Made by a program: the position numbers and the translations under genes. From the NCBI GenBank assembly GCA_001179505.1, contig CDMY01000381.1, positions 28,179 through 92,178 on the forward strand: 64,000 bases of DNA, written 5' to 3'. This stretch comes from Vitrella brassicaformis CCMP3155. Its lineage: Eukaryota; Protista; Chromerida. Below, in pieces: positions 1-64,000 of the stretch (position 1 is its first letter; the number at the start of each line of letters is the position of its first letter). The notes beneath the pieces are model-generated. The model saw nothing but the letters and a program-made list of their open reading frames with translations. It made no database searches and was not told where the DNA came from.

Positions 1-1105
1 AACAAGCGTGAGACATGCACCACGATACACATACACACAGCAACCAGATCCAGCCAGCCACCTCACAGCCCCGGAGCGGGGCTGGTGTGTGGCCTATACG
101 GCCCGCGGCTGACGAAGTCCTCGGGAAACGCGCTGGCCCTCCGTGGCCCTCTGGCGGCCGCAGCGCGTTGTGCACGACTCGCCACTTGGAACGCGTTGTG
201 CTTCAGCAGCTCGACGGACAGGAGCTGGCTCCAATGGTTGACGACGCTCTCTCGGAAAGCTGCGTCCTCATCGGTGGGAACAACACCACAGAACGCGTGG
301 CAGACAAGCGACACAGACACGCAGAGAACAGACAAATGAAAAGAAAATTCGCATCCACAAGGCAGCTAAACGACGCAGATACACACCGAGCAAACACACA
401 AACAAACAACACACTGCATATACGTCAACTTCTTCTCGGACAGCAGTTGCCCGGCTCTATCGTCATCGCTCGGCACACGAGCCTCGCTGAGCCCCCCGTT
501 GACGTTGTCTATGAAGGCACCCACAAAGTCATTCGAAAAATCCTCTTGCAGCCTGGCAAGGACAGGGTAGAGGCCCAACCAGAAGAAGAAGGGGCCTGCC
601 GCGTCACCTGCTGAGTGCCCTCGTGACTTAGGATGGACTCGATGCGGCCATCCTCCATTCCATACCACAGCTCGGCCGGGGTGCCGCAGAACTGCCAAAA
701 GAAGTCCACGAGGGAGGGCCACTTTACGCTGAGCTCGTTGAGGATCGCCTGGCTGTCGAAAATGGTGTTGAATGCATTCTTTGGTCCAGCGTCACGAGCA
801 GCTGGTGTTCCGCAGCGTCTCTCTGTGTCTCGATGAAGGCCTGGGCAGCTCGAAACATTTCTCTCCACCAGCTGAGGTCCCTACTACAAACTTGACGTGT
901 CCAAGCAGAACCGCATCGGAATCAGCTACAGAAAAAACTGCTGGGGCAAGAAATCCCCCTCAAACGCGAGTGTGTTGTCTATGCAAATGGTCTTCGTCAC
1001 CCAGCGGCAAACGACGTTGCCAACAGCGATCGGTCGGACCCCCCCACTGTTCTTCTCCAGAGCGAAGAGACAGGCGGTGGCGATGATCTTTGGTAGGAAT
1101 GAAAA
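1..1105 (-). mobile_element. Degenerate, internally deleted CRE-clade non-LTR retrotransposon (RT pieces, ORF C-terminus, 3' UTR)
   Basis: 63-290 encodes ...NHWSQLLSVELLKHNAFQVASRAQRAAAARGP...PHTSPAPGL*, nearly identical to the C-terminus of the large copies. 470-790 encodes SQAILNELSVKWPSLVDFFWQFCGTPAELWYGMEDGRIESILSHEGTQQ. ~960-1100 encodes the RPIAVG...RWVTK segment. Confidence 0.9.
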
Positions 1106-1287
1106 AAGACTCCAGGACCCCTCTTGCTTCGGTTCTCATGTATTGAAACCTGGTTGGCAAGTAAAGATAGTATCAGGCTGCCTGCCCTCACTTCCAACAC
1201 GGGAGAAAGAGGCTGACGTCAGAGGGAGGACAATGTATTCGCAGAGGGATGACCATCCTCCGAGGATATGAGGGGTTGCGAGTTTAC

Positions 1288-1582
1288 TTGATTAGTTCGA
1301 GGCCGCAGGTCCGGCTGCAGCAGCGCCTGACCGATCAACTGCACAAATTCCGCTTCAACGAGCTCTTCAACTCCCTCCCGCCCGACGGCAGAGCCCGCGC
1401 CCGTCTCTTGGGCTGCCAAGGGCCTCTCTCGTCTGGTTGGCTGTCCGCGATCCCTTCCAGTGACAACAAGGCGCTGAACAACTTCCAGTATCGCCACGCC
1501 GTCGCCGAGTGTCTCGGCGTTAGCCTCCCGCACGCAACCGTCTCGCAGCGATGCATCTGCGGCGGGGAGGTTGACAAGTTTG
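1288..1582 (+). mobile_element. CRE fragment (post-RT region up to CCHC knuckle)
   Basis: SRPQVRLQQRLTDQLHKFRFNELFNSLPPDGRARARLLGCQGPLSSGWLSAIPS...CICGGEVDKF matches 28641-29936; the match breaks at 1582. Confidence 0.9.
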
Positions 1583-1955
1583 ACCTCGACAGGAAGACGT
1601 CCCACTTGATGACCTGGCAGCACGTCACCCCGACGCTCTCAGAGTGCCGCATGACGTCACCGAGGACGCGGAGACCAAGATCGTTGGTGATGCCGCGCAT
1701 TCCCGCCTTGTCGAGGTGCTGCTTGAGCTCGACCGCCATGCCCTGCTGGATCCACGGGCCCCACTGAATGCTCTGCGCAGCGAGCTTCTTGGACCGCCGG
1801 TACTCGGTGAGGGCGTCCAGGCATGAGTTGGCCGCCGAGTAGTTGGCCTGACCAAAGTTGCCGAGTAGCGAGGCGGAAAAAGAGAACATCATGAAGTGGC
1901 CGAGAGGGATCTCCTTGTCAAGCGACAGCTCGTGGAGGTACCACGCACCCATGAC
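1583..1955 (-). pseudogene. Orphan exon of a type I PKS/FAS ketoreductase (KR) domain
   Basis: GAWYLHELS...HFMMFSFSASLLGNFGQANYSAANSCLDALTEYRR...SIQWGPW..GMA is the KR signature, with the catalytic Tyr present. Acceptor tgggcag at 1956. The exon is fused directly to a CRE fragment; no other PKS domains are seen in the window. Confidence 0.9.
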
Positions 1956-2172
1956 CTGCCCACACAGACACACACACGAGGCGGAAGCGATTGATGGGTA
2001 ACAATCAAGCAGCCAGTCATCCACTCAGTCAGGGGACACCCAACCGGAAGAATGAATGCACCATTCCCTCACAGTCATGATTGTGTTGAAGCAGTCACAC
2101 ATATATGATGTTCATGGTTGAAACTCGAGCAGCTTCTGGTCATCCTAGTATGATTACGATCAATCTTTCCTT

Positions 2173-5100
2173 TACGATTTAAACAACCACTTTATGATTT
2201 AAATGAGTCTTAGGCACCAACTCCTCGTATCTGGCAGATGTGGTGAAGCATCTTCTTGAATAATGGTAATGTCTGGTGACCCATCAGCCAGGCTCCCTCC
2301 CCTCACATCTCAAAACACACCCTTCGCTTCACAAGATGCACATCCATTGTCACTGGACATGTCCTTGCCAACGGTGATAAGAGTGAATAATCATCAGTGC
2401 CATGCATAGGCGTACACAGAGAAAACGCCCATGAGGAAACGCTGTGACATTGATAGCGAGAGCGGCATCGAAAAAGAAGTACACACATGAATCATCGTTC
2501 TCTCTCCCTTACCATAAACAGTCCTCTCTCCCTTGCCACAAACAGTCATGGAGGCCGATGTATCTATGAATATGTTCTTTCTCCTTGAATCTGCCTCCCT
2601 TTCTTGCAGATCAGCCTCTCCTGCAGGACTTTGCGCGGCTCATGCATACCATCAATCCAAAAATCACTGATTTCACGCCCAAAAGTCCAACCATGCATCG
2701 AAAAATATCTTAAGCTTACTGAATGACGCAAGAACCGAGCAAGTGCATCTTCTGTCGACTACAAAGCATCAAAAACACCAACACTCACAATCATAAGGGC
2801 CAATAGTAATGGCAGAAGTACTGTGGATGTAGAGCTTCTTCAACAGAGACCATTATTTCCATCCCCTTTGTCTCCCGCATAAAATCCTGCATTGCATTCA
2901 CACAGTACGAGCACGTCCGTAGACATGACGCGCAGGGGGGAAATATGATGCATATCACAGCTACACGGTAGTTTGCTGTCGGCTATCCGCCTTATGTTTG
3001 CCACGAATGGAAAAGAACCGCTGATCTCATGCCGAGACACGTTGGAAAACACCGAACCTTATGTTTGCCACGAATGGAAAAGAACCGCTGATCTCATGCC
3101 GAGACACGTTGGAAAACACCGAAACACCGACTTGACTACAAAGTATCCGAAAAAATACACCGGCTGTCACGGGGGTCAGTCTGGCAGGAAGGGCAAAGCT
3201 CACTCGACATTGCTTCTTCATCTCTTTACCCCTTTACCCTTGACCACACACCTGAAGGGACTACAAAAGCCGTACTCACTTATAACTCACACCTTGTTAT
3301 AACTTCTACCTCACTTCCATGCATTCCTCGACGCAGCCATGCACGATGAGAGAGCAAGGGTTTTGAGGGATGAAACAAATGCAACGTGTGCAAGCGCCCA
3401 GTGTTGATGAAGCAATCGACGCTCCATCGACTAACAAACAGCAGATATAAGCAATCTGCCCCTTGGCACTTGGAAGAACAGTATATGCACTGAGATATGA
3501 CGAGGTCACACGAGACACGAAGGCCCAAAGAAAAATACTGAGATGGGAAGGACGGTGGGCCGGTTGTGAAGGAAGGTCCCTCACTCATTTGGACACTGCC
3601 GCTTCCCTGGGCATGGCCATCCAGATCTGTGGCATACCCCCTTTGATGTGCACATGGAATCCCCCAGACACCCCATGAGGCATCTCCCTGCACGCCCCNN
3701 NNNNNNNNNNNNNNNNNNNNNNNNNNNNNNNNNNNNNNNNNNNNNNNNNNNNNNNNNNNNNNNNNNNNNNNNNNNNNNNNNNNNNNNNNNNNNNNNNNNN
3801 NNNNNNNNNNNNNNNNNNNNNNNNNNNNNNNNNNNNNNNNNNNNNNNNNNNNNNNNNNNNNNNNNNNNNNNNNNNNNNNNNNNNNNNNNNNNNNNNNNNN
3901 NNNNNNNNNNNNNNNNNNNNNNNNNNNNNNNNNNNNNNNNNNNNNNNNNNNNNNNNNNNNNNNNNNNNNNNNNNNNNNNNNNNNNNNNNNNNNNNNNNTA
4001 CGATTTAAACAACCACTTTATGATTTAAATGAGTCTTAGGCACCAACTCCTCGTATCTGGCAGATGTGGTGAAGCATCTTCTTGAATAATGGTAATGTCT
4101 GGTGACCCATCAGCCAGGCTCCCTCCCCTCACATCTCAAAACACACCCTTCGCTTCACAAGATGCACATCCATTGTCACTGGACATGTCCTTGCCAACGG
4201 TGATAAGAGTGAATAATCATCAGTGCCATGCATAGGCGTACACAGAGAAAACGCCCATGAGGAAACGCTGTGACATTGATAGCGAGAGCGGCATCGAAAA
4301 AGAAGTACACACATGAATCATCGTTCTCTCTCCCTTACCATAAACAGTCCTCTCTCCCTTGCCACAAACAGTCATGGAGGCCGATGTATCTATGAATATG
4401 TTCTTTCTCCTTGAATCTGCCTCCCTTTCTTGCAGATCAGCCTCTCCTGAAGGACTTTGCGCGGCTCATGCATACCATCAATCCAAAAATCACTGATTTC
4501 ACGCCCAAAAGTCCAACCATGCATCGAAAAATATCTTAAGCTTACTGAATGACGCAAGAACCGAGCAAGTGCATCTTCTGTCGACTACAAAGCATCAAAA
4601 ACACCAACATTCACAATCGTAAGGGCCAATAGTAATGGCAGAAGTACTGTGGATGTAGAGCTTCTTCAACAGAGACCATTATTTCCATCCCTTTGTCTCC
4701 CGCATAAAATCCTGCATTGCATTCACACAGTACGAGCACGTCCGTAGACATGACGCGCAGGGGGGAAATATGAAGCATATCACAGCTACACGGTAGTTTG
4801 CTGTCGGCTACCCGCCTTATGTTTGCCACGAATGGAAAAGAACCGCTGACCCATGCCGAGACACGTTTAAAAACACCGACCTTAGCTAAAGCATCCAAAA
4901 ACCGATCTTCACCGAGGTCAGTCTGACAGGAAACGCAAAGTTCACTCGACATTGCTTCTTTATCTCTTTACCCTTGACCACACACCTGAAGGGACTACAA
5001 AAGCCGTACTCAGATATAACTCACACCTTTTTATAACTTCTACCTCACTTCCATGCATTCCTCGACGGAGCCATGCAGGATGAGAGAGCAAGAGCAAGGG

Positions 5101-5438
5101 TTTGGGGGGACAAAACAAAGGCAACGTATGCGAGCGCCCAGTGTTGATGAAGCAATCGACGCTCCATCGGCCAACAAACAGCAGATATAAGCAACCTGCC
5201 CCTTGGCACTTCGAAGAGGAGTATACGCACTGATGCATGACGAGGTCACACGAGACACGAAGGCCCAAAGAAAAATACTGAGATGGGAAGGACGGTGGGC
5301 CGGTTGTGAAGGAAGGTCCCTCACTCATTTGGACACTGCCGCTTCCCTGGGCATGGCCATCCAGATCTGTGGCATACCCCCTTTGATGTGCACATGGAAT
5401 CCCCCAGACACCCCATGAGGCATCTCCCTGCACGCCCC
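2173..5438. repeat. Tandem segmental duplication (2173-3698 and 3999-5438) across a gap
   Basis: Both copies start tacgatttaaacaaccac and align to ...cacgcccc. They differ by SNPs and indels, including a 67-bp tandem duplication (2990-3123) present only in copy 1. The unit includes the end of the amylase last exon. Confidence 0.9.
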
Positions 5439-8015
5439 TTGACCCACACGGTGCCCTCGCTGCGTAGGGTTCCGGCGAGGCCTGGGAGGCGGCGGGGCAT
5501 TGATAAGTGAGGGCACCATGGGGTGGAAGCAGTAAGGAACAAAGTCCCAGTCGTTCAAGGGCAGGCCGAAGCAGCAACCAGCAGCCTGCACGCGCACACG
5601 CATACGCAGAGAGACAGACATCCATATCGATTCACGCCCCACCTCTCACACCCTCCATCATACCATGCATGCGTCAGCGCTTGGTTGCGAGGCTTCTCCA
5701 GGTGAGGGTCCGCATGGCAATTTCAGTTCGTCGGGTCCCACGCAAGCCAGAGGGTTGACGAAGGGTGCGAGGGGCGTCTCTGCTCGAACCAGCTCCTCGC
5801 GCGTATGATTGCGCGGCTTCTGGGAAGGCGGGAGGAAAGGCTCGAAGGCTGAACCCTCAGACTCACTCTGAGAGGCCATCGACTCGCCCTTGGCCACGGC
5901 GATGGTGCGCAGCATGTAGTCGCGCTTCGTCTCATTGGTTGTCAGCGCCTGACCTTCCCAGGTGGCCTCACGCACTGCAGAAGAGGTCTGGAGGAAGGCT
6001 GCCGGCGGAGTGGAGATTGGTGTGTTGTTGATATTGCTGAAGAAGGCGAGGACAGCAGAGCCACGGAGCTTCAGAAGGTCGCAGAAATAGCGCTGTCCCC
6101 GGAAGGCTTGCGGAATGTTGTCCGGCGGGAGGTTGATGTCGAAGCTCCGCCCGTCTCCAATATTAGCGGTCACCACCAGCACACGCTCGCCGCGCGCGAA
6201 GAAGTAGATTTCGTTCAATACCTGAATAAGGAAGGAGATAGATAACCTTGACAGACAAGAGCCCATCAGAGGGCCCTCTGTCTTGGTCACTGACCCAGAG
6301 CTCTCTTTGCGCCCCATCGAAGACGCCCAGGGTGCGGAGGAGGTTGAGTCGAGCAAGGAAGTGATATAAGGGATGCTCTGTGTTGTATCCGACCTTCCAC
6401 AAGGCCTCGCGGCGACGGTTATCGTCACCATAACTAGCGTCGGGGCCTACACATATACATGAATAGGACCTCACCTCCTCGCTCCTGACAGCGAGTGTCT
6501 GTCGTCTTCACTCACTCACTTTGCGTCATGCCCTGCTCCGTGCCATAGTAGATGATCGGGACCCCGGTGGTGGTGAGGACGAAGGTGAGGGCGTTCTGAT
6601 AGAGAGTGTGAGAAGGCTCGTGCAGGAGAAAGCGGTCCTGGTCGTGGCAGTCGATGAACACACCCAAGCTAGCCACATCCCTGAGGCGAGTGAGCCAGCC
6701 GTCGACCAAATGATGAATGGCTGCCAACACCCTATCCATCATCTGTTCTCCTCGCTTGCTCACCTGAAGGTGTCTTGGATTTGTCTGAGGATGTTGGCCA
6801 CCCCCCAGAGGGACTGACGGCGCTGGAAGGAGTTGATCAACGCCCAATACAAAGGGTAGTTCAGAACCTGTGGGGCCACAGACACCATCAGATGTGATGT
6901 TCATCCATGCTTCCGTTCCTCCTTCCGCCCCTCCCTCCATTCCTTACGGCATCGAGCACGCGGCCGCCATCGTGCTCATCGTATTGGTATTTGGCAAAGT
7001 AGCTCAAGGCCCTGCCGCCAATAAGCACTTCGCCTAGCGTGTAGGTGCCCGGGAGCCTCTGCACCATCCTCTGCCAAAACCACTTGGGCACTGATCGAGG
7101 GACGGATGGAAACAGGGAGAGAGAGGAAAGGTCAATCAAGCTACTCGACTACAGTGAGTAAGGAACAATGTACTCTGTCGCTGACCATAGGGCGTCGTGT
7201 CGATCCGCAGACCATCGAAGCCAAAGCGGTCGACTTGTTGAGCCACCCAGTCGATGAGGAAATCCTGGACGAACCAGTCCTCTGTGTTGAGGTCAGGCAG
7301 GTTGACGAGCCAGCTGCATGCATGCACCACACCGAGGGATGACAAAAAAGACACTCCATAGTTCCTCTCCTTCAGCTGATGGTCTTAGTGACAAGTTCGC
7401 ACCATCTTTCTATGGACTCTTGTCTGTTCCAGTCGATCTGGCAGGGTGGATGGTAGTGTTCCCTGCGATCGAAAGGCCAGGAGCTGGGGGGACTGGCGTT
7501 ATAAACACCAGGGCCGTTGTGGTTGGCCACGATGTCCAACATCACCCAAATGTCTTCGGAGTGCAACTGGTCAGTCATTCTCTTCAGCTCATCGCCGTTA
7601 GCATCGCCGAAAAAGGTGTTGTATCTGTTCCAATCCTTCGTCCAGTAGCCTGCGGCCGGAGAGGCATCCACACTTCCTTCGTCAGTTTCCGCTGGTATCG
7701 TTCGTTACTCTTACCGTGGTAGCCACAAGGGATTTGACCAGGGATAGGCGAGATCCAGAGAGCATTGAAGTTCATACCTTTGATGTAGTCGAGCTTCGAG
7801 AGGATGCCCTCATACGTGCCTCCACAGTAATTGCCCCACTGGCAATGACCACTGTTGCACGAGTCGCCCGTTGCATCAGGATCGCGGGCAAAGCGGTCAG
7901 TCAGCACTTGATAGATCACTCGTCGCGAGGTCCATTGATCGTGGGGGGCGCCACTCGCACAAAACAGTGCCGTCAAAAACACCAGAGCGAGTGAACCTCT
8001 CCCTTGAAGTCCCAT
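5325..8015 (-). CDS. Secreted GH13 alpha-amylase (fungal/AmyA type), multi-exon, with C-terminal trefoil (P-type) domain
   Basis: Signal-like MGLQGRGSLALVFLTALFCASG, then IYQVLTDRFAR, YCGGTYEGILSKLDYIKGMNFNALWISP, GYHG|YW, VMLDIVANH, LPDLNTE, FDGLRIDT (nucleophile), TLGEV (acid/base), FIDCHDQDRF, GVPIIYYGTEQG, NRRREALW. A phase-0 intron (5663-5586) joins the trefoil halves. Confidence 0.92.
5520..5744 (-). other. Trefoil (P-type) domain within the amylase
   Basis: Spliced translation CVGPDELKLPCGPSPGEASQPSADACM|AAGCCFGLPLNDWDFVPYCFHP has six Cys in trefoil order, with the C-x4-CCF and vPxCFxP hallmarks. Confidence 0.8.
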
Positions 8016-8242
8016 GGCACAAAGAGAAGAGGAAGGACGATCTATATGGATCTCAGTCCGCCTTGCCAGCCTCACGGAGAAACGGCCACGCAACCGCGGC
8101 GATACCACTATAGGGCAAAGCTCCTCCTCCCTCGGTCGGTCGGTCGGTTGAGGGTTTGACGAAACACCTGTCCCTAAGCCCGGCGCCACCTTTCGGCGCT
8201 AACGGACATCCCTCGCTCGCTTGCTTGGCGTGCGTGTGACGC

Positions 8243-8435
8243 TATGTGCCTGCTCGCTCGTATGTTGCCGTCGTTCGTAGCATTGCATATCCACCTGTTT
8301 GCTGCTTCTGCCCTTTGCGTGCTGCGTGTTGCGTGTGCGTGTTGCAAGGTTGGGTGCATGTTGCATGTTGGGATGGACAAACATGGGACGGGGCCGTCAG
8401 GCCACCTAGGGTACTCCCTGAAACCGCTGCGCGCT
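8243..8435 (+). repeat. Dispersed ~170-190 bp repeat family, copy 1 (others at 8950-9130, 13945-14030 minus, 14110-14160 minus, 18323-18432, 22815-22975)
   Basis: Shared tatgt(t/g)gccgtc...gcagcgc(a/c)ttgca...tgcgtgttgc(a)tg...acatggga..ggcc(a/g)cctaggg.a.t.c.tgaaac(c/t)gct segments, seen by eye. Confidence 0.7.
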
Positions 8436-8589
8436 TGCTTGCTTATCGTGTTTAGCGAGACTCGTGTCAGTAACCCCGGTGCTACCGGGGATCTTCTGTC
8501 CATACACCACGCACTAAACAAGCAGCATGCACATGCGGAAAGCATGCACACGGCCTGTCTCCCTCGACACCGGTGAAGCATTCGTTCGT

Positions 8590-8760
8590 TAGCCTTTACA
8601 CGAGCCCCTGACCCGAGGCATCGCAGACGACTCCATCTCATTGGTACGTCCATCATGCAAGGAATGCATCACGCAGCGTGTGCAGAGAGCCATTCGGCGC
8701 GTGCGGCCTTGGCAGAAGTTAAGAAGTCGGCCAGCGCCTCAAGCACAGGCAGTGAACGCG
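8590..8760 (-). mobile_element. Possible hAT-like transposase remnant
   Basis: LEALADFLTSAKAARAEWLSAHAA*CIPCMMDVPMRWS resembles the hAT segment '...LILDVPTRWNS'. It contains a stop and no TIRs were found. Confidence 0.4.
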
Positions 8761-9203
8761 ACATGAGCAGTGACCATGCAAACACGAGTGAGTTGTAGCC
8801 ACCCCTCCCTCCACATTCGGCGGGCGACTGAGCGGTTGATTGCGTGTGTGTATGTGTGTGTGCGTAGCGCCATGGTGTGATGCGCACATCACCGGGGTTT
8901 GTCAAGGGCCGGATGGCCGGCCCACACCGGCCGTTTGTGTGCCATTGTGCGTGTCTAGTGTATGTTGCCATCCTTTGCAGCGCCTTTGCAGACCTGCTAG
9001 CATGCTTCTGCTCCCTCTGTGTTGCGTGTCGCCTGTTGCATGTCACGTGTTGCGTATTGCATGTTGGACGAGCATGGGAGCAGGCCAGTGGCCGCCTAGG
9101 GCATCACGTGAAACTGCTGCTGCAGTTGTATTTAGTGAGCTCCCATCGAAAATAAACCGTGCCATCGGGTGCCGTCAGGCCGTGCCGTTGAGAAGGCAAG
9201 AAG

Positions 9204-9405
9204 ATGCCCGACACCGACGTCAAAAAGGAGATTCGGCGACGTCTGGACCGTGAGGTGGACCTCAACTTGCAGATGGGAGGGTTGGTGCGAGAAGACCTCC
9301 GCAGCCGCCTTGAGTCCTACGACTCCATGGCCATCGTCACCTCGCTTCTAACGGGCTTTGCCTTCGCTGCGGTGACCAACATTGATAGCGACAAGCTCCA
9401 CGACG
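9204..9405 (+). pseudogene. Membrane-protein exon truncated by satellite
   Basis: MPDTDVKKEIRRRLDREVDLNLQMGGLVREDLRSRLESYDSMAIVTSLLTGFAFAAVTNIDSDKLHDG has coding-like codon usage and one TM helix, and runs straight into the satellite. Confidence 0.55.
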
Positions 9406-9968
9406 GTGCATGCGCAGGTGTGCGTACAGAGACATTCATCAGATACACACACTCTTAGTCCAAACCTGCATGCGCAGGTGTGCGCACAGCGACATTCCTT
9501 ATATACACATACTCCAAGCCCAAACGTGTATGCGCAGGTGTGCGCAGCGACATTCATCATATACACACACTCCAAGTCCAAACGTGTATGCGCAGATTTG
9601 CGTATAGAGACATTCATCAGATACACACTCCAAGTCCAAACGTGCATGCGCAGGTGTGCGCAGAGTGACATTCCTTATATACACATACTCCAAGCCCAAA
9701 CGTGTATGCGCAGGTGTGCGCACACAGACATTCATCATATACAACTCCAAGTCCAAACGTGTATGTGCAGATGTGCGTATAGAGACATTCATCAGATACA
9801 CACACTCCAAGTCCATACCTGCATGCGCAGGTGTGCGCAGGTGTGCGCAGGTGTGCGCACAGCGACATTCATCACATACACACACTCCACACACTCCAAG
9901 TCGATACGTGCATGCGCAGGTGTGCGCACAGCGACATTCATCATATACACACACTCCAAGTCCACACG
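9406..9968 (+). repeat. ~60-bp satellite array
   Basis: About 9 units of cacagagacattcatcatatacacacactccaagtc(c/g)a(a/c)acgtgcatgcgcaggtgtgcg. Confidence 0.95.
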
Positions 9969-10636
9969 TAAGGGTCAATGTTATTTGCAGAGGATTTTGG
10001 ACCAAGAATACAGCTCAATCATTGAGTGAAAAATGTCTCTGTTCATCCAGAAAAATGTATCTGTTCATCCATACTAGCATTTGTTCACCCATTGGTATAT
10101 AGCTTCCTTTCTTATTCACGCATTTGTTCACCCGGTGGTATATAGCTCCCTTTCTTATTCATCCATCCGAGAAAGCACACAGGCAGAGAGAAGAGACAGA
10201 CAGGCATCCGTTCAATCGTCCTCTCATTGGCTCTCTGAGCAAGACATAGAAGGAGGACGAAAAAAAGCCGGCGTCTCACGGACTTCATATACTCATATCC
10301 TAATAGTCTGCTCATCTCGTATATCACAAAGGCCTCAGATCACACAATCTGGTCGCCCTCCGTTCATGTTACCGCACTTGAGGAGCGAGTCAGCTGGCCT
10401 GCTGTATTAGGTGATTTCTGTGGTGGATAGAATAAAGTAGGTCTAAACAGGTAAGTAGACTGTCTGGTTGAAACAGATACGGCATCGTATTAGAGCTCCT
10501 TAGATTGCAATCCATCTGTCACTCGTCCTGATACAGGTGGTGAAACAGAGAAAAAAAGGCTTCTGAATGTGAATAATCAAGATGCCTTGCTTCCTCTTCT
10601 ATGCCCGATCCCTTCCAAGTCTTACTAAGGCTGCAG

Positions 10637-12707
10637 CTATTCCTTCTCTCTCTCAACGACCCACGCCGCCAGGTGACCTAGCAGTTTCACCTGTGCGGGG
10701 GTCATATCGATAATACGTGGGACAGGGAAGGATCGCCAATTCTCGAAGAACGTCTCAATGCAAGGGAAGTTTCTACCATAGGGTCCCGGCCAAACGATGG
10801 CCCTCAGCTTTCGCCACCAGCTCAGATCCCCAACCCAACCCTTAATGTCCATATCATTCAGACTGTTAACCCACTCGTCGGGCAAGCAAGTATGAACGAA
10901 TGTCACATCGGTCGTCCAGCCGCCCTCGATGCCGTAATGGGCATTCTCCTCTACTGTAAAGTTCATCCTCACCACAAGCGCCTCATTTTTCTCATGCTTT
11001 TCGATCAGCTTGATCTTGAATTTTTCGAACGTCTCGTCGCCCCCGTTGAAGACAACATTCTTCTCGTAGTTCCACCCCTTCTCAGCAAGGTCGAAAAGAG
11101 ATGGGATTTCTGTCTTCTACATTCCCAGGAACGGGTTACACTTGTCAATAGGAGTCCCAGAGTTGCAGAACACGACAATGCGCTTGACCTTGGGCCGTAG
11201 CTTGGGCCGTAGGAGCGCCATGATCCCCAAATTATCAGTGAGGCCACAATCATCAAAGTCGTGCTCATATACGTCAAAATCTTGAGGGCTCCGAGGGCTC
11301 CAGTACTTAAACTCGGGAAAACAAGCTAACTTGTCGGCAACGAAGTGGAAGTTTCCGATCCATGTCCAAACGATCTCAGCTGGCGCGGCTCTGCTGGTGC
11401 AGAAAAGGTGAACTTGAGGATCCGATCACACTCACGAAGACTCACTGTGACAAGGCTTTTGTCAGCATCATAGTGATGAGGCTTCTCGGAGTCAAAGAGG
11501 TGAGGAGCAATATATCCGCCTCCAATCGGACGGCCCTCAGGGCCAGCATTGGGATGGAAGGCGCCCGAGCCGACATATAGTGGTGTCATCTCGAAGTGGT
11601 AGCGGGCTGGCTTCGGGTAGAAGAAGTTGAGCAACTTTGCCTTTCCTTTGCGTCGAGTGAGGATAGTCCCGTCGATCAGAAGGTACGGGCGATAGTCATA
11701 ACCCTTGATGCCCTTGACGGTGTAAAAATCTCTCTCCTGCAGCTTCGCATTAGTATTATACTGAAGAATCTCCCTAACGGTAGCCTGGTCCAGCGAGAAA
11801 AACTTCTCTGGGTCAAAAAGTCCGAAGGGCTTCAGGAAGATACGCCCGACCGCCCTAGAATAACGCTCGTCGCTCTCCTGGGGGGGTTTCTTGAACCAGC
11901 GTTCGATGAAGCCTGAATTCGAAATCGCCTCCGCCAAACTCCCCTTGTCTGGCTCTCGCTTCAGCTCACAGGCTTCGATGTCCATCGGCTCCTCCCATTT
12001 TCCAAAGAAGCNNNNNNNNNNNNNNNNNNNNNNNNNNNNNNNNNNNNNNNNNNNNNNNNNNNNNNNNNNNNNNNNNNNNNNNNNNNNNNNNNNNNNNNNN
12101 NNNNNNNNNNNNNNNNNNNNNNNNNNNNNNNNNNNNNNNNNNNNNNNNNNNNNNNNNNNNNNNNNNNNNNNNNNNNNNNNNNNNNNNNNNNNNNNNNNNN
12201 NNNNNNNNNNNNNNNNNNNNNNNNNNNNNNNNNNNNNNNNNNNNNNNNNNNNNNNNNNNNNNNNNNNNNNNNNNNNNNNNNNNNNNNNNNNNNNNNNNNN
12301 NNNNNNNNNNNATTTCGCCTGTTGCAGAATGCCGAATCGCTTCAATGCGCGGAGCTCGCCCATTGTCATCGCGGCTGATCGCGTTCCACCGCCAGAAAAG
12401 CAGATGCCGAAGCTATCCTTTTTCTTATAAGCCTCGACTTCATCCTCGGGGAATCTAAACGGTGAAGTAGTGGGCCGGATTCGGCCTGTGACCTCCTCGT
12501 GGGTTGTGGAGAGGTGACGCCGTCGGAGGAGAAGGTGGGTATCTCAATCATATCTTTCTCCGGTGTTGAGCTCCCCAGCTTTTCGCCGGCCCTCCGTGCC
12601 ACCGGACGACGCGATGGAATCCGAAGGAAACTGGCTGGAGAGTTTCCCGAAGTGGCCAGCACCGAGCCGGTGAGGAGAAAGAACAGATACGACCGCAGTC
12701 TTCCCAT
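10637..12707 (-). pseudogene. Intronless cPLA2/patatin-like (lysophospholipase-fold) phospholipase pseudogene with signal peptide
   Basis: Across frames: MGRLRSYLFFLLTGSVLA, then FGICFSGGGTRSAAMTMGELRALKRFGILQQAKYISCASG (Gly loop and nucleophile Ser; the SCASG part is read in the duplicate at 13281-13300), VIGSSSSPF, FPEFKYWSP, DCGLTDNLGIMALLR..VKRIVVFCNS (catalytic Asp), MNFTVEENAHYGIEGG. Several frameshifts and stops; a gap lies inside. Confidence 0.8.
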
Positions 12708-13968
12708 ATCGGCGAGCTCAGTTCCACCAAGAAGCTTGCCGGAGAGACGAAGACAAGCCCAGTCGCGTCGGCAACTCTGCTGAATGCGGGCAAGCCGGCG
12801 CAAGTGCTTCAAATGCTCGTCCTTCAGCTCCTGCCTCTGGCGGACCCCCCCTGTTCAAGTTGTCGATCAAGTGATCGTCCGTGAAAATGGCTCTGGAATA
12901 AACTATATTGCAGCAGTGGATGTCAAAACCAGCCAGCAAGGCGAACTAGGGAGTGAGCGGTTTCACCGAATGTCCTAGGCNNNNNNNNNNNNNNNNNNNN
13001 NNNNNNNNNNNNNNNNNNNNNNNNNNNNNNNNNNNNNNNNNNNNNNNNNNNNNNNNNNNNNNNNNNNNNNNNNNNNNNNNNNNNNNNNNNNNNNNNNNNN
13101 NNNNNNNNNNNNNNNNNNNNNNNNNNNNNNNNNNNNNNNNNNNNNNNNNNNNNNNNNNNNNNNNNNNNNNNNNNNNNNNNNNNNNNNNNNNNNNNNNNNN
13201 NNNNNNNNNNNNNNNNNNNNNNNNNNNNNNNNNNNNNNNNNNNNNNNNNNNNNNNNNNNNNNNNNNNNNNNNNNNNNNNNCCGGAAGCACAGGAGATGTA
13301 TTTCGCCTGTTGCAGAATGCCGAATCGCTTCAATGCGCGGAGCTCGCCCATTGTCATCGCGGCTGATCGCGTTCCACCGCCAGAAAAGCAGATGCCGAAG
13401 CTATCCTTTTTCTTATAAGCCTCGACTTCATCCTCGGGGAATCTAAACGGTGAAGTAGTGGGCCGGATTCGGCCTGTGACCTCCTCGTGGGTTGTGGAGA
13501 GGTGACGCCGTCGGAGGAGAAGGTGGGTATCTCAATCATATCTTTCTCCGGTGTTGAGCTCCCCAGCTTTTCGCCGGCCCTCCGTGCCACCGGACGACGC
13601 GATGGAATCCGAAGGAAACTGGCTGGAGAGTTTCCCGAAGTGGCCAGCACCGAGCCGGTGAGGAGAAAGAACAGATACGACCGCAGTCTTCCCATATCGG
13701 CGAGCTCAGTTCCACCAAGAAGCTTGCCGGAGAGACGAAGACAAGCCCAGTCGCGTCGGCAACTCTGCTGAATGCGGGCAAGCCGGCGCAAGTGCTTCAA
13801 ATGCTCGTCCTTCAGCTCCTGCCTCTGGCGGACCCCCCCTGTTCAAGTTGTCGATCAAGTGATCGTCCGTGAAAATGGCTCTGGAATAAACTATATTGCA
13901 GCAGTGGATGTCAAAACCAGCCAGCAAGGCGAACTAGGGAGTGAGCGGTTTCACCAAATGTCCTAAGC
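12312..13968. repeat. Near-identical duplicate of the phospholipase 5' part (12312-12980 vs 13300-13968) across a gap
   Basis: Offset 988; differences were noticed only at the right end (gaatgtcctagg vs aaatgtcctaag). Likely a haplotype or assembly duplicate. Confidence 0.9.
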
Positions 13969-14348
13969 GGCCTGATGGCGAAGTCCCATGTCTTTCACGC
14001 ACAATCAAACGAACGACACGCAACAGGAATCACCCACGCACGCTCCACATGCACAGAGGAACCCAAGGAACACACTCACGAGGTCTCCAAACCGAAACCC
14101 ACGGCCGTCCGCTGATACGAGTCACCTAGGGATCGGTTTCGCGAGAGTACCCTAGGCGGCTAGGGAGGAATGCGAGCTAGAGAGTGGATCACTGTTGGCC
14201 ACGGGTCCATAAATGCATGAGTATATGGATGATTGGCAGTGCAGGGCGATCTGTCCAGCCATCACCGAAGCAGATCTGTGTCCACGTAGCCTGACGATGC
14301 ATCCTATGGATAGACACCGGTATACCACTAGTGTGTGACTTGTCCGTA

Positions 14349-14796
14349 TCACTGAAGTGAAAGCACTCTTGACTCTGGGACTTACCGCCCAGTTGATCCT
14401 CAGCTATTCAACTGATTCGGCAAGGCCCTCACCGGCCTTTCCGCACAATGGAAACGCTACCAGAGTACAATATCAATGGCAACATGCGAGAGCATTCTGA
14501 CGGTTGAATTCGGCGTATCGCGGACGATGCGTTTTTGAACTCTGGACCCTTCCCGAGAAGTTTTTATATGGAAACTTGTATGCAAAAAGAAGACGAATAT
14601 TGGTCCAGAATTCCAATTCGCCTTGGCGTGCGCGCGATTGTTGGCGACTTTGAGAATTTTCGCCTTTTTTCAATTTGGGCTTCACATTAGTAGGGGCATT
14701 GTGCGAAAAGGCCGGTGAGGACCTCTTCTATAATCAGTTGAATAGAGGATCTGCTGAGCGGTAAGTCTCAGAGTCAGAGTGCTTTCACTTCAGTGA
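14349..14796. mobile_element. MITE-like element with ~100-bp imperfect terminal inverted repeats
   Basis: 14349-14450 (tcactgaagtgaaagcactc...ccgcacaatg) is the reverse complement of 14697-14796 (cattgtgcg...gagtgctttcacttcagtga). The ~245-bp AT-richer spacer has no recognisable ORF, and no clear TSD is present. Confidence 0.75.
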
Positions 14797-14889
14797 GATG
14801 GGTCAGTCACACAAGTGGTTCTGTCCATATGAGGCATCATCAGGGGTGGTCAACAACTGCGTTCGGTGATGGCTGAAAGATCACTCTGC

Positions 14890-15186
14890 ACTGACATCAT
14901 GTATATACATGCGTGTATGCATCTGCTAGTCAGAACCCCAGCTCGCACAAGCATCTGCATTTGAATAGTGTATGCATCGAATGTCTCTCTGTTGGTTCGC
15001 CGGCGTGCGCACACCTGTGGTTGGATGGTATATATGATAAATGTTTCTGTTTGTACGCATGCCTGTGCACGCCTGTAATTGGATGGTGTATGCATCGAAT
15101 GCCTCTGGTTGTGCGCACGCCTGCGTACATCTGTATTTGGATGGTGTCTGCATCGAATGTCGCTCTGTTGGTGCACACGCCCTTAA
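14890..15186 (-). repeat. Diverged ~60-bp satellite array
   Basis: Reverse-complement units cagagagacattcgatgcatacac...caggtgtgcgcacg. Confidence 0.8.
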
Positions 15187-15489
15187 GCGTAAACAAATGG
15201 GTGACGAATGCATGAACAGATGCATTTTTCACTGAATGATTGAGCGCCATCCTTGCTTCGAAATCCTCTTCAAATCGCATTGACGCTGACATAGTAATTC
15301 GGGGTCAAATTTGTGGCTTCTTTTTAATAGTGATATAACTCAATTCCACAATCCCATTGCACCATTTGCCTTGGCTAATTCGGCCGCAGACGAGGTACAA
15401 AAAAGGTGTTGTCTGTAACAAAATTCGTAATGCTCTTTCTCCTTCACACTCATTAGATCTAATTCGATGTCTCATCTATTGTGTAACCG

Positions 15490-15965
15490 AAGGCCAGGGA
15501 ACCCTTCTGGATGTCACCATCACCCACCCCTGCCAACCCGACGCCTCCCCCGTCTGCTCTTACAGAGACGTAAGCCGGCGCAGTGCTCAGCTTTCGGGTT
15601 GGAAGGTCCTTGCCGAGAAAGCCAAGACGACAAGTACGGCCCCACTACTACTGTCCAAGCCAGAGGCTTCCGTTCTGTCCCCTTTGCCGCAGAGACATTC
15701 AGCAACTGGGCGCCCGCGATGCTTGCCTTCCTCAAGACGCTCGCTAAGAGGAGACCCGCCCTTCGGTCATCCCAGCATCCGAAGATGAATCTTCCCGAGA
15801 GAGCGTCATTAATCATTGGAGGAAGCTTCTGTCCATGGAGCTGAGAAAGTAGACTGCACTCCAAGTGGCCAACTGCTTTCAGAGAGCCGTAGCCGCGAGG
15901 GGACCTGCTAGGGCCAGTGCCTTTGCGGAGGACTTCATCAGCCGAGGCCCTTACACGCCTCACAC
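15490..15965 (+). mobile_element. Diverged CRE 3' fragment (RLE endonuclease end)
   Basis: LLDVTITHPC...AEKAK / DKYGP...GFRSVPFAAETFSNW...FLKTLAKRRP ... ARGPARASAFAEDFISRGPY, with frameshifts. Confidence 0.85.
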
Positions 15966-16429
15966 GATGCCCCTCTTCCGGGCGTGAATATGTCAGGCAC
16001 TGTATGCCGTTGTGCATGCAGTTGCATGGACCGTGCTTTTGTGTGTGCCGGCTTTGCATGGTTGCTTCCCTGTTACGCGCTGCCTGTGATTATGCATCTG
16101 CTGGGGCNNNNNNNNNNNNNNNNNNNNNNNNNNNNNNNNNNNNNNNNNNNNNNNNNNNNNNNNNNNNNNNNNNNNNNNNNNNNNNNNNNNNNNNNNNNNN
16201 NNNNNNNNNNNNNNNNNNNNNNNNNNNNNNNNNNNNNNNNNNNNNNNNNNNNNNNNNNNNNNNNNNNNNNNNNNNNNNNNNNNNNNNNNNNNNNNNNNNN
16301 NNNNNNNNNNNNNNNNNNNNNNNNNNNNNNNNNNNNNNNNNNNNNNNNNNNNNNNNNNNNNNNNNNNNNNNNNNNNNNNNNNNNNNNNNNNNNNNNNNNN
16401 NNNNNNNCCCCTCGTTTACCGAAAGATCT

Positions 16430-17280
16430 CATGGAGGTCGAGTGTCCGTCAGTTATTGCATGAAATGGTCTGGTAGTATGCAGGAGTTCTTAGCGTCTCG
16501 CTATGAATTGCTCAGCGTTGCATCACTTTTGCGTGAAATGCAGTATGTGGAAGCGAGGGAGCCATCAAGTTGACTTGACTTGATGGCGACACTATTGGAT
16601 GTCTGATGCACTGCAAGAAGATGAAGGCCTCCCGTTGAAATATCATACTTACACGATGAGTCGAGTAACAAGTTCACCGACATGAACCATATCCATTTTC
16701 GTTTACTCACTATGCCCTCCGAGAGTAGTGTTCTGTAAAAACCACTACTATCACTCAAAGTTCGGACCGATTTGCATGCTCCAGAGTTTATTCAGCTTGC
16801 ACGTATCCGTCAGAAGCTCAGTATCTGGCGCTATCGTGCCCGCGTAGTCTTTTGGCACCATAAACGTGACCTCCGAATGAAAAGGATCGTCCTTACAGAA
16901 AGCTTCCCGAAGGGCGTCAAAACGTTTATCATCCGGTATCCACATATCGTCATTTCGGTGGCCACCCGGTCATTCGGTAGTGTCAATGACCACATTGGCG
17001 ACTGCTCCTGGAGGAGCGACGTTGATTAGACATAATGGTTCGATCTCTGGGCTCGTATATAGAAACGCACCATGTTGAGCTCTTGGATCCGTCCCCTCCT
17101 CGATCACCTCAAACGCATAAAACGTGTACGACGTCGTCGGCTGACCCCATCGCTCCTTGTGGTCCCGTCTCAGATACTCAAGACATTTCTCATGAATAAC
17201 CCAGCTGCTCAAGTTGCCAGGCAGAAGAACGCCCTTAATGCCTCGGAATGAGTCAAATGCGCGTAGTGGTAAAAGAGCTG
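16430..17280 (-). pseudogene. Intronless degraded ORF of unknown family
   Basis: One frame reads LLPLRAFDSFRGIKGVLLPGNLSSWVIHEKCLEYLRRDHKERW...VIDTTE*PGGHRNDDMWIPDDKRFDALREAF...QIGPNFE* (~175 codons with one in-frame stop). It is cut at 17280 by a CRE fragment. Confidence 0.5.
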
Positions 17281-17299
17281 TTAGGCCTCGGCCAGCCTT

Positions 17300-17859
17300 G
17301 GGGATGTTCGAGTCAATGACCTGAAGGTGTTGCTCCCTGAGGTCCTTGACAGCCCGTTCGTAATATGCTGGGTATTCTTTGAGGAGCTTGGATGCCCCGA
17401 CGTCGTCAGGTAGCTCAGTTGCAGTCTTCCATGCAGCGACGTACTGGTGATCGTCTTGCCCACGCCGACCGCCCAGGCGATCCCATGAACCTCACCAACC
17501 AGCGGCCCGGCTCGGCCCTTCGCGCGGCGGAGAAGCGCAAGAGGGACCTGTATGCCGTCGCCTGTGCGCGGGGAGGGCACACGTTTTTGCCTTTGGCCTT
17601 CGAGTCGTATGGACGCTGGTCTTCGACTATGGAGACCTTTTTGCACAAGCTAGGCAAGGCAGTGAAGGAAGCTCACTATAGGGACGACAGGGATTTCTCG
17701 ACGGGCCGTGTCGTGGCCCGATGGTGGGCCCTCTTGTCGTGTGCAGTCAGGCGTGAGTGTGCTCTGACTGTGCGCGGCAAGAGTGAGGCCGCCGCGCCAT
17801 TCATCCGCCCCTTCCCCAGAGACGAGGTCTGGGGGAGGGGCCCCTACTCACCCCACTAG
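17300..17859 (+). mobile_element. RLE 3' fragment of a second CRE lineage
   Basis: AAEKRKRDLYAVAC...TFLPLAFESYGRWSSTMETFLHKL...RWWALLSCAVRRECA, followed by a TG-rich 3' tract. It is clearly divergent from the main family. Confidence 0.85.
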
Positions 17860-18987
17860 GTCTTTTGCTCGCCACACTGTGACTTCCAGGTACCTGTGTG
17901 TGGGTGTGTGCGCGTGTGGGTGTGGGTGCGGGTGTGCATGTGAGCTATTGGTATTCCTGTGAGGGCGTGTGGCGTGGGGTGGGTGTGCCGGCATGGCGTT
18001 CGGTCGCGTCTGGTCTGTGTGTGTGTCTTGCCGCCCTTGTGGTTTTCCCTGCGGTGATGTGTGCATGGGCGTGCTCTGTGGGAGTCTACGAGTCGGCCGC
18101 CTGCCGCCCCTCTCCGCCGTGGAGACTGGGACGGCGATGCGCTCGACTCTCATGCACCCTCATCTCCCCGTGCGTGGTTGTGTTAAGGGCGTATTTGTGT
18201 GTGACTGGTCGATCTGCACTGGCTGGCCACCTGGGGACGGGCGGTACGTACGTATGGAGCCATGGTGCAGCAGCACGCACGCACGCCGCCTTCAGTCCGC
18301 TGGGGTGGCGTGTATGCGTCGTTATGTGCCTGCTCGTATGTGGCCGTCGTTCGCAGCGCATTGCATATCTACCAGTTTGCTCCCTCTGCCCTCTGCGTGC
18401 TGCGTGTTGCGTGTCTCTGTTGCATGTTGGGGTGCGTATCTGCACGTCGCAGCGTGCTGGGGGGTAAGGTCCGGATGGGGGATGACGGGTCGATGGTATA
18501 GAAAGTTGCGGGCAAGCATAAGCGTTCAGAATCACCACACAATGGCCGGGCCATTCATCCTCGCCGTCGTGAAACCCTTAGGTGATCGACCTGGGAAAAA
18601 CAGAAATCGACAAGGAAGCACCGTAGCCACATTCTGAGAGTACCATCATGCGCAACTCGTCGCGCTGCATCACATGGTGCTCTCAGATTCTCTCCACGAC
18701 CTCACCTTCAAGAGATTTCCTCAAGTGACCATCTAAGGGAAGTCACAGCACGCCACAGACAGCTCCGCCCACCTCGCCGCCGGGCACACACGACAGCCTT
18801 TGGCCGCCGCTTTCACTCTCTCGCCCGATTGACTCACCCTCAGCACCTGCATCAACCGCTGCGGAGGCAACAAGATCTCCCGCAACACTTATCGCCCCCT
18901 CTGAGTCCACCTTCAGCAGATCTCTGCTCGCCTGATGACCACCGTGACGCCAACTCGATGCTGCACAAGGTGAACCACACAAGGAAG

Positions 18988-21900
18988 TCAATCACGACAG
19001 TCAATCGCTCTCAATTTCCCTCTTTTTTCTGTCGCAGGTCTTCCACGTCAAGTTTCTCGTCGTTATCCTTGGTTGAGGGCGCCGCTGCTTCACCCAACTG
19101 AAGCACTCACTGCACACCATCATTCCAGGTACACACACAAGGAGGGGGAGGCATCCAACACAGACAGACACACATATACATATCCTCTTGTGGATGGATG
19201 GATGGATTGATCGACGGATGGATGGATGTGTACAGGTCGTTGGGCGTCTGCGCACTCGCCAGCTGCCGATGGACTGTCCTGCCGCAGGGACTCGCACTGC
19301 CAAGGGCAACCCGCCGCCCATGTCGTGGCGAAACGGGCCAGCTCGACTTCAGGATAGCAATCCAGCCGCTCCAGCGTCAAGGGAGGCCCTCAATCTCATT
19401 CCCGCCGGCGGCCCTCACCTTCCGAGGCTCTCCCTCGGCAGGCCGTCATTCACCACCGATGGCAGTGGTCTCCTTGCCCACGGATGGGGCGGCGTGCTGG
19501 ATGACGACATGCTGGAGAACGACATCTTCCGCCTGAACCAGCGCGTTTTCTCTGCCCTCGCCTCACTTGACGACTCCATCTACCGCACCCTCGGCGAGAT
19601 CAAGCTCAAGCCATCGAGCCTCTGCCTTATCGTCAAATCGAAGACCTGCGATGGTCTGAGGGCGGAGGGACGCGTCAAGAGGGTGACGGGGATCTGTGAC
19701 CGGCAGACGGCTGTCCAGATGGTCGAGATGGAGGTAAGATATATGTCCAATCACCTTCCCTCCGTGTGTCTAATGTCTTTCCCTTTGTGTGTGTGCGTGT
19801 GTTTGCAGAACCAGATGGTCATTGACGACCAGTGGCTCAAGATCGCCCCCCTCCGCGCCACTGCTGTCCTCGAGGCAGTCTTCTCCTACAAGACGACCAC
19901 CTACGTCAATCACGCTGATGGAGACAAGGAAGAAGAGGATGATGAGGACGTCGCTGCTGACGGAGATGACGAACCGGTCGAGGAAGATGAGGATGACGAT
20001 GCGCAGGGCGAGCATGAGCTGGCTCGCTTCATGCAGGAAGGTTTCGCTGTGCATGGGGGGCGGGCTCTGTGCTGAAGCAATCAATCATCCCATAGCTGTC
20101 GCCGTACCGATGATATGATTGAAACGATCGCATCGTGGATGATTGACTGTATTCCGTGAATGAGATTTGCATCAAGTAGGAAAGACGAAATGTTCACTCA
20201 TTCACTCAATCACGGGCGATAAATGAGTCACTCAATGATGCGATGAGTGAGCCAAACTAACTCGCCACGCAATGATGAGAGGCATTGCCAGAGAAACAAG
20301 CAATGAGTCAACTGATGATGAGACGAGGAGGCACATATCCATCATCAGTCTTGATCCACTTGCTCCATCTCTTGGCTTTGTTGACCCATCCTTCCATCTC
20401 TCTCGCAGACGCCATGTCACGCCACGGCACGATCGGCACATCAGGAATGTCGTCGTTCTCGTACTCGTCGTGAGGCAGCATATGTGTGGTGGTCGTCTGG
20501 CGGCATGTCAGGATGTGTCGATGCAGCGGGCTGACGGAGGCCAGCACGTGCGTCTCCAAGCTGATGGTCGAACAGCTGGTGGCTGAGCTCGCCCGTGAAG
20601 TCTCCATGACGGCCGCCGCCTCTCGTCGTGTGCATCTCCTCAATCAGATGAGTGAAGTGGTTGAGCGCCTCATGCGAGTTCATGAGCGCCCTCAGCAAGC
20701 CGTACGGCGGAATGCGAGGGTCATTCTTGCAGAGGGTGAAAAAGAAGGGCGCATGGCACTCCAGCTGGTGAAGTGAGAGAGTGTACCGCCTCTGCCACTT
20801 AGCCAGATAGGGACAAGGCCGTATGGCGAGTGGAGGCTGAAGGCCGGATGGGTGCGCCCCGAGTAGGTGATGGCCTACCGACATGCAGACAAACACAGGC
20901 ATGGCTCCCCGTGCGCCTCTGCATAGGTCTATCACTCACATGATGGTTGCGACGCATCCTCATGAGCTCGTGTCCATCGGCAGAGATCACAAAAACACCC
21001 ACGACATCTGTGTAAGAGCATCATCTGTGTAAGAGCACCAGCCACCCACATGTGATACCAATGATGTGTATCATTCATATGAGTCTGCCTACCAGGCGTC
21101 GTCCAGTGTGGAAGGGCATATACGTGTGTGAGCACCTCGCTCTTGTGGTTGATGAGATACTCAACCCAGTCAGCCGCGTCGAGATGCAGGTCGCCGAAGT
21201 GCTGGGTGGACTCGCGCTTTCTCCGCCACAGCTTCAGGTGCGGCCGTGGGTGCTCGGCTGGCTCGAATGTGTCGTCCTCTGGGTCGATCGGGCACGTCAC
21301 CAGTGGCGGCATATACTCGCGCTTGGCTGCAGCGATGCTCTCCTTGCCAGGTATGATGTTTGGCTTCCGTCAGTCACGGAACCATCTGCCGGTGTTGGGG
21401 TTGAGTGTGTTGCAGACGACGTTGCGCTGGAAACTCATCTTGGACCAGCTGGCGTGCATTCGACGCTGAATTGCCCGCCAGACAGACGAGGACGCTCTTG
21501 AGGATTCTGGTCCTCAGCGACATCAGATACAAGGCCAGCAGCGCGCCACCGACTCTTTGTTGTCCGCCGCTGTCATGCTGGCCCGCTGGTGTCGTTCCTC
21601 ATCCTGGTCGAAGTCGTCATGATCATCGGGGTCTGGTGCAGGTGCGGGTGCTGCTGGTGCTGCTGCTGTGTCCTCTGGCTCATCATCGTGCTGCTTGCGT
21701 CGCTTCGGTTGATTTCGGAGAGCCATGCGTCCACGAGGCGGCAGCTGGCGAGTGCGCAGACGCCCAACGACCTGTACACATCCATCCATCCGTCGATCAA
21801 TCCATCCATCCATCCACAAGAGGATATGTATATGTGTGTCTGTCTGTGTTGGATGCCTCCCCCTCCTTGTGTGTGTACCTGGAATGATGGTGTGCAGTGA

Positions 21901-22019
21901 GTGCTTCAGTTGGGTGAAGCAGCGGCGCCCTCAACCAAGGATAACGACGAGAAACTTGACGTGGAAGACCTGCGACAGAAAAAAGAGGGAAATTGAGAGC
22001 GATTGACTGTCGTGATTGA
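18988..22019. repeat. 281-bp perfect inverted duplication (18988-19268 / 21739-22019)
   Basis: The arms read as exact reverse complements, including an exon, an intron with (GGAT)n and the next acceptor. They diverge inward at cagctgccg; the right arm ends at a gap. Confidence 0.9.
19033..20075 (+). pseudogene. Spliced gene remnant of unknown function with acidic C-terminus
   Basis: Exons bounded by gcag/gtacac, tacag/gtaaga and ttgcag encode ...ENDIFRLNQRVFSALASLDDSIYRTLGEIKL...MVEME|NQMVIDDQWLKIAPLRATAVLEAVFSY...EEEDDED. The first exon has stops in two frames. Confidence 0.55.
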
Positions 22020-22560
22020 NNNNNNNNNNNNNNNNNNNNNNNNNNNNNNNNNNNNNNNNNNNNNNNNNNNNNNNNNNNNNNNNNNNNNNNNNNNNNNNNN
22101 NNNNNNNNNNNNNNNNNNNNNNNNNNNNNNNNNNNNNNNNNNNNNNNNNNNNNNNNNNNNNNNNNNNNNNNNNNNNNNNNNNNNNNNNNNNNNNNNNNNN
22201 NNNNNNNNNNNNNNNNNNNNNNNNNNNNNNNNNNNNNNNNNNNNNNNNNNNNNNNNNNNNNNNNNNNNNNNNNNNNNNNNNNNNNNNNNNNNNNNNNNNN
22301 NNNNNNNNNNNNNNNNNNNAATCTCTTTCGCTTGAGGCTGCTGATAACTGTCCCCTTGGCACCGCCAAGAGTGTGGTCGTTGGGGTTCGTCGCTTGGGTA
22401 GTCTTCTTGATGACGCCCTCTCGCGGCGCACAAGGCTCTTTGACAGCTCGAAAGGTATGCTCATCTCTCTTCTTCTCTTTCTTCTTCTCATGCATCATCT
22501 GACTCCATTCTTGCGATCGGAGTCGCTCCGTTTCCTCTTCTTCGCCCGCCGACTCATTAG
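20308..22560 (-). pseudogene. Disrupted spliced gene of unknown family
   Basis: Protein-like stretches (VVCNTLNPNTGRWFRD*RKPNIIPGKESIAAAKREYMPPLVTCP...DAADWVEYLINHKSEVL; FTLCKNDPRIPPYGLLRALMNSHEALNHF) interrupted by stops and frameshifts. Confidence 0.5.
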
Positions 22561-24004
22561 AGGCCCGCCTCATGCACCTGGCGAGCTGTTCGCGGGGTAT
22601 GGAGACGAACGCCATTGGTTGACATAGCGAGGGCGTGGCGTCGTCGCTTCTTCGCCATCCGATGCCAGGTAGCAGGGTCTGTGCCGTTGTTGCAGCCGCA
22701 GGAGCCAAGATTCGAAGACTGGCAAGGGGAAAGCAAGAACCTCGCCATAATGTTTCTTCAGGCGTCTAAGAGCTAGGAGAGCCATATGAGCACAGTCGAT
22801 CGCAAAGTGGCACCTATATGTTGCCGTCTCCCGCAGCGCCTTTGCAGATCTGCCTTCTGCCCCCTTGCATTTTGCGTGTTGCATGTTCCATGTTGCCTGT
22901 TGCATGCAGGACAAACATGGGACCAGGCCGTCGGGCCGCCCAAGGCATTCCGTGAAACTGCTGCTGCAGCTCATCTGGTAAGCGAGGAGGCGATCACAAA
23001 CTACCGAGGTCCCTGACTTGAGCCGCAGCATCGTGCTGACTAGAACGGTCATCGACATAATTCCCCCGCTCTGATTTCGAATTCTTACTGGCGGCAAAAT
23101 GGATCTGCATTCCTTTATTCGTTCTCCTTTAACGGCACTATCTGCGTCTGAGCGCTCACGGCGCTTTAGCGTGATGCCCTAGTTGAGTCTTTGATCGATC
23201 GTAAATTCGACCTCCAGACGACCCGAAGCCTCGCTTCCCATACAATTGCGGACTCAGCAAATCCGAGAAATTGTCCCCGTGCAGTCCTATGGAAGTGCTT
23301 GCACTGAGTAAGGACAACATGTGCGCTGGAGTAGTAGGCAAGGGATGATGAATATGGCATATTCCTATGTGTAAATATCTATGACCATGGATACTACGCC
23401 ACAGGGCTATAGAGTCATCCCGGGACCTCGTTCATTCATTCATTACACCTCTTCTCCACTATTCCCCCCGCTTCCCTTCCCCGCTCCCCTGAGAGAAGAT
23501 AGAGTCGTATTACACTCTCGAGCATTCATCCCTCTGTGCCATTGGGTTCTGGGCTTGCAGCCTTCGAACTTAGGCCGCTGTGCCATTGCCTTCGAGCTTG
23601 CGCCGCTACGCCATTGGGTCCTCGGCCTGCACCCTTCGAACTTAGGCTGACTTTGTGCCTTGCCACCTCCCATTGCTGCACCTCTAGATCTCGAGAAGAA
23701 AATGCAGCTGTACCGTGCTCCCCCTGTAGTTCGTCCCTCTGTACCAAAAAGGTTGTGCACATGCCGCCCTGGGAGTTTGGCTGCTTTGAGCTTATGCTTT
23801 CGTCTCGCTTGGGGCCTTTTCTGTATTTGGCAGCATCTATATCGAGGTCTTCAGTTAAGTCTGTCTCTCTCCCCTGGCCATCGCTATTTGGTTCTGCATC
23901 CCTGGATGTGCATTGTGGATATTTCTTCGAAAACTCAGCGCTTCGCACTTTACCTTCTTCCACCATCTGAGGCGGGGTTTTTATTGCACACGCCAACCAA
24001 CTAT

Positions 24005-25150
24005 AGGCTTGCGCACAGAGACATTTATTGTACACACCAACTACAAGCGTGCACAGGCGAATAGATCGAAAATACGTTCATCGCACACACCAGCCAATAC
24101 AAGGGGGTGCAAGTGTGCGGACAAAACCATTCATTATACACACCGGCCAAGTACAGGTGTGCGCAGGTGAACGCATAAATATCTTCATTGCACACATGAA
24201 CCAACTGTAGGCGCACTTCTCACACAGACGCGTCAAATTGCAAACGGTATACGGGATAAATACCTCTGTACACACACAAGCGCATCCACGCGTACGCGTG
24301 GAGTTGAAGGCGTGTATATGATAAGAGTTTCTGTGCGAACACCTGCACCCACACGGATGCATCGAGTTGAAGGGAGTGTGTCTGTGCGCATACCTGCGCA
24401 TGCACGCGTCGACTTGCAGGGGGCGTATATGATGAATACCTCTGCGCGCATGTTTGGGTATGAACGTGTGGACTTGCAGACGGTATATAGGAGGAATGTC
24501 TCTGTGCGCACACCTGCATATGCACGGGTGCTTCGAGTAGGAGGGAGTGTCTCTGTTGGCAAGGTGTGTGTATACACGCAGGGACGTCCAAAGAGAACAT
24601 GGGATGAATGTATCTGTGCGCACATAAGCGCATGCACGCGTGGACTTTAAGGGGGTATCTCTGTCCGCAAACGTACGTATGCACACGTACGCGTGGAGTT
24701 AGAGGGGGTGTATGTGGTGAATGTAGCTGTGCGTACACCTGCACATATACGGATGCGTCGAGTTAGAGGGAGGGTATTTGTACGCATACCTGCGCATGCA
24801 CGTGTGGACTTGCAGACGGTATATGGGAGGAATGTCTCTATGTACACACCTGCGCACGGTATATGGGAGGAATGTCTCTGTGCGCACACCTGCACATGCA
24901 CGCGTCGACTTGCAGGGGGTATATATAGCTAAGGCCTCTGCGCGCATGTATGCGTATGAACGCGTGGACTTGCAGACTGTGCATGGGCTGAGTGCCTCTG
25001 TGCACACACCTGCAGATGCACGGGTGCGTCGAGTTAGAGGGAGTGTCTCTGTTGGCAAGGTGTGCTTATGCACGCAAGGACGTCCAAATGGAACATGGGA
25101 TGAATGTATCTGTGCGCACTGCACATGTACGGATGCGTGGAGTTGAAGGG
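24005..25150. repeat. ~60-bp satellite with orientation switch and ~500-bp higher-order repeat
   Basis: 24005-24210 is in plus orientation and 24220-25150 in minus. The block ending ...ggacgtccaaa..gaacatgggatgaatgtatctgtgcgcac occurs at ~24622 and ~25118. Confidence 0.85.
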
Positions 25151-26341
25151 AGTGTGGGAGTTATTGGATGACGTTCACAAGGACCTGAACCGCGTCATCA
25201 ACCAGCCCGATGTGGAGGAGCCAGACATCACCCGCAAGAAGCTCAGTGAGGGTAAACGAGAAGAGAAAGTGACTGCCAAAGCTGGTCCAGACACCTTGCT
25301 ATGCTTCCTACTGTGACTCACAAGTATACAAACTCATCCCCAATCAATGTTTAGCAACACTTGCAATGTCGGTGTTGTGTCCTCGACCATTATTGCAGTC
25401 GCTTGTTTCTCATGCAATAAGGTCTCTTCTCGCGCAAACGCAGCAACCACGCCGGCTACCCACCTCTGAGCTCTGAGTCGTGCGACATGCACAAACAGCT
25501 AGTCTGACCGCTTTCGTGTCTTCGTGTCTCTCTTTGGTGATAGAAGTGCAGCAGACCCTCAAGAGGGAGAGCATGTAAGAGATGGATGCTTGCATGAGGA
25601 ATGATGTACCTATGTACCTTGTCAGCGCCCTGCCAGTGAGAGAAGTCACCGTCGGGTAGATTCTTCAGCTTGCTGTCGGGATTCACCCGTCGATCCCTCC
25701 GCCTTGAGAAGGATGCTGGCTGAAGCCTTGGACCAACACCGTGACTACTTCATTCTTAGCACGTCACACACATAGGCGAAGAGCACACGTAACGATAAGT
25801 CATTTTTGTATGCTTTTTTGCGCCTGCTTATACTAGATCGAATTTGTAGAGCTGTAGAGCTTTTTGAAGAGTTGCACTCTCAGTCGCGGTCCCCGAGTGT
25901 TGCACAGACCACTGATTTCATGGGCATCTCTCTTAACGTCTATCGGGAGGCAGATCGATCGACGATAGATGCCTAGGGAATCCACACCTCCCTACACACA
26001 AACAGGCACACAAAAGGTGATCCTTCTGGTCTTAGATCGTTNNNNNNNNNNNNNNNNNNNNNNNNNNNNNNNNNNNNNNNNNNNNNNNNNNNNNNNNNNN
26101 NNNNNNNNNNNNNNNNNNNNNNNNNNNNNNNNNNNNNNNNNNNNNNNNNNNNNNNNNNNNNNNNNNNNNNNNNNNNNNNNNNNNNNNNNNNNNNNNNNNN
26201 NNNNNNNNNNNNNNNNNNNNNNNNNNNNNNNNNNNNNNNNNNNNNNNNNNNNNNNNNNNNNNNNNNNNNNNNNNNNNNNNNNNNNNNNNNNNNNNNNNNN
26301 NNNNNNNNNNNNNNNNNNNNNNNNNNNNNNNNNNNNNNNNN

Positions 26342-26556
26342 CGCCCATATTATGAATGTCTCTGTGCGCACACCTGTGCGAACACACGTCGACGTGGAGT
26401 GTGTGTATATGATATAGTGACTGCGCATGTGCGCGTCCACTTGGAATGTGCATATGATGAATGTCTGTGTGCGCACACCTGCGCAAGCACGTGTCCGCTT
26501 GGAGTGTGTGTATATATTGAATGTGTTGGTGTGCGCACACCTGCGCATGCACGCCT
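26342..26556 (-). repeat. ~60-bp satellite array (abuts gap)
   Basis: Three to four reverse units of gaatgtctctgtgcgcacacctgcgca..cacgtgtc.acttggagtgtgtgtatat. Confidence 0.9.
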
Positions 26557-26937
26557 TAACAGAAAGACGTTCTGTAGCCCTGCGACATAAGAAAGAGTGA
26601 TGCTTTGACACTGCCAGCACCTACCCGAACGTACCGGGGGGCGGTGTGCTGATGGAGTGCTGGATTGCAGGGGAAGCTTCTGTCGTCGAGGTGGAAGGGA
26701 ATTCTGCAGTCGAAGTCCCATAAGTGAGGCCCAAGAGGGCGAAGACAAACGCCACCAGCGCAGGCACCGCTCGCCAATTTCCGCTGGCAGCCATTTTCCT
26801 CTTCGCCCGTCGGGCCCCACTTGCCCCCCGCTGTCGATCTCACGGTGACCGGTCGACGATGCCATGATGATGTCATATTGAAGATCTAAGCATCGGCTGC
26901 CAACAAATGCAGCCCCTACAACGAGAATGAGATCATC

Positions 26938-27564
26938 GTGGCCCCCGTGTCGGTGCCCAAGCAGCAGAACGATCACGATGACGATGAAGTCGACGACTGG
27001 GGCAGCCCAGACAAGACACCCACTCCTTCTGCCAACGCCCTGCGTCCGATCCCCTGTGTGGCGTCTCCCAAGAGCATCGCCACTGACGGCGATGCCGAGG
27101 ACAGCCCGGCTGAGTCGAGCCAGGCGGCCGTGGTTGAGAGGGAGGGCGATGCAGAGGCGGACGATGGCGATGAGACGGCACTGTATCACGATGCTGACGA
27201 CGCCGAGGGGGAGCAGGGTGAGGGTGCAGCGGAGGCTGCTGCTGTGGAGAATGCGCTGCGTGACGATCTGTCGGAGGATTTCGAAGACAATGAGGGCACT
27301 GGAGCCGACTGTGAGGAGGGGGATCCTCATGATCATGACGTGGTGGATGGAGGGGAAGACGAAGAGGAGGAGGAGAATGAGGCCGAGGAGGGCATCGCTG
27401 ACCCTAAGGTTGCTGGAGACGTTGTCGATTCAGGTACGCATGACAAGGAAAATGGCACACGCCAAAGACGACGGAGCAGGGAATTCATTGGTCTGGCAGA
27501 TTCGGATAACGAGGACGACCTGCCTTACCAAGAGCTGCCGGCTTTTGGTCCGCATGCGCGTTGA
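26938..27564 (+). CDS. Acidic low-complexity ORF/exon (hypothetical, probably disrupted)
   Basis: 208-aa D/E-rich ORF with a possible donor (caggtacg) at ~27433; upstream frames contain stops. Confidence 0.45.
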   Translation: MAPVSVPKQQNDHDDDEVDDWGSPDKTPTPSANALRPIPCVASPKSIATDGDAEDSPAESSQAAVVEREGDAEADDGDETALYHDADDAEGEQGEGAAEAAAVENALRDDLSEDFEDNEGTGADCEEGDPHDHDVVDGGEDEEEEENEAEEGIADPKVAGDVVDSGTHDKENGTRQRRRSREFIGLADSDNEDDLPYQELPAFGPHAR

Positions 27565-30500
27565 TATAAGAACGCACGCATACACATTCCTTGTGTGCCT
27601 GTCCGGCTCCTTCAGCTGGTTTCGTCTCTCAAGAAGCCCTGAGGGTCCTCACTCATCACACGCAAAACACCTCACGGTGGGCGAGAAATTCACCGATCGC
27701 TCGAGGCACACACCATCCATTGCCTCTTCCGCTGTATGTGCGTGCAGGCTGAGTGAGATTGCAGAGCTTGCTGCGGCTGTCGCGGACTCTCCCTGCCCGG
27801 CCAGCGATGCCATCGTGCACCTCGGCAACCCCACTCCGTTCCAACGAACCCACTCCACAGAGGTGCCCTCATCCACATCGGGCAATGGCGAGGACACGCC
27901 TTCAAGCACCAGCACCAGAAGCGAGAGGGAGCAAACGTAGAAGGAGAGCTGAGACACATGCACTGCTGGGTGATCGCGTTGATACATCGGGCCGCATTAT
28001 TATGTCTGTATTATTGGGTGCCTGGGTGTAGTCAGTAGCTCCCTTCTTTGATTTGCTGGCAGACAATGGCCGGATTGATATTTGTGTGAAAGACAGTGCC
28101 GGAGACTGCGCGCGTGTGTGTGTGTGGTTGTTGCTGGGGGGCGACGCATCTATGTTGATAGGTGTGTGCGTGTGCCGTGGGTTGCATGCATACAAGGAGA
28201 CGGCGGTGGCAGTGCTTATTCATTGACGCATTTCGTTCACTCACCCGAGTGACTGACTCAAGGCGCCAATTTTCTGGTATGCATCGATGTGAACTTTCTT
28301 ATTTAAGTAGATACATGAACGGGCGACGAAGTTCGTCTAAGCATCAGTCGTATCAAGCAAGGAAAAGGGAACAATACATGTAGAAAACAATGGATTTAAG
28401 CGCTCGTTGGCTGCGAAAACATGTCGCACACTGCAAACAAGCGCGAGACATCCAACATGACACACACTTTCACGAAATCCAGGTCCAGCCAGCCACCTCA
28501 CAGCCCCGGAGCGGAGCTGGTGTGGGGCCTGTAAGGCCCGCGGCTGACGAAGTCCTCAGGAAACGCGTTGGCTCTCCATGGCCCTCTGGCGGCCGCCGCG
28601 CGCTGTGCACGACTCGCCACTTGAAACGCGTTGTGCTTCATCAACTCGACGGACAGAAGCTGGCTCCAATGGTTGATGATGCTCTCTCGAAAAGCTCTGT
28701 CCTCCTCCGTGGGAATCGATGTGGGGCGAGGCTTTCGCTTGGCGAGCATCTTGAGAAGTCCATGGTCTTCTCTCCCCATCTGCCGAATGTCTCCGCAGCA
28801 AGAGGCACGAAGCGGAAGCCGGCTGCTTGGGTGGTTGGTCTATACTTGTCGATCTTGTCTTTCTCCGCAAGCTGAGCCGCCTTGCCACCAGGAAGCTGTG
28901 CGCCATGCCGGTTGACTGTCCGGTGGAAGGGAATGGGGGAGTTGTCAGGGCGGCAGGGGTGGGCGACGGTGACGTCGAGCAAATAGTCGCTTCCGTCGAT
29001 CACACAATAGATGTCCATGCGCTGGTTGTTGGGGTTGTCGTCAGGCAGGGTGATGCCGAGGCTGTGCAGAGACACCTCCACATTGAAGGGAACATCTGCC
29101 TCAGCCAGGATGCGAACAAACAAATTGCGCATGTTGGTGTATCTCGTGACCCGCTCACGGCCGGTGTGACACACGTAGAAGTGATCGCCAAACTTGTCGA
29201 CCTCCCCGCCGCAGATGCATCGCTGCGAGACGGTTGCGTGCGGGAGGGCAATGCCGAGACACCCGGCGACGGCATGGCGATACTGGAAGTTGTTTAGTGT
29301 CTTGCTATCGCTGGAAGGGATTGCTGACAGCCAAACAGACGAAAGAGGCCCTTGGCAGCTCAAAAGACGGGCGCGGGCTGTGCTGTCGGGGGGGAGGGAG
29401 TTGAAGAGCTCGTTGAAGCGGAACTTATGCAGTTGATCGGTCAGGCGCTGCTGTAGCCGAACCTGCGGTCTCGAGATAAGGTCCTGGAGGGAGGGGAGGG
29501 AGAAGGAGGGGCCGACCACCTCAGAGATGGCAGCGAGGGCGGGGACTGCAGCTTGAAGCCAGGATAGATCCAGGAGAGCAGCGGGCCTACCCTGAGGCAT
29601 CCACGGTGCTTCTCGGAACCGGCTAGAGACATCAGATGCCGTCACACCGATCGAGCCCAGAAAAGCCGCACGGGCAATCGTGGATGCAGAGACAAGGCCA
29701 AAACCTTCCAGCCGAATGGGTAGCTGCACTTGTGTGGAGACCGAGGCGGGGAAGTCGCCGGGAAAGCGGAAGATGCGCCTGAATGCCGTGATAATGGCGG
29801 CGTCATGTCGCTCGGCGGCTGCCAGGGAGACATCGGATTCTGGGGGAAGGAGGTGCAACCAATAGTTCAGCCGGGGGGATGCACAATAGCGGAGAAGTAG
29901 GCCTGAGCCCTGTAATCCCTTCTGAGCAAAAGTCACGATTGCGTCGAGCAGCGGCTGGTGGCTGCTGGTGATCTTCTAGAGGCTGTGCTGGATGAAATAG
30001 TCGCCACCAAGTGGGCAGCCGAGGACAGTGATACCTTCAATGGAGCACTTGACGCTGGAAGCAGCGATGTCCGCCGGGATGTCGGAGTCTTGTTGCCAGC
30101 GGGGGCTTCATACAGCACTCTTGTCTCTCCGCACCCTCAACTTCTTCTCGGCCAGAAGCTGTTCGGCTCTGTCCACATACCCCATAACACGTGTCTCGTC
30201 CAGTTCACCATCGATGTCGTCCATGAACGCACTAACGAAGTCGTCGGGGAACTCCTCTTGCAGTTTGACGAGGGCGGGGTGGAGGCCCAGGCAAAAGAGG
30301 AAAGGGCCCGCCGCGTCGCCTTGCTGGGTGCCCTCCTGACTGAGAATTGTCTGTTCCTCCGTCCTTCATGCGATACCATAGTTCAGCCGGGGTGCCGTAG
30401 AACTGCCAGAAGAAATCGACAAGGGACGGCCACTTTGTGCCGAGCTCGTCGAGGATCGCCTGACGGTCGATGCTGTTGAAGGCGTTCTTGCAATCCAAAG

Positions 30501-33500
30501 TCACCAAGACCCGTCTACCGGAATCATCGCGGCGTGTCTCCATGTAGGTCTGACAGGCCCTAAAAGTCTTCTCTCCGCCTGCCGACGTACCGACCGCAAA
30601 CTGTAGGGGTGAGAAGTCGTCCTCAAAGGCCAGCTTGTTCTCCATACAAACTGCCTTCGTCACCCATCTCCAAAGCACATCACCCATAGCAATCGGCCGG
30701 ACACCACCGTTGTCTTTCATCAGAGCGAAAAGGCGGGCGGCCGAAAGAGTTATAGTGCAGCTGTCCGGCATATTACCAGCGAGCATCCGGCTGACAAGGG
30801 AGGGCAGGGGGAAGGTCTCGTCTTCTGCCGAGGCGTCACCCTCTCCCATGCAGGCACGAAGATGCTCATACCGCCATCCCGTGGGGCCGGCTGCGGAACC
30901 TCGCGGCGCCGTCTTGAGGGCAGCCAGTAGAACTCTGGGTGGGACCGTGAGAGGGACGGGCGGTCCATCCGGGCCGTTCTGGGGCTGCGGCTTTGTGGGG
31001 AGCGGAGCTGCAGGGTGTAGGTCCTTGAGCTGCTGGAGGGTCGCCGTCGCTGGAGCGACCTTGGCGGCCGTCAGCCGTCTTGCCGCACGTGACAGCTCCC
31101 CTTGTTTCACAAACCTCTCTGCCGCTCGCAACTTGATCTCCTCTAGGGATGGCTCTGGTACACCCTCCACTGGTCCGTCGCCACGTGGAGCGCAAACGTG
31201 GCGACCCTGCTTAGCAAAATTTCTGGACTCGTCGAGTAATCCTTGCCATTCTCCAGCCCAAAAACGCTTGAAGCGAGAACCCCACTTGCGGTGGCCGCCC
31301 GTCTTGCCGCGATTCATCGGGAAGAGCAGCATAGTCGGCAAGAAAATAGCTGTCAAGCAGCCGACATCCGAATCCTCCTCGTCCTTCGCGTACTTCTCGG
31401 TGGTATCCACCACCATCTTTAGCGAGTGGCGGACACATCCAGGGATGCGTGATATGGTGCGAACGCCCAGCTTAAAGTGGTCATCCCGTTGCTCGGCAGT
31501 GAGAGTGCGAAGATAATCAAGCCCACGCTGCGGGAAAATTCCTCTCGAGCCAAACCAGTGGGAGACGTGGGGCGGATCAGGTGGTGGACCAGAGGGAGGG
31601 GGAGGTCCTCCTCCGTTTGGGGGCGGCCCATTGCCGCCCGAGTCACNNNNNNNNNNNNNNNNNNNNNNNNNNNNNNNNNNNNNNNNNNNNNNNNNNNNNN
31701 NNNNNNNNNNNNNNNNNNNNNNNNNNNNNNNNNNNNNNNNNNNNNNNNNNNNNNNNNNNNNNNNNNNNNNNNNNNNNNNNNNNNNNNNNNNNNNNNNNNN
31801 NNNNNNNNNNNNNNNNNNNNNNNNNNNNNNNNNNNNNNNNNNNNNNNNNNNNNNNNNNNNNNNNNNNNNNNNNNNNNNNNNNNNNNNNNNNNNNNNNNNN
31901 NNNNNNNNNNNNNNNNNNNNNNNNNNNNNNNNNNNNNNNNNNNNNNGCCAGAAGAAATCGACAAAGGACGGCCACTTTATGCCGAGCTCGTCGAGGATCG
32001 ACTGACGGTCGATGCTGTTGAAGGCGTTCTTGCAATCCAAAGTCACCAAAACCCGTCTACCGGAATCATCGCGGCGTGTCTCCATGTAGGTCTGACAGGC
32101 CCTGAAAGTCTTCTCTCCGCCTGCCAACGTACCGACCGCAAACTGTAGAGGCGAGAAGTCCTCCTCAAAGGCAAGCTTGTTCTCCATACAAACTGCCTTC
32201 GTCACCCATCTCCAAAGCACATCACCCATAGCAATCGGCCGGACACCACCGTTGTCTTTCATCAGAGCGAAAAGGCGGGCGGCCGAAAGAGTTGTAGTGC
32301 AGCTGTCCGGCATGTTACCAGCGAGCATCCGGCTGACAAGGGAGGGCAGGGGGACGGTCTCGTCTTCTGCCGAGGCGTCACCCTCTCCCATGCAGGCACG
32401 AAGATGCTCATACCGCCATCCCGTGGGGCCGGCTGCGGAACCTCGCGGCGTCGTCTTGAGGGCAGCCAGTAGAACTCTGGGTGGGACCGTGAGAGGGACG
32501 GGCGGTCCATCCGGGCCGTTCTGGGGCTGCGGCTTTGTGGGAAGCGGAGCTGCAGGGTGTAGGTCCTTGAGCTGCTGGAGGGTCGCTGCCATCGCTGGAG
32601 CGACCTTGGCGGCCGTCAGCCGTCTTGCCGCATATGACAGCTCCCCTTGTTTCACAAACCTCTCTGCCGCTCGCAACTTGATCTCCTTTAGGGATGGCTC
32701 TGGTACACCCTCCACTGGTCCGTCGCCACGTGGAGCGCAAACGTGGCGACCCTGCTTAGCAAAATTTCTGGACTCGTCGAGTAATCCTTGCCATTCTCCA
32801 GCCCAAAAACGCTTGAAGCGAGAACCCCACTTGCGGTGGCCGCCCGTCTTGCCGCGATTCATCGGGAAGAGCAGCATAGTCGGCAAGAAAATAGCTGTCA
32901 AGCAGCCGACATCCGAATCCTCCTCGTCCTTCGCGTACTTCTCGGTGGTATCCACCACCATCTTTAGCGAGTGGCGGACACATCCAGGGATGCGTGATAT
33001 GGTGCGAACGCCCAGCTTAAAGTGGTCATCCCGTTGCTCGGCAGTGAGAGTGCGAAGATAATCAAGCCCACGCTGCGGGAAAATTCCTCTCGAGCGAAAC
33101 CAGTGGGAGACGTGGGGCGGATCAGGTGGTGGACCAGGGGGAGGGGGAGGTCCTCCTCCGTTTGGTGGCGGCCCATTGCCGCCCGAGTCACCATCTCCTG
33201 CCCCGCCATCTCCTGGGTCACCGGGTGACGGGCCGGGCGGCTGCGGGGGTACAAATCCACCCCTACCTCGAGCACCTCGGGCGCCTCGTGGAGCTCCACT
33301 TGCTCCTCTACCGCGACCCCTCCCCCGAGCTCGGCGCGTTGGCGGTACAGGCTGCGAAGCCCCTCCTTCACCGTCCCCGCCTCGACCTGTCATTTCTCGG
33401 GTATCCGGGGGCGTGTCTTGGGTGTCTGGAGGCGGAACGACTGTATCTCGGGTGATCGGAGGTGGTGGCGGTGGCGGTGGCGGGGGGGAAGGTGGAGGAG

Positions 33501-34679
33501 GCGGGGGTGGTGGTGGGGGTGGTGGGGACGACGGAGGAGGCGGTTGAGAGCCGCCCCCTGGGTTAGAACAGGGGGGCGGCGGGGGAAGGTCGGGCTCCGT
33601 TCGCTGTCGTCGCAACTCACGGGCCCGGCGGCCCCTCCCACTGGGTTGCCCCGCACCCCGCTGACGGAAGCATTGACCGCCACAGAAAGCCGTACATATC
33701 ATACATCTGCCAAAACCTCTGTTTCTGGCTGAGCGCTGGCGGACATCTGTCGGCGGCTGAGAGGGAGGCGTAGGGGCGCGGGATCATCGAGCCAAGCCGA
33801 GAAGATGTCTCCCGGGTCGCGAAGCCCTTCTGGAGGATCTGAGTTCTCCGGGTCAAAGCCCTCGCGTGCTGCGATCTCTGCCGCATCAGAGGGTCGGTGT
33901 TGAGGATGCTCTCTTGTGTCATCCCAAGCATCGAGGATGTCGTCCAACTCTCGAAGGCCCTCGGCGGGTCACAGTTGTCCGGGTCGTAGCCCTCGCGCGA
34001 TGTCATGTCAGCCAGAGCCCCAGGCCGATCGGGGGGAAGTGTGGGGCGATCGCTGCTATTCGGCCCCGCCGCCAAAGATGGATCTGCACCCGAGGATCCG
34101 CGGCGTTCGCGAGATATCAGCTCATCCAGAGTGAGTTGACCGCCGGCACCCGCCCTTCCCCTGCCCACTGTCAAATCGCGGTCCTCCGCCATATCCATCC
34201 GTCCACGTCCATCCATGGTGTCTCCCACTTCGTTCGTCCTATCGACTTCTTGGTCATCGCCCGTGGACGGGGCTGCATCACCATTGACCGAATCCATGTG
34301 GGTGTCCTGGTCATGTCGATTTTCCAGGCCACTGGACGCCACTTCCTCCTCCAAGTCCTCACATGTCGGTGCGGCCGCCCCCTCTTGCAAACGCCGGCGG
34401 GTGCGGCGTCGCCGTTGTCTATCGGTGCGACGCTGGCGTCGGATGGCCGAGCGAGGTGAGGTCCCTCGATTGGCGATGCCCGCCGGGGGAGAGGGAGGCG
34501 GTACGAGGCGGGTCGGTACATTGATGGCAGCGGGGGGACGTGTCTCCGATGGATTCCCGAGGCTGTCTGACGGGCCCGCAGCATGGCCATCATCTCTCGC
34601 GACTTCCATACAGGCGCACGGCCACGCGGCCCAGTCGCCTGCAACCTCCGCACCCGCTGCGGGTCACTCTCATCCAACG

Positions 34680-35170
34680 GTAGTAGGGACATGAAGTGGT
34701 TGCCAGCGTAGAAAATGAAGAGAATCGGTGGGGGGGGAGGGAAGGGCTCCAGGGCCGACCTGGGCCGCTGCACACGTCCGCCCTCGGGGTGAACTGTCTC
34801 ATGCTCGCGAAGCAAGAGCGGGACGGTGGGGTCTTCGAACTGTTCCTCGGCAAGGACGCAGAGGACGATGGAGGCTGCCGTCACGTTGGCCAGAGAGCGA
34901 ACGTCACACTCGGTAAGTGACGAATTCCGCCTGACGTCCAAGATGTGGTCGCGAGGTCTCGCGAAAAAGGCGTCCAATTGACCCGAAGCACGCCGCCGTT
35001 CAAGATCCCCTACCACTAGCCGGCGCAGTTCCGCTGGTCCGGGGATAGGGGTGGGAAGACGATCAGCCGGCCGTCCATTGAAGAGTCGAAGCCGCCCCAG
35101 ACGCAGCTTGCGAATCGCTGCCTCGAGCAGGCAGTTGTTGTTGGCACCATTCTTGTTAACAAAACGGAAT
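34680..35170 (-). other. OTU-like cysteine protease domain in CRE copy A
   Basis: NKNGANNNCLLEAA (Cys 35131-35133), LTECDVRSLANVTAASIVLCV, ILFIFYAGNHFMSLL (His 34696-34698), matching the OTU layout GDGNCLFRA...E..ALS....I.V...L.Y.G.HY.SL. Confidence 0.75.
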
Positions 35171-35559
35171 GTGATGCTGAAGCTGGCGGAATGAAGAAGG
35201 CCTCCCCGCTGTTGAAGTTGGGTGACAGGGGGAAGGCGAGGGGGGAAGACCATGCTGCGCAACGCAGCCGCTCGCATGGGGCTCTCGACGGCGATTGTCC
35301 CAAAGCAAGACGCGCCGTGTCCTCGGAGAGCTCACCGGTGCTCATCATGTCTCGGATCCGAGCGGCATTGTCGTCACGGGAGTAGCCGGTACCCAGCGGG
35401 CCAATCAGCAGGCCAAAGGTTCGCAGGAGGCACGTTATAGGTAGATGGAAGCGCTCCTCATAGAGGCGGCCCTCAGCAAATTATTCCCACGAGGAGGGAG
35501 GCCACCCCCACTCCCTCTCTAGCTCCAAGATGGCGGCATGCCAGGACTCCCCCGCGAAG

Positions 35560-36101
35560 GGACAATGAGCCTCATTCCGCGCCGTGCGAGAGTTGGCAGA
35601 CTCCTCGGCCTCCACACACGGCCCACAAACGAGTGAATTGCAGGCTCGACACGGCAGATGGCGGAACTCCTGGTCAAGTGGCCGTGGAAGAGAGCAACCC
35701 GGGCATACATGGTCACCAGAGGAGGGGGGAGAAAGCCGGAGTGGGTCGGGAGCGAGGACGAGAGCCGACACGTCGGAGACACCAAGAAGGCACTCCGGAC
35801 AAAAAGGGTCCCGGCAAGTTGGGCATTCGATGAGTGGTGGGGGAATTGCCGAAGGTGAGCCCGCCTGATGGAGGCTACACGCTCGCCCCTCAACATAGTC
35901 GGGAAGCCGAGCCCGCTGGGTTTCAGCGAGAGGGACAACGCAATAGATACAGCACCGATGAGACGCCCGGGCGGCCGCGGGAGGGTCCCGCGACGAGTCG
36001 CGCGGGAGAGAGGGCCAGTGGTCATGGAGACACACGATATCTCTCGCAGGGCGATCCTCCGCACAGAGCTGACACGTCTCGAAGGCAGAGTCCAAACTCA
36101 T
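35560..36101 (-). other. Two RING-like zinc-binding clusters at the CRE ORF N-terminus
   Basis: CQLC-x10-C(LH)...HRCCIYC...CPTCRDPF(CPEC) and CPGC-x14-CRAC-x4-CGPC-x17-CPF. Confidence 0.65.
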
Positions 36102-36379
36102 CACTTGGCCGAAGAGCAAGAAAAGTAGAGAGAGGGCAAGTCCGCAAGGTAACATACGAGGGGAAATCAACGCATTGACCGACACGACTCAAATGGAAGC
36201 TGTCACGCGAAGACCACCGACTCTGACCCCGTCAATGCTCGTCGACCACGTCTCGGTAACACCGGTCGAAACACACGAAGGGCCCGCGTCACGGCGACTC
36301 CGATACGGGTGGGCTCAATCGGAGCCTAGAGACATGCCCTGCCTGGGCCAGGCAGGGAGACAAACACGGGAGGATCCAG

Positions 36380-36680
36380 GCACACGGCCTGCAGCAACGG
36401 TCACTCCCTATTAGGCACACCGCCCACCTCGACACCGGCTCACGGCCGGAGAAGGCAACTCCTCAGGCCCACGGCCAAGCTGCACAGGCGCACGGCCTGT
36501 CGCAGAAAACTGTCCTCCAGCAACCACACTGACACCGGCACACGGCCGGCTGGGGTGTCCTTGGGACGCAAACAGGCTCACGGCCTGGCAGCAACGTCCT
36601 CAGGCACACGCGGCACGCTTGCACTGGCACACGGCCAGTCACGAGATCTTCAGATGGCCCCTAAACGCCGCACGGACCAC
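36380..36680 (-). repeat. Degenerate tandem repeats in the CRE 5' UTR
   Basis: Seven exact CACGGCC cores (36383, 36441, 36470, 36491, 36541, 36579, 36630) plus variants, usually preceded by (a/c)ggc(a/t/g). Confidence 0.8.
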
Positions 36681-36970
36681 CAGGTCTTTCGCGGGGTCGG
36701 TCAGGCGTAGATAGGGCGCGGAGAGCCGAAGCAGGCTCTCACGGAAGTGCTTTGCATTGGGCAAGAGGAGGCGCAGTGGCGCCGGGTGAACTTGGGTTCA
36801 GGGGAGACAAAAAAGATATCGCCAGGTCCGTCACGACGAGACGGACGCGGTGGCGCCCTCAGGTGAGGGCGGCGATGCCGATGAGCATGATTCTCTGATA
36901 ACCACACAGCCCTGTGGGGTAGCATTCATAATCAGGTACTATTCATGTATGTGAAGAAGTGTCCCATATT

Positions 36971-37545
36971 CATCAGGTGGCAAGACGGCGCAGCTTGCCG
37001 AGAAGGACAAGTTTGACAAGTACGGTCCCACCGCCCAGGCGGCCGGTTCCGCTTTGTGCCGCTCGCTGCAGAGACATTTGGCAGATGGGGAGACAAGACG
37101 ATGGACTTTCTCAAGATGCTCGCCAAGCGGAAGCCCCGCCCCACCTCCATTCCCGCTGACGAGGACGCAGCGTTCCGTGAGAGCATCATCAATCATTGGA
37201 GCCAGCTTCTGTCCGTCGAGTTGATGAAGCACAACGCGTTCCAAGTGGCGAGTCGTGCACAACGTGCTGCGGCCGCCAGAGGGCCACGGAGGGCCAGCGC
37301 GTTTCCGGAGGACTTCGTCAGCCGCGGGCTGTACAGGCCACACACCGGCCCCGCTCCGGGGCTGTGAGGTGGCTGGCTGGATCTGGATGTTGTGAGTGTG
37401 TATGTGGTACTGCATGTCTCACGTTTGTTTGCAGTGTGTGACATGCATTTGTTTGCAGTCAATGAGTGTTGTCCGTTGGCTATGCACGGTTGTGTTTCCT
37501 GTTGCTTGTCTGACACGGATGCTTAGACGAACTTCGTCGCCCGTT
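36971..37545 (+). mobile_element. 5'-truncated CRE copy (RLE end and complete 3' UTR)
   Basis: PLAAETFGRWGDKTMDFLKMLAKRKPRP...PAPGL*, then a UTR ending gatgcttagacgaacttcgtcgcccgtt. Confidence 0.92.
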
Positions 37546-37834
37546 TTATGTGTCAACCAAGGGCACACCCCATAATCATCATCTTTTGCAAAATACTTCA
37601 ACGCACACGTTGTCGCATCTCAACGAGAACGCTTTCACAGGTCTGCATTGGGACCATTTATTGAATTTGCTGAGCCCGCAATTGTATGGAAACCAAGAAC
37701 TTTGGCCGTTTGGATGTCGAATTTACAATCAATTAAAGACTCAGACGCAGATGAGCTAGCAAGCTGTCCTGGGGATCACAAAAAGCTGGCAGTTAAGCGA
37801 TAGTTGGATGGGGTGTGGGTTATGACGTCCCTGT

Positions 37835-38090
37835 GCGCTACGCATCAGAAAATCCCACTCGGCCTGCAGGGACGTCGTGAGAGCCGTGTGAGCTGCCTGT
37901 GGGTACTTGGCCGTTGCGTCCGCCATCCGTTGGACACACCTCTGCCACTCCTGCACTTTCTCAGTGGCGTAGGCCCTCTTGCCTTCTGCGGTCCCCACAA
38001 ACCCGCCCATATATCGAGCACCACTTACGATCTCCACGTCAGTATCGCTAAACACTTCACGCGCCCTCTCCTCGCAGCCCGCTCGCACGA
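37835..38090 (-). mobile_element. RT thumb fragment from another CRE-like lineage
   Basis: ARYMGGFVGTAEGKRAYATEKVQEWQRCVQRMADATAKYPQAAHTALTTSLQAEWDFLMR, typical of the post-RT region of CRE-type elements. Confidence 0.75.
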
Positions 38091-38195
38091 CCAGCTCGCT
38101 CCATCCTATTTCTCACGTCATAGAGCTGCCATTTACAGGGTTGTAGTTCTACGGGCCGCTGATGCCCTCATCCAGCAGCACTCGCCCGTCGGCCG

Positions 38196-39774
38196 TCACC
38201 TGTGCCCTGACGGTCCGCTTGTGCTTCTTCTTGCGCAGCTGGTCGTCAGAGCAACGAAGCTCGTCGCGTCCTGCTCGTCGGCTGCTGCCTGCTTTCGCAT
38301 CGCCAGCTCGTATCGCTCTTTCAGACCTGACGACACCAAACAACCATGATAAGCGAACAAGGGAGTTTCTTCATGTTTACCGGATGGCTGACCGACGGTG
38401 CGTGAGGGTGATGTATAGATTTCGAATGCGAACGCTTGTTGGCCGGTGGGTCGAGCTTGTCGTAGACGAAGTCGAGGGATGTGCCCGGGCATGGGTACCC
38501 CACCTGCACGGCCGCACACGTGCAGTGCTTCGCGTCGAGCGCTCTGCAGGCCACATGCACATACTGGATACAGATTAGGGCCTCTTGTGTGAGTGTCACC
38601 CACACATACCTGAGTATTTTGCTCATGCGTTGTGCGTTTCTCGGCGCCTCCTTCTGCTCGTATGCCCACGGCTGATACATGCCGAACGTCCATGAGTGGA
38701 TTGTCACGAACGTCGTCGTCTGAGGTGGAAAGGGAGCAAATGATGTCTCTCCTAAGCCTGCCTCACTCTCACCTTGACTTCTTTGACGAGGTTGAGGAAG
38801 ATAGCTGTCTCTGGCTCGGAGAAGGGCTTGGCACCGGGATTCGTGTCGAGGCCCAGGTTTGACTCAGGCTGACACATAAAGCGACAGGTGAGGTTGTATG
38901 GTCAGCCATTCTTTCCATCCTCTCTCATACCGTCCAGTGATCGTCCCAGTTGCGGTTCAAGTCGACTCCTACACACGTCAACCACAGACACACGGAGACA
39001 CAGATCGGTGAATACGATATACGGTCGCAGCCTCACCGTGTTCGTTGACCCTCACGCAGTAGTCGCCGTTCTCGACTCGCCGGCGGGACTGAGGATTACC
39101 ATTTACAACTATCGAAAACATCGTGCTCTCCAACACGTGCCCGACATGACACACACAGACACGCCGGCCGCCACGGATGTCCTTTGTCTGCAGGAGCCTT
39201 TACTTGGCCTCCTTGAGAAGCTTCTTCTCTTGGACGGCCGGCGATTGGCAGAGCGCCTCAATCATGTACAGTCCCGTCTCGGGAGAGATCAACCTAAGAC
39301 AGGAAGCGACAAATGAGCGATTGATGTGATGTGTCTGCCTGCCATTGTGGTGGTCCGCTGGCTCATTCACTGGCTGACTCACTCTCTGGCATGTTCGCTG
39401 AAGAGCATGAAGACGCGATTGATCGGCTCGACGCCCTTCTTGCGAACGGTGACCACGTCAATCGACGCTGAACCGTTGCGGCGCTCAGACTGCATGAGCC
39501 AAAGCACAAACACGAACAAAGCACATTGATGCATGTTTGCCTGCCTCTTTCTCTCTTTGTCGGCCAGACAAAGACAAACCAATGTGAGGTCTGGGCATGA
39601 TTGGCTCAGCTGCTTGAGCCGGTGGTGAATCTGGTCGGTCGTGTGGTGGAAGTCAAAGTCCTGCAGCAACACCGTCTTGGCGTCTGTGGCACTGCTGCCT
39701 GAGGCGGCCGCCACATAGAGGCAGAGGTAGAGGCAGAGGCAGATGAGCGACAGCCGCAGCAGACCACCCCTCAT
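38196..39774 (-). CDS. M14 zinc carboxypeptidase, multi-exon, with apparent frameshifts (possible pseudogene)
   Basis: Signal peptide, then LFSEHARE|LISPE (HxxE), VVNGNP..RRRVENGDYC, GVDLNRNW, PGAKPFSEPET, FVTIHSW, YPCPGTSLDFVYD, AFAFEIY (catalytic Glu reached only after a 1-nt shift near 38435). Confidence 0.88.
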
Positions 39775-40546
39775 CTCAATCGACAGATGAGAAGAGAAGA
39801 TTCCTCAGTCAACGGATAAGCTGGTTGAACTGCAATACACACAAACACATACGAATACACATACGTGTATGCGTGACATACATGTTTTGTCATTGCAAAT
39901 GTCCCTCGAGAGCCTCCCCACCGGCGTAGGAGAGCCATCAGCCCATCGATTTGTCCTCAAACCACGGCGATGGCTTCTGCAAAGCGTTGGCGACACCTCT
40001 CACCCTCGCCCGCCCGATCCAGCGATGCAAATGGACCGAGATGCCCTCACACCCGATGTGTGGCGGTACTCGAGCGAGCTGGGCAGCTGCCGATGAGGAT
40101 GGAACGGTCCGTTGTTGTGCTTTTGCGCTGGATGAAGGCGGGGGACAGCGGGAGGAACGATGGATGTGTGGGATCGTTGAATTCAGAGGATGAGCCGCAG
40201 GATGGCTCTCGCACGGTCATTGGTGAAGCCCCTGCAGCTGCCGGCCCTTATTGCCTGCATTTTGCGGCGAAAAATGCGCAAAGAGTAATCGGGTGCACGG
40301 AAATTTAAAGTCTGTCCTAAGGTTCCAACGTCTGCAGATCTGCCTCCCTGGGCTTTCACGCGAAGGCTTTCAGACGTGCCATTCGAAAGAGGCCAAGAGA
40401 AAGCCATTGCAGTGTATGGTTCACGAGTCCAGCACTAGCGTCGCGGTACATGTACAATAAAAATCCTCTACAGCTCTAGCCCACGCCTCCTGCACACAAC
40501 AGTTTCTTACTTACACACATTCACCAATCACTCATGTGATGCCTGG

Positions 40547-41420
40547 CTACAGCGTGAGTGCCCTCTTGAAGAAAAATCCTATCAGACAGACAGACACACG
40601 CGTGTGCTGTGATTGATGTTCGTATGAGTGTGTCAGCATACCGACGGCGATCGCCGTGAGGATGCAGGACACCATGCAGAACACAAACACAGCATAAAAC
40701 GCGGTGAAGCTGTCCTCAAGGCCACTCCTGCAACGACACACAGAGCCAGGACGGGCATAGAGAAACGCTTCAACCGTGTGCAGTGGGAAGATGCTGACCT
40801 GAGGTTCATCCCGAATAGGCCGCCGACACACGCCCCGAAACCCACAACGACGCCCACAGCATTCAGACGTGCAGAAATCCATCCAACACGCACACTCTTT
40901 CCATCTGCGTGTCTTGTGTCCGTTTGCTGTTGTACCCAGGTCAAGCTTGAGCACTCTATTACGCACGGTGGCTGATCGACCACACCACACAACACCACAC
41001 AACATCATACACACACGCATGAATGGAGACGCGTCGATGTCGGTTGGTTAGCTTGCTCTCTGTCTCTTTCACTCACCCAGGTGGAGATTCATCAGCTGTA
41101 GCACGTCATCCAGCGTCTGCACAGTCGCCCACACATACACACACATACAAACGAACACCACACACATGCGATGGGCTGTGCGTCTGCACCCACCTCGTCG
41201 AGCAGGCTGATGTTGTGGTCGAGGAGCTCCGACTCCTGCATGTAGCACTTGAGCAACAGCTCCACGTCCTCGGTGCTGTACGACTCATCACCGGCCTCCT
41301 CATGCTCGTAGTTTTCGGGCGATACTGGCCCGGCAGCGTTCCCCCCCTCCTCAGACTGATGGTCCATCGGGCTGTCTGCCGTCCCTGCATTCGTCTGCTG
41401 CTCCTCAGCACCAACATGAC
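40547..41420 (-). CDS. MRS2: MRS2/CorA-family Mg2+ transporter, 3' exons
   Basis: DVELLLKCYMQE...|TLDDVLQLMNLHL|ATVRNRVLKLDL...GACVGGLFGMNLR|SGLEDSFTAFYAVFVFCMV...AIAV|GFFFKRALTL*, with the GMN signature between two TM helices. The 5' half was not recognised. Confidence 0.88.
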
Positions 41421-41859
41421 GCGTGCCAAATTGACCACAGAAGGAAAAGGGAGACAGATGAATGTGTGTGAGTCTGGTGGGGGTGGTATGGCGTACATGT
41501 GGGCTGTCTGCGAGTGAGTGTGCGGAGCCGCGGAATGCCCCGGCGAATGTGGGTGGAAGGGTGGCCGCGCGGTGGTCGTGGCCCTTCCTGTGCACAGTGA
41601 GGAGGACGTGCTGCTGAGAGAACCGCCGCGTGGCGTCTGCTGAGGGGGTCTCGACCAATATCGACGATGTTGTTAGGAACGATGTGTTGACGCTGGATGA
41701 GTGGGTCTGCGTCATGTGTGCGCGGGCCAGGGAGGGGCAGACGGAGGGCAGGGAGGGGAAGGGAGGCGCTTCGGAACTGATGGATTAACAAGGGAGACAC
41801 AGTCATGTGTTGGATAATGCCGGTGTGTCTCTCCGTGTCTGTGCTGACTGACCCTTTTC

Positions 41860-42372
41860 CGTCTTGCCTTGTGCGCTCGCCGATGGCGGAGATAGGGAGA
41901 GGAGGCACAGGAGGCGGAGAATCTCTTCTGCGAGAATCCTCTCCTGCAGCTTGCTTTGACGAGACAGCCTTTATGAGCGCCTTCAACCCTCTGACCTCGG
42001 CTTTCAGCTCCTCCTGAATCTTCCTACCTCCTTTTAGCTGATTCCCATGCCTCTCTTGCACAGTCTGGACCCCACCCAGCGCCTCTTTCACGCCATCCCC
42101 GCCCGGACTTCCTTGGCCTTCTTGATCATCGCTTCCTTCAGGCTCTCAGTGGCGTGTTTGTTCTCCGCCATGTGACAATCGGTGCGAGACAGATGTTCTT
42201 TGAAAGACTTGATGAGAGCGTCCATGGTGAAGTCCACCTTAAGCTCCAGCCGACAGAGACGCTCATCCACCTTTTCCTGCCATTCATCGTGGTGGCTGCA
42301 TTCAACGTTTGGCGCCTGGGGCTTCGCATCAGATTGCATGGTGCTGCTGTACCGCGTCGCCAAGCCGGACAA
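41860..42372 (-). pseudogene. Coiled-coil hypothetical ORF with frameshift at ~42090
   Basis: ...EWQEKVDERLCRLELKVDFTMDALIKSFKEHL...KKAKEVRAG / DGVKEALGGVQ...IQEELKAEVRGLKALIKAV. Confidence 0.4.
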
Positions 42373-42537
42373 TAGGGGACAGGAAGCAGTGCCGCCCGCC
42401 GTGTCAGGTCCCGTCCACTTGAGTCAGATGGTGCTCGTCATGGGCCCACTTGGAATCATTGCAGATTAAGAGTTGTAGGCAAGAGCTCGCGAGCCAACGC
42501 CGTCACCAACTTGGAAAGCCGTGGGATCTTCGTTTTG

Positions 42538-45500
42538 ATGACCTTCAGTAAGTTCTCTCCCCGTCTTGCATGCAGACTGGCCCCCATCGAGCCCCCACCC
42601 TGCTCCTCGGAGTCCCCAAAGACAAAGGCAAGAGGCACACCAGAAAGGTCCACTGACAGGTCTTGACAACGCTTCGTCTGTTGTGTGGTCAGATGATGGA
42701 CAACCGGTTCACTCGCCCATCTACCCATCATGGCAGCGGTCCCCCGCCCTCGCCCAACGCCTTCAACGACTTCTTCCACCCCGTCACCACTTGCCAGCAT
42801 GATGCTGTGCAGCGGTGCCTCGAGAGAGAGGATCCCACGCCCTACATGCAGGCTACTGATCAAGTCAATACAGGGAGGGGGATGCGTCAATCACGTTTGG
42901 TGAGGGAGAGATGCGTGGTTTGTGTGCCGCTGTGTCTGTCAGACGCTTAAGATGTGTCTGCACTTGGCTGCCAAGGCGGGGTCTGCAGATCTGGTGCACT
43001 TGTTCATCACCCTCGGGGCCGCCATCGAAGCCAGAGAGCCAATCGGGAGGACGCCGCTGCACTTGGTAGGGCTGAAGAGACACACGGACAAATAGACCGA
43101 CCGACCGAGCGACCGACAGACAGGCACCCGACCGGCATTGTATCTGATAGGCGTGTGAGTATGGGCACAAGAAAGCTGTGGGGTGTCTGTTACACGCTGG
43201 GGCGAACCTGGAGGCCCGCGATGGGGTGGGTACGCGTGGACAAGAATACGCCACATGATGTGGCTCTTACGGCTTTGCGTCGTTGCAGCTTGGTCGCACG
43301 CCGTTTCATCTGGGTTGCTGTTCGGAGAATCGCAACGTCGTTTCCATTCTTCTGCACTCGAAGCCATCGCTCATCCATGCCACCGACAAGGTGACAAGAC
43401 ACGACAGACACAACGAGCAACGCCGCAGCTGCCTTTGCTGTGCCGTGCAGCATGAGCGCACCGGTCTGTACTACGCTGTGTTGAGCCGTCACTGGAGCGG
43501 GCAGGACATCACCAAGCTGCTGCTCGCCAAGGGAGCTGATGTCAACGCTCGCGACCTGTACGGCCGCACCCCTCTCCATTACGCATGCGAGGTATAGAAG
43601 GCGAGCAATGAGGGGCATTCAGTGACGCCTTCTCTTTTGCCCACAGGATGGTCAGTCGAACGTTGTCCCCCTGCTGTTGAGGAATGGAGCCGACCCGCAC
43701 ATTCAGGACACTGTCGGCCGCAAGAGCCCTCTGCAAATGGCCGCAACGCCACTCATAAGAGACCAAATCAAAAGTGAGCATCCGTGTATGAGAGAATGGA
43801 TGTGCTACATGTCTCTATGAGTGCAGGTCATCTGGGGCAGAAGGGCGAGCTCCCGGTGGCCGAGTCCAGGGCCATTGAAGGCGCCGTGGACCAGGCCACC
43901 TCCCCTATGCAGCGTGGAACGATGCCCCAGCAGCCATACAGCCCTCCTGCGGAGGACAAAAGGGAGAGGGAGCAGCAGCTGGCCGTCGAGCCATCGCGAC
44001 CAGGACCGAAAGAAGGTCAAATAGTGTTATCCACACACACAAAGGGAGCTGGGTGTTGTGCTGTGCGCTCAGGCCTGTCTGCGTTGTCTGTGTCGACGGG
44101 CCCTCTCCGCGAGCGGTTCATGCGTCTGATGCTGCATGTGCAGCAGGGCGGCCTTGACGACCTGCAGCACATCAAGCAGCCGCACCCGTTCACCGCCAGC
44201 TGGATGGAGGCCATACACACGCACCAACAGCTCTTCCAATCCATATCAAAGGCGTGTGGTGTGTGTTGCGTGAGACGCAACGCATACTGAAGAAGATGAC
44301 GCGTGACATGTCTGTAGGTGTCGTCTGTCGAGACGGCACTCCGTGTGTTCAACCTTCTGCACCCACCAACGCACATCCCGCCATCAAAGGTGGGTGGGCC
44401 ATGCACGTGCAGCCACACAGACAGGGAGCCTTTCGTCTCCCTCCTCCTTCATCTGCGTGTGTGCAGGGTGACGAGCACGAGATCGCAGCGTCTACACGCA
44501 GTTCGGCCCCCTGCCAACGGTCCCACTCGCACTCAAAGACGCAACGATCGATGAAAAAGGAGGTCCATATACCCAGCAGACAACAGACACATTTATGTAT
44601 CCCCTGTGACATTTGCCTACCTGTCTGTTGTGTCTGCAGACGAGCGTTCCGTTTTTCTGCCGGTGACTGCGCGTGAGCGTCAGATGGTTGAGGAGATAGA
44701 CCGGCTGCTCAAGGACAGGGACGCGCACAAGAAGACCATACACGACCTGCACCACACCATACAAGACATGAAGTGACACCCACCCACCGACAGACAGACG
44801 CACACACACACACACACGCCCTCGGTGTGTGGTTTCTCTTCTGTGTGTTGTTGATGCATCAGGTCTAAAGTGGAAGGATCGTTCGATGCGCGTGAGGTGG
44901 CTGCCGTAAAAGACGACACAGAGAGAATGCGACAGGAGCTCACCAAGAAAGAACTTGCCCTCAAAGTATCCCTCCCCAATCCAATACAGCAACCTGCCAT
45001 CTCTCATGTCCTGTCTCTCTCTCCCATCAATCAGGACATAGAGCAGCAGCTGAGGGCGGCCGATCGCAGTCAGAGGTTCACGCAGGAGGAGCTGCAGCGC
45101 CACATGATGGAGGGAGGAGACCTCAGGACCAAAGTAAACCATCGCGCACAGCAGTAGCGGGAGATACGCAGCACCATCTCAGTGAGTGTGTGTGGTGATG
45201 CTGGCTATGCAGATGGCCATGATGGCGAAGCGGGCAGAGGGATACGCCAAACAAGAGGCACACCTCAAGGTGAAAAATCAACCGACCACATAAAAACGCC
45301 CAGAGCTACTGTCGTGTGCCTTATTGTGTGCTGTCCGCTCAGTTCCTTCGCCAGCAGCTGGAGAGTGTGCAGGAGGTGCTGAAGCAGGTGCAGCAGGAGA
45401 AGGTTGCCGCAGAAGGAGCTGCAAGTGAGAGAGGAAGCAAGACCCCACTCCACCCCTCACTTGGTCATCTGTCTGTCTGTGCAGTCGCTGCCCGTCGTGA

Positions 45501-46546
45501 CCTGGCCACCGCCCTGCAGGACCTGGAATACTTCAAGAAACACGCTGGATAGATGTAGGCGTCATCCAACGGAATGAATGCCGTACGAATATTTTTTTGC
45601 TGTGTGTGCGCGTGTGTGTGTGTGTGCGTGCGCGTGTGTGCGTGTGTGCGTGTTCGCGTGTGTTGGCAGGGGCGGACCGACTGATGACAAGTACCGGTCG
45701 ATGGAACAGCAGCTGGCGGCGTTGCGTAAGGAGAACGAGAGGCTGCAGAAGCAGCTGGCCATGATGCGACAGGCACTGCAGGAGGAGCAGACGAGAGTCG
45801 CGAACCTACAAAACACGGTGCGTAAGAAGGGGGGAACAGACAAAGTGAACTGTCTCGCCTTCTCCATTCATTCAGCTGCGTATGCGACAGACAGCTCCTC
45901 GCCACCCAGAACTGAAAGAGGTGAGCCTAGCATCCCCCTCTCTTTAATCATCACATTCGATCCCATTCCTCGGTCCCTCTTTCTGTGTGCCAGCCGCTTC
46001 CCCATGTGCCTCCCCCTGCAACTATCTCTGCCGGCCCGCCTCTATCTCCCCCAGTGCCGGTGCCCACAGTCCGCCCACCCAGCCGCAGGAGCTGGAGAGA
46101 GGAGGGTACCCCTCACCCACCGAGACCATCCCCGTATCGCCGCCACAGGCCATCCACCGCCTCCTGTGACGATGCTCGACCTCATTGGCACACTCAGTGT
46201 GACGTGCTGGTCGGCAATTGGTGTGCGTGCTGCTGACGAAGCACCCAGAGGAGGAGTGGCAACGTCTGACCCCTACTGCAAAGTGAGTGGGGCAGACACA
46301 CGCGCCCGTACAAACCATGTCTCTCTCTTTTCTGTGTGTGTCAGGTGCTGATTCCCCTTTCCGAAAGGCGGCTTCCACACCTGGGTGACAGAGACCACCC
46401 TCAGGACCCTCCACCCTATCTGGAGGCAGACCAAGGACTTCCAGGTGCCCCTTTCCTCCCCGCACAACACCACCGACGCCCCGAGCGAAGTGCTCATCGA
46501 GCTGTGGGACAGCAACTGGGGCAAGGACGACAGACGTGCCATCGGC
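42538..46546 (+). pseudogene. Ankyrin-repeat, coiled-coil, C2-domain gene, disrupted and 3'-truncated
   Basis: Ankyrin exons CLHLAAKAGSADLVHLFITLGAAIEAREPIGRTPLHL|ACEYGHKKAV...GADVNARDLYGRTPLHYACE, then heptad exons, an in-frame TAG at 45548, and C2 motifs SDPYCK|V, TLRTLHPIW, VLIELWDSNWGKDDRRAIG with a +1 shift at ~46355. Confidence 0.85.
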
Positions 46547-47829
46547 CATTACGATCTTGATGTGTCGGTCAAGTGGCTTGATTTCGTCGAAGAGAAACTG
46601 CTGGTGGCAGCATGTCTTGCCGCTCCTGAGTCGATCATCATCGACGTAGGTCTCACAGACACACCACTGACGTTGACCACCTCTTCCTCGCACTCAATGG
46701 CCGTGACGGTCCCCACCATCTCCAGGCCGCTTACTCTCTGCTCGCAGGTGTCGTCGGTCTGATCATATCCGTCGAGTTGATTCGTGTGGACGCGCCGATT
46801 GCGGTTGCTCGTGCCGTTCGTGCGCGTCGCATTCATAATGACATCTCCGTCCTTGTCGTGATGAACGATGGGCTGCTGCTGGCGTCCACCGTTGCCCTCT
46901 TGATGTCCTCCATTGCCAGTCGGGTAGGCGTGGAAAAGCGCCCGAGATGAGTTCCACTGCTTGCCGTTCCTTCTGTTGTTGTTGTGGTTGTTGCCGTAGG
47001 TCTGGCTGTGGCCATTTGGTTGGTGTCGCCAGTCGTAGCGGTTGTCACGATTGTCTCGGTAAGGCCGTTCGTTTTTCCTGTTGCCTCCTTGATACGTGTC
47101 AGGTCGATTGCCGTTGTGTGGCTGACCTGGCTGGCGTCCGTTCTGGTTGCCTTTCTGTCGAATGCGGTCACGCTGCTGGCTCATCCTTCTCGCGTGCTGC
47201 ATGCGGTCGTTGGCATTGCGGAGGGCTTCTTGGAATTGCTCCCATGTGAGGTCGTTGAATCGGTAGTCCAACGAGCTCTTGAAGCGCTCAAATCGAGGAG
47301 GTAGGGCATTTACCATGACGGCTATCTTGGTGTTGTCAGTTGGTTTCTCTCCCATGTCGCTCAATTGTTTCGGCAAGAAGTTGGAGTCGGTGAGAGCGTC
47401 GTCGATGTCGTCCTTGTCCATCTGATACCGGGAGAAATTGCGGAGGACCTCATGCCCACAGACGACTCGCTCAGGTACACACCGCTTGCGCAACTCCCAA
47501 TAGGCTCGTGCACCATTCTCGCCATACTTATCGAGTGACTCCTGGATGATCCGTCTTGCCTTGCCTTCTGTGTGCAGGACGAGGAAGCCGAAGAGCTGTC
47601 GCAACACACTCCTCTCCTTCATTCGCTGCTCGTCAAGGTCTCCATCCTCAGTCGGGACAGGTAACCCAGAAATGTCTTCCTCCTTTTTAGGCATCAGACG
47701 CTCTATGGGCAACTCCTTAGCCAGGAGGAAGGCTCTGAGGGTAAGTTCCCACTCACGCCAGTCGTCCTTGTCTCCATTGAAGGTACGGATGACGGTCCTG
47801 GGGTCGAATGCGAAGATGGGCTGCGCCAT
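46536..47829 (-). mobile_element. Truncated Ty1/Copia LTR retrotransposon (gag and aspartic protease)
   Basis: FNGDKDDWREWELTLRAFL, NGARAYWELR, KIAVMVNALPPRFERFKSSL, MIDSGAARH, then after a frameshift CHQQFLFDEIKPLDRHIKIVMADG. No integrase, RT or RNase H follows. Confidence 0.9.
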
Positions 47830-48565
47830 TGCTGCTGCTCTTCTTGCTACTCAGTCGACCGGTCGGGATCGTCACACTGGCTGCTGTTGAATAGGCGCTT
47901 GACACTGAAGAGGCCTTTCGGGGCTGATGACATCGAGAGAATGCGGACTGATAGATCGGTTAGGATCTATCAGCTGCCGACAGACAGACGATAGTGAGGC
48001 TGCTGCACAGAAAGACTGCCGAGAAGCGGATGATAGACAGACCTGTTAGGATCTGCCCAACTGTTGATCACGCGGAAAAGACAAAGCAATTTGCTGCGCC
48101 CATGTCAGAATAGGTGGGAGAGAGTCGGTGAAAATGGTGAAAAGAGGATCAGCCCGGCGGTCAGTCCCGGATAAAGTTCAAGTCAATGTGAGATGCCCTT
48201 GCCGCCCTTGTCCTCCAGACCAAGACGGAATGCCGCATTGGTGATCCTGGTCACCCGCTGCAGCTGCTCATCACCCACCATCTGGGCCTGCTGTTCGTTG
48301 GTCGTCGCGAATGTGGCCCCAGCGGCGCTTGAAGAGGCTGCTGAAGCATCCCGGTCTCACACGCTGCGCCTCTGGACCGGGATGCACCCTCACCCATGCC
48401 TATGCATGTGTGCCAAATTGAGGCTTTGACTGGACGGTCATCAGAAGGACCTTCATCATTATCATCATCCAAAGGGGGAATTCATCAGGTACGCACACGT
48501 ACCTTGTTGCAGTCTGCATAGCATTATGCATTGTCCTGTGCGGACGTACCTACCCTTTCAACCAG

Positions 48566-49264
48566 ATGCAATACGAGCCGGCTGGGATTCTTCACTGCGG
48601 GCTTATCATGGACGGGGCATACGTCATCCATTGCCATCGTGATAATCACACGACCCCCCTCACACACGAGTGCCTCATGAACTACATTGATGCGATGAAA
48701 GTGGAGTTTGGGGAGCAAGTAGGCAAGCGGATCGTGATTCACAAGAAGCATTCGCTCTTTGTCAATGCGAAGCCAGTGGCGTTGAGAACGCGTCGTGAGG
48801 AGATGACGACATTGCACGGGAAGATTGAGCGGAGCGGTATTCTCGTACAAGAGGTTGGAATTAAGTGGGAAAACGGCAGTAGAAGGGTACAGCAAGGAGC
48901 AGATGTGGCTATCGGGACGAGACTGCTGGAGACAGGGGCGAAGAAAAAAGTCGATGCCATAATTCTGTTTGCTGGAGACGGTACATACAAAAGACATACA
49001 CCGGCAAGCAGCAGAGGCATACAGAGCCGCATGCACGCATATTCGTGTCAGGTGTTTTTCTTCCAGCACTGAAAAGGGTCAAGCAGACGACACGGAAATA
49101 TGTCTTTGTTTGTGGATTCGGCAAGTCTGTCAGGTGAGGAAAGGAGCAAAAGCACGGACCGACAGGCGGCATGCACAGTATGCCTTTTGCCTTCGTCTTG
49201 CTGCAGCCCTAATTTGAGGCCCAACGGACGAGGGCTGGTGGACAAAATATGTATCATCGGCTGA
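48566..49264 (+). CDS. NYN (LabA/DUF88, PIN-fold) domain protein, spliced
   Basis: GLIMDGAYV...VQQGADVAIG..LL...VDAIILFAGDG|VFLPALKRVKQ..KYVFVCGFGKSVS|PNLR...LVDKICIIG*. The start is uncertain and upstream exons are possible. Confidence 0.85.
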
Positions 49265-49695
49265 TACACGGTGCATTTCCCCTTGTCCTTCAGGTATAGT
49301 TCTTCCTTCCTACATGCACAAAACGTATCGAGCATAGATGTTGCCCTCCTGCTTCTTGCTTCATGCAGATATGAAGAGGATTCTTCGTGTGATGGCGAGT
49401 AGGATGATCATTGGCGAGTTACGTGCATCGTCATTTACTAGAGTTGAAGGCTGCTTGCATGGGTTCGGTCGCCTGCAACTTCGGTTTCTTGCTTATACCG
49501 TCGCTCAGGCACTCACTCTCTGTGTGTGTGTATATGTGTATATACGTGTTCTCACACTCGCATGCTCCAAAGTAATGTGACTGCAAGAATGATGCAAGTA
49601 ATGTGAAGACAATTAACGATCAGCAGCCGTACGGCACATTCATCTGCTCAGGTTTTTCATGTGCTTTTTGTCGTTATTTGCCTTTCATCATGTTT

Positions 49696-49781
49696 GGGTC
49701 AGTCAGAGATCACTCTGTGTGCAAGAATGACTGGCCGAGGGTCAGTCAGAGATCACTCTGTGTGCAAGAATGACTGGCCGA
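49696..49781 (+). repeat. 43-bp perfect tandem duplication
   Basis: gggtcagtcagagatcactctgtgtgcaagaatgactggccga x2. Confidence 0.95.
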
Positions 49782-50035
49782 CACCTGTACATGTATAGAC
49801 AACGTGCATGCATGTGCATACCTACCTACCTACCTTCACTCTCCACCCTGCGAATGCAATCACGCATATCGCTCTCGGCAATCATTGCCTTTCGTGCGTA
49901 CACACAAATCTAAAGCATATATATAAACTCATACAATTCAACAATACCCAACAAAAGCCCTGAGGTTTGTCGTGTAATGTAAGGAAAATGAGTTTCACGT
50001 TCTTTCAGAAACTCACGTGAACTTCCTGTTTTCAA

Positions 50036-50119
50036 AGTCCCTAGGGTTGGAGTTCTCGCGAGAACGAAGTTGAAGCGAGAAGTCCCTTCGTTCTCGCGAG
50101 AACTCCGACACTAAGGACT
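50036..50119. repeat. Nested palindrome: 34-bp inverted arms, each with a 14-bp perfect palindrome
   Basis: Arms 50036-50069 and 50086-50119 pair at 31/34 positions around a 16-nt loop; each arm contains gttctcgcgagaac. Confidence 0.9.
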
Positions 50120-50289
50120 ACTGCGGCCAGTGTCGCCACACCTGAAAAAACACATTAGAGGATAGATTGGGTGACGAAAGCATCTCTCACCTGCGGTAGC
50201 CACAGCCGCATATGGGTAGCGCCTGTGGAGCAGCACATCCGAGTCCACACGGAAAAGATCCATCCAGAACAGGTTCTGAGAGGCATTCG

Positions 50290-50405
50290 CAGTGGAGTTG
50301 CCGATCACATGGCCTTCGCAGTATCCCGGATCGTATGCGCACTGCTGTGTGTTGCAGAGTGAGTCCCATTGCTGGTCGTCAATGCTGGCAGCAGGGCAAC
50401 CTGCA
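50290..50405 (-). pseudogene. Degenerate LNR/Notch-repeat exon
   Basis: GCPAASIDDQQWDSLCNTQQCAYDPGYC resembles C..xIGDGxCDxxCNxxxCxYDGGDC, with key residues altered. Confidence 0.55.
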
Positions 50406-51709
50406 AAATCACACGACAGCACGATGGCGTGTCCTCAGCTGTGGACCGCCGGACCATGAAGGCCCAATCAGTGCCATGGTCCTTTCCTGATCCTGTGGGC
50501 CCAAAACCCCCGAAAAACATGTGGGTTTTGCCCTTTGGTTCCTACTCTCGCGACTCAGCATGTTGTCCATTTGCGTCGTCGTTCTGATAGGCCTTACGGT
50601 TTGCGTGGGGGCCGCTTCAATGCCACGGAGAAGGAGCCTCAGGACAGAAGAGGTCGTCCAGGGACGATAGCTGAGGAAATTCAACAGCGCTATCAAAGGG
50701 GGAAATCCCCAGGCCCCCCAAGTCGGCTCCTCGGAGAGATCCGAGCTCAGCCTGCCCGAGCGCCCCCAAGCCACCGGACGAGGAGAAGGCTTGCCAATGG
50801 ACCTACAACCGCCCCCCCTCCCGGGGCTTTTGCGACAACTTCGATGCCTGCAAGAAGGTGTGAGACGACACGGGTGCGGCATTCACCCCGTTCAAATGTG
50901 AGGTGGATGCCGACAAGGTGTCTGCGAAAGGCTCTCTCGAAGCATACAAAGCCGCAGAAGTGACTTAGTCTTATGAATTGTCTGCGTGTCTGGAGTGGGT
51001 GCATGCCTGTTGTGTGTGTCATGCACACACACGCATTTATGTCTCCCTGCCTGTCTGTCTACCACTTGCCTACTGGCTACGTCCTTACATACATAGAGAC
51101 ATACATACAGGCTCCTTTTTTCGCATGCATGGGCCGCATTCATCCTTCCTTGCCATCCATCCCTCCATCCCATCGTTGATCGACTCCACTCTCGAGTACA
51201 GATCTACTCTGAGATGTGTGCCACTCCTCCATCTACTCTGTCCCCCGTCCTTACATGTCTACTCGTGTCCATGAGTGGGGGCTTCCTATGGTGGATGAGT
51301 TTTGTCTCTGCTTGGGCGTGAGTGTCGCTGCGCCAGTTTTATGCTGGGCTCGAGCCACTATCCGCTAGCCACATTTTCTGACGAGTCTTCGAGACTCACG
51401 TGGCACTAGGTGTTTGTCTCTAACGTATTGCAGTTGCCCTTTTTTCTTGCAGTCATGGACATGCACTGTACGTTGCAATCCATCACAAGACACGGAACAG
51501 AAAAGAAAAGATCGTTGACACCCAAGAAACCGACTGGGTTGTCCACACCATGAAGATGAATCGATATAATCGACATTACGCATCTCTCAACTCATCGGGC
51601 AGTGGTTCTCTGTTAGCAAAAACTTGCCCTTCTCCCTGCATGCACACCAAAATAAAGAATGTGTGTACGGGTGATGCATAGGCACGTCACGTCGATCCAT
51701 GGGCTCAGC

Positions 51710-52470
51710 TCACCTCAAGTACGTGATAACTCTGTCGAGGCCGCACTCGAGCTGATAGTCGCACCTTGAGCTGGAGCGGCTTCCAATTGTAGATAAACTG
51801 ACCCACACAAAGGAACAGAGACACAGGTCATGTCGACGCATGGATGAAGCCAGCTGATCCATACTACCTTGACGACGTGGCCTGATGGATGGCTGGGGTC
51901 CCTCCAAAGCTCCAAAAACAAAGTCTGAGAGCATGCAGAGGCATGTTGGAACAATTGCCATTCTCTCGCAGCTTCGGCCCCTACCGATGCAAGCGGCGGC
52001 TGGCGGCCGTCAAAGCCCTCCAAATATCTGACAGAGACAGAGACACAGTCCCTTTCTCCCGCCGGCATTTCGCGTTGTGTGTCTCCAGACACCTCAGGAG
52101 ATAGCTGGGGGAGCTGTCATGTGTGGCAAAGAGCATGAAACTGAGGCTGTTCCAGAACTTAGAGGCCTCGTCCAGACCCGGTGTCTGAAACGAATCAGAG
52201 AGAACAGAGACACGACAGCAGTCGATTCGTGTGGTCACTTGCTGACAAACCTTCTTGAGTCGCTTGGTTGCCCGCTGCTGTAGGTCAGGATCATATGGAT
52301 TGGCCTTCGCCTCGAGCAGATCGGCCATAGTTGAGAAGAAATACTCGGCCGGAAAAGCAGAGAACATAGGATGGCCGTACACCTGAGACAAGAAGGGAGA
52401 GATTGAGAGCCGTGTCTTTCCCGACTTTCATTTCCGACCACGCTGTAGTGAAGGGCTTCGGCTATGCACG
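51710..52470 (-). pseudogene. Histidine acid phosphatase (branch 2), C-terminal half, cut by CRE copy B
   Basis: SFMLFATHDSSPSYLLRCLE|..FDGRQPPLAS|TLFLELWRD...HVVK|FIYNWKPLQLK / CDYQLECGLDRVITYL: the HD motif (52116-52121), PPxAS-LxxELW-VxxxYN and CxL motifs. The RHG half is absent. Confidence 0.75.
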
Positions 52471-55400
52471 GCCACCTGACCAGGAGTTCCGCCATCTGCC
52501 GTGTCGAGCCTGCAATTCACTCGTTTGTGGGCCGTGTGTGGAGGCCGAGGAGTCTGCCCGCCGGAACTCTCGCACGGCGCGGAATGAGGCTCATTGTCCC
52601 TTCGCGGGGGAGCCCTGGCATGCCGCCATCTTGGAGCTAGAGAGGGAGTGGGGGTGGCCTCCCTCCTCGTGGGAAGGATTTGCTGAGGGCCGCCTCTATG
52701 AGGAGCGCTTCCATCTACCTATAACGTGCCTCCTGCGAACCTTTGGCCTGCTGATTGGCCCGCTGGGTACCGGCTACTCCCGTGACGACAATGCCGCTCG
52801 GATCCGAGACATGATGAACACCGGTGAGCTCTCCGAGGACACGGCGCGTCTTGCTTTGGCGACAATCGCCGTCGAGAGCCCCATGCGAGCGGCTGCGCTG
52901 CGCAGCATGGTCTTCCTTCCTCGCCTTCCCCCTGTCACCCAACTTCAACAGCGGGGAGGCCTTCTTCATTCCGCCAGCTTCAGCATCACATTCCGTTTTG
53001 TTAACGAGAATGGTGCCAACAACAACTGCCTGCTCGAGGCAGCGATTCGCAAGCTGCGTCTGGGGCGGCTTCGACTCTTCAATGGACGGTCGGCTGATCG
53101 TCTTCCCACCCCTATCCCCGGACCAGCAGAACTGCGCCGGCTAGTGGTAGGGGACCTTGAACGACGGCGTGCTTCGGGTCAATTGGACGCCTTCTTCGCG
53201 AGACCTCGCGACCACATCTTGGACGTCAGGCGGAATTCGTCACTTACCGAGTGTGACGTTCGCTCTCTGGCCAACGTGACGGCAGCCTCCATCGTTCTCT
53301 GCGTCCTTGCCGAGGAACAGTTCGAATACCCCACCGTCCCGCTCTTGCTTCGCGAGCATGAGACAATTCACCCCGAGGGCGGACGTGTGCAGCGGCCGAG
53401 GACGGCCCTGGAGCCCTTCCCTCCCCCCCCACCGATTCTCTTCATTTCCTACGCTGGCAACCACTTCATGTCCCTACTACCGTTGGATGAGAGTGATCCC
53501 GCAGCGGGTGCGGAGGTTGCAGGCGACTGGTGCCGATGTGTTGAGTGGCCGTGCGCCTGTATGGAAGTCGCGAGAGATGATAGCCATGCTGCGGGCCCGT
53601 CAGACGGCCTCGGGAATCCATCGGAGACACGTCCCCCTGCTGCCATCAATGGACCGACCCGCCTCGTACCGCCTCCCTCTCCCCCGGAGGGCATCGCCAA
53701 TCCAGGGACCTCACCTCGCTCGGCCATCCGACGCCAGCGTCGCACCGATAGACAACGGCAATGCCGCACCCGCCGGCGTTTGCAAGAGGAGGCGGCCGTA
53801 CCGACCCGTAAGGATTTGGAGGAGGAAGTGGCGTCCAGTGGCCTGGAAAATCGACACGACCAGGACACCCACATGGATTCGGTCAATGGCGATGCAGCCC
53901 CGTCCACGGGAGATGACCAAGAAGTCGATAGGACGAACGAAGTGGGAGACACCATGGATGGACGTGGATGGATGGATATGGCGGAGGACCGCGATTTGAC
54001 AGTGGGCAGGGGAAGGGCAGATGCCAGCGGGCAACTCACTCTGGATGAGCTGATATCTCGCGAAGGCCGCGGATCCTCGGGTGCAGATCCATCTTTGGCG
54101 GCGGGGCCGAATAGCGGCGATCGCCCCACACTTCCCCCCGATCGGCCTGGGGCTCTGGCTGACATGACGTCGCGCGAGGGCTACGACCCGGACAACTGTG
54201 ACCCGCCCGAGGGCCTTCGAGAGTTGGTCGACATCCTCGATGCTTGGGATGACACAAGAGAGCATCTTCAACACCGACCCTCTGATGCGGCAGAGATCGC
54301 AGCACGCGAGGGCTTTGACCCGGAGAACTCAGATCCTCCAGAAGGGCGTCGCGACCCGGGAGGCATCTTCTCGGCTTGGCTCGATGATCCCGCCGCCCCT
54401 ACGCCTCCCTCTCAGCCGCCGGCAGATGTCCGCCGGCGCTCAGCCAGAAACAGAGGTTTTGGCAGATGTATGATATGTACGGCTTTCTGTGGCGGTCAAT
54501 GCTTCCGTCAGCAGGGTGCGGGGCAACCCAGGGGGAGGGGCCGCCGGGCCCGTGAGTTGCGACGACAGCGGACGGAGCCCGACCTTCCCCCGCCGCCCCC
54601 CTGTTCTAACCAAGCGGGCGGCTCTCAACCGCCTCCTTCGTCGTCCCCACCACCCCCACCACCGCCCCCGCCTCCTCCACCTTCCCCCCCGCCACCGTCA
54701 CCACCTTCGATCACCCGAGACACAGTCGTTCCGCCTCCAGACACCCGAGACACGCCCCCGGACACCCGAGAACGGTAGGTCGAGGCGGGGACGGTGAAGG
54801 AGGTGCTTCGCAGCCTGTACCGCCAACGCGCCGAGCTCGGGGGAGGGGTCGCGGTAGAGGAGCACGTGGAGCTCCACGAGGCGTCCGAGGTGCTCGAGGT
54901 AGGGGAGGATTTGTGCCCCCGCCGCCGCCCGGCCCGCCACCCGGTGACCCGGGAGATGGCGGGGCAGGAGATGGTGACTCGGGCGGCAATGGGCCGCCCC
55001 CAAACGGAGGAGGACCTCCCCCTCCCCCTGGTCCACAACCTGACCCGCCCCACGACTCCCACTGGTTTCGCTCGAAAGGAATTTTCCCGCAGCGTGGGGT
55101 TGACTATCTTCGCACTCTCACTGCCGAGCAACGGGATGACCACTTTAAGCTGGGCATTCGCACCATATCACGCATCCCTGGATGTGTCCGCCACTCGCTA
55201 AAGATGGTGTTGGATACCACCGAGAAGTATGTGAAGGACGAGGAGGATTCGGATGTCGGCTGCTTGACAGCTATTTTCTTGCCGACTATGCTGCTGTTCC
55301 CGATGAATCGTGGCGGGACGGGCGGCCACCGCAAGTGGGGTTCTCGCTTCAAGCGTTTTTTGCTGGAGAATGGCAAGGATTACTCGACGAGTCCAGAAAT

Positions 55401-58400
55401 TTTGCTGAGCAGGGTCGCCACGTTTTCGCTCCACGTGGCGACGGACCAGTGGAAGGCGTGCCCGAGCCATCCCTAGAGGAGATCAAGCTGCGAGCGACAG
55501 AGAGGTTTGTGAAACAGGGGGAGCTGTCACGTGCGGCACGACGGCTGACGGCCGCCAAGGTCGCTCCAGCGACGGCGGCGACACTCCAGCAGCTCAAGGA
55601 CCTACACCCTGCAGCTCCGCTCCCCACAAAGCCGCAGCCCCAGAACGGCCCGGATGGACCGCCCCTCCCTCTCACGGTCCCACCCAGAGTTCTACTGGCN
55701 NNNNNNNNNNNNNNNNNNNNNNNNNNNNNNNNNNNNNNNNNNNNNNNNNNNNNNNNNNNNNNNNNNNNNNNNNNNNNNNNNNNNNNNNNNNNNNNNNNNN
55801 NNNNNNNNNNNNNNNNNNNNNNNNNNNNNNNNNNNNNNNNNNNNNNNNNNNNNNNNNNNNNNNNNNNNNNNNNNNNNNNNNNNNNNNNNNNNNNNNNNNN
55901 NNNNNNNNNNNNNNNNNNNNNNNNNNNNNNNNNNNNNNNNNNNNNNNNNNNNNNNNNNNNNNNNNNNNNNNNNNNNNNNNNNNNNNNNNNNNNNNNNNNC
56001 CCCTGGTCCACAACCTGACCCGCCCCACGACTCCCACTGGTTTCGCTCGAAAGGAATTTTCCCGCAGCGTGGGGTTGACTATCTTCGCACTCTCACTGCC
56101 GAGCAACGGGATGACCACTTTAAGCTGGGCATTCGCACCATATCACGCATCCCTGGATGTGTCCGCCACTCGCTAAAGATGGTGGTGGATACCACCGAGA
56201 AGTATGTGAAGGACGAGGAGGATTCGGATGTCGGCTGCTTGACAGCTATTTTCTTGCCGACTATGCTGCTGTTCCCGATGAATCGTGGCGGGACGGGCGG
56301 CCACCGCAAGTGGGGTTCTCGCTTCAAGCGTTTTTTGCTGGAGAATGGCAAGGATTACTCGACGAGTCCAGAAATTTTGCTGAGCAGGGTCGCCACGTTT
56401 TCGCTCCACGTGGCGACGGACCAGTGGAAGGCGTGCCCGAGCCATCCCTAGAGGAGATCAAGCTGCGAGCGACAGAGAGGTTTGTGAAACAGGGGGAGCT
56501 GTCACGTGCGGCACGACGGCTGACGGCCGCCAAGGTCGCTCCAGCGACGGCGGCGACACTCCAGCAGCTCAAGGACCTACACCCTGCAGCTCCGCTCCCC
56601 ACAAAGCCGCAGCCCCAGAACGGCCCGGATGGACCGCCCCTCCCTCTCACGGTCCCACCCAGAGTTCTACTGGCTGCCCTCAAGACGGCGCCGCGAGGTT
56701 TCGCAGCCGGCCCCACGGGATGGCGGTATGAGCATCTTCGTGCCTGCATGGGAGAAGGTGACGCCTCGGCAGAAGACGAGACCGTCCCCCTGCCCTCCCT
56801 TGTCAGCCGGATGCTCGCTGGTAACATGCCGGACAGCTGCACCACAACTCTTTCGGCCGCCCGCCTTTTCGCTCTGATGAAAGACAACGGTGGTGTCCGG
56901 CCGATTGCTGTGGGTGATGTGCTTCAGAGATGGGTGACGAAGGCAGTTTGTATGGAGAACAAGCTTGCCTTTTAGGAGGACTTCTCACCCCTACAGTTTG
57001 CGGTCGGTACGTCGGCAGGCGGAGAGAACATTTTCCGGGCCTGTCAGACCTACATGGAGACACGCCGCGATGATTCCGATAGACGGGTTTTGGTGACTTT
57101 GGACTGCAAGAACGCCTTCAACAGCATCGACCGTCAGGCGATCCTCGACGAGCTTGGCACAAAGTGGCCGTCCCTTNNNNNNNNNNNNNNNNNNNNNNNN
57201 NNNNNNNNNNNNNNNNNNNNNNNNNNNNNNNNNNNNNNNNNNNNNNNNNNNNNNNNNNNNNNNNNNNNNNNNNNNNNNNNNNNNNNNNNNNNNNNNNNNN
57301 NNNNNNNNNNNNNNNNNNNNNNNNNNNNNNNNNNNNNNNNNNNNNNNNNNNNNNNNNNNNNNNNNNNNNNNNNNNNNNNNNNNNNNNNNNNNNNNNNNNN
57401 NNNNNNNNNNNNNNNNNNNNNNNNNNNNNNNNNNNNNNNNNNNNNNNNNNNNNNNNNNNNNNNNNNNNNNNNNNNNCGCTTCAAGCGTTTTTGGGCTGGA
57501 GAATGGCAAGGATTACTCGACGAGTCCAGAAATTTTGCTGAGCAGGGTCGCCACGTTTTCGCTCCACGTGGCGACGGACCAGTGGAAGGCGTGCCCGAGC
57601 CATCCCTAGAGGAGATCAAGCTGCGAGCGACAGAGAGGTTTGTGAAACAGGGGGAGCTGTCACGTGCGGCACGACGGCTGACGGCCGCCAAGGTCGCTCC
57701 AGCGACGGCGGCGACACTCCAGCAGCTCAAGGACCTACACCCTGCAGCTCCGCTCCCCACAAAGCCGCAGCCCCAGAACGGCCCGAATGGACCGCCCCTG
57801 CCTCTTACGGTCCCACCCAGAGTTCTACTGGCTGCCCTCAAAACGGCGCCGCGAGGTTCCGCAGCCGGCCCCACGGGATGGCGGTATGAGCATCTTCGTG
57901 CCTGCATGGGAGAGGGTGACGCCTCGGCAGAAGACGAGACCGTCCCCCTGCCCTCCCTTGTCAGCCGGATGCTCGCTGGTAACATGCCGGACAGCTGCAC
58001 CACAACTCTTTCGGCCGCCCGCCTTTTCGCTCTGATGAAAGACAACGGTGGTGTCCGGCCGATTGCTGTGGGTGATGTGCTTCAGAGATGGGTGACGAAG
58101 GCAGTTTGTATGGAGAACAAGCTTGCCTTTGAGGAGGACTTCTCACCCCTACAGTTTGCGGTCGGTACGTCGGCAGGCGGAAAGAAGATTTTCCGGGCCT
58201 GTCAGACCTACATGGAGACGCCGCGATGATTCCGATAGACGGGTTCTGGTGACTTTGGATTGCAAGAACGCCTTTAACAGCATCGACCGTCAGGCGATCC
58301 TCGACGAGCTCGGCACAAAGTGGCCGTCCCTTGTCGATTTCTTCTGGCAGTTCTACGGGACCCCGGCTGAACCATGGTATCGCATGGAGGACGGACGCAC

Positions 58401-59946
58401 GGAGACAATCCTCAGTCAGGAGGGCACCCAGCAAGGCGACGCGGCGGGCCCTTCCTCTTCTGCCTGGGCCTCCACCCCGCCCTCGTCAAGCTGCAAGAGG
58501 AGTTCCCCGACGACTTGGTTAGTGCGTTCATGGATGACATCGATGGTGGACTGGATGAGACACGTGTTACGGGGTATGTGGACAGAGCCGAACAGCTTCT
58601 GGCTGAGAAGAAGTTGAGGCTGCGGAGAGACAAGAGTGTTGCATGGAGCCCCCGCTGGCAACAAGACTCCGACATCCCGGCGGACATCGCTGCTTCCGGC
58701 GTCAAGTGCTCCACTGAAGGCATCACTGTCCTCGGCTGCCCGCTTGGCGGCAACTCTTTCATCCAGCATAGCCTCGAGAAGATCACCAGAAGCCACCAGC
58801 CGCTGCTCGACGCAATTGTGACTTTTGCTCACAGGGCTCAGGCCTTCTTCTCCGCTATTGTGCATCCCCCCGGCTGAACTATTGGCTGCGCCTCCTTCCC
58901 CAGAATCCGATGTCTCCCTGGCAGCCGCCGAGCGACATGACGCCGCCATTATCACGGCATTCAGGCGCATGTTCCGCTTTCCCGGCGACTTCCCCGACTC
59001 GGTCCCCGCACAGGTGCAGCTATCCATCCGGCTGGGAGGTTTTGGCNNNNNNNNNNNNNNNNNNNNNNNNNNNNNNNNNNNNNNNNNNNNNNNNNNNNNN
59101 NNNNNNNNNNNNNNNNNNNNNNNNNNNNNNNNNNNNNNNNNNNNNNNNNNNNNNNNNNNNNNNNNNNNNNNNNNNNNNNNNNNNNNNNNNNNNNNNNNNN
59201 NNNNNNNNNNNNNNNNNNNNNNNNNNNNNNNNNNNNNNNNNNNNNNNNNNNNNNNNNNNNNNNNNNNNNNNNNNNNNNNNNNNNNNNNNNNNNNNNNNNN
59301 NNNNNNNNNNNNNNNNNNNNNNNNNNNNNNNNNNNNNNNNNNNNNNACCGATGTGGCGCACAGCTTCCTGGTGGCAAGGCGGCTCAGCTTGCGCAGAAAG
59401 ACAAGATCGACAAGTATGGACCAACCACCCAAGCAGCCGGCTTCCGCTTCGTGCCTCTCGCTGCGGAGACATTCGGCAGATGGGGAGAGAAGACGATGGA
59501 CTTTCTCAAGATGCTCGCCAAGCGAAAGCCTCGCCCCACATCCATTCCCACGGAGGAGGACACAGCTTTTCGAGAGAGCATCGTCAACCATTGGAGCCAG
59601 CTCCTGTCCGTCGAGCTGATGAAGCACAACGCATTTCAAGTGGCGAGTCGTGCACAGCGCGCGGCGGCCGCCAGAGGGCCGCGGAGGGCCAGCGCGTTTC
59701 CGGAGGACTTCGTCAGCCGCGGGCCTTACAGGCCACACACCAGCCCCGCTCCGGGGCTGTGAGGTGGCTGGCTGGACGTGGATTTCGTGATTGTGTGTGT
59801 CTTGTTTGCATGTCTCGCCCTTGTTTGCAGTGTGCGACATGTTTTCGCAGTCAACGAGCGTTTGGCCATTGTTCTTTGCATGTATTGTTCCCTTTTCCTT
59901 GCTTGGTACGATTGATGCTTAGACGAACTTCGTCGCCCGTTCATGT
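52467..59946 (+). mobile_element. CRE copy B, 5'-truncated inside the second RING-like cluster; OTU, RT and RLE present
   Basis: Same family as copy A. OTU Cys at 53027 and His at 53462; SAFMDDIDG at ~58522; PLAAETFGRWG; 3' UTR to ...cccgttcatgta. Several gaps carry overlapping redundant contigs (55000-58330), and frameshifts and stops are present. Confidence 0.95.
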
Positions 59947-60251
59947 AGCCTGCAGATTGGCTAGTAACAAACCCTGCTCATTCACTTATCCCCCCCTTCC
60001 CTCGAATTTTGGAAGGCATAACGGAGTTGTGTCGTGCTGTCTCTATCACTCCGTGCCATTAAAGGACGCCCCGCGTACATGATCGACTGACCTGTGTGTG
60101 TGTCCAGGGTTTGCGGCACATGCGGACCAGCGACCTTTCCAATGTCTTTCGCAACCAGTACTCTAGCGATGGTCAGCTTGCTGCTTAGACCTAGACCATG
60201 ATGCGTACTTCGCACGGCGGTCCGTCTTGGCGTGTGATGGTGATGTGTGCA

Positions 60252-60933
60252 GTGTCGATTCAACTGCTTGACGGCACGACATTCAGCGCTCAACCAAATG
60301 GCCAGCCGGAGCTTTCAGACGTGTCGCCGGGCATCACGTTATATGACCTCCAGGCCAACTTCTGTTACGTGGTGGACGAGCTTGTCACGAGAGAGCAGAT
60401 GCACCAGGCGGCTCTAAGGCGGAGGGCCAATGGTAGTGATATCGAGAAGGCCGACACCGAGGCGTCGACGGACAACCAGCAGCACACTGGCGACAGTGGC
60501 GGGTGGCGTGGGCTTTATGAGGCGTTCCGCAAGACGAAACGAACACTTATCGAGGCGGGCAGTCCACCGGTCAGCGAGAGAGCCGCAGTATGTCTCTCTC
60601 GTGCCTTGTATGTATGTCTTCCTTGATTGATTGCAGGATGCCATCCCGGAGGTCCTCGCGGGCCTCGCACCGACAGTGGTGGAGACGCCATGTGGCTATG
60701 CAGCAGATGAGGTGCCCACGAGTGGCGCGTCGTCGCCCGTCAGCTCGACCCAATCGCGGCCAAGCGACGCCCACACAGCCGCCCTGACCCCCCTCTGCCA
60801 CCTCACGCGTGTCGATTGGCCTCGGCTCAGCAGTTACGACAATGATAGCGCGGCATTGTCCGTGTCAGCCGAAGCTGTCCATGATGCGTGCACTGGGCTC
60901 TCTTCATCGGGTGCAGCCGATGCTGGTGATTGA
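60252..60933 (+). CDS. Hypothetical spliced gene (3' exons)
   Basis: Acceptor gtgcag then SIQLLDGTTF...ITLYDLQANFCYVVDELVTREQMHQAAL...WRGLYEAFRKTKRTLIEAGSPP|DAIPEVLAGL...GAADAGD*. No family recognised. Confidence 0.55.
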
Positions 60934-61029
60934 TGTTGTTATAGTAGTCGACGCGTGTGTACTATACTCGGAAGCCAATGAGTGTCTGCTGCTGAGTGCA
61001 TGGGTATGTATCTTTCGGGCTGTCTTTCG

Positions 61030-62159
61030 TGCGGGCCGTGAGTGAGGGAGGGCGCTCCTTTCTGTCAGTCGAGGGCAAGCGGGTTGTAGGCCTCGAGCTG
61101 CAGGATGGTCTTCTCGTCACCCTTCGATGCCACCGACATGGCCCTATTCCGTGGCAACCTGTCGTGGTCCAGAACCTAACAAAAAGCAGAGAGGGTTCCA
61201 TGCACTCATGTGAGGTGACGCTACACTCACTCATTACCTTGATTTTGCCAGCCAGCGGGTGGCGCAGCAGGTAGTAATACAGTACACGGACAGTGATGGC
61301 TGGCGGCATATACACTGACGGGTCCAACCATCGGGGCTCTGACAACAGGAGCGCAAGAAGGTTAATCGTTCATCGCATCGAAAAGGGCCTTATTTTGGGT
61401 CTTTTTGGGTCCCTTCTGGCGTGAGGAGCCTCCGTGTTGACCGCCGCCTCCTGAGAACCACCACTGCTGCTGTCCGCCAAAGTCACGCCCGGCTCTTCCC
61501 TGACAAACACGGCCGGCCTCGTGTCCGCATCGCCAGCCGCATCTCCATTCCCCATCTGCGGGCTGATCTCCATCCGCCTGAATGAGAAGTTGAGAACGGA
61601 AAGAGAGCAATGCCGACAGACCATTACAGACCATTACATACACTTCTCAGCTCGTTGCAGACAACGTACCTGCGATGCTACAGAGCCGCTTCTGTCAGAT
61701 TAAGAGGGCGACTAGCCATCAATGATGAGCCTTTCCTTCAACGATTGCAGCGAAAAACTCGCTGGGGCCAGCAAGCTTAGCCTGTCCGACCAGTCTCGAT
61801 CTCTTCGCACGCTGCAGGTCCTGTTGAGCAGCGTCCATGATAAAATGATGCACGGCCATGCACGAAATACAAACACAGAGAAGAGATCTCTTCGTTTGTG
61901 GTCGTTTGCCTCCCTCCCTCCTTTGTGTCCCTTCAGGTGACTGGCAGCTGCATCCACAGTGCTTCCACCTCACAGTCGATGTCGACTCGATGATGATGTC
62001 AGCGGCACTTTGATAGGTTTGATACATCAGTCTCGTCGAGAGAGTGTGTTGGCTGAGGGGCGGAGGCCTTTGGTTGTGTCTCGTTGGTTGGCTGCTGCCG
62101 CGTGGCTGGGATTCTGCTCAGCCTGCTGCATTCAATGGTTCATTGGCCTGCCACACATG

Positions 62160-62199
<40 letters not shown>

Positions 62200-62800
62200 C
62201 GCGCAGTGGTGCCTTCGGGGCTGTCTGCCCAAACACAACGACTCCTATGCTGTACATGTTGGAAGTCAAAGAGGAGCTGTGCGTATGGACCCACGCACAA
62301 AGAAAGAAAAAGACACAGAGATGAATAGCGGCCGCCTGGCTGTCTCTGTGTCTGTGTGTCTGAGGCAGGCGGCCACCACCACCAGACAGCAGGAGCTGGC
62401 AAGTGACACAGGGACTCGCAAACGTCAGTCAGTGGCTGGTTGCCTTGCTGGTGCATGAGACTGCGTTGTTGGCATGGTTGTTGGCCAAGAGGCGAATAAC
62501 GGGGCGGCCTCTGCTCCCATTGCGTCTCGTTGGGGCTGCGTGGGTGAGGGTGAGAAGTCTTTGTCCACATGGTTTGGCTGCTGGTTGTGGGAATGGATGG
62601 ACTGTGATATATACGAGGGAGACACAAATTGAGAGACTGATCGATCCTTCTGGTCTGTTTCCATGCACACATGGAACATGTGTCTCTGAACAATGCTCTC
62701 AGTCTCGTCAAGACGCCTTCAGTCACGCCTCTCGATCATGTAACACTCTTGGCTCATCATACTTGTCATTTCCCTCATCTTGCTCATCATGTCTCCCGCT
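61030..62800 (-). pseudogene. Fragmented spliced gene remnant of unknown family
   Basis: Protein-like pieces (LLSEPRWLDPSVYMPPAITVRVLYYYLLRHPLAGKIK|VLDHDRLPRN...LEAYNPLALD*) with internal stops. Confidence 0.4.
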
Positions 62801-62930
62801 GATGTGACATGGTGTGGGTCGGTATTGATCTACGCGTCGGCCGTGTTTGCCCGTGTGTTTGTTAGCGGCGGGAGGGGCAGGTCGGGGACTGGCCGGCCGA
62901 CGGCCAGACTCGTTCCACTTCGCCCGCCCT

Positions 62931-64000
62931 AACAGAGACATTCGTCATTTGCACGCACTTCAAGGCCACACGTGCATGCACACGTGCAAGCGCAGGTGTG
63001 CGCACACAGACATTCGTCATTTACACGCACTCCAAGTCCACACATGCTGCGCAGGTAGGTGCACACAGACATTCGTCATTTACACGCACTCCAAGTCGAC
63101 ACGTGCATGCGCACGTACATTCGCAGGGGTGCGCACAGAGACACTTATCATATACACACACTCCAAGTCCACACGTCCACACAGACATTCATGATATACA
63201 CACACTGCAAGTCGACACGTGGATGCGCAGGGGTGCGCACAGAGACCTTCATCATGTACACGCACTCCAAGTCCACACATGCATGCGCACGTGCACGCGC
63301 AGGTGTGCGCACAGAGACATTCATGACATACACACACACACTCCAAGTCGACGTGCATGCGCAGGTGTGCGCACAGAGATATTCAATCTATACACACACA
63401 CACTCCAAGTCGACGCATGCATGCGCAAGTGTGCGCACAGAGACATTCATCATAGACATTCATCATATACACACACTCCCCAAGTCGACGCGTCCATGCG
63501 CAGGTCTGTGCATAGAGACATTCATCATCTACACACGATCCCCAAGTCGACGCGTGCGCATACACACACTCCCCAAGTCGACGCGTCCATGCGCAGGTGT
63601 GCGCACAGAGATATTCATTATATACACTTGCATGCGCAAGTGTGCGCACAGAGACAAGGTGTGCGCACATAGACATTCATCATAGACATTCATCATATAC
63701 ACACACTCCCCAAGTCGACGCGTGCATGCGCAGGTCTGTGCACAGGGACATTCATCGTATACACACACTCTCCAAGTCGACGCGTCCGTGCGCATGTGTG
63801 TGCACAGAGAAATTCATCATATACACATATACACACACTCCCCAAGTCGACGCGTGCATGCGCAAGTGTGCGCACAGAGACATTCATCATATACACACAC
63901 TCCAAGTCCACACATGCTGCGCAGGTAGGTGCACACAGACATTCGTCATTTACACGCACTCCAAGTCGACACGTGCATGCGCACGTACATTCGCAGGGGT
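62931..64000 (+). repeat. ~60-bp satellite array running off the window end
   Basis: About 17 units of cacagagacattcatcatatacacacactcc(c)caagtcgacgcgtgcatgcgcaggtgtgcg; 62998-63128 recurs at ~63900-64000. Confidence 0.95.

What the first reader, a model, noticed from the sequence alone, without database searches (positions are those of the whole stretch)
33700..36160. CRE retrotransposon carrying RING-like zinc fingers plus an OTU-like deubiquitinase: a possible ubiquitin-editing module on a LINE
Seen: upstream of a standard CRE RT-CCHC-RLE core, the reconstructed single ORF of about 2,000 aa begins with two RING-like Cys/His clusters, then an OTU-like domain (N-N-N-C...AGNHFMSL). The catalytic Cys and His are intact in both large copies (35131/34696 and 53027/53462). 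Copy B reads openly through the position where copy A has a stop, so the domains belong to the element ORF. Established: trypanosomatid CRE elements have N-terminal C2H2 fingers, NeSL and Utopia carry Ulp1 proteases, Dualen/RandI carry a Josephin-like protease, and some Helitrons carry OTU. I do not recall a CRE element with RING plus OTU. Inference: the element may write and erase ubiquitin to evade host silencing or degradation, or the OTU may process the polyprotein as some viral proteases do.
Basis: partly seen in the sequence, partly recalled or inferred. Interest (0 to 1): 0.88.

Follow-up and report, generated by a model that had tools for sequence, protein, structure and literature searches.

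The report
Jumping gene carrying ubiquitin-type protease
Two decayed copies of a jumping gene (a LINE retrotransposon) in the alga Vitrella carry, ahead of the usual copying enzymes, a conserved protease with the shape of an OTU ubiquitin-removing enzyme and zinc fingers resembling ubiquitin-ligase fingers; I found no report of this combination on such an element.

Summary
The genome is Vitrella brassicaformis. The window has two copies of a restriction-like-endonuclease (RLE) LINE. Copy A (minus, about 28313-36880) is full length but broken. Copy B (plus, about 52475-59947) is 5'-truncated.

- **OTU domain.** The stretch at 34660-35277 (A) and 52883-53500 (B) models as an OTU fold. The 50 best Foldseek PDB hits are all OTU domains, and VIA-align gives Z 13.9 to yeast Otu2. 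The Asn-Cys and His motifs are invariant in all seven aligned copies (three sub-families, 35-37% identical to the window's).
- **Part of the element.** Related single ORFs of 2190 aa (genome) and 2350 aa (metagenome contig) hold zinc fingers, OTU, RT, CCHC and RLE in one frame. dN/dS is 0.23-0.52 for the OTU and 0.13-0.56 for the fingers.
- **Zinc fingers.** "RING-like" is only partly supported. Cluster 2 matches CNOT4 and TRIM32 RINGs weakly (E 1e-3 to 7e-3). A central knuckle gives sub-threshold IBR hits (E 8.5e-5). Language-model neighbours are RBR ligases. The structure model is poor.
- **Not tested.** The CRE label and any ubiquitin activity remain inference.
- **Novelty.** Ulp1 and Josephin proteases on LINEs, and OTU on Helitron/Ginger transposons, are published. 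OTU plus RING/IBR on a LINE was not found, so this is a new variant of a known theme.

First readers noted the same architecture on other DNA of this genome (s1-231059).

The parts
28313..36880 (-). Copy A of the LINE: full length but decayed. It contains an assembly gap at 31647-31946 with duplicated flanks.
   Evidence: tblastn map against the intact 2190-aa relative. 3' end motif at 28318-28337. The 5' limit is set by where other genomic copies stop matching.
36102..36880 (-). 5' untranslated region of copy A, shared at 77-88% identity with other copies.
35790..36080 (-). Cys/His cluster 1 (CxxC ... H ... CxxC ... C ... CPxC-x4-CPEC). The last part is an IBR/Rcat-like knuckle.
   Evidence: Alignment A2 invariant columns. 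Pfam IBR_1 E 8.5e-5 and 3.3e-4 in sister copies, below the curated cut-off. VIA Z 3.6 to HHARI RING1.
35538..35705 (-). Cys/His cluster 2, RING-type (C-x2-C-x14-C-x1-2-C-x4-C-x2-C ... C-x7-H).
   Evidence: Profile of A2 against PDB sequences: CNOT4 RING E 1.4e-3, TRIM32 RING E 7.4e-3. Pfam zf-RING_4 E 0.043 in a sister copy. pLDDT about 66-72.
35481..35483 (-). Stop codon (TAA) that breaks copy A. Copy B has GGA here.
34660..35277 (-). OTU-fold cysteine protease domain of copy A. Cys codon 35131-35133, His codon 34696-34698. 1-bp deletions lie just outside it, near 35300 and 34664.
33703..34659 (-). Low-complexity linker of copy A. It holds the conserved motif SREG[FY]DP-N--PP-GL ... L-AW twice.
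30232..33702 (-). CCCC knuckle (C-x2-C-x3-C-x3-C), Pro/Gly-rich linker and reverse transcriptase of copy A. The RT N-terminal part is duplicated across the N gap.
   Evidence: RVT_1 hits in the intact relatives.
28641..29936 (-). C-terminal CCHC zinc knuckle and restriction-like endonuclease of copy A.
   Evidence: ORF translation. 47% identity to the intact relative.
52475..59947 (+). Copy B of the LINE, 5'-truncated inside Cys cluster 2. It has three assembly gaps with duplicated flanks.
52883..53500 (+). OTU-fold domain of copy B. Cys codon 53027-53029, His codon 53462-53464. It lies inside the open frame 52403-54778.
36881..37550 (+). 3' fragment of another copy of the same LINE group. It abuts the 5' end of copy A.

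Best explanation
The window holds two decayed copies of a non-LTR retrotransposon of the restriction-like-endonuclease (RLE) type from Vitrella brassicaformis. Its single ORF of about 2,000 aa reads, in order:
- a zinc-finger module of the RING/IBR kind, about 200 aa;
- an OTU-fold cysteine protease, about 200 aa;
- a long disordered linker;
- a CCCC knuckle;
- reverse transcriptase;
- a CCHC knuckle;
- the RLE.

Shown here: the OTU fold, the conserved Asn-Cys and His, the position of these domains inside the element ORF in several diverged families, and purifying selection on them.

Inferred: the OTU domain is an active ubiquitin or ubiquitin-like protease made together with the RT. The zinc fingers bind an E2 or ubiquitin, or act as a ligase. 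Together they would alter ubiquitin marks on the element's own protein/RNP or on host factors at the integration site. This would protect the element from degradation or silencing. Josephin in Dualen LINEs and OTU/Ulp1 in DNA transposons have been proposed to work this way.
For: Organism and family:
- The genome is 72.7 Mb in 1064 contigs, and P0003 equals CEL99353.1 of V. brassicaformis.

OTU fold:
- The AlphaFold2 model has pLDDT 76.9 and pTM 0.75.
- Cys49 sits at the start of helix 49-66, after strand 34-41. His194 starts strand 194-200.
- The 50 best Foldseek PDB hits are all OTU domains.
- VIA-align gives Z 13.9 to yeast Otu2 (145 of 155 residues) and Z 13.3 to OTUD3.
- ESM Atlas structure neighbours are OTU/Otubain clusters, TM 0.55-0.64.
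- Language-model neighbours are OTU clusters, score 0.93.
- N48, C49 and H194 are invariant across three sub-families that are 35-37% identical to the window's.

Part of the element:
- All 16 genomic matches lie in LINE context.
- A 2190-aa ORF (L017) and a 2350-aa metagenomic ORF (P0005, at most 37% identical to any Vitrella copy) have the same order.

Selection (dN/dS):
- OTU 0.23-0.52.
- Zinc-finger module 0.13-0.56.
- For comparison: RT 0.12, RLE 0.29, linker 0.44.

Zinc fingers:
- CNOT4 and TRIM32 RING hits, E 1.4e-3 and 7.4e-3.
- IBR_1 E 8.5e-5.
- RBR ligase neighbours, score 0.91.
- A more distant sister LINE has a single RING (zf-RING_2 E 0.005) and no OTU.

Precedent:
- Ulp1 in NeSL/Utopia (PMC4640811).
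- OTU in Helitron and Ginger1 (PMC2836005).
Against: - No significant sequence-profile match to OTU: Pfam PF02338 E 0.33 in one of seven members, and no PDB sequence hit with the profile.
- The usual third triad residue (Asp/Asn two places after His) is Met or Val here, so catalytic competence is not assured.
- The zinc-finger model is poor (pLDDT 50.5). Fold matches are weak: best Foldseek E 0.96 and VIA Z at most 3.6.
- All RING/IBR profile hits lie below the curated cut-offs.
- N-terminal fingers in R2/CRE-type LINEs normally bind target DNA, which could also be their role here.
- No RNA evidence for expression.
- Both window copies are broken.
Confidence: 0.55

Rival explanations
1. The OTU domain is mainly a self-processing protease. 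It cuts the roughly 2,000-aa polyprotein in the long linkers and releases the finger-OTU part from the RT-RLE part, as OTU-like or papain-like proteases of some RNA viruses process their polyproteins. This does not exclude deubiquitinase activity.
For: - The ORF is unusually long, with disordered linkers of 600-900 aa between the OTU and the RT.
- A conserved short linker motif, present once or twice, could be a recognition site.
- N-terminal Ulp1-like proteases are known in NeSL/Utopia LINEs (PMC4640811).
Against: - I did not systematically search the linkers for a conserved ubiquitin-like LRGG or Gly-Gly cleavage motif.
- The neighbouring RING/IBR-type fingers point to ubiquitin chemistry rather than simple processing.
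- No experimental data either way.
Confidence: 0.25
2. The N-terminal Cys/His clusters are nucleic-acid-binding fingers that pick the target DNA or bind the element RNA, as in R2 and CRE-type LINEs. They are not ubiquitin-ligase-like, and the OTU domain acts alone.
For: - N-terminal zinc fingers are the rule in RLE LINEs (PMC4640811).
- The RING/IBR evidence is all sub-threshold.
- The structure model is poor.
Against: - The spacing is not C2H2 or CCHC.
- The best profile and language-model neighbours are consistently RING, IBR or RBR ligases, not DNA-binding fingers.
- The sister family has a full-length match to zf-RING_2.
- Three insertions share no target sequence.
Confidence: 0.3
3. The OTU-fold domain is catalytically dead. 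It serves as a ubiquitin-binding or scaffolding domain.
For: - The acidic or amide third triad residue is missing at His+2.
- There is no Asp three places before the Cys in most families.
Against: - Asn-Cys and His are invariant over families at 30-37% identity, which is not expected for a dead enzyme.
- Many cysteine proteases work with a Cys-His dyad (general knowledge).
- An Asp/Asn eight places before the Cys is conserved.
Confidence: 0.12
4. The finger-OTU region is a host gene fragment captured by chance in one lineage and is drifting neutrally.
For: Only about 22 candidate places carry it, against 373 candidates for the RT-RLE part.
Against: - The count difference fits the usual 5' truncation of LINEs.
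- The region occurs in at least four diverged families, including one from a metagenome.
- dN/dS is well below 1.
- The catalytic motifs are invariant.
- A profile of the element OTU finds none of the eight host OTU loci better than control loci.
Confidence: 0.03

Closest known systems
[quoted passage not shown]
   Same: They are RLE-type LINEs with a single ORF: an N-terminal ubiquitin-like-protein protease and zinc fingers, then RT, CCHC and RLE.
   Different: The protease here has the OTU fold, not Ulp1. The fingers are RING/IBR-like. No U2 or spliced-leader target was seen. The host is a chromerid alga.
Dualen/RandI LINEs (and Chlamys Penelope-like elements) with a Josephin-related cysteine protease (PMC9977147; 10.1101/2021.04.23.441226)
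   Same: A non-LTR retroelement carries a protease of a deubiquitinase family, proposed to interfere with protein degradation. Chlamys also has a nearby Cys/His motif.
   Different: The protease family differs (Josephin against OTU) and so does its position (C-terminal part of the ORF there). Dualen also has APE and RNase H, which were not seen here.
OTU domains of Helitron and Ginger1 DNA transposons (PMC2836005)
   Same: An OTU cysteine protease is fused to a transposition protein.
   Different: Those are DNA transposons, and their OTU matches Pfam PF02338 directly. Here the carrier is a retrotransposon, and the OTU is recognisable only by structure and language-model features.
Cellular OTU deubiquitinases (yeast Otu2/OTUD6, OTUD3, OTUD1, OTUD5, otubains) and viral OTU proteases
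   Same: Same fold (Z 10-14). The Cys lies at the N-terminus of a helix after an Asn, and the His lies in a C-terminal strand.
   Different: Sequence identity is 10-17%. The Cys loop is longer. There is no Asp/Asn at His+2. No Pfam-level match.
RBR ligases (HHARI, HOIP, parkin) and the CNOT4 C4C4 RING
   Same: The order is zinc cluster, IBR-like knuckle, zinc cluster. Cluster 2 has the CNOT4 spacing. In one family the knuckle has the same C-x-H-x2-C-x2-C-x4-C-x2-C spacing that I recall for the HOIP catalytic RING2 (the family's sequence is; the HOIP motif is from memory, not from a tool; a weak hit to that part of HOIP, E 5.6).
   Different: All matches are below the curated thresholds. The C-x-H is not conserved across families. 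The last ligand pair of cluster 2 is C-x7-H. The fold was not confidently modelled.

Membership tests
OTU cysteine proteases (Pfam PF02338) | OTU alpha/beta fold | tested here: met
   Model pLDDT 76.9. The top 50 Foldseek PDB hits are all OTU. VIA Z 13.9 to Otu2 and 13.3 to OTUD3, covering 134-145 of 141-155 residues. ESM Atlas TM 0.55-0.64 to OTU/Otubain clusters.
OTU cysteine proteases (Pfam PF02338) | Catalytic Cys at the start of a helix, preceded by a small residue or Asn (the ...GNC... motif) | tested here: met
   N48-C49 are invariant in 7 sequences of 3 sub-families, and the motif is HNC in P0005. The helix starts at residue 49 in the model.
OTU cysteine proteases (Pfam PF02338) | Catalytic His in a C-terminal beta strand | tested here: met
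   H194 is invariant. It lies at the start of strand 194-200.
OTU cysteine proteases (Pfam PF02338) | Third triad residue (Asp/Asn, usually two places after His) | tested here: not met
   The residue at His+2 is Met or Val in all families. A conserved Asp/Asn eight places before the Cys might substitute. The side-chain geometry could not be read because no model coordinates are available.
OTU cysteine proteases (Pfam PF02338) | Significant match to the family's sequence profile | tested here: not met
   PF02338 E 0.33 in 1 of 7 members. No hit with the profile against PDB sequences. phmmer over 1.84 billion representatives found only 5 proteins, all with this element's own finger-OTU architecture (source checked for three of them).
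OTU cysteine proteases (Pfam PF02338) | Deubiquitinase or Ubl-protease activity | not testable with these tools
   Needs an enzyme assay.
RING finger | Eight Zn ligands with RING spacing | tested here: met
   Cluster 2 reads C-x2-C-x14-C-x1-2-C-x4-C-x2-C ... C-x7-H, conserved in all families. The first six ligands have CNOT4 C4C4 spacing (alignment). The last pair is atypical.
RING finger | Cross-brace fold | tested here: inconclusive
   Model pLDDT 50.5 overall and about 66-72 for cluster 2. Foldseek best E 0.96, with RING domains among the top hits. VIA Z at most 3.6.
RING finger | Significant profile match | tested here: inconclusive
   PDB CNOT4 E 1.4e-3 and TRIM32 E 7.4e-3. Pfam zf-RING_4 0.043 and zf-RING_5 0.023, all below the curated cut-offs.
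RBR (RING1-IBR-RING2) ligases | IBR domain between two RING-like domains | tested here: inconclusive
   IBR_1 at 22.8 bits (E 8.5e-5; cut-off 27) on the knuckle between the clusters in C656, and E 3.3e-4 in C871. It matches only about 20 of 47 profile positions. Language-model neighbours are RBR/IBR clusters: score 0.91, 159 shared features, which is under the 170 typical for true members.
RBR (RING1-IBR-RING2) ligases | Catalytic Cys (C-x-H) in RING2 | tested here: inconclusive
   A C-x-H-x2-C-x2-C-x4-C-x2-C string, the spacing I recall for HOIP RING2 (from memory, not a tool result), is present in the C656 family only. The His is absent in other families, while a Cys upstream of CPxC is kept in all. 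HOIP hit E 5.6.
CRE clade of non-LTR retrotransposons | RT groups with CRE1/CRE2/SLACS/CZAR in a phylogeny | not tested
   No reference sequences were on hand. The nearest named relatives of the RT-RLE part are from Closterium, a tardigrade and a nematomorph, with no trypanosomatid element among the 56 hits.
CRE clade of non-LTR retrotransposons | Insertion into spliced-leader genes (target specificity) | tested here: not met
   Three 3' junctions in the window end at the same element base but have unrelated flanks. Only three junctions were examined.
RLE-type LINE (R2/R4/NeSL/CRE/Hero group) | RT followed by a CCHC knuckle and a PD-(D/E)xK restriction-like endonuclease, in a single ORF | tested here: met
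   RVT_1 E 2e-12 and 7.8e-13 in the intact relatives. The window copies are 47-51% identical to them over RT and RLE. The CxC...H...C knuckle and the MD...DVTV...K motifs are read directly in the ORFs.

The most novel reading that the evidence does not exclude
The element carries a complete ubiquitin 'writer plus eraser' pair on one retrotransposon protein: an RBR-like (RING-IBR-RING) ligase module and an active OTU deubiquitinase. If so, it edits ubiquitin chains on itself or on host repair or silencing factors during target-primed reverse transcription. That would be an A20-like editing logic evolved on a LINE.
Probability: 0.2. Interest if true: 0.8.

Novelty: new variant of a known kind. 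Interest (0 to 1): 0.6.

Why it matters
LINEs are usually seen as minimal machines: nucleic-acid binding, RT and an endonuclease. Josephin in Dualen, Ulp1 in NeSL/Utopia, and now OTU with RING/IBR-type fingers in a chromerid LINE show repeated, independent recruitment of ubiquitin-system proteases. This suggests that escaping or steering host ubiquitin pathways is a general need of retrotransposition.

An intact 2190-aa ORF is available for expression, so the idea can be tested directly. The OTU domain is so diverged that sequence profiles miss it. Similar modules may therefore be hidden in other transposon libraries.

Tried and rejected
- **Pfam scans of the window ORFs.** They gave no significant OTU, RING or RVT hit.
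- **Profile of the OTU alignment against PDB sequences.** Nothing.
- **Exhaustive phmmer over 1.84 billion representatives.** Only 5 proteins, all with the same finger-OTU architecture and no canonical OTU among them.
- **HMM of the element OTU against six-frame translations of the eight host OTU loci.** No better than control loci, so a recent capture from a host OTU gene is rejected.
- **Zinc-finger structure model.** Too poor for a secure fold call.
- **Complex prediction of the OTU domain with ubiquitin (P0135 residues 1-76).** No verdict (score 0.09, mark 0.34). This counts neither for nor against binding.
- **Ubiquitin source.** The Vitrella ubiquitin units are split by an intron. It is identical to the Vitrella exon 2 and to the ten first-exon residues visible in the locus.
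- **RNA evidence.** No run on record as RNA holds the stretch. One 190-nt contig, 90-95% alike, came from a run only guessed to be RNA, so this is inconclusive.
- **Clade assignment.** No named CRE, R2 or NeSL references turned up. The genome paper lists LINEs only as a class.
- **Longer relatives outside Vitrella** (Closterium and metagenomic proteins). No accessory Pfam domain.
- **Linker between the fingers and the OTU (a UBA-like look).** Poorly conserved, and not pursued.
- **Handling of broken frames.** Stops and frameshifts of copy A were not read through; the pieces were searched apart.
Full report
**What is there**

The window comes from Vitrella brassicaformis. The assembly is 72.7 Mb in 1064 contigs, matching the published genome. 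One predicted protein of this element family is CEL99353.1 of that species.

Repeat analysis and ORF listing show two large inverted copies of one element, 93-99% alike over the aligned blocks.

- **Copy A** lies on the minus strand from about 28313 to about 36880. The 3' end is marked by a motif at 28318-28337. The 5' limit is where other genomic copies stop matching.
- **Copy B** lies on the plus strand from about 52475 to about 59947. It is 5'-truncated inside the second Cys cluster.
- Both copies contain 300-N assembly gaps flanked by duplicated sequence, which inflates the RT region.
- A third 3' fragment (about 36881-37550, plus strand) abuts the head of copy A. Further fragments lie at 84-1581.

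**Checking the observation**

- Copy A has TAA at 35481-35483, where copy B reads GGA and stays open.
- Copy A also has 1-bp deletions near 35300 and 34664, just outside the OTU-like domain, and two in-frame indels. It is a dead copy.
- Copy B has one open frame, 52403-54778, running through cluster 2, the linker, the OTU-like domain and the next linker.

**Do the domains belong to the element?**

A search of the whole genome with the OTU-like domain gave 16 matches on about ten contigs.

- Some belong to the window's own family, at 62-100% identity.
- Others belong to families only 36-39% identical (C656, C871, C707, C278).
- In every locus examined, the finger region and the OTU-like region are followed by RT and RLE on the same strand.
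- Contig C656 holds a single 2190-aa ORF (L017 977-7549, with one assembly gap). It reads fingers, OTU-like domain, a long Arg/Glu-rich linker, a CCCC knuckle, RT, CCHC and RLE.

An exhaustive HMMER search of 1.84 billion representative proteins found only five proteins.

- One is a 2350-aa ORF on a 7.5-kb metagenome contig (ERZ893784), with the same order of domains.
- Its OTU part is at most 37% identical to any Vitrella locus, so it represents another family or another organism.

The RT-RLE part has many more candidate places in the genome than the 5' part, 373 against 22. This is what 5' truncation of LINEs produces.

**The OTU call**

An alignment of seven copies from three sub-families (A1) has invariant Asn48-Cys49 and His194 among 33 invariant columns.

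- The AlphaFold2 model has pLDDT 76.9 and pTM 0.75. The Cys sits at the N-terminus of helix 49-66, after strand 34-41. The His sits at the start of strand 194-200.
- Foldseek against the PDB returned OTU domains in all 50 top places: tick-virus and nairovirus OTUs, Cezanne, OTUD3, A20, DUBA, Otu1/2, otubains and a Wolbachia OTU.
- VIA-align gave Z 13.9 to yeast Otu2 (145 of 155 residues, rmsd 3.3), 13.3 to OTUD3 and 12.9 to DUBA. 131 chains scored Z 8 or more.
- The ESM Atlas structure search gave TM 0.55-0.64 to OTU/Otubain clusters.
- The language-model feature search gave OTU clusters as nearest neighbours: score 0.93, with 56 of 100 hits in the OTU set.

Sequence profiles do not see the domain.

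- Pfam OTU scores E 0.33 in one member.
- A profile search against PDB sequences found nothing.
- A profile of the element's domain does not pick out the eight host OTU loci better than control DNA.

Two conclusions follow. The fold and the Cys/His pair are well supported, and the domain is not a recent capture of a Vitrella OTU gene. One defining feature is not met: the residue two places after the His is Met or Val, not Asp or Asn. A conserved Asp/Asn eight residues before the Cys could take that role. This could not be checked without model coordinates.

**The zinc fingers**

The N-terminal 200 aa align between families at 32-37% identity. The conserved ligands are as follows:

- **Cluster 1:** CxxC, then 12-13 residues, an invariant His, a variable Pro-rich loop, then CxxC followed by a helix.
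- **Knuckle:** C-x4(-16)-CPxC-x4-CPEC.
- **Cluster 2:** C-x2-C-x14-C-x1-2-C-x4-C-x2-C ... CP-x6-H.

The structure model is poor: pLDDT 50.5 overall and about 66-72 for cluster 2. Fold searches are therefore weak.

- Foldseek's best E is 0.96, with RNF38, MAT1, RNF126 and TRIM32 RINGs at the top.
- VIA-align Z is at most 3.6. RBR RING1 domains (HHARI, UIP4, HOIP, parkin) match residues 8-71. RNF144A, TFIIH p44, RNF12 and TRIM25 match residues 127-188.

Sequence profiles give borderline support.

- The alignment profile hits the CNOT4 C4C4 RING (E 1.4e-3) and the TRIM32 RING (E 7.4e-3) with cluster 2.
- Pfam IBR_1 hits the knuckle at E 8.5e-5 and 3.3e-4 in two sister copies. The scores, 22.8 and 20.9 bits, lie below the 27-bit cut-off.
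- zf-RING_4 and zf-RING_5 appear at E 0.02-0.04.
- Language-model neighbours are RBR-type ligases: score 0.91, but 159 shared features, fewer than usual for true members.
- In the C656 family the knuckle reads C-x-H-x2-C-x2-C-x4-C-x2-C (sequence). This is the spacing I recall around the catalytic Cys of HOIP RING2. The HOIP motif is from memory; no tool result gave it. The profile gave a weak hit to that part of HOIP (E 5.6). The His is not conserved in the other families.
- A more distant LINE family of the same genome (C559) has a single N-terminal RING that matches zf-RING_2 end to end (E 0.005), and it has no OTU. A RING-type finger may therefore be older in this lineage than the OTU.

My reading is a RING/IBR-type module, possibly RBR-like. 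This is plausible but not proven.

**Selection**

I computed Nei-Gojobori dN/dS between diverged genomic copies:

| Region | dN/dS |
|---|---|
| OTU domain | 0.23-0.52 |
| Finger module | 0.13-0.56 |
| RT | 0.12 |
| RLE | 0.29 |
| Post-OTU linker | 0.44 |

Decay after insertion pushes these values upward. The domains were therefore under purifying selection while the element lineages diverged.

**What kind of LINE**

- RVT_1 matches the intact relatives.
- The CCHC knuckle and the PD-(D/E)xK-type motifs are readable in the C-terminal ORF.
- The element ends at a fixed base without a poly-A tail, and the three 3' flanks in the window are unrelated. I saw no sign of the spliced-leader specificity that marks classical CRE elements.
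- The nearest named relatives of the RT-RLE part are unnamed proteins of Closterium, a tardigrade and a nematomorph. None of six longer relatives shows an accessory Pfam domain.
- The CRE label therefore remains untested. 'RLE-type LINE' is what the data show.

**How it probably works**

Shown: one protein carries fingers, OTU, RT and RLE, and the first two are conserved and selected.

Inferred: the OTU domain is an active isopeptidase for ubiquitin or a ubiquitin-like protein, and the fingers engage an E2 or ubiquitin. Together they would keep the element's protein or RNP from ubiquitin-dependent destruction, or change ubiquitin marks on repair or chromatin factors at the nick. This follows proposals made for Josephin in Dualen (10.1101/2021.04.23.441226; PMC9977147) and for OTU/Ulp1 in DNA transposons (PMC2836005).

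The main rival, which is not exclusive, is self-processing of the very long polyprotein. The fingers could instead be target- or RNA-binding fingers, as in other RLE LINEs.

**Comparison and novelty**

The following are already published:

- Ulp1 proteases in NeSL/Utopia (PMC4640811).
- Josephin-related proteases in Dualen and Chlamys (PMC9977147; 10.1101/2021.04.23.441226).
- OTU domains in Helitron and Ginger1 (PMC2836005).

Four full-text searches found no paper that describes an OTU domain or a RING finger as part of a non-LTR retrotransposon. That library does not hold Repbase or most subscription journals. The Vitrella genome paper reports LINEs only as 0.63 Mb of sequence. I rate this a new variant of a known kind.

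**Limits**

- There is no expression evidence.
- The docking test with ubiquitin gave no verdict and is not evidence either way.
- Both window copies are broken.
- The finger fold is not resolved.
- First readers of this scan noted the same architecture on this stretch (s1-239458) and on another piece of the genome (s1-231059). Neither had been followed up.

Noticed in passing
window 30405-32887; 55025-57788: The N-terminal part of the RT region is duplicated (copy A) or triplicated (copy B) across 300-N gaps at 97-100% identity, with spacings of 975-1545 bp. This is most likely scaffolding of collapsed repeat copies rather than real tandem duplication. It makes ORF lengths in the window unreliable.
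   Followed up: partly
window 54130-54400 (copy B) and 33770-33910 (copy A); L017 about 5320-5450: A short conserved motif lies in the otherwise low-complexity linker: ...LDELI..., then SREG[FY]DP-N--PP-GL......L-AW. It occurs once in the C656 family and twice in the window's family, and is kept between families at 50-65% identity. It may be a docking or cleavage motif. Its function is unknown.
   Followed up: no
window 33667-33705 (copy A), about 54580-54620 (copy B): A C-x2-C-x3-C-x3-C knuckle lies just before the Pro/Gly-rich stretch that precedes the RT. It is also present in the C656 family.
   Followed up: no
window 53501-53560: A small Cys cluster, DWCRC-x4-CAC, lies directly after the OTU domain. 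It is conserved within the window's family (C785, P0001) but absent from the C656 family.
   Followed up: no
window 36102-36880: The 5' UTR of copy A is full of imperfect copies of GGCCGTG-GCC. Tandem Repeats Finder reports no regular array. The UTR is shared at 77-88% identity with copies on C671, C785, C736 and C630.
   Followed up: partly
L038 (G000:C559:37000-46999) 3135-3797: A more distant LINE family of the same genome (RT 42% identical) has one clear RING finger at its N-terminus (zf-RING_2 E 0.005, full-length match; RLIM RING E 0.02) and no OTU. A single stop separates the RING frame from the rest of the ORF.
   Followed up: partly
L022 (ENA ERZ893784, contig k147_5442791) 250-7302: An intact 2350-aa ORF with fingers, OTU, RT and RLE lies on a metagenome contig. 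It is at most 37% identical in the OTU part to any Vitrella copy. This points to the same kind of element in another organism or an unassembled family.
   Followed up: partly
L042/L043 (G000:C33:177343-182144): In the polyubiquitin locus, every ubiquitin repeat seems to be interrupted by an intron at the same place, after codon 10 (MQIFVKTLTG | KTITL...).
   Followed up: no
window 17485-17847: A weak (33% identity) match to the RLE C-terminal part of the LINE, on the plus strand. It is probably a remnant of a different, older LINE family.
   Followed up: no
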